From positions 1 through 52,423 of the forward strand of contig NIVC01001876.1 of the NCBI GenBank assembly GCA_002269645.1: a DNA stretch of 52,423 nt. Reading direction: 5' to 3'. A program made the translations under genes and the position numbers. The stretch comes from Macrostomum lignano (lineage: Eukaryota). This document shows positions 1 through 52,423 of this stretch, one piece after another. How positions within the stretch are numbered: the stretch's first letter is position 1; the number at the start of each line of letters is the position of its first letter. The notes beneath the pieces were generated by a model that saw nothing but the letters and a program-made list of their open reading frames with translations, made no database searches and was not told the DNA's origin.

Positions 1-109
1 CGTCGTTGTTGTTGTTGTTGGGTCGAGCGGCAGGTCCAGGTGCAGTCAGAGCAAGAGGAACTGCTGCCAGTAGCAGTGTCAGGGCTAACACTGCTCGACT
101 ATAAGCCAT
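1..109 (-). CDS. 5' end of a secreted protein (signal peptide); runs off the left edge of the window
   Basis: ATG at 109-107 reads MAYSRAVLALTLLLAAVPLALTA-PGPAARPNNNNND: basic n-region, hydrophobic h-region, A-x-A-like cleavage site. Too short to assign a family. Confidence 0.55.
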   Translation of the reverse strand, partial: MAYSRAVLALTLLLAAVPLALTAPGPAARPNNNNND

Positions 110-796
110 GACAGTTGATTCAATGAACCCAATTTAGCAATGGTACAAAATTGCTGCGTTAGTTTAACAGTCTAGCTTGGACAGAGTTGCTATCTTGCTA
201 AGATAGTCGAGCTTTTGAATCCGCTGTTTTAAAACAGTGAAGCAAATACAGGCAGCAGCTCAGAGCCTTTATCAGTGGCAGCGGAATCTTATAGGAGAAA
301 CTCTACATTCTATCATGTCACAGCCAACCACTTCAAGCCTAAAGGGAAATTATAAATGTCGGCTCTGAAAAAAGAAAACAGAACAGCTATCGAAGAAAGA
401 GTTGCCTGGCTTAGTTTAGACTAGTTGAGATTAAGAAGTTTAAGAGTCAGCAGATACCAAACAACTTCATTGCAGTGCAGTCGCATTTAAAGGCAATATA
501 AAAATTCTAAATTTTGAATAAAGGCTTTTCCGATTGTGCTTAACTAGAAAACTTAACATATGCTCCTAAAGACGGTTATCTCTCAATGCAGTAAAGAAAG
601 AAAAAACGAAAAAAGTGTAATTTTGACGATTTACGCAACTTTACAAAAAGACCAATGCTGAAATCCGAAAGGACGGTAAACGCGCTGGTGGTCAAATGCC
701 TGTATATTTTATTGAAAGTTTTTTTGCTCTAAAATTTTCAACGATACAAAACACCAATCGATGATAACGACAAAGTTAACAGCTCTTTCTTTTTAG

Positions 797-1847
797 CTAC
801 TCAACAAAGAATCGTCTATTCTTGAACGCAAGCATCGCTTGCATGAATTTGAACAAGCGCGGATCAACATTCCAGGGCAGTGAGTAGCATTTCAGACCAA
901 GTGACTTGGCTCGCTGCACAGCCGCAGACTGCATCTCCGTCAGACGATAGGCGTATCCAGGTAAGACGTAAGTCTTCTGAGGATCGTAAGCATTCAGACG
1001 ATTCCGCGAGCCCGGACAATGTAGACAACGTCGTCAATATTGGTTAACAAAGTAGAAAAACAGCCATCCGACATGTCGTACAACGATTGCTCGTTCATAA
1101 CGGCTAGCATTCCTTTCTCCCAGTCTTCTCTGCTCTTGAAACCGCCGGGAAAAAGCATACGAAACAAAGACTTTGACTGGGCTGAGCCGGCCAATCGAGG
1201 ACCGCACAAGTGCAGTCGAAACGGCTGGCGACTCTCCGATTGAAACGAATAGCGTGACGAAATTCGTGCACAAACGAGGCGAGACTTTTAGGCGACATAA
1301 TCGAATCGAAAGCCAAATCAATAATCAATCTGTCGCAGAACTGCAGCTCAGACTGAAGTCTATAATTATAGAATGCTGAGCAGTCCCTGATGCACCAAAG
1401 CGGTACGGCGCCGTGCTCTGTTTCTACATTCGCCAGCGGATCCTTCGAGTGCGCAATCTGAAGTCGATAGATTTTAAACAGCTGACGATCTAACGACCTA
1501 GAATTTTTGCAAGCCAACAACTCCAGCCATTGTTTGTCAAAGATTTTATCACAGTCTGGTAAACAAAAACTTTCCGATGCGTACGGCTTGAGTAACTCTA
1601 ACTGCACTCGAAGACAATCTAGCCGTGACTTTTGCAGGTCAGTCAGATTGTCGAATAGATTCTGTACAGCTCGATAGCCATCGTCGAAGTTAATAATGGC
1701 CAAAGGAGTAGAGAAGTCCATCTGCAGCTGGTAAGGCTGCGGCGGATTCAATACCCAGGTACCCCGTCTAGGATACCATCGCTTGTTGATGTGTCCACCG
1801 AAACAGTTGGATGCGCACAATAATGCTCGTCTGAATGCTTGAAGCAT
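797..1847 (-). CDS. Divergent TRM10/TRMT10C (MRPP1)-like paralog, intronless, interrupted by two -1 frameshifts (assembly error or pseudogene)
   Basis: ORF 1847-1104 aligns by eye with the neighbouring TRMT10C (RLIIDLAFDSIMSPKSLASFVHEFRHAIRFNRRVASRFD vs SLVFDMSFHEEMKLKFLMDFANQLREIFHTNRESVEPFQ). Adding one C at ~1215 gives FDLHLCGPR...; adding one C at ~1014 gives VVYIVPGSRNRLNAYDPQKTYVLPGYAY...AKSLGLKCYSLP...FFVE, with stop at 799-797, matching IYMSPDAKYEMRDYDPTKVYIIGG...ATRQGIRSLRLP. Confidence 0.7.
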
Positions 1848-2532
1848 GTCGTTATCAACAAATGGCTGAAATTACGACAGGCGATATTATTAGTAGAGAC
1901 ACGGCATGGAGACACTGCTGACATCGATCCCTGCTTGGTTAAAATAATTTCCAGAGCTTTTTCGAATCTCTGGATTCTCTTTTAAGCAAAATTCAATGCG
2001 ATAAATCTGTAATCAAAGGGTAACTCTTAAACTTTCACAAAAAGCTACATAAAATTGGTTTGTTTATTTAAAGCTGTTAAAATACCAGTTATATAACGGC
2101 ATGCATAGAGTACGTATTGCAATGAGATGGAAAAATTGTTACATGATTAATTCAGAAACATAACAAGCATTTCAACTCGCTTAAGCTTCACTTAGTGTAA
2201 CAAATACAACAAGAAGATGCAAAACTCGAAATGCCGCCGATAGTAACGAAAATAATAGTTTAAGTTGAAAAAGCAGTACTACCATGAAGCCACCTACGAT
2301 CAAATTGACTCAAAATAGACGATGCTATATAGCTTGCTCTTCTACCAGGCCGTGACAACTGACAGCAGAAATCAATAAATGCGAGAATTTTCGACAGCTT
2401 GATTTAACTTTTCATGTCACATCGCTATTGGCCAATTTCGAACAAAAACGTTATTAGCAAGGAGTATAACAAATGTACAAATCGTTTCCTAAATGAATTC
2501 GAAAGCCGCATTTTCAAAAACGGTAATTTATG

Positions 2533-2882
2533 AAAGGGCCTGTCAACTTATGTTCATAAAGTGGAGCCCGAGTAACCATGTACACAAATGACATGTCATT
2601 CTGCTCACAGTGACATCAGGAAGCTGGATTTGGCAAAAAGCTACCTGGGATAGGAGATAACAAGCAATGGGACAATTAGGGATTCATAAGTTTCATAAGC
2701 TTAAGTTTACATAATAATCCTTAATTGTCCCCTTGCCTGTTCTCTCCTATCCCAGGTCCAATATTTGTAGCTTTTTCTTGCCAAATCCAGCTTTCTGATG
2801 TCACTGTGAGCAGAATGACGCATCATTTGTGTACATAGGTTACTCGGGCTCCACCCCATGAGCATAAGTTGACAGGCCCTTT
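2533..2882. repeat. Long imperfect inverted repeat (foldback), ~150-165 bp arms and ~30 nt loop
   Basis: 2533-2684 (aaagggcctgtcaacttatg...gggacaattagggatt) is the approximate reverse complement of 2716-2882 (aatccttaattgtccc...cataagttgacaggcccttt). No TSD found. Confidence 0.85.
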
Positions 2883-3044
2883 TTTGTTTCTCTCCTCTTA
2901 CTTGATTTGATTGCAAATCTTGACTTAATTGTCAATTGTAACCAACCACAAGTGAGCTCAACTCAAAATGTAGGCCTTTAAAAATCTTTAATAGAGACGA
3001 AGCGTCTCATTCTTTACAACTGTTTTCATTGGTCTCAGTCATTA

Positions 3045-4244
3045 CTAGAAGCCTCCAGACCGTGGCTGATACCCGTGCAACAGTGACTGCTGAGCAGTAG
3101 GCGATTGAATAATTCGCTGCTCAGATATCCGTCTCGGTACGTGCCTCCTAGCTTCTACCCAGGAGCCGGTTAGACGAATATCCCGTATAATGTTGTAGAA
3201 GATGTTCAGTGGCAACGACCTGGACGCGATGCTGCGCGGCAGGCGTAAACTTCGAATGCCCTGACGGGTCGCCTTCGACTTGGTAGCGCCAACGCAGCCG
3301 CCGCCCAGATCAACTAGGCCGCCAATAATGTACACTTTAGTAGGATCGTAATCTCTCATTTCGTATTTAGCATCCGGCGACATGTAGATCAGATCCTTGG
3401 CTGGAAACAGCGACGTATAACAAGCGTCAGTGAATTCGTATGGCCAACTATCTTCAAAGCTTTCGTGCGAAGAGAACTCGCCAATGCCATAATCGTAGCT
3501 TTTAAGCGCCCGATTAAGCACGTAGTATTGCTGAGTATCCCTAGCCAGATTGCAAAAGTGCAATTGAAACGGTTCTACAGATTCGCGATTCGTGTGAAAG
3601 ATTTCTCTTAATTGATTGGCGAAGTCCATTAGGAACTTTAACTTCATTTCCTCGTGGAATGACATGTCGAATACAAGAGATGGACAGAACTTGTATTCCT
3701 GAATCAATCGCATATCGTAGAATGCTTTAATTTCAGTTTTTTCAATCCTAGGATGGATATAGTCATAGCTTGGAGCCAACTCCTGCTTCACTGTGCTTCT
3801 CTTTTTAATCGCTTTCTTCTCCAATGCGCTAGCCTCAGAGTTCTGCTTTGTGGCCAAGTAAAAGAGTTTCTTGCCCAATGTACCGGTGGAATTGCAGGAC
3901 AACAACTGCACCCAATCGAAGCTAGTAAGCTTGCTCTTATCCGGCACCCTAGACTTGCCAAGAGCAGCCTGGATGTCAATCTGTTCGCCAATTTCGCGCA
4001 TTCGCTGCTTATCAAAATTGTCTAGATTATTTAGCACATCTTCCGGCGTTTTGCTGGCATCTGTCAAATAGATCAGAGGCTTCCGCCTGCCATTCTCGTC
4101 GATTGGCACCCAGGAAAAGTCCAGGTTAATCTCGTATTCTAGTTTCATCTGTTTCCGATGCGACATGGCCAACCATTGTCGATGCGCGAGCAGGCGCACC
4201 GGCGACTGCCAGCCGCGCAGCACTGCGTTAGCTAGCGACAGCAT
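3045..4244 (-). CDS. TRMT10C: tRNA m1G9/m1A9 methyltransferase TRM10 family, mitochondrial RNase P protein 1 (TRMT10C/MRPP1)-like, intronless
   Basis: SPOUT TRM10 motifs LVFDMSF, NQL, EPFQLHFCN, LIYMSPDA, YDPTKVYIIGGLVD, SLRLP. The first true ATG (4244) starts an Arg/Leu-rich presequence-like N-terminus, MLSLANAVLRGWQSPVRLLAHRQW. The ORF-track start at 4301 is a GTG. Confidence 0.88.
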   Translation of the reverse strand: MLSLANAVLRGWQSPVRLLAHRQWLAMSHRKQMKLEYEINLDFSWVPIDENGRRKPLIYLTDASKTPEDVLNNLDNFDKQRMREIGEQIDIQAALGKSRVPDKSKLTSFDWVQLLSCNSTGTLGKKLFYLATKQNSEASALEKKAIKKRSTVKQELAPSYDYIHPRIEKTEIKAFYDMRLIQEYKFCPSLVFDMSFHEEMKLKFLMDFANQLREIFHTNRESVEPFQLHFCNLARDTQQYYVLNRALKSYDYGIGEFSSHESFEDSWPYEFTDACYTSLFPAKDLIYMSPDAKYEMRDYDPTKVYIIGGLVDLGGGCVGATKSKATRQGIRSLRLPRSIASRSLPLNIFYNIIRDIRLTGSWVEARRHVPRRISEQRIIQSPTAQQSLLHGYQPRSGGF

Positions 4245-4351
4245 GGGGTGGTTTACAGTGGATGAGTTTCTCAATTTCGAAGATTCACTTGAACTTTCCA
4301 CTTCTCAATCATCCGATCTTAAAAAATTAAACACCCTCTAAATTATCTATA

Positions 4352-5140
4352 CCTGACCTTCCCAGAAGCCACTCGACCTTCCCAGAAGCCACCTGACCTT
4401 CTCAGAAGCCACTCGACCTTCCCAGAAGCCACCTGACCTTCCCAGAAGTCACCTGACTTTCACAGAAGTCACCTGACCTTCCCAGAAGCCACCTGACTTT
4501 CACAGAAGTCACATGACTTTCACAGAAGTCACCTGACCTTCCCAGAAGCCACTCGACCTTCCCAGAAGCCACCTGACCTTCCCAGAAGTCACCTGACCTT
4601 CCCAGAAGCCACCTGACCTTCCCAGAAGTCACCTGACTTTCACAGAAGTCACCTGACCTTCCCAGAAGCCACTCGACCTTCCCAGAAGCCACTTGACCTT
4701 TCCAGAAGCCATTTGATCTTCCAGAAGCCACCTGAGCCTTCAAGAAGTTACCTGACATTTCCAAAAAACCATCTAACCTTTCCTAGAACCGCTTGACCTT
4801 TCCAGAAGCCACTTGACCTTCCCAGAAGCCACTCGACCTTCCCAGAAGCCACCTGACCTTCCCAGAAGCCACTCGACCTTCCCAGAAGCCACCTGACCTT
4901 CCCAGAAGTCACCTGACTTTCACAGAAGTCACCTGACCTTCCCAGAAGTCACCTGACTTTCACAGAAGTCACCTGACCTTCCCAGAAGCCACCTGACCTT
5001 CCCAGAAGCCACTTGACCTTTCCAGAAGCCACTTGATCTTCCAGAAGCCACCTGAGCCTTCAAGAAGTTACCTGACATTTCCAAAAAACCATCTAACCTT
5101 TCCTAGAACCGCTTGACCTTCGCAGAAGCCACTTGACCCT
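4352..5140. repeat. 20-bp minisatellite (cccagaagccacctgacctt)n directly upstream of TRMT10C
   Basis: Directly visible tandem array with variant units. Confidence 0.95.
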
Positions 5141-6339
5141 AATAAGAACCCACAGCTAATTAATTATCTTCCATTTACCTGTAGAAAACCTGTCACTATA
5201 CCAAATTTTAGCAATACTAAATAACAGAATTTACTAACACATCAATGACACATTTGTCACTATTGGACTAGTTTTATTTAGCTAAACAATTACTAATACA
5301 GCAAGCAAAAATTGCATTGAAAAGATTTAACATTCAAGTTACACAAGGACAAAAAATAGAAATATTTGACCCCGCATTAATTTACAATAAAATAAAAATG
5401 CTTTGCCGTTATAAGAAGCATTAACATATTTTATTTTTATCATGAACGCAGAAAGTAAGCAAGAAATAACAGCGTAAAAATGTGTGTTAAAAATGTACAT
5501 ACTGGTAGAGAAATTTTAATTGATGAAAAAGCACTAAAGAAGCAATAAAAACTATAGTAGAAAAAGAGCCCTTTTGCACAATACATACTCGCAAATATTA
5601 TAGATATTCGTATAATAGAATGTGTTAGGTTGCACAAAATATACTACTAGTAGTAGCATCAGTAAAGCAATGCATTGTGAGCGGTGAAACAATAGTAAAA
5701 TTGTCAACTTCAATTGCAACTTAAACCCTGCAAATAGGTGAAAATAGTTGTTAAAATTTTGCATCAATAGTATAATACTACTTTAAACTACTATATAGGC
5801 AATACTAAGTATTAATGCTGTCGACAGCTGTTGCATTGATAATTTTAGTTGAATTTGTAGGCAAATTAGATTTTAAAAAGCTGACTTCCTACACCGTCGC
5901 CCAAGAGTCGTTGCTACTTACACAGGTAAAATAGAAAGAAGTGACTCTAGACGACTCTAATAAGACGAGATGTCACCAAAAAGTGGTCAGAGTCACCTTA
6001 GAGTCAATTTCAGGCGTAAAGTCGTACCTGAGGCTTGCCCAGAGTATCTGTAGAGTCACCGAGTTACGTCTAAAGCGCAACTGCGTCAATTTATTAATGA
6101 GAATCGCATTTCGTATTTATAACAACTCTATTTAGCCTACTTGAGTTAGTAGAAAGTTAAGCACTAACACAACGACTTTTGGACTACTTGTTTCGAGACT
6201 CGTTTACGATTCTAACAGTTAAACAGTCACAGGAGTCTCGGTAACATTCTCAATGGGTATGAATGAATATAAAAGTAGGCTTAAGCTACTATAACACGCT
6301 TAACTGTTAAAGCTGGTAAATTATTAACAATTCATCAAG

Positions 6340-6491
6340 TCAATCAAACAGGAATCGCCGGCAGTTGGCTGAACCGCACAGGCATCGCATGCGCGCTAAG
6401 CCGCCACCATTGACGCTGCTGGCACCGCCGACACTGCTGCTCACCACACTGGCATTCTCGGCGGCGCTTTCTGACGCATCATCAGCGCCAA

Positions 6492-6522
<31 letters not shown>

Positions 6523-9289
6523 TTCAGCACTGATAGCGCCGGACATTTGATAATCAAATGTCAATTCGGCGCCTTTTGGTATTGGCTCTGCAGCGAATAG
6601 AGCCAATAGTGGCAAGTCTTTATCGATGCACTGAGTGTAGACGCAACGAATAGTCAGATTTGGACTGCAGGAATGATTCAGAAAGTGGGCTATATTGCCA
6701 TAGTCCCGAGCGTCTACAGAATACACCGGCTCGCCGTCTAGATCCAGGTCAAATAAATAGGTCTGTGCCTGGCGATCGTACTCAAGACCTCGACGTTCGG
6801 CCTCCTCAAAGGTGACCACCTCGCCGACATATTCGACAACGAAGGAGCCGCGCGGAATGCGCTGCAGAGTGCGAACACCCCAGCCGCGATTCTTGGTCCG
6901 ATAGATGGCCAAACCAAACTGACGGCCGCGCTGTACAACTCGAAACGGACAATCTGGGCCGCATTTGCACAACGAATTGCATTCGTGTATGGGAAAACTG
7001 GCGTGCACGTTCGGCAGCCGGCCCTGTCTGCAATTTGTAAAAAAAACAATGGTAGTTGTCTATGGCCATTCTTATTTTAAGCAAATTTTTCTCAAAATAC
7101 GAATATTTTAAGTTTTGGAGCTGCACCAATAGCCAGCCGCCTTCCTACAAGCATGGTGAGCATGTACAGTTTGCGTGCATAGCGAGCAAGAGAAAAGGGG
7201 TGGCGCCCCAGCCCTCAGCCAGACCGATAAACAATTTGGCTTTCCTCTTGTCTGACTTTGACCTCTCTCCTTACTGCTCTCTCATTGGCTGAGACAGATT
7301 GGGCCTGCCCCTAGGCTGAATTTTATCCGTCAGACTTTAACCTCTCTCCTTACTGCTCTCTCATTGGCTGAGCTAGATTGGGCCTGCCCCTAAGGCTGAG
7401 TTTTATCCGTCAGACTTCAACCTCTGTCTTTACTGCTCTCTCATTGGCTGAGCTAGATTGGGCCTGCCCATAGGCTGAGTTTTATCTGTCAGACTTTAAC
7501 CTCTCCTTACTGCTCTCTCATAGGCTGAGACAGATTGGGTCTGCCCCTAGGCTGAGTTTTATCCGTCAGACTTTAACCTCTCTCCTTACTGCTCTCTCAT
7601 AGGCTGAGCTAGACATCAGTCGAGTTAAATGCTTGTTGTTCATTTTCAACCCCATATACTCATGAGGTCGCAAACCCCAAGAAAAGGAAATTTTTAGCTT
7701 TCACGTTAAATTTAAATGACACTGCACAAACTACTTAAAAACAGTAGAAAAAAACTGTCTCTAATTATCGTGACAACAAAATAAGTTGTCAAAAAATCAA
7801 TATAATAGAAGCTCACCTAGTATACGGTACGCGACCTTCGTTGTGCACGTGACTGGCTACGCACGAGTGCCGCTCCTCGTAGCAGTCCGTGCAGGTGCAG
7901 CCAAGTACCGGATCGTCAGGAATCGACACGCCAGGTCCCGGCACCCGTTTAGTAACGTAGGTAAACGCCAAAGGTGGTCCTTCGAGATCGACTTTATTTT
8001 CAATAACAATTTTAGCCCGAGGCTCGTTAGCGTTTAATAACAGCTCCCAGTTTTTGAGTTCGGCTTGAATTTTAATACCTAGACTACGCTTAGATCCGGC
8101 GATCATGCGACTCTGACTGGGCAGGATTCGTCGCTTAGCAACGCTTTGTAAAGCTCGTTTGGTCAGGGTCTCCGCTAGAACCTGTTGATTAGACAGACAG
8201 TTTGCCTTGTTATTCAATACTGGTTAGTAACTATAAATAACACATTACTGTCAGTTGGTTACACAGATAATAGAATAACTAGATGAACTCAGCACATTTG
8301 CGTGTAAGCTACTTTCACTTCAGTAGTAAGTTAAAGAGAAGCATTTTAATGTACTTTTAAAGCCAAGGCTCATTTATTGGCTCTTACCCCCCCCCCCAGA
8401 TTCAACCTTCAACCGCGCATTTCCACACTACCCCCGCCCCGCCCCAATTTTTATTGCCTTTCTCGGAATTCCAGCCTAAAGCGGCCATGTACATTTCAGT
8501 GGACTGGCTAATGTGCATTATTGCTGTACCAATTAGCAAGCTGTTTACGCCTGCAAGCTTTGGGCTTCTAAACTTATCAAAAGTGTCATTTCAGCTGCCT
8601 TTATTCTTATAAAATAGCTTATGTATTCTTCTTTGCTACTGAACTGAAAGTAGAAAGCTGTTTTACCAAGTATATATGCCTGGGTGGCCCATCTAGTTAT
8701 TTTAGTACCTGTGGTTGATTAAGGTCTAATTTACACCACAAACAGTGGCCCCTGTACAAGTACAAAGTGCTCGAATATTTGGTTTTATAAATCTATTTTA
8801 TCATATCTGTTACACACATTGTTACAGGGTTACACAGTCAACAATGCCTCACATGATACATTGCCTCACAAACATTTTCTAAAAAACGCACTTTCCCGTT
8901 CTTCCAGTTGAGTAGTCCATGAATCAAACCAGGGACTTGCTTCGCACCAAAGCGCAGCCCAAAATCACCTGTTCAAAGCGTTCCGGCGTCAGGTCATCAA
9001 AGTTGATGCAGTCCAACAGTTGAAGAACCCTAGCCTTACTTCTCTCGGATGATTCGGCCACCTCAGCTGCCGTAGGTCTGCGCTTTCTACTCTTGCCACT
9101 GATGAAGTTCTTGTATTCTTTCAGCAGCTCCTGACAGTTCGTTAAGTCAGGCTCCGGCTCCCACGTAGCGCATTCTATTGGCCAGCCGCGCCATTTGATT
9201 AAATAGCGCATAGTTTGGTCAACTTCGTCCCAATCGTGATCTTCAATGCTTTCCACTTCGTATTCGGCATCTTCATATTTGACCAGCTC
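6340..9289 (-). CDS. SUV39H: SUV39H/Su(var)3-9 histone H3K9 methyltransferase (chromodomain, pre-SET, SET, post-SET); 5' exon not identified
   Basis: Exons 9289-8969 (chromodomain YEVESIEDH...YLIKWRGWPIECATWEPEPDL), 8181-7817 (pre-SET FTYVT...GCTCTDC) and 7027-6340 (PIHECNSLCKC, RGWGV, YLFDLD, NIAHFLNHSCSPN, ELTFDY, CLCGSANCRRFLF). GT-AG boundaries have matching phases (0 and 2). Confidence 0.93.
7250..7612. repeat. ~80-bp tandem repeat (about 4.5 copies) in a SUV39H intron
   Basis: Unit cctctctccttactgctctctcattggctgag...ggctgagttttatccgtcagactttaa recurs at ~7261, 7340, 7420, 7500 and 7578. Confidence 0.9.
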
Positions 9290-10029
9290 CTGGGTGATCA
9301 CTAGATTAAGGTTTGATTGAAAATTGATATTTTTAAATCTCTTATAAATCAGGTACAAAATAGCATCAAATAGAAGAATTCGGGTACCTAAAAACCTTGA
9401 GCAGTATATGAGATTACCTAAATTGTATGCATGACATTACATAGGGAAATATATTACATAAGTTAATGTATTATCTTAATTGATATTGCTGTTAGATTAA
9501 AAAAGTGCTAAAACTAAGAAAGACAGCAAAAGGCTTGCTTGCAATGGCACTAGCTGAGGAATTGAATGAGATAGGAACAGTCTAACCACTGCTAATCTTA
9601 AGGCATTAATATAAATAGGCTTTAACTATAAATAAAATATGACTTAGTTATGTTACATAATTCCTTTTACACCTTTCTTATCTGTTTTTTTTCAATTCCT
9701 TGCTTTCTTATTTTAGCTATCAAATTTGAAAGTATCCTTTTGTTTGCTAAAATTTATGCTAGCTAGATTAGCTGGGTTAGCTAGCAGTTATACATGTAAA
9801 ATCTGAGACATATATTGGAACCACATTGCTAATTATGCTAAAATACTAGAAAACTTTTGGTATACTTGTACATATAAGCCTGAAAAATTGGTACTGTAGG
9901 GCTTGCTTCTGTCCTATTAAAAATCCAAAAAGCTATCACTAAAGTTATACTAAATTATAGTTCATAAGTGAACATAGGTCTTAGTATTAATCTGAATAAT
10001 ATTTTAGGTACAAGTCTTAGTATAGGTCT

Positions 10030-10410
10030 GAGTCTTCTTCTTTTTCTATCTATATATCTAAATCTGAGCTGTCTGTCTGTCTGTCTGTGCAATTGATAAT
10101 AGAATCTTCTTCTTTTATATATCTAATCTTCTTCTATATATCTAAATCTTCTTCTATATATCTAAATCTGAGCTGTCTGTCTGTCTGTCTGTGCAATCAA
10201 TAATAGAATCTTCTTCTTCTATACATCTAATCTTCTTCTATATATCTAAATCTTCTTCTATATATCTAAATCTGAGCTGTCTGTCTGTCTGTCTGTGCAA
10301 TCAATAATAGAATCTTCTTCTTCTATACATCTAATCTTCTTCTATATATCTAAATCTTCTTCTATATATCTAAATCTGAGCTGTCTGTCTGTCTGTGTGC
10401 AATTGATAAT
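10030..10410. repeat. Compound ~100-110 bp tandem repeat containing (CTGT)n and tcttcttctatatatctaa motifs
   Basis: tctaaatctgagctgtctgtctgtc...tgtgcaat recurs four times. Confidence 0.85.
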
Positions 10411-11149
10411 AAAAAAACAGCTCAACCAATTTAGTTTGAACTTGCACTGTTTGATCAGAAATTTTTTTCCATGACGATACATGGGTCTTGGCTAAGAGAT
10501 TGCTCAATGCTAAAGGGATTAAATATTCAAAAAATGTGCTGTTTTGCAAAGGTCAAGCAGCTTTTTTTACTTGAAATGCATTGTAAAAATGCTAGAGAAA
10601 AAACTGACTGGTTGAATTCTGATTCTGAAATAGATTGCATCACACTAGGCTTTTTATTTATTGTCTGTGTACTGGATGAATTTTAACACTGAATTCAATT
10701 ACGCTAGTCTGAAGTACACAGTGTGGAAGCATATAGCACAAGACTTGATTGATATTGCATAATTGAATTGCTAACTTTAATTGTGACTGACACCGACTGA
10801 ATGAGAAATAAATTATGTCATGACTTTTACTCTAACTGACATGATGTGAGTGTTGAATTATAAGTGCTACAATTCATGTACGAGCATATCAATCAATGAA
10901 AGCTAGCCCAGATGCAAACAGATGGAGCTGCTGAAGCAGAGACTAGGTTCGAATTTCAGTGGAATAATTTGTTATTATTTTTTAAGCTTAATGATTAAAG
11001 CTTACAAAAAGGATCACCATGTGAAAAAAGTATTATGCTAAACATAAAAGAAGCACAAGTTCAAGCATAAATGGAGCATCTTATAAAACAAAAAATATTC
11101 ATTGGTAAATTGCTAAAATGTCTAGACTTACAAAGAGAACTGCTAAGAC

Positions 11150-11930
11150 GCATGGAGGGATTTGCAGAGATGTCAAGGCTTATGGGGAATTGCTGGGATG
11201 TCAAGGCTTATGGGGGGAATTGCTAGGATGTCAAGGCTTATGGGGGAATTGCTGGGATTTCAAGGCTTATTGGGGAATTGCTGGGATATCAAGGCTTGGC
11301 TTATGAGGAATTGCTAGGATGTCAAGGCTTATAGCTGGGGGAATTGCTGGGATGTCAAGGTTTACTTGGGAGAATTGCTGGGATGTCAAGGCTTATGGGG
11401 AATTGCTGGGACATCAAGGCTTAATTGGGGAATTGTTGGGATGTCAAGGCTAATGGGGAATTGCTGGGATGTCAAGGTTTACTTGGGAGAATTGCTGGGA
11501 TATCAAGGCTTATGGGGAATTGCTGGGACATCAAGGCTTAATTGGGGAATTGTTGGGATGTCAAGGCTAATGGGGAATTGCTGGGATGTCAAGGCTTACT
11601 GGGAGAATTGCTGGGATGTCAAGGCTTACAGCTGGGAGAATTGCTGAGACATTAAGGCTACAGGGAAGAGTTGCTAAGATTTCAAGGCTTATGCGGGAAA
11701 TTGCTCAGACTCCAAGGCTCCATGACAATCTAAGATGTCATGGCTTATTGGGGGAATTGCTGAGATGTCAAGGCTTACAGGGAGAATTGCTGAGATGTCA
11801 AGGCATATGGGGGGGAATTCCTGTGATGTCAAGGCTTACAGGGAGAATTGCTGAGATGTCAAGGCATATGGGGGGGGAATTCCTGGGATGTCAAGGCTTA
11901 TGCGGGATTGTTGAGATGTCAAGGCTTATT
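11150..11930. repeat. ~28-bp minisatellite (atgtcaaggcttatggggaattgctggg)n
   Basis: Directly visible. It explains ORFs 11118, 11366 and 11586. Confidence 0.93.
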
Positions 11931-12658
11931 TAAATATTTTATATTATATTTAAATCTTTTTTGGTTTTGTATACGAGTATTGGTAAGGCCTATATGATTA
12001 ATGGATCTGGGTAAACTCATTGACTTTTTATTTGTCAACTGTGTTGATGAGTTTATTATAGTTGGCATAGTGCGTATCTAATGTACAGTATAATGAAGTA
12101 TATAGAAGTAAGAAATGCAAACAAATGGAAAAGCAATAAGGTTTTAATATTTGCTATAGAAAAAGTTTTTAAGTATTAATTTTTGGTTGAAATAAATAAT
12201 TAAAACTGATTGAAATTAAAATTGATTAAGATTGCCAGGGATCCTGCCTTACGGAATTGTGGTCCCTTAGCTAGTTGTTACCATGGAAGATTCTTGGTTT
12301 CATTGCTTTTTAATTGTATCTTATTTCATATTTTATCATATTATATATGGCAGACTGCTGGGTACTGCAGTGCGCTGCTGTCTTTTATCTAGTCAATCTG
12401 GTGAAAAGACATTCCAGCAATAGACAATCTGCAAGCATTATCTATCATGATTGACAATTTTCATGTCCTGTGCCTAAAAACTAGCATTACAATGACACAA
12501 TTTGGCTCATAAATTTTATGAATCTATTATTATATCTGAGCATGTAGACTGCTGCACATACTGTACTATACTGATAAATATATATAGGCTACCATTTGAC
12601 AAATTTACCAGTAGATGAATTTACCAGCACCCATGATTAATAAGTGGCTCATTAGAAT

Positions 12659-13957
12659 CCATAGTCAGGAAGGTGGCCTCTGAGGGGGAAAATTCCTGCA
12701 CACACAAAGGGTCTTGGCACACATTGGCGCACAAGTGCGGCGCACACAAAGGGTCCTTGCCAAGGACTCCTTGGCGCATTTGGTGCACAATCATGGCGCA
12801 CACTGAGGTCCCTAGCGCATGGGGCACATAATTGCGGCGCATAAGGTCCCTGACATGCATGAAAATTGTAATGCAAATTAACAATTTTACGTAAAATAAA
12901 GGAGATTTGTATAGTCTAGAAAGTCAGTGATAAACTTTTTGCTTCTTTAAAATTAACAGTAAATAAAATTAGTATAAATTATTGCTAAAAACGTCAATTT
13001 TGCATTACTCTATTTGTAGGTATAATTTAAGTTTGTTTAAAATGAAAATATGTGTAACATTTTAAAAAGGCTTTTTGTACGAAGGCCTTTCTTAGAAAAC
13101 TCTACTCGTGAAGAGTGGCGCATAGACAGTGCACAAATGGCGCATAGATGGCGCATAGATGGTGCATAGATGGCGCACAAATCGTCCCAAAAAATTATTC
13201 TGGCGCATACTGTGCCACCTTCCTACCTATATAACTTTTGCTGACACATTTTCAGACAGATCTTCCGACACTTTTTTCCAACACTTAAAATATTGCAAAA
13301 AGTGTCGGAAAAAATGTCGTAACAGCTTTAACTTTCACCAAAACATTTTCAGACAAATCTTCCGACACTTAAAATGTCCCAAAAAGTGTCTAAAAAAGTG
13401 TCGTATGGTTAAATTTTGCCAACACATCTTCCGACACTTGAAATGTCGGTTCTTAGAGCTAGGTGATATATATGTAGCTTGTACTTTTCATGTAAGCTTA
13501 CATGCATATTTGTTAAGTATGCACTACGCAGCAGCCTGTAGTGCACATTTCAATTGTGTTGCGCATCATTTAATTACATTAATTGATATACATATATACA
13601 TAGTATTATGTATTGTCTAGTATTTAGTATTGTCTTTAGTATATAGATATAGCTACCATTTTGTAAATTTAACACTGAAAATATCTCTAATTTAACTATA
13701 TGACACTTTTTCAGACACTTTTTGCAGCATTAATTTAGGTGTTGGAAAATATGTGTCAGCGAATGTCAACAGTTACGACACTTTTTGTGACATTTTGTGT
13801 TGGAAGATCTGTCTGAAAATGTGTCGGTGAAAGTTAAAGCTGTTACGACACTTTTTCTGACACTTTTTGTAACATTTTAAGTGTTGGAAAAAAGTGTCAG
13901 AAGATCTGTCTGAAAATCTGTTGGCGAAAGTTATATAGGTCACCTTCTTGACTATGG
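12659..13957. mobile_element. Non-autonomous DNA transposon (MITE) with 19-bp TIRs and 8-bp TSD; its right TIR is interrupted by a second MITE
   Basis: TSD attagaat at 12651-12658 and 13958-13965. The left TIR ccatagtcaggaaggtggc is reconstituted on the right as gccaccttcct|gactatgg once the inner element is removed. Subterminal ggcgca repeats occur at both ends. Confidence 0.8.
13225..13940. mobile_element. Mutator/foldback-type MITE with long (>140 bp) TIRs and a 9-bp TSD
   Basis: acctatataacttt...ttttcagacagatcttccgacac is mirrored by gtgttggaagatctgtctgaaaa...gaaagttatataggt. TSD caccttcct (13216-13224) and caccttctt (13941-13949), 8/9 match. Confidence 0.85.
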
Positions 13958-16611
13958 ATTAGAATAGCCATGTAAAAAGCCTAAAAATGATAAAAACTTT
14001 AATTAACATGGCTAGGCTCCTAGGTCCTACTATGACAATATCTATTAGCATTATTAGTATAAAAACCACTATTTTGATAAACTTTGTTGGTTTATCAACA
14101 GATAGTCATACCAAATAGAACAATACACCATTATTTAACATTAATAAGAATATAACAAATCAATAAAAATAACACAATATTAAATACTTACAATTCGAGA
14201 TAACATGGAGGGCTTGATTTGAATTGAGTTTTTGTAAATGCAGTGCAACAAATTGTGCAACATTATCATTAGGAAATTTAAGATTATTTGATTGAAGTAC
14301 ATTAAGAATTGATGTTGGGGAATATTAATAAGACTAACTGTTGAGGGGTAAATTTTCATGATGATATACGCCTATGGTCCACTGCTAGGCCTCGAGTGAG
14401 ACTCCTACAGAAATGCCAAAAGAAAAAGGTGACAGGTCTAATCTAATATAAAAAATGTATAGGCCTATTGATTCCTAAAATAAAAGTTGCAATATAGCTA
14501 GTGAAATAATACTAGAGCCCAAATGAAGAAACTGAAGGAAGGAAGTGGGGGCCTAAAGTAAGCTTAGAGCGTAGGCGGTAGGCCTATGTATGTATGCTAT
14601 GGGCTATGGCTATGTGTTCTATGTCTTACTTTGAACCTCTTAAGTTTCAAGGGGAACTATTAAACCAAAAGTATTACAAATAAAGTAAAGGCAAGCCAAA
14701 TTAAACTATAAAGTTATTGTTGCTATAGCTAAATTCTAAATGCGCATTGGCTTCGGAATATCGTTTCTTATATGTCAGTAATGGCGTAATGCCCACATGC
14801 ACGTGGCTGATCGATGTGCGCGCCAACTGCGTATAAAGCTTAACAAATTAAAAATTAAAAATAGAGAAATTATACGAATTCGAAGAAAAAATACTAAAAT
14901 AAACAAAAATCTTCTATTAAGTTAAAATATGACAATATGGTAAATTTCTCTATGACACAGTATTCTAAAGATTTTTTAAATAAGTTTTAGCGCTAGCAAA
15001 TAAACATGTGAAAATATAATCATGTATAAGGTATGTGTATAGATAGCTGACAGCTATAGCTGTATTAAGTTCCGGCCGGTAGAACCATTTCAACCAAGAA
15101 AGAACGACTGGTGCACGAACTGCTGCACCACTCACTGCTGTATTTTCTCACGTCCAAAGACCTTTGTGGTGCAGAGCCGATTTCTTACAGCAGTTTTTCA
15201 TTGCCCTTGCAGCTGAGAAGCTGCAAGAAACACTTACGCACTGGAAATTTGGATAAATCGTTTAGGCAACTTAGTGGGACCTTGTGGTATATCGTAATCT
15301 GCAATACCGAGACGTACATGGACTACTACTGTTTCGACGGTTGGGGTAAGCGTAGGCAATGCCCAAACGTTGGCGTTGGCTATGCTCACGTACGCCTTTC
15401 TGCCAAGGAGATAATTCGAATCGGCTGTGCAAAGACCCCCATACATGTAGCTGCTGCACGCATAATTGAAGACATATAGCGTAGTACGTGTCAAAATCTT
15501 TATTTATAGCCATATAACACCAAAATTATTGCCTATGGACTCTCGACAAAACATACATTGCAAGTCCACACGCTTTTAATCGACACAACACACAGTTATG
15601 GCTGCGCTGGGCTACAGGCCTGCGTTCATGCAAACTGAATTTAGCGGCTTTAGGACGGGCTGCAAAGGCTATAATCACTACATAAACAATGTTACGTTAG
15701 TTACTTTTACTACAAAACTGGCCAGGCCAAAGTCGTGTCTATTTTAAGGCGCATCAACATATGCATACATGTAAATGTATGTAGCTTTTATAGGCTACTG
15801 TGTAAAGTAATACGTAACATTTTCACACTATTCTCTATTGCTCCTCCTAATCATCAGCACACACGTTGTGCTTTAGGGTATAGTCGTCGTTATCCGTCGA
15901 TGTAATGCAAAAGTACATGGTCATGTAGCGACATAATCGATTAGACGCGCGTCGAGAACGCGTCGGCTCACACCGGTACAACTGGCAAGCAATTTATAAT
16001 AATTTACACTGCACGGTAAGAATACACAGCTATTTTAGGTGATTTTAGCTTTTAGGTGAAATAATCTACATTCGAAAAAATGCTGAAGTGTCACACAGCT
16101 TATTACTTATATAGCGTCACTGATTGTCGTCATGTCCTGCACAGATTCAAGATCGACCAACAAGGAACAAAAAGCGCTAGTGGCAGAACAGCACGCTTGA
16201 TAAGGATTAAAAAGCACTATTTTTCATGGCCACGCATTAGTGACGTAAATTACAGTTATATATGCAGAGTCGAAAGTTTGAGCACACATGTGAATACACT
16301 ACTACATTTGAGCACAGCAAAGCATGAAAGATGAATCAATTATGATTTAAAGATTCCCACATAATCTAAGTTTATTATATACAGATCGATCTTAAGCCAT
16401 TCCGCATTACATTCAACTAAATAAAGGTTAGCACTGGTTGGCACTGTACATGCGGAATTGGTTTTCCTTATAGCAACTACCAGTAATAATTATTTGAAAC
16501 TAAATTTGAAGGACGTTGAAGTGAATAAATCTCACTTTCTGGACTTCCGAATTGCAAATGGAGCAAAGTAGCTTATACACGTGTGCGTTTCTTATGAGGT
16601 TGGTATGGCAA

Positions 16612-19600
16612 CTAATTGTAATAGCTACTCCGAGCTTGAGCACGACTGCGCAGTTGACCACTGTAGGCGGCCGAGCTACTCGACGCCAGACGAGTCGATG
16701 CACCGTTTGACCCAAGTGTTCTGGAGCTAGGACCGGCCTGGTGATAGCGATCTGCCTGCGACGCTGCTGTTGGTAGACTCGACGACTTGCTGTTGCTGTC
16801 GCTGCTGGTGCTGGCCCGTTGTAGGCCTTCAACTGCGTCGCGTAGTCTGCGAAGCTCTTCGTCTTTCTCTCGGAGTAAACGCTCGCGTTCCGCTAGAGTC
16901 TTGGTCATCCTGTAGACAGCGCAAAGAGGCGGATAGAAGACAGTTCCACTCGAATCCGCTAATATGGGATAATTGTGCGCCAAATATTGGCTTGAGACGT
17001 GTCGTGCGACTTACAATTCCAAGGCTACAGGCCTCTGTGAGTGCTTGCGTGTGTTCTCACGTACCGTATCTACGGCTAGGGGACAGCAAACTGTAGGCTT
17101 CGGGTTGAACTGTTGCCTTGATTTTCCCAAAAGTTCCCGCCCCCAGCTCTTATACATTTCCTTACAAAAGGGGTCGCAAATTCCGGCCCGGCGGGCCACA
17201 TGCAGCCCGCAAAGCCTCTCCATCCGGACCTCGAGTCCTTTGAAACTTCACAATACCAATCCGACCTGCTCAAGGTTTGAGTCTCTTCTCAGCTCTCCTC
17301 TCTTTAACCACCTCTTCTATTTTCTCTAATCTGTCCTCTGTCTTCTCCTCTCGCCTCTCCTCTTCCTTCTCTCTCCTCTCCTCTCTTTTCTCATATCCCT
17401 TCTCATCTCTACTCTTCTCTCCTCTCCCCTCCTCTCTCTTTTCCTCTGTTCTCTCCTCTCGTATCTTCTCATTTTCCTCGCTTCTCTTTTCTCCTATCTC
17501 TCTTCTCTCCTCTTTATTCCATTTCCTCTTTCCCCTCCTCTTGCCCGCAGTCATGCTCTAGGTTCTCTATCTGGCCCTTGAGGTAAAAAAAGATTGCCGA
17601 CTCCTGCCTTACAAGTTACTGACAAACTAAAAACCAGCAGGACTCTGCGCTTCTTGTAGGCCTTAAACAAATGTTATTACTGGACTACACAAGATTCAGG
17701 CAATGATCAAATACCGACTTGTTGTAAAACCTGCCTCCTAAAGATTTTCCAAGAAATATTGTTTCCCCGTCCTTCTACTTCAGTAGTCCTTGGACGGATG
17801 TTCGGCATAATGTCTTGATCCGTCGGCCTACCCACTTGTCATGGCGACGTCATTTCATGTACGTAGCTAGACGCGTCGTATTATTGTACGGGTTTGTATA
17901 AGACTTACGTAACAAGCGTTGCTTATGTTGGTGCCATGCACTCACCTCGACATTTGCCAGTCGCTCTGCCTCAGTCTGTTGAGCCGAATCTGTTCATAGA
18001 TCACCTCGTGCGTCTTGTCTTTAAAGTCTTCCATGTACATTCTGTTGAATGGATGTTCAAGTATACTTGGTGTTTGTTTTTTCAGGTTCAGTCATTTAGA
18101 TATTCACAATACTTCAGAACTACTGAAAATAGTTATTTTTAAAGGACCTAAAACTTTCTATCATCCCAATTACTTGACGCACTGCACTATTTTGGAGAGT
18201 CCACGGCTTAACCTCCAAATATACTCACATGAGAAGTTCGCGCAGTTTCAAAAAATCGGAGAACTCCGGATTGTCAATATCGACCACTCCCCAGGGATAT
18301 TCTCGCACCCTGGCCCATTGACCGTTGGCATTTTTCACCAGCTGATTGGCGCCAACAACAGCCAACGGCATGCAGCTTCTGAGGCTATCGTACTGATTCC
18401 TCAGGTAGACATCGTCGCCGTGTTGATCGGCTTGGTTGCCGAAGCATTCGTCAAATTCTGGGAGAGTGTACACCGAGATGCCGTGCCGGCTGAGATCCTG
18501 CAGAATCCAGGCTTTCAGGTTCGCCTTCTCGCTTGTCGTCAGAGTGTCGGCTTTGCCAATGACCGGAACAATATTAACCTTGCTGTGCAACGCTTTCAAG
18601 CACATCAGGTCTAACTGCTTCAAACCGCGACTAGACGGATTAATCAAATACAGCAGGGCGTGGACACGTCCGTCCTGCAGTTTGGACCTGTCAGTTCCCT
18701 GTTCCATTCGGTAAAAGTCGTCCAGCTGGCGTTCCACGTAGCTGAGCACTGGCTGCACGCAGCCGTTGCTATCCAGCTCGGTGGCGAATCCGGGCGTGTC
18801 AATCACAGTCAGCCGAACCGTAACTCCGCCTTCTTCCAGCTCGAAGAACCGTTCGCACAGTCTAGTTGTACTGGTGGCATCGCGCTGGCCTCTGACGTAT
18901 TGGCTGCCAAGATTTCGTGTACTCTCAACGTTGAACAAAGAGTCGATCAGGGTGGTCTTGCCGATGCCGCTCTCGCCGACTAGCATCAGCTTGAAGTCGA
19001 AACCGCGCCGAGCAGACTTTTTGCACAGCTGACGCGACAACGAACGGAGCTCGAGGTCGCGACCGCTGAATTCCATGTGACTGGAGGTCCGCTGCACAGG
19101 AGGAACCTGACTGACTGACCAGTCGTCTTCGAGTTGACCGTTCTCGCGAGGAACTGAAAATGTGAGATTGCTTTTCACATGAACAAAAAGTACATGTTGT
19201 TCTTTTGGGCAGTTTAATCTGGCAGAAACACAATTATTTTGCAGGGGCGCCAGCTGCAGAGGAGAGGCGCCAGCTACAGAGGGGAGGCGCCAGCTACAGA
19301 CGGGGCGCCAGCTACGAAACCGCAATATAATTCTTGATAGAGCCACAGAACTATCAAGGTCCCTGAGAATGCCAGCTACTTTAAGCTGGCTGCAACGGGC
19401 TGCTTGTAAGTGGTGAAGTTATCACTCCAGTCAAATTTAGTTAGTCTAATAATTATAAACCTATAACTCGAACTGAGTCAAGCTACGAGTTACATGCAGT
19501 TCGATCCTTAACTACCAGTCTACTTCGTAAACGTAAAAGCCCTAAGATAGTTCTAAGTCTACAAGAACAAACTAAACCAAATTCTTCTTACCGGCACTAC

Positions 19601-19640
19601 CGTGGAAATCATCTGGAGCGACTTGTTGCTGCTGTTGCAT
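16612..19640 (-). CDS. Septin (P-loop GTPase with C-terminal coiled coil), 4 exons
   Basis: Exons 19640-19592 (MQQQQQVAPDDFHGSA), 19153-18229 (RRGFDFKLMLVGESGIGKTT, VIDTPGF, VHALLYLI, IGKADTLT, REYPWG), 18041-17946 (MYMEDFKDKTHEVIYEQIR) and 16909-16612 (LAERERLLREKDEELRRL coiled coil). All junctions are GT-AG with consistent phases 1, 2, 2. Confidence 0.93.
17168..17606. mobile_element. hAT-type MITE in a septin intron, with a CT-rich core
   Basis: Perfect 8-bp TSD ccttacaa (17160-17167 and 17607-17614). Termini aaggggtcgcaaattccggcccg and gattgccgactcctg resemble cagggg tcggcaa-type hAT TIRs. Confidence 0.75.
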
Positions 19641-20685
19641 TCCGGATTCTGAACTATGGTTTAGTTGATCTGCTAGTTCGACACCGCCGCCTTCGCCGTC
19701 GCCTACCTCGTCAGAAAATGACGACTCGGAGGAGTTTTCGACAATTCGATGATTTCTGCAAGCGATGCAATAATATGTTTTCTATAATATCTACTAGAGT
19801 AGGTTCGGCATTATTAACAGGTAATCCCGCTATCCCCATAAAACCAGCTATCTTTGAGCCGGATACGTTAGGTATACCGAAACTTCAAATCATAAACCTA
19901 TAAATTGTTTTATTTGGACTTTATTCAAACAAAATAATGTTTGCTAGCAGTGGGTTAAATTAAAACTAAATTGCACGTTTTTTGTAAGTGTCTGTATACA
20001 TGCCTGATGATGGGACTAGGCTGCTCAAAAATGTCAATGCTAGAACTCTCACCCAACAGAGCCGCTGGGAGACGGCGCTGCAGCAGCACCAGTGACTCTG
20101 GGTTGCGAGCTGACTGCTGCAGTTTCAAGCGCCGAGTTCAACTGCTGCTCAACAAGGCTGCCAGAATGCGACGTGAATGACTCACTATCTGAAGACATTT
20201 GCCCAGTGTGTTTTCCTACTTAATAGACCCTTTTTTTCTATCTATTCTCTCTATACTGAACAGCGCTAGTTTGATTTCAAGTGAATTAAAGTTGTTTGAG
20301 TTTACTCTAATAAAATACACTAAGCTTAAAACTTCTGCGGTTGATTAGTAGGGTCGCTTGGAACGCCTAGCCAAACTTATTTCTAGTCAAATATAAGGCA
20401 GAAGAATGAGAAGACTCAGAACGGAGAATAGTAAACCGACTACACTGTACATTAGTTAGCGATGCTCGAAATTAAGCTAAATGGGTAGAGCATGGTTGTG
20501 CCCATACCGCTATTGTGCTGCCAGCAATGAGTTAAAGACCATAAGCTGCAAGGAGAAGTTTTTGGATGCTCAAAAGAACTACGGGTAGCCACTTCATAAT
20601 TATAAACGCATTTGGTTGATGGTATATAGTGTGCTGGCTGAATTAATTAACGCATTCAGTACTCAATTGGAAACCCAAATGACCA

Positions 20686-22264
20686 TACATACATACATAC
20701 ATGTACACCGCCGCAAAAGAAAGCAAAAGGAAAAGGGGGCAGCACGGGACGGAAGAGCAGAAAAAGGGGGAAAAGAAACGGAAATGTGAGAGCGTGGCGG
20801 CAGTGTCAGAGCACTCTCCTTCTGGCTTGCTCCCTGAAGGCAGCCGCAGCGTTGGTCTGGCCGATGACACCGGCGTCAGCCAGCAGGCAGTCCACGTACC
20901 GGCGCGTCCTGGCCTGCCCTCGGCGCCAGGGGCCCCGCAGCGTGAGCAGCAGGACGTCCTGCACCGGTTCAGGGCAGTAGGTTTCGGCGCGGATCACGTG
21001 GCCCGCCAGCTGCAGCCGCCGCCGCCGGATGGTCTCGCTGGGTGGTCGCAGGCCGGCTCGTCGGTAGAGGGCCGCGTTCGAGACCACCTCAGGGTAGGAG
21101 ATGCCGAAGGCCGCGCGCAGCAGGCTGGAGTGGGCCGCGTCCAGCCGCTTCTCCAGCGTCTCGGTCAGCGTCCACGTCTCGGCGTTGTAAGTCAGGACGG
21201 TCTCGACCACCGCCTGAAACAGCCGAGACCTCAGGCGATCTGGCAGCGCGGCGCTCTGCAGAACAACCCGGACTGAGCGGAAGGCCGCCCAAGCCAGGCC
21301 TCTGCGTCGCGCCAGGTCCTCCTGAACGCTGGGCACCAGACCGCCGAGGTACGTGAAGCGCGTGCAGCGGGGTAGAGGGGCCGCGTGACCGTCTGCGCCG
21401 CGGCAGGTGATATTGGCAGGCAGCTCCGCTGGCACCGTCAGGACCTCCGTCTTGTCGGTGTTAACAACCAGGCCGACCGTAGCCGCTATCGCCACCAGGC
21501 TGTCCAGCATCCGCTGGGCTCCATCCGCCGTGGAGGCCAGCAGCGCCAGGTCGTCGGCATAGCCCAGCAGCGACAGTCTCTTCTCTGGATGGCGGCTGCT
21601 CGTGCGCCTGCACAGCATGAAGCCGTCGGCGTCGGATGGAAGCGCAGTCCGCAGCACCCAGTCGAGGACCAGCACGAACAAGAAGGGCGCTAGCGTGTCG
21701 CCCTGCAGCACTCCAGATGTTGTACTGAATGGGTCCGACAGCCCGTCGGGCGTCACCACGGCGGCTTGAGTGTCCTGGTAGAGCGCCATGACTGCGCTGA
21801 CCAGGCGCTGGGGCACGTGGTAAGCCCGGAGCACCGGCACAAGGGCGCCGCGCGCCACCGAGTCGAACGCCTTTCTGAAGTCAACGAAGACACAGATCAG
21901 CGTCGCCTGGCGGGTGCGCGCCTCCTCGATTGTCCTCCTGAGGGCAAGGATCTGGGTCGCTGTGCCCCGGTGTGGCCGGAAGCCGTTCTGCTCGTGCCGC
22001 AGAAACGGGTCCAGCACCGGTTGCAGCCGCGTCAGCAGGATCTTGTTGAAGAGCTTCGCGGCGCAAGACATCAGCGAGATGCCCCTATGTTCTTCTTTCC
22101 GAGTTGTGCCGGGCTTCTTTGGGATGGGGATCATGTGGGCCGTCGTCCACTCAGTTGGGGCTGCACCCCCGTCAAGTACGCGGTTCATCACACCGGCGAC
22201 CGCACGGGCCACCGGCAGGACTCGCAGCGCCTCGACAGGGATCTCATCCGGGCCGGCCGCTGGT
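20686..22264 (-). mobile_element. 5'-truncated non-LTR retrotransposon (RTE-like) with an uninterrupted reverse transcriptase domain
   Basis: RT motifs RGISLMSC, QNGFRPHRGT, FVDFRKAFDSV, GVLQGDTLAPFLF, YADD and FTYLG. (TATG)n 3' tail at ~20686-20703. 11-bp TSD ccaaatgacca at 20675-20685 and 22265-22275. GC content is much higher than in the flanks. Confidence 0.93.
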
Positions 22265-23230
22265 CCAAATGACCAACAGTTGAGTTGAGAGCATATACCA
22301 GTTTGAATACTGTAGTAGGAGACTGCTGAAGTAGAAATTGTCTGACTCTCGAGAAACGACTCCTCTGATTCGATTTCATTAGCGGCCAGCATTCATTTGG
22401 CGCTTGTGTGCACAAAAAGTCATGAGTGCCTGCCTCCCAAGGCTCGGAGAGTGTACATGCCTGACGATTAGAAAGTCAGAGCCGCTGTACACCCTGCGTG
22501 AGCTGTGTGTATGAGTGCGCATTCAGGCTTGGCTCTAGAATTGCGGGACGATATCATCTGGGTGCTCACTAGCCCTTCAGCGAATAATTAAATATTTGCT
22601 ATATTTTAGTGGGTACATAAGGTAGAGTAGAGTTGACCTGGTAGATGATTAGTACAAGATCGTGTGAAACAATGTAAATACAAACTTCCTATACCTAATA
22701 GCCAATTATTAGCACTGATCATCTTTATTAATTTTTTGGCTGACTTCCGCAAGAATGCACAGTTGTCTTCCGTCTGAACTGCATCGGGGGCACTGGACAG
22801 GTCGCTAAGAAACTCATTCAGAGCTACTCTCGACACACTGCTCCATAACATTCTATTCAAATATAGAGACTGAATTGAAGCAAGTCTGTGCTTTGAAGAA
22901 CCTCTTCTACTTGATCTGATGCACCTCATCTTTTTTATATAATGGGCAAAGCAATTCAGCTTATAGAGAGTTTATTTTAGAATTGCCTAGGCCATGGACG
23001 ACTTAAGTTAAAGACGTCTGGATTGGACGGCAACTGAGAACAGTTGAAATTCACAGAAAGTTGTACAGCTTATTTGATGAATTTTTTTAACATTCTGGTT
23101 AACATTCAAGTTAACACACGCTACTGCACCGTGTGTTAACTTGTTTCGATTGAAAACTACGTACAATAATTTATATTGTGTATTCAACTTCTCACAGGTA
23201 TATTTATTCAACTGTTTATTAGAATTTTCA

Positions 23231-23290
23231 ATTTCACTACTGCCCTGACGATGACCTACAAGGGTCGAAATGCATTGGCAATTAAATTAA
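23231..23290 (+). ncRNA. Minimal type I hammerhead ribozyme motif (Penelope/retrozyme type)
   Basis: Stem I TGCC (23241-44)/GGCA (23277-80); core CTGACGA (23245-51) plus one inserted T; stem II GACC-tacaag-GGTC; GAAA (23267-70); palindromic stem III ATGCAT; predicted cleavage after AUU at 23276. Confidence 0.7.
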
Positions 23291-23730
23291 AGTAAAAAAC
23301 GAGTTAATGCTTGTTCTCTCATCCATTTTTTAACATTCTTTTAGCTTCCGTTTTGCGATAAATTGTAAATTGTTCCGCCTTCAGAGTCGGCCATATCGAG
23401 TCGTATGATTAGTTCTATCGACGCCCTACCGACGTCCTATAGCCTAAATATAGTTTCTACATTCTTGGATTGAAACGCTTTTTTCTAGCCTCTTGCAAAG
23501 ACGAGTCTAGATTCGTTATTCAATTTTAGTATTCCTTGTGGCTTCAAGTACAATGCCGCGTACGTGCCTTAGTCCCTAGGCAACGGAGTAATGAGAATGA
23601 GAAAGGAAAACATTCCGCAGATAGAGCATAGCTGAGAATAAAATGCGAGATCGCAAGGAAAAGAGCAGCTGCATTGGGGCAGGCAGTTTGAAATTCGTTG
23701 GCAGCAAATTCTACACCCGAGCATAATCGC

Positions 23731-24366
23731 ATGGCATCTTATCACGGACTCAAGGAGCCCGAGAATGTCGGCTACTACGCCGTGATCCGCTTCGGCAAAG
23801 ACATCGCCTACAACTATCACAACAGCATCAAGCGTATTGCTTCGATTATTCAGCGGAGTCACAACGGTCAGGACTGCGCCTTCCTGCCAGACGTGCAGCT
23901 AATCGAAGGCGAGGATCGTCGACAATACGGCTACGGTTTGTTGTACTTTCCCAGCTTCGAAGCGGCTAAATATTGGTATGAGTGCACTAATGAGGTGCGA
24001 CAGCAGGACTGGCTCTGGTCGGCCGCGATTCTCCTGGTCCCGGCTAGAGGCGCCTTCGACAAAGCAATGTCCGTTGTGGAGATCAACGATTGGTCCGACT
24101 TCCGAGATCAGACGGCGTTTGAGAACGAGTACTTGGCCGAGTTGAACGATCCAAGCGACGGCCGATGGAATGTGGTGGCCTGTCCGGACTATCTGCAGTA
24201 CAGGCTGCGCAGCAGCTGGAGCCCGAAGTACCTGGTCATCAACCAGTGGCCAGACGTTGAGGCTTGGCGGAGATATCGCCAGGCTAACGGAGTCCGGGTG
24301 CATCATTTCGCGCTGACCGCCGCCACAGGCACCGTGGCTGTGGGAGTGAATCTTAATGTTCACTGA
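23731..24366 (+). CDS. Tandem DUF1330-like (dimeric alpha-beta barrel) protein, intronless
   Basis: Two repeats resembling DUF1330: VQLIEGEDRRQYGYGLLYFPSFEAAKYWYE and DQTAFENEY...WSPKYLVINQWPDVEAWRRY. First true ATG is at 23731. Codon usage is GC3-rich and coding-like. Confidence 0.7.
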   Translation: MASYHGLKEPENVGYYAVIRFGKDIAYNYHNSIKRIASIIQRSHNGQDCAFLPDVQLIEGEDRRQYGYGLLYFPSFEAAKYWYECTNEVRQQDWLWSAAILLVPARGAFDKAMSVVEINDWSDFRDQTAFENEYLAELNDPSDGRWNVVACPDYLQYRLRSSWSPKYLVINQWPDVEAWRRYRQANGVRVHHFALTAATGTVAVGVNLNVH

Positions 24367-24528
24367 TTGGGACCGCCGCTCATGCTGCTGCTATATGTAC
24401 TATTAGACTCTGCACGTGTAGGCCGCCGCCACAGGCACCGTGGCTGTGGGAGTGAATCTTAATGTTCACTGATTGGGACCGCCGCTCATGTTGCTGCTAT
24501 ATGTACTATTAGACTCTGCACGTGTAGG
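24317..24528. repeat. 106-bp direct tandem duplication covering the last codons, stop and 3' UTR of the DUF1330-like gene
   Basis: 24317-24422 and 24423-24528 are near-identical (one c/t difference seen). Confidence 0.9.
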
Positions 24529-24639
24529 TAGGGACAGACAAACTGATGGGTTAGATGCCCGTTAGATCCTTTGAGTTGGGTAGCTGGAAGTATGTAAGAT
24601 ATATGTAAGATAGTGTCAGGTAAATAATTAGACAGACTG

Positions 24640-24815
24640 TGTAGAGATTGATAGACAGTGATTGATAGGTGGAAAGAGAAAGCAGATTATGTTTAGCAGA
24701 TAGAGTTTGGCAGACAAAGATTGGCGGATAGAGATTGGCAGATAAAGATTGGCAGATAGAGATTGCCAGATTAGAGATTAGCAGATAGAGATTGGCAGAC
24801 AGAGATTGTCTGATA
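24640..24815. repeat. Degenerate ~16-bp repeat (gatagagattggca)
   Basis: Directly visible. It explains ORF 24551-24931. Confidence 0.75.
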
Positions 24816-25154
24816 GATGTAAAGTGCCTAATACAACAGCAATAGCTAAATAATAACCGCTCTATATGTACTAATAGTAGTTGATTTGATTTATCTATTT
24901 TTTTCACTGCACATACTTTAAAACAATACATATCTACAATCGATTATATTATACATTTTGTAACGATGCGCAAACTTATTCTAATTACCTCGAGCTTCAT
25001 TTTAATAAGAATTTAAACTCTATCTCTTCAAAATAAATATTTCCGGAAGCATTCAGTTTCCACACGAAGGCTTGATGCTCTGTATGTATTAAGCTAACAT
25101 GTTTTAATTTAAAGTTGTGAATATGGTGCTGTGTAGGCTTCACGGTGTTGCCGT

Positions 25155-25330
25155 GTGACTCATCATAGTGGTTTCCAGTGACTCATAATAGTGGCTCCCA
25201 GTGACTCATCATAGGGGTTTCCAGTGACTCATCATAGTGGCTTCCAGTGACTCATCATAGTGGCTTTCAGTGACTCATTGTAGTGGCGCTCCCAGTGACT
25301 CATCATTGCGGCGCTTCCATGACTCACTAT
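25155..25330. repeat. ~23-bp minisatellite with TGACTCA in every unit
   Basis: TGACTCA at 25156, 25179, 25202, 25225, 25248, 25271, 25296 and 25320. Confidence 0.9.
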
Positions 25331-25599
25331 AAAGTGGCACCTCTGACCCATCAAAGTGGTCTTTCCCGACACCCCTGACAAAAAACTGATCAGTTTCACG
25401 AGTTACCAGTAGACTTAATTGTGCCCAGCACATTTACAGCTGATACATTTATAAATTTATTTGTTTATTCAGAAGCACTGCAGTCGATGAGAACTTATAT
25501 ATGTAATGTTTCTATTGCTATAAGAGTATAACAAAACACAGTTTTAATTTGACAATTTCATGCCTATAATAACTAGATTATCAACGCGTAACACCGTGA

Positions 25600-28200
<2,601 letters not shown>

Positions 28201-29380
28201 TCGGTCAGCTGTGCGAGTCAGAATCGAGTCTGGCACAGTGAGTAGATAACGAGCTCTCGATTTTAACAAATACGCTTTACACCGGCTGGGTAACCTGGTC
28301 GTTTAGTTTAACAAATATTTCTGTTATTGATTCAATTGGTAATGTTTCAAATGGAGATTTATTCCCCCAACTTACCTCATGCTATGCTAAACCAGCACAC
28401 TGCCAATCTTCAGTATTTGCATTCGTATCTCCGTACTCTGCATAAGCCTCACACTAAATCTCTCTGCTCTGTCTCTTGCGTCTTTCTCTCTCTCTCGGGC
28501 TTTTTGAGTTCGGCCGGCGCACGTGCTTATTAGAGACACGTCATCGCAGAGTCTGCATACCCCTCCCTGTGCAACTACCTATTGTTCGTGGATTTTCCTT
28601 CGGCCAGCCATCTCTATCTTACTCGTAGACACAGCAATGTACGTGCTCGCAATCGACTCGAAATTTAACCTGAGCCCTCGTGTCTAAACAATGAATGAGA
28701 CTAACTTGATATGACCATTGTGGTTGTACACTTAAAATTGTATGTAATATGAATGGCAGACATTTTCTGACTACTATTACCATATAGGTATGGTAGTCTT
28801 TAGTTTACTAAATTATAATAGCTACAAAAGTTACTTTAGGGATTGCTGTTATCTTCCTTAAGCATACCTAAGCACCAGATCATGGCATTCATTAGCATCA
28901 GATCATGACATCCTCAAGTATACATTCCATAGGGCAATCCAGAGTCTTCTTTACTGCCGTCCTGGCTTGCTTTATAAATGTACAGACTATCTGAAGAGTC
29001 GTATTTTTAGAAAACGTTCGATACGAGACTTTTGTCCAGTCGGGACCAGTCGAGATTAAGTCGGTACTCGGGATTCCTGACTTGATAGTTGTTACAAGAA
29101 AAGTTATTGCTTAGTTAAGTCAAAGTCCATTGAATAGAGCCGATTCCAATAATGCAAAAAATCAAAATATTGTCGTTTTTTCCTTTATTTTGTTTCTTGA
29201 CATCCACAAGTAGACAAGAATAAAAAATCCAAACCCAAAACCGAAAAAAACTGCATTTGAAGAAAAAAACGTCGTCGCAAGTTTTGAGCATTTTTTCTGT
29301 CGAATAAAATTGTGCGTCAAAATGCGTATTTCAAAACTGAAAATTTAAGCGAAGCTGGTCAGGTAGGCTGGTTGCAATTC

Positions 29381-32300
29381 TTATTCAACCGTTCTAGCAA
29401 CCACATTTTTAGCTGTACTCTTCACAACGCTGGTGGTGTTGTTAGCCAGAACGTTGACTTCCACGCCGTTGAAGCACCAGTTGGTGAGATTCCAAGCTAG
29501 GCGAACGTTGACGTCAACTTCGTCGTGCGCGAGTGATTCGATTTTCTTTTGATAAGTTGGCGTATTGATGAAAGCGCTGATTGACTCGAAGCGGTACATC
29601 ATGAGCACGGTTCGTCTGAGGTCAGTGTAGGTCTGGTACTCGGTGGTGTGCTGCAGAAGCAAGTTGCTGAAGAAACTTGCCTGCGGCGAGTCGCTGCCCA
29701 CAGTGTTTATCAGGTCGCGAATTTTCGCGTACAAATCTTTGATGATCTCCACGGTTAGTGAGACGCGATGCCTGAGTACGAATTGGGTTTAACTTTATTA
29801 AGCGACGAATTACGAACTGTTATGACCTGATGCTTAAGGAATGTCATGATCTGATGCTCAAAGAATGTCATGATCTGATGCTTAAGGAATGTCATGATCT
29901 AACGCTTAAGGAATGTCATGATCTGATGCTTAAGGAATGTCATGATCTGACGCTTAAGGAATTTCATTATCTGATGCTTAAGGAATGTCATGATCTGATG
30001 CTTAAGGAATGTCATGATCTGATTCTTAAGGAATGTCATGATCTGATTCTTAAGGAATGCCATAATCTGATGCTTAAGGAATGTCATGATCTGATGCTTA
30101 AGGAATGTCATGATCTGATGCTTAAGGAATGTCATGATCTGATGCTTAAGGAATGTCATGATCTGATGCTTAAAGAATGCAATGACCTGGTGGTCATGTA
30201 ATAAGATGCTACGCGATAAATAAACAAAACTATGAGAAAAATGCAACCCCACCTGTCAACTCCAAAAGCCATGTATTGCAAGTCGGCCAGCACGCGTGCA
30301 ATGCCGTTATTAGACTTCCAAAAATTGGTTTTAAATTCGCGCAATTTCTGCATCATGCTGTTTCGTTCGATCGATTTAGTGATGTCCGACTGGTTGCTGA
30401 CCGTGTTGGACAGGTTGATGTTGTCAACGACTGAGCCGCGGCCTGCGGCGCCCGTCTGAGGGACAGTTTGATTGGTTGTGTGATTGCTTTGTAACAAACA
30501 AACAACCAAACTGGCAAACAACACAACCAGCAAACCAGCAAACAAACAAGATAACAACAACTAACCCACGCTAAAACCAACCTTGCTACTAGAGCCGCCA
30601 GTGCTTAGACATGAGTCCCAAGGCAAGTTGTTGGTTAGCAGGGCCACTAAGGTGTAGAAAGCGGACTCAAGGTCATGCACCGGGTGAGCCTGACCTCCCT
30701 TCATCCTGATGTGCGATGCAAATCTCAGGTGACCGTACAGCTCGCTATCCGAGCCGCTCTTGCGCATATTATTGGGATCTTTGGGATCGAACAGCGTGGC
30801 CACGTTGAAATTCGCAATGTAGAGAACATTGAAAGCGATGCTGCGACCGAAGTAGAGATTGTGCGGCTCAATGGCGTTGTGAGTTACGCCGAATCTGTGA
30901 ATCTGAGGCGGTATTTGGGGACGTAACAACAATTTTGATTATTTACATCTTGGTTGGGTTGTGAAAGGTAAGTATGCGAAGGAAAAATGGGACAGGATAA
31001 GGATGTGATCGGATTAGGATGTGACAGGATTTGGATGTGACAGGATTAGGATGTGACAAGATTAGGATGTGACAGAATAAGGATGGGATGGAATAAAAAT
31101 GTGAGAGGATAAGGATTTGACAGGTTCAGGATGTGAAAGGATAAGGATGTGACAGGATTAGGATGTGACAGAATAAAGATGTGACAGGATCAAGATGTGA
31201 CAGGATAAGAATGTAACAGAATATGGATGTGACAGAATAAGGATGTGACAAGATAAAGATGTGACAGAATAAGAATGTGACAGAATTAGGATGTGACAGG
31301 ATAAAGATGTGAGAGGATAAGAATGGGACGGAATAAAAATGTGAGAGAGGATAAGGATTTGGCAGGGTCAGGATGTGACAGGATAAGGATGTGACAGAAA
31401 AAGGATGTGACAGGATAAGGTTGTGACAGGATAAGGATGTGACAGGATAAGGATGTGACAGGATACGGCTATGACAGGATGAGGATGTGACAGGATAAGG
31501 ATGTGACAGGATAAGGATGTGACAGGATAAGGATGTGACAAGCTGAGGTTGTGACAGGATAAGGATGTGACAGGATAAGGATTTGACAGGATAAGGATGT
31601 GACAGGATAAGGATGTGACAGGATAAGGATGTGACAGGATAAGGATGTGACAGGATGAGGATGTGACAGGATGAGGATGTGACAGGATAAGGATGTGACA
31701 GGATAAGGATGTGACAGGATGAGGATAGTCATCAGTAAGTTGCAGTTCGTATTTAACCTGCAAACAGCGGCACAGCAGCTGATCAAAAATCTTCAAAGCG
31801 GTGTCCACATCGAACACATATCCGCGTCGTTTCCCGGACACCATGACTTCCGTGAGGTACTGCAGATTTGGGCCCAACTGCTCCATGCACAGGTAGGACA
31901 GAGTGCTCCGGCTCTCGGATTTCCACGGCACTAAATTGCCATAGACATCGTAGAATTTGTACTCGGCCAGATCGTAGTTAAAAGTCGGATTTGACACTTC
32001 GTCGTATTTAAACACAATAGGAATTCCTGTCATCTCGTCTAGTTCCATTGTTTCTCGCATGAAATTGTCCCACAGGTGCTTAATGATGAGATTCTCTCGG
32101 AATAGCAGCCTCATGTGGGGCTGCTGCATTGCCTCACTGTCGAGGGCTTCGATCTTCAGTATCACACAGAGGGCAACGTCCCAGGGCCGGCATTTAGCTA
32201 ACTGGTTGTTCGGCTTCTCAGCGGTTCGCGTGTACTGACTGATCTTCTTCTCGAACTCCGGGTGGGAAGCGAATTTGTAGGTCTCGAAATTGGCGATCTG

Positions 32301-33331
32301 TTCGCGAGGGCATCTGCGGGTGGGGATTGGGGGATTTGGAACTGGTGAACTTGATCTACTCGTGAACAGGTCTGTCTAACGGATAAAGTTATGTGTCTAA
32401 CAGGTGTCGAAATTATGTGTGTAACGGGTGAGCTGGTGTGTCTAACAGGTGAACTGGTGTGTCAAACAGGTGAACTAGTGTGTGTAACAGGTGAAATGGT
32501 GTGCCTAACAGGTGAACTGGTGTGTGTAACAGGTGAAATAGTGTGTGTAACAGGTGAAATGGTGTGTCTAACAGGTGAACTTGTGTGTGTCTAACAGCTG
32601 AAATGGTGTGTCTAACAGGTGAAATTGTGTGTGTAACAGGTGAAATGGTGTGTCTAACAGGTGAAATTGTGTGTAACATGTGAAATGGTATGTCTAACAG
32701 GTGAAATGGTGTGTGTAACAGGTGAAATGGTGTGTTTAACAGGTGAACTTGTGTGTGCATAACAGGTGAACTTGTGTGTCTAACAGGTGAACTTGTGTGT
32801 GTCTAACAGGTGAACTTGTGTGTGTAACAGGTGAAATGGTGTGTCTAACAGGTGAACTTGTGTGTCTAACGAGTGAACTGGTGTGTCTAACAGGTGAACT
32901 TGTGTGTCTAACGAGTGAACTGGTGTGTCTAACAGGTGAAATGGTGTGTCTAACAGGTGAACTTGTGTGTCTAACGAGTGAACTGGTGTGTCTAACAGGT
33001 CATCTGGGTTGTCTAACTCGTGAAACAATCTAACGGTTAAACGGATTTTAATACCTGTACGATAAACTCACCTTGCCAGCATGTCAATAATGATAGTTCT
33101 ATCGCTCTTATAACTGAACACAAAGGCGCTCATGTCCTCAACGGATTGCACTAAGAACAACTGATTGAACTCTGGTGACAGAGCCACCAGACTTAGCACA
33201 TCCGTAGCCTTGGACCGCACGATCTCCATGTTTTTCTGGGCCTCCATTCGTTGAGTCATTTCCTGCATGTCGCTAGATTTCTGCAACTCCTCCAAAGCTA
33301 TCAAGGAGCTGACGCGTTTCTCGTTGGCCAT
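29381..33331 (-). CDS. Casein kinase 1/TTBK-family pseudokinase, 5 exons, ~576 aa
   Basis: Exons 33331-33072, 32313-31758 (VILKIE, LFRENLII, LCMEQLGPNL, FDVDTALKIFDQLL), 30902-30582 (IHRFGVTHNAIEPHN, LYIANFN, GHLRFAS, DLESAFYTL, NNLPW), 30455-30253 and 29771-29381. GT-AG junctions with phases 2, 0, 0, 2; 1731 nt in frame. Confidence 0.75.
29824..30190. repeat. 24-bp minisatellite (gatgcttaaggaatgtcatgatct)n, intronic
   Basis: Directly visible. It explains ORFs 29830 and 29899. Confidence 0.95.
30990..31725. repeat. 16-bp minisatellite (ggatgtgacaggataa)n, intronic
   Basis: Directly visible. Confidence 0.95.
32390..33010. repeat. ~21-bp minisatellite (gtgtgtctaacaggtgaactg)n, intronic
   Basis: Directly visible. 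Confidence 0.95.
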
Positions 33332-33717
33332 GGCGTTTTGAGTTGTTGAGATTCGAAATTAATCAAGGCTCAAGTCGAATTGGACAGACCGGCTGATGAC
33401 AAAGCAGTACGCCAAAGATCTGTAGAAGCTCTTTTAAAAAGCAATTAGCAAGTTAGTAACTGCTTCTTGCTACAAAGTCTTATTCTTTTACTATCACAGG
33501 TTTGAAGCGAGATGGGAGTTTTAGTCTATGGTAGCTCAGTTAGTTCAGCTTGCAGGGAGGGGCGGTGTGCATCGGGCATTTGTGCCGCAAATCAAGGTTA
33601 ATGCGGCAGGGTATAGACCAATAGAGGGGGTGTTGATGAGTCGTCTATTCTTTTGCTCAAGCTTATAAAGGGACTGTCAGGGAAATATCTTATCCCTTAT
33701 ATAAAGGGATAAAAGGG

Positions 33718-34290
<573 letters not shown>

Positions 34291-34295
34291 TAGAT

Positions 34296-37002
<2,707 letters not shown>

Positions 37003-37571
37003 ACAACAAGATAGATTGTTGTTGCCTCACCATTGCCGTCCCACCATCTCACCTCCACTGGCCCTCTGTCACTTTCTGCCCTCCTATCTCCAGTGTTCGT
37101 CAGGGCCTGCCAACCCACACTACTTACAGTACTTACTGAAACTGTTTAACAGGGGTCACGGTCCTCTCCATTCTATTTTATGCAGCTTCTTCTCAGTTAT
37201 TCTGTTAAACTCGATGCAAAAATGCATCACTCTACCCTATTCTCTTAGATATTGTGCAGGCACAGATTTTATTGGTTGAAAATTATATTGCAAAAAGATC
37301 TAGCACTCTTTATAATTATGCTCCTAAAAATGAGTCTCCAGTTTCGCTTTCTGGAACTACGGGAGCAATTTCGATCAAAGGTAAGCGTTGCAGTTTTACT
37401 CTCTAAGCTATAGGAACATTTTCTTTATCCATCATTGCTTTCTGCAAGTCTGCATCGTTAGCTATTTTTCTGAAAGATGAGCTGGCTTTTCAACAACTCC
37501 TTGAGCCATGACTAAACCATATACCCTAAACCTTAGCCCCTTGAGTCAAACCCTTTTTACCCTAATTAACC

Positions 37572-39150
37572 TGTACACTACACCATGGCTACACTACAAT
37601 ATATGGCACATGTACACTACACCATGGCTACACTACAATATATGGCACATGTACACTACACCATGGCTACACTACAATATATGGCACATGTACACTACAC
37701 CATGGCTACACTACATTGGCACATGTACACTACACCATAGCTACACTACAATATATGGCACATGTACACTACACCATGGCTACACTACAATATATGGCAC
37801 ATGTACACTACACCATGGCTACACTACATTGGCACATGTACACTACACCATAGCTACACTACAATGGCACATGTACACTACACAATGGCTACACTACAAT
37901 GGCACATGTACACTACACCATGGCTACACTACAATATATGGCACATGTACACTACACCATGGCTACACTACAATATATGGCACATGTACACTACACAATG
38001 GCTACACTACAATGGCACATGTACACTACACCATAGCTACACTACAATGGCACATGTACACTACACAATGGCTACACTACAATATATGGCACATGTACAC
38101 TACACCATGGCTACACTACATTGGCACATGTACACTACACCATAGCTACACTACAATGGCACATGTACACTACACCATAGCTACACTACAATGGCACATG
38201 TACACTACACAATGGCTACACTACAATGGCACATGTACACTACACCATAGCTACACTACAATGGCACATGTACACTACACAATGGCTACACTACAATGGC
38301 ACATGTACACTACACCATAGCTACACTACAATGGCACATGTACACTACACAATGGCTACACTACAATGGCACATGTACACTACACCATAGCTACACTACA
38401 ATGGCACATGTACACTACACAATGGCTACACTACAATGGCACATGTACACTACACCATGGCTACACTACATTGGCACATGTACACTACACCATAGCTACA
38501 CTACAATGGCACATGTACACTACACAATGGCTACACTACAATGGCACATGTACACTACACCATAGCTACACTACAATGGCACATGTACACTACACAATGG
38601 CTACACTACAATGGCACATGTACACTACACCATAGCTACACTACAATGGCACATGTACACTACACAATGGCTACACTACAATGGCACATGTACACTACAC
38701 CATGGCTACACTACATTGGCACATGTACACTACACCATAGCTACACTACAATGGCACATGTACACTACACAATGGCTACACTACATTGGCACATGTACAC
38801 TACACAATGGCTACACTACAATGGCACATGTACACTACACAATGGCTACACTACATTGGCACATGTACACTACACCATAGCTACACTACATTGGCACATG
38901 TACACTACACCATAGCTACACTACAATGGCACATGTACTCTACACCATGGCTACACAACATTGGCACATGTACACTACACCATGGCTATACTACAATGGC
39001 ACATGTACTCTACACCATGGCTACACTACGTTGGCACATGTACACTACACCATGGCTATACTACAGAGGTACATGTACACTACACCATGGCTATACTACA
39101 TTGGCACATGTACTCTACACCATGGCTATACTACAGAGGTACATGTGCTG
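37572..39150. repeat. 39/35-bp minisatellite (tgtacactacaccatggctacactacaat[atat]ggcaca)n, ~1.6 kb
   Basis: Directly visible. It explains all ORFs from 37508 to 39172. Confidence 0.97.
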
Positions 39151-39622
39151 TACATTAACATTTAAACCATGAAACAGTTTTTTTTCATTCCTGCCGGCAA
39201 CTATATACTACTTACTATAGCCATAGCAGTAGCAAGATACTCGCCTCGCATTAGATGGCCCTATAGTCACCGAAATATGAAACTTGAGACTGAAAATTGT
39301 CAAACCGCTGTGAGCATTACTTATAGTGTTTCTGCTGAGTGCATTTCTTGTCAAAAAACACAGGAGTCTTGGGCAAACGGGGTGGTTAAAGGTTAGAATA
39401 GGGCGCGCGGCTTCGAACTCAAGCAAGCTCAAAGCTCTCGCTTTCTTTTTTTCTATTGTTCGCGCCTGCAGGTTGGGCTCACTATCTTCTTTGCTTAATT
39501 ATTTTTGCAACAGGTTTCATTTTCCTGTTATTTTCTGCTCACATGACTGAAGAAAATTTAAAACACACTTAACTGGTCTCTAAAAGTGCTATATAATGAG
39601 TGTGAGGCTGACATCTCAGAAT

Positions 39623-40096
39623 GGGGGGGGGTTCATAAGACCGAAATTTCACAACGCCGAAACACCATCCTTCACAAGATCGAAACTTCATAAGACCGAA
39701 ATTTCACAACGCCTCGGTCTTGTGAAGGGCCCTGCATTTTGAGTTTTCGGCGTTGTGAAATTTCGGTCTTATGAAGTTTCGGTCTTGTGAAGGATCGTGC
39801 AGGAGTTTTCGGCGTTGTGAAATTTCGGTCTTATGAAGTTTCGGTCTTGTGAAGGATCGTGCAGTAGTTTTAGGCGTTGTGAAATTTCGGTCTTATGAAG
39901 TTTCGGTCTTGTGAAGGATCGTGCAGTAGTTTTAGGCGTTGTGAAATTTCGGTCTTATGAAGTTTCGGTCTTGTGAAAGATCGTGCAGTAGTTTTAGGCG
40001 TTGTGAAATTTCGGTCTTATGAAGTTTCGGTCTTGTTAAGGGCCTTGCATTTTGAGTTTTCGGCGTTGTGAAATTTCGGTCTTATGAAAGCGACCC
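39623..40096. mobile_element. Foldback-type non-autonomous transposon built from a 62-bp subrepeat in opposite orientations
   Basis: The left arm ttcataagaccgaaatttcacaacgcc is inverted relative to the right-hand tandem 62-bp units. 8-bp TSD ctcagaat at 39615-39622 and 40097-40104. Confidence 0.7.
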
Positions 40097-40728
40097 CTCA
40101 GAATTTGCGGTACCAATTAATACTCAAGGCAGTGTACGTATTTTTTAAGTCAACATCGAATATCCTTTAGTCAATAGTTATGGTTTAGGCGAGAGTAGAT
40201 TACAATGAATGTAAAGAACTTTTACCAAGACACAATGACAAGTCAAAACTGCCATATAGTTGTTACACCATTCTCAGCGACTCCACCAGCAGATTTTTCT
40301 AAATTGATGAGAGCATTATGATATGATTATGATATGACGTGGCGAGGGACACTATGATTATATTATTAAACTACGCTCGTAATTAAAAATCTATGATTCA
40401 GTTATCCGGTAGACTCTCGCCCCAATTATCTTATCTGATTGTCAATTCAACTGTCCCTCGCCACGCGTAATCAATGTACACCATACTCTTTGTCCAAGTG
40501 ACCGATCAATTCACCCACCCCATCTCTTCGTCAAATCAAATCAAATTTAAAAGTGGAAAAAAATACTCAGCAACATTGAACAGCCGCCACTCTGTGCGCC
40601 AGTGAGCAATTTCTCTTGGACCATTCTGAAATGAAAAGATACGAGAAAATCGATCGGGGTAGCTTTAATCCGCCCAACCCTCGCACACCGCTCCTCTGCA
40701 CTTCATTCGTCAACTCAAGTCTGCCGCG

Positions 40729-40876
40729 GCGTAGCTGAGCTGCGTCACTCGCAAAGATTGAGAGTCTCAGCAACATCAAAAAGTCGCCATCACAAGAAGA
40801 TTCCGTCCGTGGTCGCCACATTTGAGAGTGCAGGTAAAATCTCTCAATCTTTGCGAGTGACGCAGCTTAGCTACGC
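40729..40876. repeat. 36-bp near-perfect inverted repeat upstream of the TRP channel gene
   Basis: gcgtagctgagctgcgtcactcgcaaagattgagag (40729-40764) vs ctctcaatctttgcgagtgacgcagcttagctacgc (40841-40876), 35/36 match. Confidence 0.9.
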
Positions 40877-41055
40877 TTGAGACTTGAGACTTGGTATACT
40901 AGAAAATGGATCAGGGGAGCGGTGTTTCAGTAGGCCATGCAGCTGTTTCGCCACTTTACTTAATTTTCAATTATGCATTATAGAAAAAACATGCAGCTAA
41001 TATAATTCTGTAAACTTTTTTTGAACAGGAAATAGCTAGTTCTTAACCGGTCTCC

Positions 41056-44000
41056 ATGGCTACTGCTCACTCTGCTGCCCATGAGCAGGGCAGTGAGGAT
41101 TCAGGCAGATCAGTCTCAGACCAGCCAACAGACTCAGCCGACAGGCACGCAACGTTTGACGGATTTGACCCGACCGAGTGGCCTGACATACTGATGATGA
41201 CAGAAGAGGATGATCCAGACTCTGATGACGATGTGGATGATGATAAGCTGCCGGACACGAAGCCTCTGGATCACAAATTTATGGGAAATCTGCTGGCGTT
41301 TGCAATTGAGGGACAGTTTAAACAAGCGATTGAATTTGTTGGAGGCGTGCCCGATCGACAGCTTCAACTGCAGCGAGACAAGCACCAGAGAACTGCCGCT
41401 CACTATGCCGGAATGAGTCCTGAAGGAGCAGAACTGCTCAAGAAATTAGTACAGAGATTGGGTACTTCCTGTCTGAGGCATGAGGACTGCAACTCGGTAG
41501 CTCCACTTCACTATGCTGCTCAGAACTATTCACTGCAGCAGTTTAGTGATCTGTTTCTAGGTGCGGAACAGGAGTTGCGGAGCTCAAATTATCGGAATAA
41601 AGTGGGAGACACGCTGGCCCACTTTGCTGCTAGAAATACTAGCGATGAAAAATTCATCAAATCGGTGCTCCACGGCAACAAGTCCGATCGGTTGCTATGG
41701 CAAAACAACAGAGGCAGCACGGTGCTTCATGAGGCAGTTGAGCACTGCAGTGCCGAAACTGTAAAGTATCTCCTTAGCCAGGGGATAAATCACTTCATTC
41801 CACTGAGCCTGAGAGATGAGAGCAATGACCATCAACAAGATGAAGAAGACGAAACAAGTGCGAGCGCAAACAAAAGGGCACGAAAATGGAAGGCACGGCA
41901 GGGGGCCATCGAGAAAATGAAAAATCTGAAAGACTCCGACGGAAACACGCTGGCCCACTGCGCCTCTAGGAACCGGAATCCGAGCTGCGATAAGGGCGCA
42001 GTGTTCCTGGAAGTGGAACAGCTGTTTGGCCAAGAATGTCTTAACTGGAGGAACTCAATGAATCAGACAGTGCTGCAGGCAGTCATCGAGTACAGCCCAG
42101 ACAGCACGGCTGAACAGATGGTAGAGGAATTCGCGAAATACAATATAGATCAGCTTTTTACGCACACCGATAAGTATAAGAACAGTTACCTGCACTTTGC
42201 CGCGATGTACAAAAAAGTACAAACATTCGGCAAGATATTGGAGCTGATGCTTAAAGCTCGTGAAAATGATGAATGCATCAAACAAATTAAAGACAAAAGC
42301 AATGTCGATGGCAAAACCGTTTTTTTCCTTGCTGCCAGTAGCAAAGATGAACTATTTCAGATTCTGAAGGAGAAACTTCCCCTCTTTGATTTGGGGAGAG
42401 TCCTTGGTGAGCGCGACAGCAGAAGCAGAAACATGCTTTTCTACGCCTGCATGAGCTGGAATTTCTTCTTTTTTAATGTTGAATTAGAGAAACCTGATGC
42501 TTTCACAGAAGCCGATACCGATGGAAACAGTCTTTTGCACGCCCTGTTTTTGAATCCCGAAACCGATGAGAAACATTCCTCCGACAACTTTTTTCAAGCT
42601 CTAAACTTCTTAGCTGAAAAAATGACTGGTAGCATTAAGCGGGAAAATAATATGGGAAAAAACTTTCTTCACTGCTCCCAGGTAAAAGAAGAAATTCTTA
42701 TTGAAATATTAAATGATGCAAAAAACATAACTGGGAAGAAAAACTGAAAGAAGTTTTTCTCAGCAAGGACGGCGTTCACGTAGTTCACGAGTTCGCTTGC
42801 AGGTACAACCTGAGGGCACTGATGACACCCCTTTCTAAGATTGCTGGAGTGAAGAAAGCCGAACTGCGGAGCAAGAAAGTCGAGAGGGGTCCCTTTAAGG
42901 GTGCAACCTGCCTGCACTTCGCCTGCCGAGCAGGTCACCAGGCCAACATTGTTTACTTACAGAATAAGAGCCTCAGCATCTACGCCAGAGACGGCGACGG
43001 GCACACTTGCGTAGATTATGCTCGCAACGCTGACCAGCTTAAAAGGCTGGTGGAGGTGGTGGAAACGAAGTTGAAGAATCAGGAAGGTCAGGAACCGCCA
43101 ATTAAATTTCTCCGCCTTCTGGATCCGGCTCAAGCAGCCTTGAAACTACCTGACCGAGTCGCCGCCATGCAGCACATTAGTAAGATTGTCGATCAACCGG
43201 TGATAGATGACGTAGAACGAGGCCAGTCACAATTTAAAAAAAAGCACAGACAGGCCAGGCCAACCCTTCGACTGACGTAGCAAGCAAGCCTTCGATTGAA
43301 GTCTCCGTATTCGAGGCTGTCTGGAAGGACGGCTCGACAATGGCGCTTCGAAGTGCACTTAAGCTGGACCCAGTAAGTTCAGATACTAAAACAAAGTTCA
43401 TTCGGTATTGGGTAAAGAAGCATCCTGGCGATAAATGCATTGAGGAAAACGAAGAAGAGATGCGAATAGTTGACCTTGCGCTTAGACGCGACAAGCTCGA
43501 TCTTCTTCCCGACCTCATTCTGACAAGGCAATTCGAGCTGATTCCCAGCTGCATTCTGCTGATCATTCAGCTGAAAGAAAAAAAGGCCAAAACTGATGAG
43601 AGCCATGACCAGCTAAAGCGCCTCAAGAGCAAAGTCGTCAGCATTGCTGTAAACACTCTTGACGAACTATACTTGAATGCGGACGGTGAAGAGAGGCAGC
43701 TTTTATTCAATTACATTAGAGGTGACGTCGGAGGACCAAAGTTTAGCATTGCCGACGATGAAAGCAGCAGAGCGCTCGCATGCTGCGGCGACGAGTCACA
43801 GCAGACTCAGCGGCACACTATTTTAGAACTGGTGGAAATTGCTGAATGCGAGGATCTGTACGCTACGGACTGCATCTACAAGCTGGCTGAAGAAGAGTGG
43901 AAAAACTCAAAGATCTGTGGAAGTCCAAAGATTCACTTTGTACTTAGCGTAGCTATCTACGTAGTATTCATGTTTTACTTTGCCTGGTTCATAACCGACT

Positions 44001-45937
44001 TTAGGAGTACATTCGATTGGTTGGGTAGTGACATAGCTTTGACAGCATTCGCGCTGCTGTTTGTCGTGCTCGAATTGTTCAAATTATTCTCGCTTCCGCT
44101 AAGAAGAATCTGCTGTTGCAACAGCAGAATGAGCAAGTGCTCGATGCACTGGAGGAATGTCTACAACGTGTTCGACTTCATAGCACTGCTGCTTCTGTGG
44201 CTCGGCATTGTCTGGAAATGGGTCATCTTCGGAAAGCCTGATGACGACACTGCCTACGCGTGCCAGTCTGTTCTCAGCACGTCGTTTCTCTTTTTTGGAT
44301 TTCGGTCTGTTGCCTTTCTAAGCTTGTATAAAAGGATCGGGCACGTCATCGTCATACTGATGAATTTAATCGTCAAAGATTTGCTACCCTTCTTAGCTAT
44401 CATTGCCATTGTTTTCCTGTCTTTCGGAGTGTTCTTTTTCAATTTGCTGTTCCCGTCAATCACTACGAACTCGACCGAAACTCAGAAACCGTTTTACTGG
44501 TGGCGAGTCATGCTGCAGATTTTTACCATGCCGTTTGACCTGCTTTTTACCAACTACGATCGCTTCGAGTTCGACACTCCTAGAATTGACTTACCCCAGG
44601 AAGTCGGTTTTGTGACAAACGCTATCGGACTGTCCTGGTTTCGCAATCTCACGATGTTTGTCTTCCTCCTGCTGGTGAACATTGTGATGGTGAACCTTCT
44701 TATCGCTCTGTTTAGTCTCCGGGTGAGCACACTTCACAGCAAGGCAACCGGGATCTGGAGACAAGGCTATTTTGAGCTGATTCGAGCGTATCAGAGACGA
44801 GCGGAACTGTGTCGGTGCTGCTTCGGAAGAAGTGCCTCGATTGATCCAGACGACAAACGAGACGTAAGTTTGATTTGATTGAGCTTGACCTGGGTTTGAG
44901 TGGATTTGATGGTTTTTTCATAAAATTAAATACAATTTCAATTTCAGCTCCCACTTTACTGCTATTAGTTTTCTTCTCTTGCCTTGCAGGTTAAGGAATA
45001 CATGGGAAAAAAATATCACAATTCATACCTCCTTTACCTGCGTTACCAAGCTCAACAACTGCGTAAACTTCGCCCGAGGCTGTCTAAAGAATTGGAAAAA
45101 CATCGAACGGACTTCGAAAAGCTGAAAGCACACTTCGAGAACAACATCACACAGGCAAGCTCTGAGATCAGCGACGATCTGGCGCGATTACAGCGCAAGT
45201 TGAATGACTTTGAGCACTCTCAGAATCTTAGAATTTTAGAGTTGGAACACTCACAGCAGAGGCGGCAGGTAACAGGAGTGAGACGTGCTAACCAACAGCA
45301 GAGACAGCTGGTAACAGGAGTGAGACGTGCTGACCAACAACAGAGCCAGCAGGGAACTGCAGGAGTGAGACGTGCTGACCAACAACAGAGCCAGCAGAGA
45401 ACTGCAGGGGTGAGCAGTGCTCACCAACAACAGAGCCAGCAGAGAACTGCAGGAGTGAGCAGTGCTGACCAACAACAGAGCCAGCAGAGAACTGCAGGAG
45501 TGAGACGTGCTGACCAACAACAGAGCCAGCAGAGAACTGCAGGGGTGAGCAGTGCTCACCAACAACAGAGCCAGCAGAGAACTGCAGGAGTGAGCAGTGC
45601 TCACCAACAACAGAGCCAGCAGAGAACTGCAGGAGTGAGCAGTGCTGACCAACAACAGAGCCAGCAGAGAACTGCAGGAGTGAGACGTGCTGACCAACAA
45701 CAGAGCCAGCAGAGAACTGCAGGAGTGAGCAGTGCTGACCAACAACAGAGCAAGCAGGGAACTGCAAGAGTGAGACGTGCTGACCAACAACAGAGCCAGC
45801 AGAGAACTGCAGGGGTGAGCAGTGCTCACCAACAACAGAGGCACCTGGTACCAAGAGTGAGCAGTGCTCACCAACAACAGAGGAGGCAGCAGGGACCAGA
45901 AGCCAGACGTACTGGCAAGCGGGCATGTAGGTCGTAG
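41056..45937 (+). CDS. Ankyrin-repeat TRP-family cation channel with a TRPM-like 6TM domain; two -1 frameshifts, one intron
   Basis: Ankyrin motifs (RTAAHYA, VAPLHYAA, GDTLAHFAA, GSTVLHEAV, NSYLHFAA, GATCLHFAC), then S1-S6 (PKIHFVLSVAIYVVF, FRSVAFLSLYKRIGHVIV, KDLLPFLAIIAIVFLSFGV, NIVMVNLLIALFS, IWRQGYFELI). ORFs 41056-42747, 42822-43280 and 43340-44878 join if one A is added to the runs at 42720-42725 and 43236-43243. Intron 44864-44989 (gtaagt...ttgcag, phase 0); last exon 44990-45937 encodes a coiled coil and a 15-aa repeat. Confidence 0.85.
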
Positions 45938-46804
45938 CAGATGACCGTTGGGAATCGAGCTGAGTACAAACTGTTGGTTATCTGAGGCAGATATTTTCTC
46001 CAAACATTTTGTAACGGAAATTTAATTGGAACTGCCGAATCTCTTATTGCAGCTGAAATCTCGAAAGTATAAGATCAGAAGTATAAATGAACAAAAATTG
46101 ACTATTTTAAAAACATTTGGTAGGAATGAAAATAGAGACGTTTTAAATTACTTTTTGTTTCAGCAGGAATGATAAAAATTTATTGAAACAATTGAAAAGA
46201 TAGAAACCGATAAAAAACAAAAAAGCATAAGAAGTTAAGCGGTTTTGTGACTTCCATAAGGATTTAACTCTACACACTGCTTCGATGCATACCTCGTATA
46301 ATTTTTTTTTCGTGCTTATTTAGAACTTCGAATTCAATTGTGATTATATTTTACTTCCCGAATTTTTCATTTTTCATTCTACGAAATATTTAAAATCACT
46401 AATAACAAATAACAAATTTTATTTCATCTTATAATCTTCGTCTCAACTGATCGCTAAGATAATATGAAAGAAAACGTTCTGTGTAGGTTTTGTGAGTATC
46501 GCTGCTAACCTTTTCTAAGAACGTATTTTTTGTTTGAAATGTCGTATTTTAAGCCATGGACTTTACTATTTAAAGTAGTATATATAGTTTTAAACTGCTG
46601 TCATGTCTTGCGTGTAGAAATTATTAGTGAATATTTCCAAGCATTATATATCGAACTATCGCACCATATGTTTTTGTAATATTCAAGATTTTTTTGCGAG
46701 GACACCATATTTTGTTTGATCTAACAGCTATAAAATGACGCCGCTTTTACACGAGAGTTTCTTTTTTTCCGTAAGGCAATTTCCTCTTCCAAGCCAGTGT
46801 GGAA

Positions 46805-47064
46805 CAGGGGTCAGGAAACTTCGGCCCGCGAAGCTTCTCTATCCGTGGCCCTACCGTCCTATAAGAACTTCACAATGGCAATTCGGCCCGTTCAATACGT
46901 ATGTCTCTTCTCACCTCTTCATCTAAATTCTCCCCTTCTTCTCTCTCCTTCTCTTATCTTCTCTCATCTTCTATCCCAATCTCCTGTCCACTTTCATCTG
47001 GGTCGCAGCCATGAGCTGGGTTGTCTATATCTGGCAATGATGTAAAAAAACTGCGGACCCCTTG
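46805..47064. mobile_element. hAT-type MITE, same apparent family as 17168-17606
   Basis: Termini caggggtcaggaaacttcggcccg and ctgcggaccccttg. TSD gtgtggaa/gtgtagaa (7/8). CT-rich core. Confidence 0.7.
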
Positions 47065-47429
47065 GTGTAGAAGTTTATTATACTCTTAGAAAGAAACGGC
47101 TGTGAAGGCGCTGTGGACGAATATTTGATCGAGTTTTCGTGCACGCTAACGTATATTTGTATTTTTGTTTGTAGACACGTATGGTTAGTAACTGATGCTT
47201 ATACTCGCAAGCAGACAGGTCAACGAGGTCAGGCATTTAATGCTACGGCTTCGGTGGCGATGACATTGATGGAAATAATTATGAATGTGCCGGTCGGAAA
47301 CATGGCAACAGATTTATAGGAGTGTCACCTGTAGTGCGTATTTCAGCTTGGCCGTGTTTTTTGAAGGCCATCGTTAGTGGGATTAGCGGCGTTATAGAGG
47401 GGGCGTCATAAGTGGGAATATTAGCGGCT

Positions 47430-47715
47430 TTAGCACCAGGGGCTTAGCAACAGGGCTTTAGCACCACAAGGGCTTTAGCACAGAGGGCTTTAGCACCAGG
47501 GGATTTAGCACCACCAGGGCCTTAGCACCACCAGGGCTTTAGCACCATCAGAGCTTTAGCACCAGGGGATTCAGCACCACAAGGGCTTTAGCACCACCAG
47601 GGATTTAGCACCAGGGGATTTAGCACCACCAGGGCTTTAGCACCACCAGGGCTTTAGCACCACCAGGGCTTTAGCACCAGGGGCTTTAGCACCACCAGGG
47701 CTTTAGCACCAGGGG
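47430..47715. repeat. 14-17 bp minisatellite (agggctttagcaccacc)n
   Basis: Directly visible. Confidence 0.93.
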
Positions 47716-49009
47716 ATTAAATTTAGATAAGTGGATCCATTATATCCGAACCGCGAGCACTTCACCGTCATGGACGCGTTCAAAGCAAGGAAATTTTTTG
47801 GTTAAATACTCGTACGAGTTAAAGAAGATGCTCAAAAGGTCTTCCGTGGACAACAAAGATGATCAAGAGGCTTTGCTATTCCATCGGTTCATCTGCGGCC
47901 TCTTTGAGCTCATAGGAAGTCACACTAGAATAATAGAGCAAGTTTCACTAAGTGCAAGCTGATTTTAGCTTCAAACTACGAATAGACACAAATTAGGCAC
48001 AAATCTCATGAAGATATTTAATTTGATTTTTTATTTCATTCATTCGTTCAATTTAACTTTCAAACAGTTCGTTCGTACAAGCGTGCAGAGTAGTTGGAAA
48101 TAAAATGGTCAGATTTGAATAGTCCAATTTCAAGAACTTCTCAACCAATTTGATTAAATTACTAAATCTATAAACTTATAGTTTTACTTTCAGTAGTGTA
48201 TTACAAAGTAGCAAAGTGTTGAAAAATAATATGTAAAAAAACAAGAATAACCGTGTCAGTCTGAATGGATTAACTTTAACTCTTACCGGGGTTTTTAGGC
48301 AGTGCAAGGAAAGTTGGAAACAAAAATTTTACATGGCTAATTTTTAGTTCTTTAAAAAAACCTCTCCTAGTTTTTATAACCCCCCCGCCCTAAAATTATG
48401 GTCATTTAAACGGGTGAATAAAATTTAAAGTTAGACACAAATGGTATAAAATTACTCAACTAACACGAGGAGGGTGTCCAAAAAGTCGTCCACAAAATTT
48501 GAGCTGCTAAAGCTTATTTTTGATATTGAAGCCCTTTGTATGTTTTTGGAAGTAAATTTATGATTAAAACACTGATAACTACTTTTTGGACAACCCAAAT
48601 ATCACTAACTAAAAGCTAATGTGCTTTTTCGAATTAGGTGTACTTTATTTAGAATAATTTGTACTTTATGAAACTACAGAGAACATATCCGCCTCTCACC
48701 AAAATAAGAAGTCTATTAGAAAGAAAGGCATAAAGAACTGCAAAAACTACTGCGGATTCAGGAGAAAAAATTCTTTATTAAAGCAGCCAAACTTTAGCCA
48801 ATATTTTAGCTAAATACCAAAAAATTAAATGACAAATAACAAGTAGAATATTGGACAAATAAATTCGACAGGAGTTATTTACAGGCCACAGGAAACCCAA
48901 AAGCCAAAAGCTATTTTTTGTTGCAAAAACTCAGTCGTCAGTATGGCAATGTTTTTTCCTGATCAAACAGACAGTCAATGTTTTCATATCATTTATTGTC
49001 TTGGTCATT

Positions 49010-49480
49010 TGGTTAGATTAGCAATCCATTCTATTTCTACCTATGATAGTTAATTGGATAGATTAGCAATCCATTCTCTTCTACCTATGATAGCTAATTG
49101 GATAGATTAGCAATCCATTCTATTACTACCTATGATAGTTAATTGGATAGATTAGCAATCCATTCTATAACTACTTATGATAGCTATTTGGATAGATTAG
49201 CAATCCATTCTATAACTACTTATGATAGCTATTTAGATAGATTAGCAATCCATTATATTACTACCTATGATAGCTAATTGGATAGATTAGCAATCCATTC
49301 TATTACTACTTATGATAGTTAATTGGATAGATTAGCAATCCATTCTATTACTACTTTTGATAGTTAATTGGATAGATTAGCAATCCATTCTATTACTACC
49401 TATGATAGCTAATTGGATAGATTAGCAATCCATTAAATTCCTACTTATCATACCAGATAAGATAGATTAGCAATCCATTC
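49010..49480. repeat. 45-bp minisatellite immediately 3' of the DNAAF2 stop codon
   Basis: Unit gatagattagcaatccattctattactacctatgatagttaattg, about 10 copies. Confidence 0.93.
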
Positions 49481-49513
49481 GCTTATTCCTCCAGACCAGC
49501 CCACCAACCCGAT

Positions 49514-52142
49514 TCAATCGTCGTCCAGCTCAAAGATGACGCTACTAGTCAGCTGAGAAGCGCTACCGACAGAGACTGTCGACGACTGACCGACAGCTTT
49601 AGGCGTCGCTTTGGCCGCGGGCGGCTTCTGAGACGGCTGTGCCGGCGGCGGCGGCGACAGGGGAGACGCGGCGGCGGAAGCGACAACAGCGGCGGCCGCG
49701 GCAACAGTCTCAGCCTCCTCAGCTTCATCATTGTCGTCGACAATTCTGAAGTCTTCGCCGTTTTCGTCGCCGTCGTTATAAAATTCATCGTCATTAGCGT
49801 AGCAGCCTTCAGAGCTTCGTCGGACCCGAGCAACGCGCCAACCGGAAGTAGAACCGGAACCGGAACCAGAACCGGAAGCAGAACCGGAACCAGAACCGGA
49901 AGCAGACGAAGGTTCCACAATCGTAGGCGCCGTAGTGTCGCTGTTGTGCCGACGTCGACGAGTTTCGCGCTGTTTTTGGCGCTTCTTGCGATTGCGCAAC
50001 GTCTGATGAAAAGCGCTGATGGTGGCCGTTGTGCTGTAGTGGGAGAATAGGGAAGCGGTGAGATGGGAATCTGTTTGACTCAACAGTTCTAAGACTCTAA
50101 ATAGACACGTAGCTATTGAGTTGGATGGATTGCTAATCTACAGACACATAACTAGCACATTTTTATTAGATTAGAGGCAGGGGGGTTGTGTGCACCCTGG
50201 CGCACTTTAAGCGACATAGGCACACAACCGGCGAGAGGCATTACTGCCCATTCCGCCGACTCCCCTGAGCAGGCACACAAGCGCGCGGATACGTCGCAGG
50301 CACACACTCACACAGGAGTGTACAGCGGCCCTAACTTTATTTATCGTTAGGAATGTACACTTCACTGCGCCTTGGGGGGTTGGCTCTCAAGGCCGTTAAT
50401 TGCACGAGCAGAGCCAAGCCGAGATTCCAATTTAGCCCCAAATTAATGTGACTGCACTTGGAATCGAGCCTGGGTCGCTGGCACACCAGAGCAGCTGCGC
50501 TACCGCTGGGCTACGGCCCCCTTATAACTAGCACATACCTGTAATTAGCCGACTCCACGTGACTTGAGAAAGACACAGATCTATTGAGCAACACATTCTG
50601 CTGCTGCTGACCCTGACTGCTAGACAAAGAGCTGGACAAATCGTCAGACGAAGACAAGGATGGACTTCTTGTAATCTTGAGAATTCCTTGCACACGAGAT
50701 TGAGACTGCTGATCTTGCTGTTGCTTCTGCTGCTGAACAGGCGGAGGCGCCTGTTGCTGGGCAGTCACTGCCACCGGTTTGTCTCGAACATCTTCGCCAA
50801 CACCGTCTAGCCTGACTGTGAGTCGGTCTCCGCTCAGTTCGGTGACCACAAGAGATGATGGAGCAGCCGATGTTGATGCAGCAGAAGCTGCAGATGGCGC
50901 AGCAGAGTACTGAGCCAGACAGCCAGCTAAGCTCTTATTCATATTTGGCAGTTGAATAACTGTTTTAGCAATTGACTCATCGCTGGCCGATGTGGGTGAT
51001 GGTTTGGCCTGCAGGATCAGCTGATCGAGCCATTGGTCTTTGCGAGTCTTAACAAATCTGACAACAATATTGTCTTGATTGGCCTGTTAAGAATGATGAT
51101 TTATTTATAATATGATTAGGCTTAGATTAAAATATTCATAAAAAATTAACACAACTGAAAACAGTACATTAAAGTACATACTGTACATTATAGAATATAC
51201 AGTAGATTAAAGTATAGTTACAATACTTTTCAGTACAAAAAATACATTACAGTACATAGCAATACATTGTAGTAAATTACATTACATAAAAATACATCAC
51301 AATAAATCATAGTACTTAACAATACATTACAGTAAATTACAGTACATAGCAATACATCACAGTAATTACAGTACAAGCAGCACATTACAGTGCATTACAG
51401 TACATACAGTATGTTGCATTACATCCCAGGTACATATGGATAAGAATATTAGATTAGGAGGATCAAGACAGAGATTCGAGATCCAATTAGAATTAAGGAT
51501 AAAGAAGACAACATACTACACACAGGTTAACATTCTCCTGTACCTGCACAAAGTCCACAGTGAAATCCGATCGCATCACAGCCAGGCTGTAGTCGCTACG
51601 CCAGCCTCCGGAACCGACGCTGGCAAAGCTGACTGCCCAACAGCAGCCGCCGCTTGACACCTCGGCCTCTTTAATAGACTCCGGATCAACATTCTTCACG
51701 TCAATCAGCATTGTCAGATGACTGTCAGTCTGACTACAGCGAATAGCCGTGCTAGGTAGCAATTGACCAACTCGAAATTCTTCTTTCATACTAGTACTAC
51801 TACTATCAGTAGCATTCTCAGTAGTATTGGTAGCATCGGTAGGTTTAGCATCAACAGACGAAGCGGTCTCGGAGGAGTCTGGAAGCTCTTCAATAAGCGG
51901 AGCCGGGTCTGGCATAGCAACAGCGGACGAAACAGACAGCTCAACTGGTCTCTGTTGAGCAATACACGGCAGGATTAGAGTAAGCCGATGAGATTTGCGA
52001 TCGAATTTTGCCGATCCATTGTCCTCGGTTACAGGGTAGGGCAAGCGGAGCTGCAGGTTGTAAGCGGCTGAAGACTGCTGACTGGTGACGCGTAAATCAC
52101 GGTTGTCAACGTCAACATCGATAGCCTGGGCCGTGGTGACGC
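49514..52142 (-). CDS. DNAAF2: Dynein axonemal assembly factor 2 (kintoun), 3' exons; the gene continues beyond the right edge
   Basis: Exons 52142-51544 (IDVDV...YNLQLRLPYPVTEDNGSAKFDRKSHRLTLILP, PIH1/CS-type, then a second CS-like CSQTDSHLTMLIDVKNVDPES), 51083-50539 (NQDNIVVRFVK...W, GILK, RSVSFSSHV) and 50033-49514 (ending FELDDD). GT-AG junctions with phases 0 and 2. Confidence 0.8.
50161..50523 (-). mobile_element. tRNA-derived SINE in the last DNAAF2 intron
   Basis: Minus-strand head GGGGCCGTAGCCCAGCGGTAGCGC...GGCTCGATTCC carries Pol III A and B boxes (50449-50520). Short ctaatctaataaaa tail. 13-bp TSD ataactagcacat at 50148-50160 and 50524-50536. Confidence 0.82.
51150..51425. repeat. 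AT-rich degenerate repeat (acagtacatt-like), intronic
   Basis: Directly visible. Confidence 0.75.
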
Positions 52143-52214
52143 CTAGGATGCGAAATAACAGGCAATGTCTCTTTGTTGCTAGGCAAGGGGATTTTGTGGA
52201 ATTAGGATGCTTTG

Positions 52215-52423
52215 GTGCGTAGGGGATGGGACTGGGGAGATGATGGTATAAACGGGGGTGATGGGACTGGGGATGATGGTATAAACGGGTGATGGGACTA
52301 TGGGTGATGGGACTACGGTGGTGATGGGACTGTGGGGTGGATGGACTACGCGGAATGGGACTGTGGGGTGATGGGGACTGTGGGGTGATGTGACTGTAGG
52401 GTGATGGCGACTATGGGGTGATG
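52215..52423. repeat. GT-rich degenerate minisatellite (gggtgatgggact)n, intronic
   Basis: Directly visible. Confidence 0.85.

What the first reader, a model, noticed from the sequence alone, without database searches (positions are those of the whole stretch)
41056..45937. Chimeric-looking TRP channel: long ankyrin array on a TRPM-type membrane domain
Seen: ~750 aa with many divergent ankyrin repeats precede a 6TM domain. By eye the TM motifs resemble TRPM more than TRPA or TRPV: S1 PKIHFVLSVAIYVVFMFYFAWFITDF, S5 KDLLPFLAIIAIVFLSFGV, S6 NIVMVNLLIALFS, TRP helix IWRQGYFELIRAY. Established: canonical TRPM channels have MHR/SLOG N-termini and no ankyrin repeats, which typify TRPA, TRPN, TRPV and TRPC. 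The first ~3.8 kb of CDS is intronless, compatible with retroposition or recent shuffling. It may represent a lineage-specific sensory channel subfamily.
Basis: partly seen in the sequence, partly recalled or inferred. Interest (0 to 1): 0.72.

Follow-up and report, generated by a model that had tools for sequence, protein, structure and literature searches.

The report
Flatworm ankyrin-bearing TRPM-like channel gene
This is a real gene for an ion channel that joins about 14 ankyrin repeats to a TRPM-type membrane domain, but the design is already known from flatworms (the schistosome meclonazepam target TRPM_MCLZ), so it is a new family member rather than a new kind of channel.

Summary
The gene is real. 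It has two exons on the + strand (41056-44863 and 44990-45937) separated by a 126-nt intron, and encodes about 1,585 aa.

- **Layout:** about 14 ankyrin repeats, an MHR4-like helical linker, a TRPM-type S1-S6 domain with a TRP helix, C-terminal helices, and a tail encoded by a 45-bp minisatellite.
- **TRPM affinity of the membrane part:** the family profile scores E 6e-33 against solved TRPMs, and the top 50 Foldseek hits are all TRPM. A TRPA1-like channel gets no hit.
- **Missing TRPM feature:** no SLOG/MHR1-2 domain is present.
- **Prior description:** parasitic-flatworm TRPM_MCLZ (Smp_333650) has ankyrin repeats in place of SLOG and few exons, and is called 'TRPM-like' in print.
- **Placement:** the gene belongs to a large, very divergent Macrostomum lignano expansion. 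Its closest relative is Mlig005733g3, at 66% aa and 81% nt identity with colinear flanks. It groups only weakly with TRPM_MCLZ (48-55% bootstrap) and is a paralogue, not an orthologue.
exon 1 is not one ORF. Two 1-nt deficits in A-runs (42720-42725 and 43236-43243) split it into three frames. The M. lignano orthologue is intact, and dN/dS stays low downstream (0.29-0.36). Assembly error is more likely than a young pseudogene.
- **Recent shuffling:** not supported.

The parts
41056..44863 (+). Exon 1: ATG through the TRP helix. As assembled it is read in three frames.
   Evidence: ORFs. tblastn with P0188 gives three overlapping HSPs in three frames. The M. lignano orthologue has one uninterrupted 1,295-codon exon here.
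41368..43065 (+). Ankyrin-repeat array, about 14 divergent repeats (aa ~105-670).
   Evidence: Pfam Ank_2 E 1.2e-20, Ank_3, Ank and Ank_4. PDB hits are generic ankyrin proteins.
42720..42725 (+). Frame break 1: an A6 run one base short relative to the orthologue (frame 1 to frame 0).
   Evidence: The frame-0 reading NWEEKLKEVFLSK matches P0188 exactly.
43236..43243 (+). Frame break 2: an A8 run one base short relative to the orthologue (frame 0 to frame 2).
   Evidence: The frame-2 reading ...QANPSTD... matches P0188.
43454..43912 (+). Helical linker homologous to TRPM MHR4/pre-S1, with motifs LPDLILTRQFELIPSC (43505-) and HTILELVEIAECEDLYATDCIYKLAEEEWK (43814-43903).
   Evidence: hhalign gives family vs TRPM_MCLZ linker 95% (E 4e-8), MCLZ vs canonical TRPM 98% (E 1.2e-14), and family vs canonical only a weak E 5.5e-3. 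Foldseek alignments to TRPM4 span 613 columns, so they include this linker.
43925..44326 (+). S1-S4 voltage-sensor-like domain: S1 43925-44002, S2 44030-44092, S3 44150-44230 (N..D motif kept), S4 44255-44326.
   Evidence: AF2 helices, motif coordinates and alignments to TRPM structures.
44330..44725 (+). Pore domain: S4-S5 linker, S5 (44375-44452), pore helix with the atypical filter LLFTNYD (44540-44560), and S6 (44636-44725).
   Evidence: Canonical TRPMs have F/Y-G-E/Q at the filter position.
44753..44791 (+). TRP helix IWRQGYFELIRAY. The W is invariant across the aligned family, TRPM_MCLZ and TRPM sequences.
44864..44989 (+). Intron: 126 nt, GTAAGT...TTGCAG, phase 0.
   Evidence: The position is identical in the M. 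lignano orthologue.
44990..45937 (+). Exon 2: a conserved helical C-terminal region (YLLYLRYQAQQLRKLRPRLSKELEKHRTDFEKLKAH...) followed by a repeat-encoded tail. The TAG stop is at 45935-45937.
   Evidence: Alignments. The stop codon aligns with the M. lignano stop.
45273..45882 (+). 45-bp minisatellite, 13.7 copies, in frame, encoding (QQSQQRTAGVSSA[HD]Q)n. It is absent from the M. lignano orthologue.
   Evidence: TRF result and comparison with L002. All frames on both strands are open here, so openness alone does not show that it is coding.

Best explanation
The locus encodes one subunit of a flatworm 'TRPM-like' cation channel.

**Architecture.** The ancestral TRPM N-terminal SLOG/MHR1-2 module is replaced by about 14 ankyrin repeats. 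The rest of the TRPM chassis is kept: an MHR4-like linker, an S1-S4 voltage-sensor-like domain, the S5-pore-S6 region, the TRP helix and C-terminal helices.

**Placement.** It is the orthologue or close homeologue of Macrostomum lignano Mlig005733g3. It belongs to a large, fast-evolving Macrostomum expansion. That expansion is paralogous to the single-copy TRPM_MCLZ of parasitic flatworms.

**Inferred mechanism.** By analogy with TRPM structures and with the measured properties of Sm.TRPM_MCLZ, four subunits would form a non-selective cation pore. The pore would be gated through the S1-S4/TRP-helix cavity by a small ligand or Ca2+, and the cytoplasmic ankyrin solenoid would act as a regulatory or partner-binding platform. 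The function, the gating cue and the effect of the unusual LLFTNYD filter are inferred, not shown.

**Frame breaks.** The two breaks are most likely homopolymer-length errors in the assembly (about 75%) rather than real lesions.
For: **TRPM-type membrane core**
- phmmer against solved structures gives TRPM2/4/5 at 6e-11 to 1e-9, against NOMPC at 9e-4.
- The family profile's top 60 PDB hits are all TRPM, the best at 6e-33. The alignment runs from pre-S1 through S6, the TRP helix, the 'RP.LPPP' segment and the C-terminal helices.
- The AF2 model (pLDDT 77.5) gives a Foldseek top 50 that is entirely TRPM. The best is TRPM4 8rcr_A, at E 3.7e-11 and TMq 0.61 over 613 columns.
- The family HMM finds nothing in a TRPA1-like channel even at E<=10.

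**N-terminal domains**
- Ankyrin Pfam hits are present, and there is no LSDAT_euk, TRPM2 or TRPM_tetra hit. A TRPM6 control shows all three.
- Linker homology runs through TRPM_MCLZ to canonical MHR3/4. Another M. lignano ankyrin-bearing group scores above Pfam's threshold for the TRPM2-like domain.

**Known kind**
- P0199 carries all eight residues published for Sm.TRPM_MCLZ and is 1,380 aa long (PMC10788528, PMC11731825).
- The literature describes ankyrin repeats in place of SLOG, 3 exons, and a 'TRPM-like' clade next to the TRPMs (PMC11731825, PMC12861061).
- In the NJ tree all ankyrin-bearing sequences form one clade. The window gene is sister to P0188 (80-82%) inside the Macrostomum family (78-84%).

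**Intact gene**
- The protein is colinear with intact P0188 across both breaks, and the intron and stop positions match.
- There are no other stop codons in about 1,585 codons.
- dN/dS is 0.44 overall, and 0.29-0.36 downstream of the breaks.
Against: - As assembled, the reading frame is broken twice, so the fused protein is not encoded literally. No reads or cDNA were available to decide.
- Grouping with TRPM_MCLZ has only 48-55% NJ bootstrap support, and rooting is unresolved.
- The pore filter lacks the TRPM F/Y-G-E/Q motif.
- This gene and P0188 have lost the post-TRP 'PPP' segment that the rest of the family keeps, so conduction properties cannot be assumed.
- MCLZ pocket residues are not conserved (H827 aligns with S, H831 with Y).
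- The source species is not identified, and no expression evidence exists.
Confidence: 0.78

Rival explanations
1. Young pseudogene. The two single-base deletions are real, and the copy was recently inactivated within a large, rapidly turning-over gene family.
For: - The gene has two frame breaks.
- The family is large and fast-evolving (dN/dS 0.44), a setting in which gene death is common.
- The C-terminus carries a 610-bp minisatellite expansion absent from the orthologue.
- No exact product is on record in any assembly.
Against: - Both lesions are 1-nt deficits inside A-runs, which is the signature of long-read homopolymer error.
- With dS 0.38 to the orthologue, even a modest period of neutral drift should have produced stop codons, yet none occurs in about 4.7 kb.
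- dN/dS downstream of the breaks (0.29-0.36) is lower than upstream (0.56).
- The minisatellite keeps the frame through to the conserved stop.
Confidence: 0.17
2. Programmed -1 ribosomal frameshifting joins the three frames.
For: Both breaks need a -1 shift, and both lie on in-phase slippery heptamers: A_AAA_AAC at 42719-42725 region and A_AAA_AAG at 43237-43244 region (read directly).
Against: - The joint chance of being in phase is about 1/3, because an A8G run fits any phase.
- The orthologue encodes the same protein in a single frame.
- Two successive low-efficiency shifts would give almost no full-length product.
- No stimulatory structure was sought or seen.
Confidence: 0.02
3. Two or three separate genes: a soluble ankyrin protein and an N-terminally truncated channel starting at M 43340.
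For: The ORFs 41056-42747, 42822-43280 and 43340-44878 each begin with ATG.
Against: - Conservation with P0188 runs straight through the ORF junctions in the alternative frames.
- There is no intergenic space.
- The orthologue and many paralogues are single polypeptides.
Confidence: 0.02
4. A TRPA/TRPN/TRPV/TRPC-type channel whose TM domain only looks TRPM-like, or a recent locus-specific exon-shuffling chimera or retrocopy.
For: Ankyrin repeats typify those families. The ankyrin region hits NOMPC and TRPA1 among others.
Against: - The ankyrin hits are generic, with designed ankyrin proteins scoring best.
- The TM, linker and C-terminal parts match only TRPM.
- The layout is shared across flatworm paralogues and orthologues, with a conserved intron.
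Confidence: 0.01

Closest known systems
Sm.TRPM_MCLZ (Smp_333650) and its trematode and cestode orthologues: the flatworm 'TRPM-like' clade, target of meclonazepam
   Same: - It has N-terminal ankyrin repeats instead of SLOG/MHR1-2, an MHR4-like linker, a TRPM-type S1-S6 with TRP helix, and C-terminal helices.
- Both are intron-poor (3 exons against 2).
- Both are restricted to flatworms.
- They fall in the same clade in the NJ tree (PMC10788528, PMC11731825, PMC12861061).
   Different: - TM-core identity is only about 20%.
- The relationship is paralogous, and clade support is weak (48-55%).
- The published meclonazepam-pocket histidines are not conserved.
- The pore sequences differ (LLFTNYD against SIFEVS..EEE).
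- The array is longer (about 14 against about 5-6 detected repeats).
- TRPM_MCLZ is the only ankyrin-bearing TRPM paralogue reported in S. mansoni (PMC11731825), whereas this family has at least 18 lineages below 50% identity in M. lignano.
Macrostomum lignano BOX15_Mlig005733g3 (PAA; P0188), an uncharacterised 'ion transport domain-containing protein'
   Same: - It shares 66% aa and 81% nt identity.
- The flanks are colinear.
- The intron position and stop codon are the same.
- The domain order is the same.
   Different: - It is intact in one frame.
- It lacks the 45-bp minisatellite expansion.
- dS of 0.38 implies a different species or an old duplicate.
Canonical TRPM channels (TRPM2/3/4/5/8; nvTRPM2)
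   Same: - The fold and sequence signature match from MHR4 through S6.
- The S3 N..D motif, the S4-S5 'GP' motif, the S6 'N(I/L)LL.NLLIA.F' motif and the TRP-helix W are all present.
   Different: - It has no SLOG/MHR1-2 and no Pfam TRPM2 or TRPM_tetra hit.
- It has bona fide ankyrin repeats.
- The filter glycine is replaced.
- The 'PPP' segment is lost in this gene.
TRPA1 / TRPN (NOMPC)
   Same: A long N-terminal ankyrin array precedes a 6TM TRP core.
   Different: - TM similarity is negligible. NOMPC scores E 9e-4, and a TRPA1-like channel gets no hit with the family HMM.
- The ankyrin similarity is generic.

Membership tests
Canonical TRPM | TRPM-type S1-S6 and TRP-helix sequence and fold | tested here: met
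   PDB profile search: top 60 hits all TRPM, best E 6e-33. Foldseek: top 50 all TRPM.
Canonical TRPM | N-terminal SLOG / MHR1-2 (Pfam LSDAT_euk) | tested here: not met
   No hit at E<=1 in the window ORFs, P0188, P0199 or P0061. The TRPM6 control scores 3e-106.
Canonical TRPM | MHR3/4 helical region before S1 (Pfam TRPM2-like domain) | tested here: inconclusive
   No Pfam hit. Direct hhalign is weak (E 5.5e-3), but the link is strong through TRPM_MCLZ (4e-8, then 1.2e-14). Foldseek alignments include the linker.
Canonical TRPM | Absence of ankyrin repeats | tested here: not met
   Ank_2 E 1.2e-20 and about 14 repeats. TRPM and TRPS are stated to lack ankyrin repeats (PMC7306681).
Canonical TRPM | Selectivity filter F/Y-G-E/Q | tested here: not met
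   LLFTNYD lies at the aligned position. The family consensus is F-T-x-F/Y.
Canonical TRPM | Post-TRP 'RP.LPPP' segment and C-terminal coiled coil | tested here: inconclusive
   The family consensus keeps 'P.P.SF', and the profile aligns to the drTRPM2 C-terminal helices. This gene and P0188 lack the PPP segment. There is no TRPM_tetra Pfam hit.
Flatworm ankyrin-bearing 'TRPM-like' channels (TRPM_MCLZ clade) | Ankyrin repeats in place of SLOG on a TRPM-like core | tested here: met
   The definition comes from PMC11731825 and PMC12861061.
Flatworm ankyrin-bearing 'TRPM-like' channels (TRPM_MCLZ clade) | Clusters with TRPM_MCLZ orthologues apart from SLOG-bearing TRPMs | tested here: inconclusive
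   The clade is recovered in both NJ trees, but with only 55% and 48% bootstrap support. Linker hhalign to MCLZ gives 95%.
Flatworm ankyrin-bearing 'TRPM-like' channels (TRPM_MCLZ clade) | Flatworm origin and intron-poor gene | tested here: met
   All named relatives are from M. lignano or Neodermata. This gene has 2 exons, against 3 in S. mansoni (PMC11731825).
TRPM_MCLZ orthologue (strict) | Published VSLD pocket residues (H827, H831, Y864, E868, R943, H946, Y1117) and activation by meclonazepam | tested here: not met
   P0199 has all of them. In the window protein H827 aligns with S and H831 with Y, and the S2 alignment is uncertain. Pharmacology cannot be tested here.
TRPA / TRPN / TRPV / TRPC | TM domain of that family | tested here: not met
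   NOMPC is the best non-TRPM hit, at E 9e-4 against 6e-11 for TRPM. A TRPA1-like channel (P0248) gets no hit with the family HMM.

The most novel reading that the evidence does not exclude
The Macrostomum family is a distinct, unnamed TRPM-like subfamily. It has at least 18 deeply diverged lineages, a glycine-less 'F-T-N-F/Y-D' pore and a long ankyrin solenoid. On this reading it would serve free-living flatworms as an expanded sensory (chemo- or thermo-) receptor repertoire. Alternatively or additionally, the ankyrin-bearing clade as a whole could descend from a pre-SLOG, ankyrin-retaining ancestor of TRPM/TRPS rather than from a secondary domain swap. That would revise the view that ankyrin repeats were lost before the TRPM-TRPS split (PMC7306681).
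Probability: 0.12. Interest if true: 0.65.

Novelty: new member of a known kind. Interest (0 to 1): 0.33.

Why it matters
- **Free-living relatives of a drug target.** The ankyrin-for-SLOG TRPM-like design is known experimentally only from the single-copy meclonazepam target of parasitic flatworms. This locus shows that it has diversified massively in a free-living, genetically tractable flatworm genus.
- **Experimental use.** The Macrostomum paralogues give natural sequence variation in the VSLD pocket, pore and ankyrin array. That variation could help explain how TRPM_MCLZ-type channels gate.
- **Annotation.** Several M. lignano gene models of this family (P0002, P0013, P0189, P0190) skip conserved segments. 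This window's copy needs homopolymer polishing before any gene call.
- **Limits.** It does not overturn TRP classification.

Tried and rejected
- **Small introns at the frame breaks.** GT at 42682 with AG at 42763 gives the wrong phase. The only phase-compatible pairing would be a 56-nt intron that removes conserved residues. Alignment to P0188 shows colinear coding sequence instead.
- **First AF2 run.** A 6-sequence alignment gave pLDDT 54 and the model was discarded. The second run, with 31 sequences, was used.
- **Supplementary FASTA.** The files for the two TRPM_MCLZ papers, which would have supplied outgroups and Smp_333650, are not held. TRPM_MCLZ orthologues were identified through the eight published residue positions instead.
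- **Source record.** Exact-product look-ups for three window ORFs found nothing, so the species is unidentified.
- **Other homopolymer breaks in the window.** A scan found only the two in this gene. The septin ORF ends at a normal splice donor. The assembly's error rate therefore could not be measured independently.
- **Origin of the ankyrin array.** Ankyrin region against PDB gave only generic matches.
- **Elysia ankyrin protein with a precomputed TRPM2-domain hit.** This is a sub-threshold cross-match lying on its ankyrin repeats, not a channel relative.
- **Rooting with a TRPA1-like outgroup.** Basal nodes have 0-12% support, so whether the clade is nested in or sister to the TRPMs cannot be decided from my tree.


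Full report
**What is in the sequence.**
- On the + strand, four long open stretches follow one another: 41056-42744 (frame 1), 42717-43277 (frame 0), 43238-44875 (frame 2) and 44969-45934 (frame 2).
- The last two are joined by a canonical intron: GTAAGT at 44864 and TTGCAG ending at 44989, 126 nt, phase 0.
- The first three are not separated by introns. They overlap, and each frame change falls in an A-run: A6 at 42720-42725 and A8 at 43236-43243. These are the only two such events in the 52-kb window.
- Reading across them with X at each break gives a conceptual protein of 1,584 aa.

**Observation check.**
- The quoted S1, S5, S6 and TRP-helix strings are all present verbatim.
- Pfam finds ankyrin families on the first ORF (Ank_2 E 1.2e-20) and, below Pfam's cut-offs, on the second. 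It finds nothing on the membrane part, which shows how divergent that part is.
- A repeat HMM together with xxLHxA periodicity gives about 14 repeats between aa ~105 and ~670.
- S1 begins near aa 954, so about 290 aa of helical linker separate the array from the membrane domain.

**Classification of the membrane part.**
- A single-sequence search of all solved structures returns TRPM2/4/5 at E 6e-11 to 1e-9. The first non-TRPM hit, NOMPC, is at 9e-4.
- A six-sequence family profile (alignment A2) puts TRPMs in all 60 top places, the best being zebrafish TRPM2 at 6e-33. The alignment runs from pre-S1 through S6, the TRP helix, the 'RP.LPPP' segment and into the C-terminal helices.
- A model built with 31 aligned sequences (pLDDT 77.5, pTM 0.68) matches only TRPM structures in the top 50 Foldseek hits. 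An N-truncated human TRPM4 (8rcr_A) aligns over 613 columns with TMq 0.61, so the match includes the linker.
- The family HMM finds nothing in a TRPA1-like channel even at E<=10.

**What replaces the TRPM N-terminus.**
- No SLOG (LSDAT_euk), TRPM2-like or TRPM_tetra Pfam domain is detected in the window ORFs or in the intact relatives. A fish TRPM6 control shows all three.
- Profile-profile comparison links the ~150 aa before S1 to the corresponding region of TRPM_MCLZ orthologues (95%, E 4e-8). That region is in turn linked to canonical TRPM MHR3/4 (98%, E 1.2e-14). The direct comparison is weak (E 5.5e-3) but in the same register.
- Another M. lignano ankyrin-bearing group passes Pfam's threshold for the TRPM2-like domain (34.5 bits).
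- Only MHR1/2 has therefore been exchanged for ankyrin repeats.
- The ankyrin array itself resembles designed consensus ankyrins, NOMPC, TRPA1, espin and gankyrin about equally, so its source cannot be assigned.

**Relatives.**
- All word-index hits are M. lignano proteins.
- The best is BOX15_Mlig005733g3 (P0188, 1,400 aa), at 66% identity over 100% of the pre-S1 query.
- Its locus (L002) is 81% identical at the DNA level over 4.1 kb and has colinear flanking matches.
- Its first exon is 1,295 uninterrupted codons. Its single intron lies at the same codon, and its TAG stop aligns with the window's stop.
- An exhaustive profile search of 1.84 billion representatives gives 1,231 hits. A block of very strong hits comes first, and every one I looked up is from M. 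lignano. They amount to at least 18 lineages below 50% mutual identity, most carrying ankyrin repeats. Weaker ankyrin-bearing groups follow, then ankyrin-free TRPM-like proteins of tunicates, molluscs and hemichordates.

**This kind is already known.**
- The literature describes Sm.TRPM_MCLZ (Smp_333650). It is a Ca2+-permeant channel with a linear current-voltage relation, activated by meclonazepam.
- It 'lacks the NH2-terminal MHR1/2 or SLOG domain' and instead has ankyrin-like repeats. [quoted passage not shown]
- Among the weaker hits, P0199 (Schistosoma guineensis, 1,380 aa) carries H827, H831, Y864, E868, R943, H946, Y1038 and Y1117. That is every residue published for Sm.TRPM_MCLZ.
- P0200 has Y940 and P0197 has Y944, as published for the Asian-clade species.
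- P0050, P0061 and P0193-P0205 are therefore TRPM_MCLZ orthologues, and they show ankyrin plus Ion_trans domains without SLOG.

**Phylogeny.**
- I built a neighbour-joining tree of the S1-to-post-TRP core: 305 trimmed columns, 148 sequences, 200 bootstraps, with a TRPA1-like outgroup.
- It places every ankyrin-bearing sequence in one clade (55%).
- That clade splits into two parts. One is the window family (84%) plus an M. lignano sister group (92%). The other is the remaining M. lignano groups (90%) plus TRPM_MCLZ and allies (80%).
- The window gene is sister to P0188 (80%).
- Pruning fragments gives 48% for the all-ankyrin clade, 78% for the family and 100% for TRPM_MCLZ.
- Basal nodes are unsupported, so I cannot say whether the clade is nested in or sister to the SLOG-bearing TRPMs. 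The published ML tree places it adjacent to them.
- The window gene is a paralogue of TRPM_MCLZ, not an orthologue. Core identity is about 20%, and the S1 pocket histidines are replaced.

**Peculiarities of this subfamily.**
- The S3 'N..D' motif, the S4-S5 'GP', the S6 'N(I/V)VM.NLLIALF' motif and the TRP-helix W are kept.
- The filter reads LLFTN(Y/F)D where TRPMs have F/Y-G-E/Q.
- The window gene and P0188 have lost the post-TRP proline segment that other family members retain.
- The C-terminus carries an in-frame 45-bp minisatellite (13.7 copies) between a conserved QQSQQ seed and the conserved stop. It is absent from M. lignano.

**Are the frame breaks real?**
- Against L002, each break is a 1-nt gap within what is an A-run in the window.
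- The restored reading reproduces the orthologue's residues on both sides: NWEEKLKEVFLSK and QANPSTD.
- Nei-Gojobori estimates give dS 0.38 and dN/dS 0.44 overall. The value is 0.56 before the first break and 0.29-0.36 in the three segments after it. No other stop occurs in about 1,585 codons.
- This fits homopolymer under-calling in a long-read assembly, which the fully resolved kilobase-scale satellites in the window also suggest. Otherwise the inactivation must be very recent. I put the split at about 75:17.
- Both sites happen to be in-phase -1 slippery heptamers (A_AAA_AAC and A_AAA_AAG). Chance alone gives about 1/3, and the orthologue needs no shift, so I give programmed frameshifting about 2%.

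**Mechanism.**
- Shown: homology and fold of a TRPM-like subunit bearing an ankyrin array.
- Inferred from TRPM structures and from the measured behaviour of Sm.TRPM_MCLZ: tetrameric assembly, non-selective cation conduction, and gating through the S1-S4/TRP-helix cavity.
- Inferred more loosely: the ankyrin solenoid replaces SLOG as the cytoplasmic regulatory layer.
- A sensory role is suggested only by the size and rapid evolution of the family.

**Verdict.**
- The architecture call is right.
- 'Recent shuffling or retroposition at this locus' is not supported.
- The design has been described in flatworms since 2023.
- I rate it a new member of a known kind, of modest interest.

Noticed in passing
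window 42719-42725 and 43237-43244: Both frame breaks coincide with in-phase canonical -1 slippery heptamers (A_AAA_AAC and A_AAA_AAG). This is probably coincidence, because an A8G run fits any phase.
   Followed up: partly
window 45273-45882: An in-frame 45-bp minisatellite (13.7 copies, 91% matches) extends the C-terminus by about 200 aa of QQSQQRTAGVSSA(H/D)Q units. The M. lignano orthologue has a single seed copy. All six frames are open across the array.
   Followed up: yes
window 4351-5138, 11152-11929, 26874-27291, 30987-31726, 33718-36857, 37572-39146, 47426-47711, 49009-49480: The window is packed with tandem arrays, for example a 273-bp unit x7 at 99%, a 35-bp unit x44, and (ATCT)n of 1.2 kb. 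The 30-bp array at 11152-11929 also occurs next to the orthologous gene in M. lignano (L002 5348-5454).
   Followed up: partly
window 20806-22392 (-): A reverse-transcriptase ORF (RVT_1, E 4.6e-31) lies in a GC-rich (58%) island. It is probably a retrotransposon insertion.
   Followed up: partly
window 3045-4301 (-), 6340-7008 (-), 18225-19346 (-), 51493-52044 (-): Neighbouring host genes are a tRNA m1G methyltransferase-like ORF, a SET-domain ORF, a septin whose ORF ends at a normal GTGAGT donor, and a weak (below Pfam's cut-off) PIH1 CS-like fragment. Long exons are common here, so an intron-poor gene is not unusual in this genome.
   Followed up: partly
P0002, P0013, P0189, P0190 (M. lignano UniProt models): Several deposited M. 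lignano gene models of this family skip conserved segments, including the stretch around the window's first frame break and parts of S1-S4. This suggests mis-prediction in that assembly.
   Followed up: partly
P0275 (Elysia crispata RRG08_036964): This pure ankyrin protein gives a sub-threshold Pfam TRPM2-like-domain match lying on its ankyrin repeats. That fits the view that the TRPM MHR3 region is ankyrin-like.
   Followed up: partly
P0042, P0047, P0048 (Logan / MetaClust, unnamed): These ankyrin-bearing TRPM-like sequences branch next to the TRPM_MCLZ orthologues (80-96% bootstrap), but their source organism could not be named. They might extend the clade to other flatworm orders.
   Followed up: no
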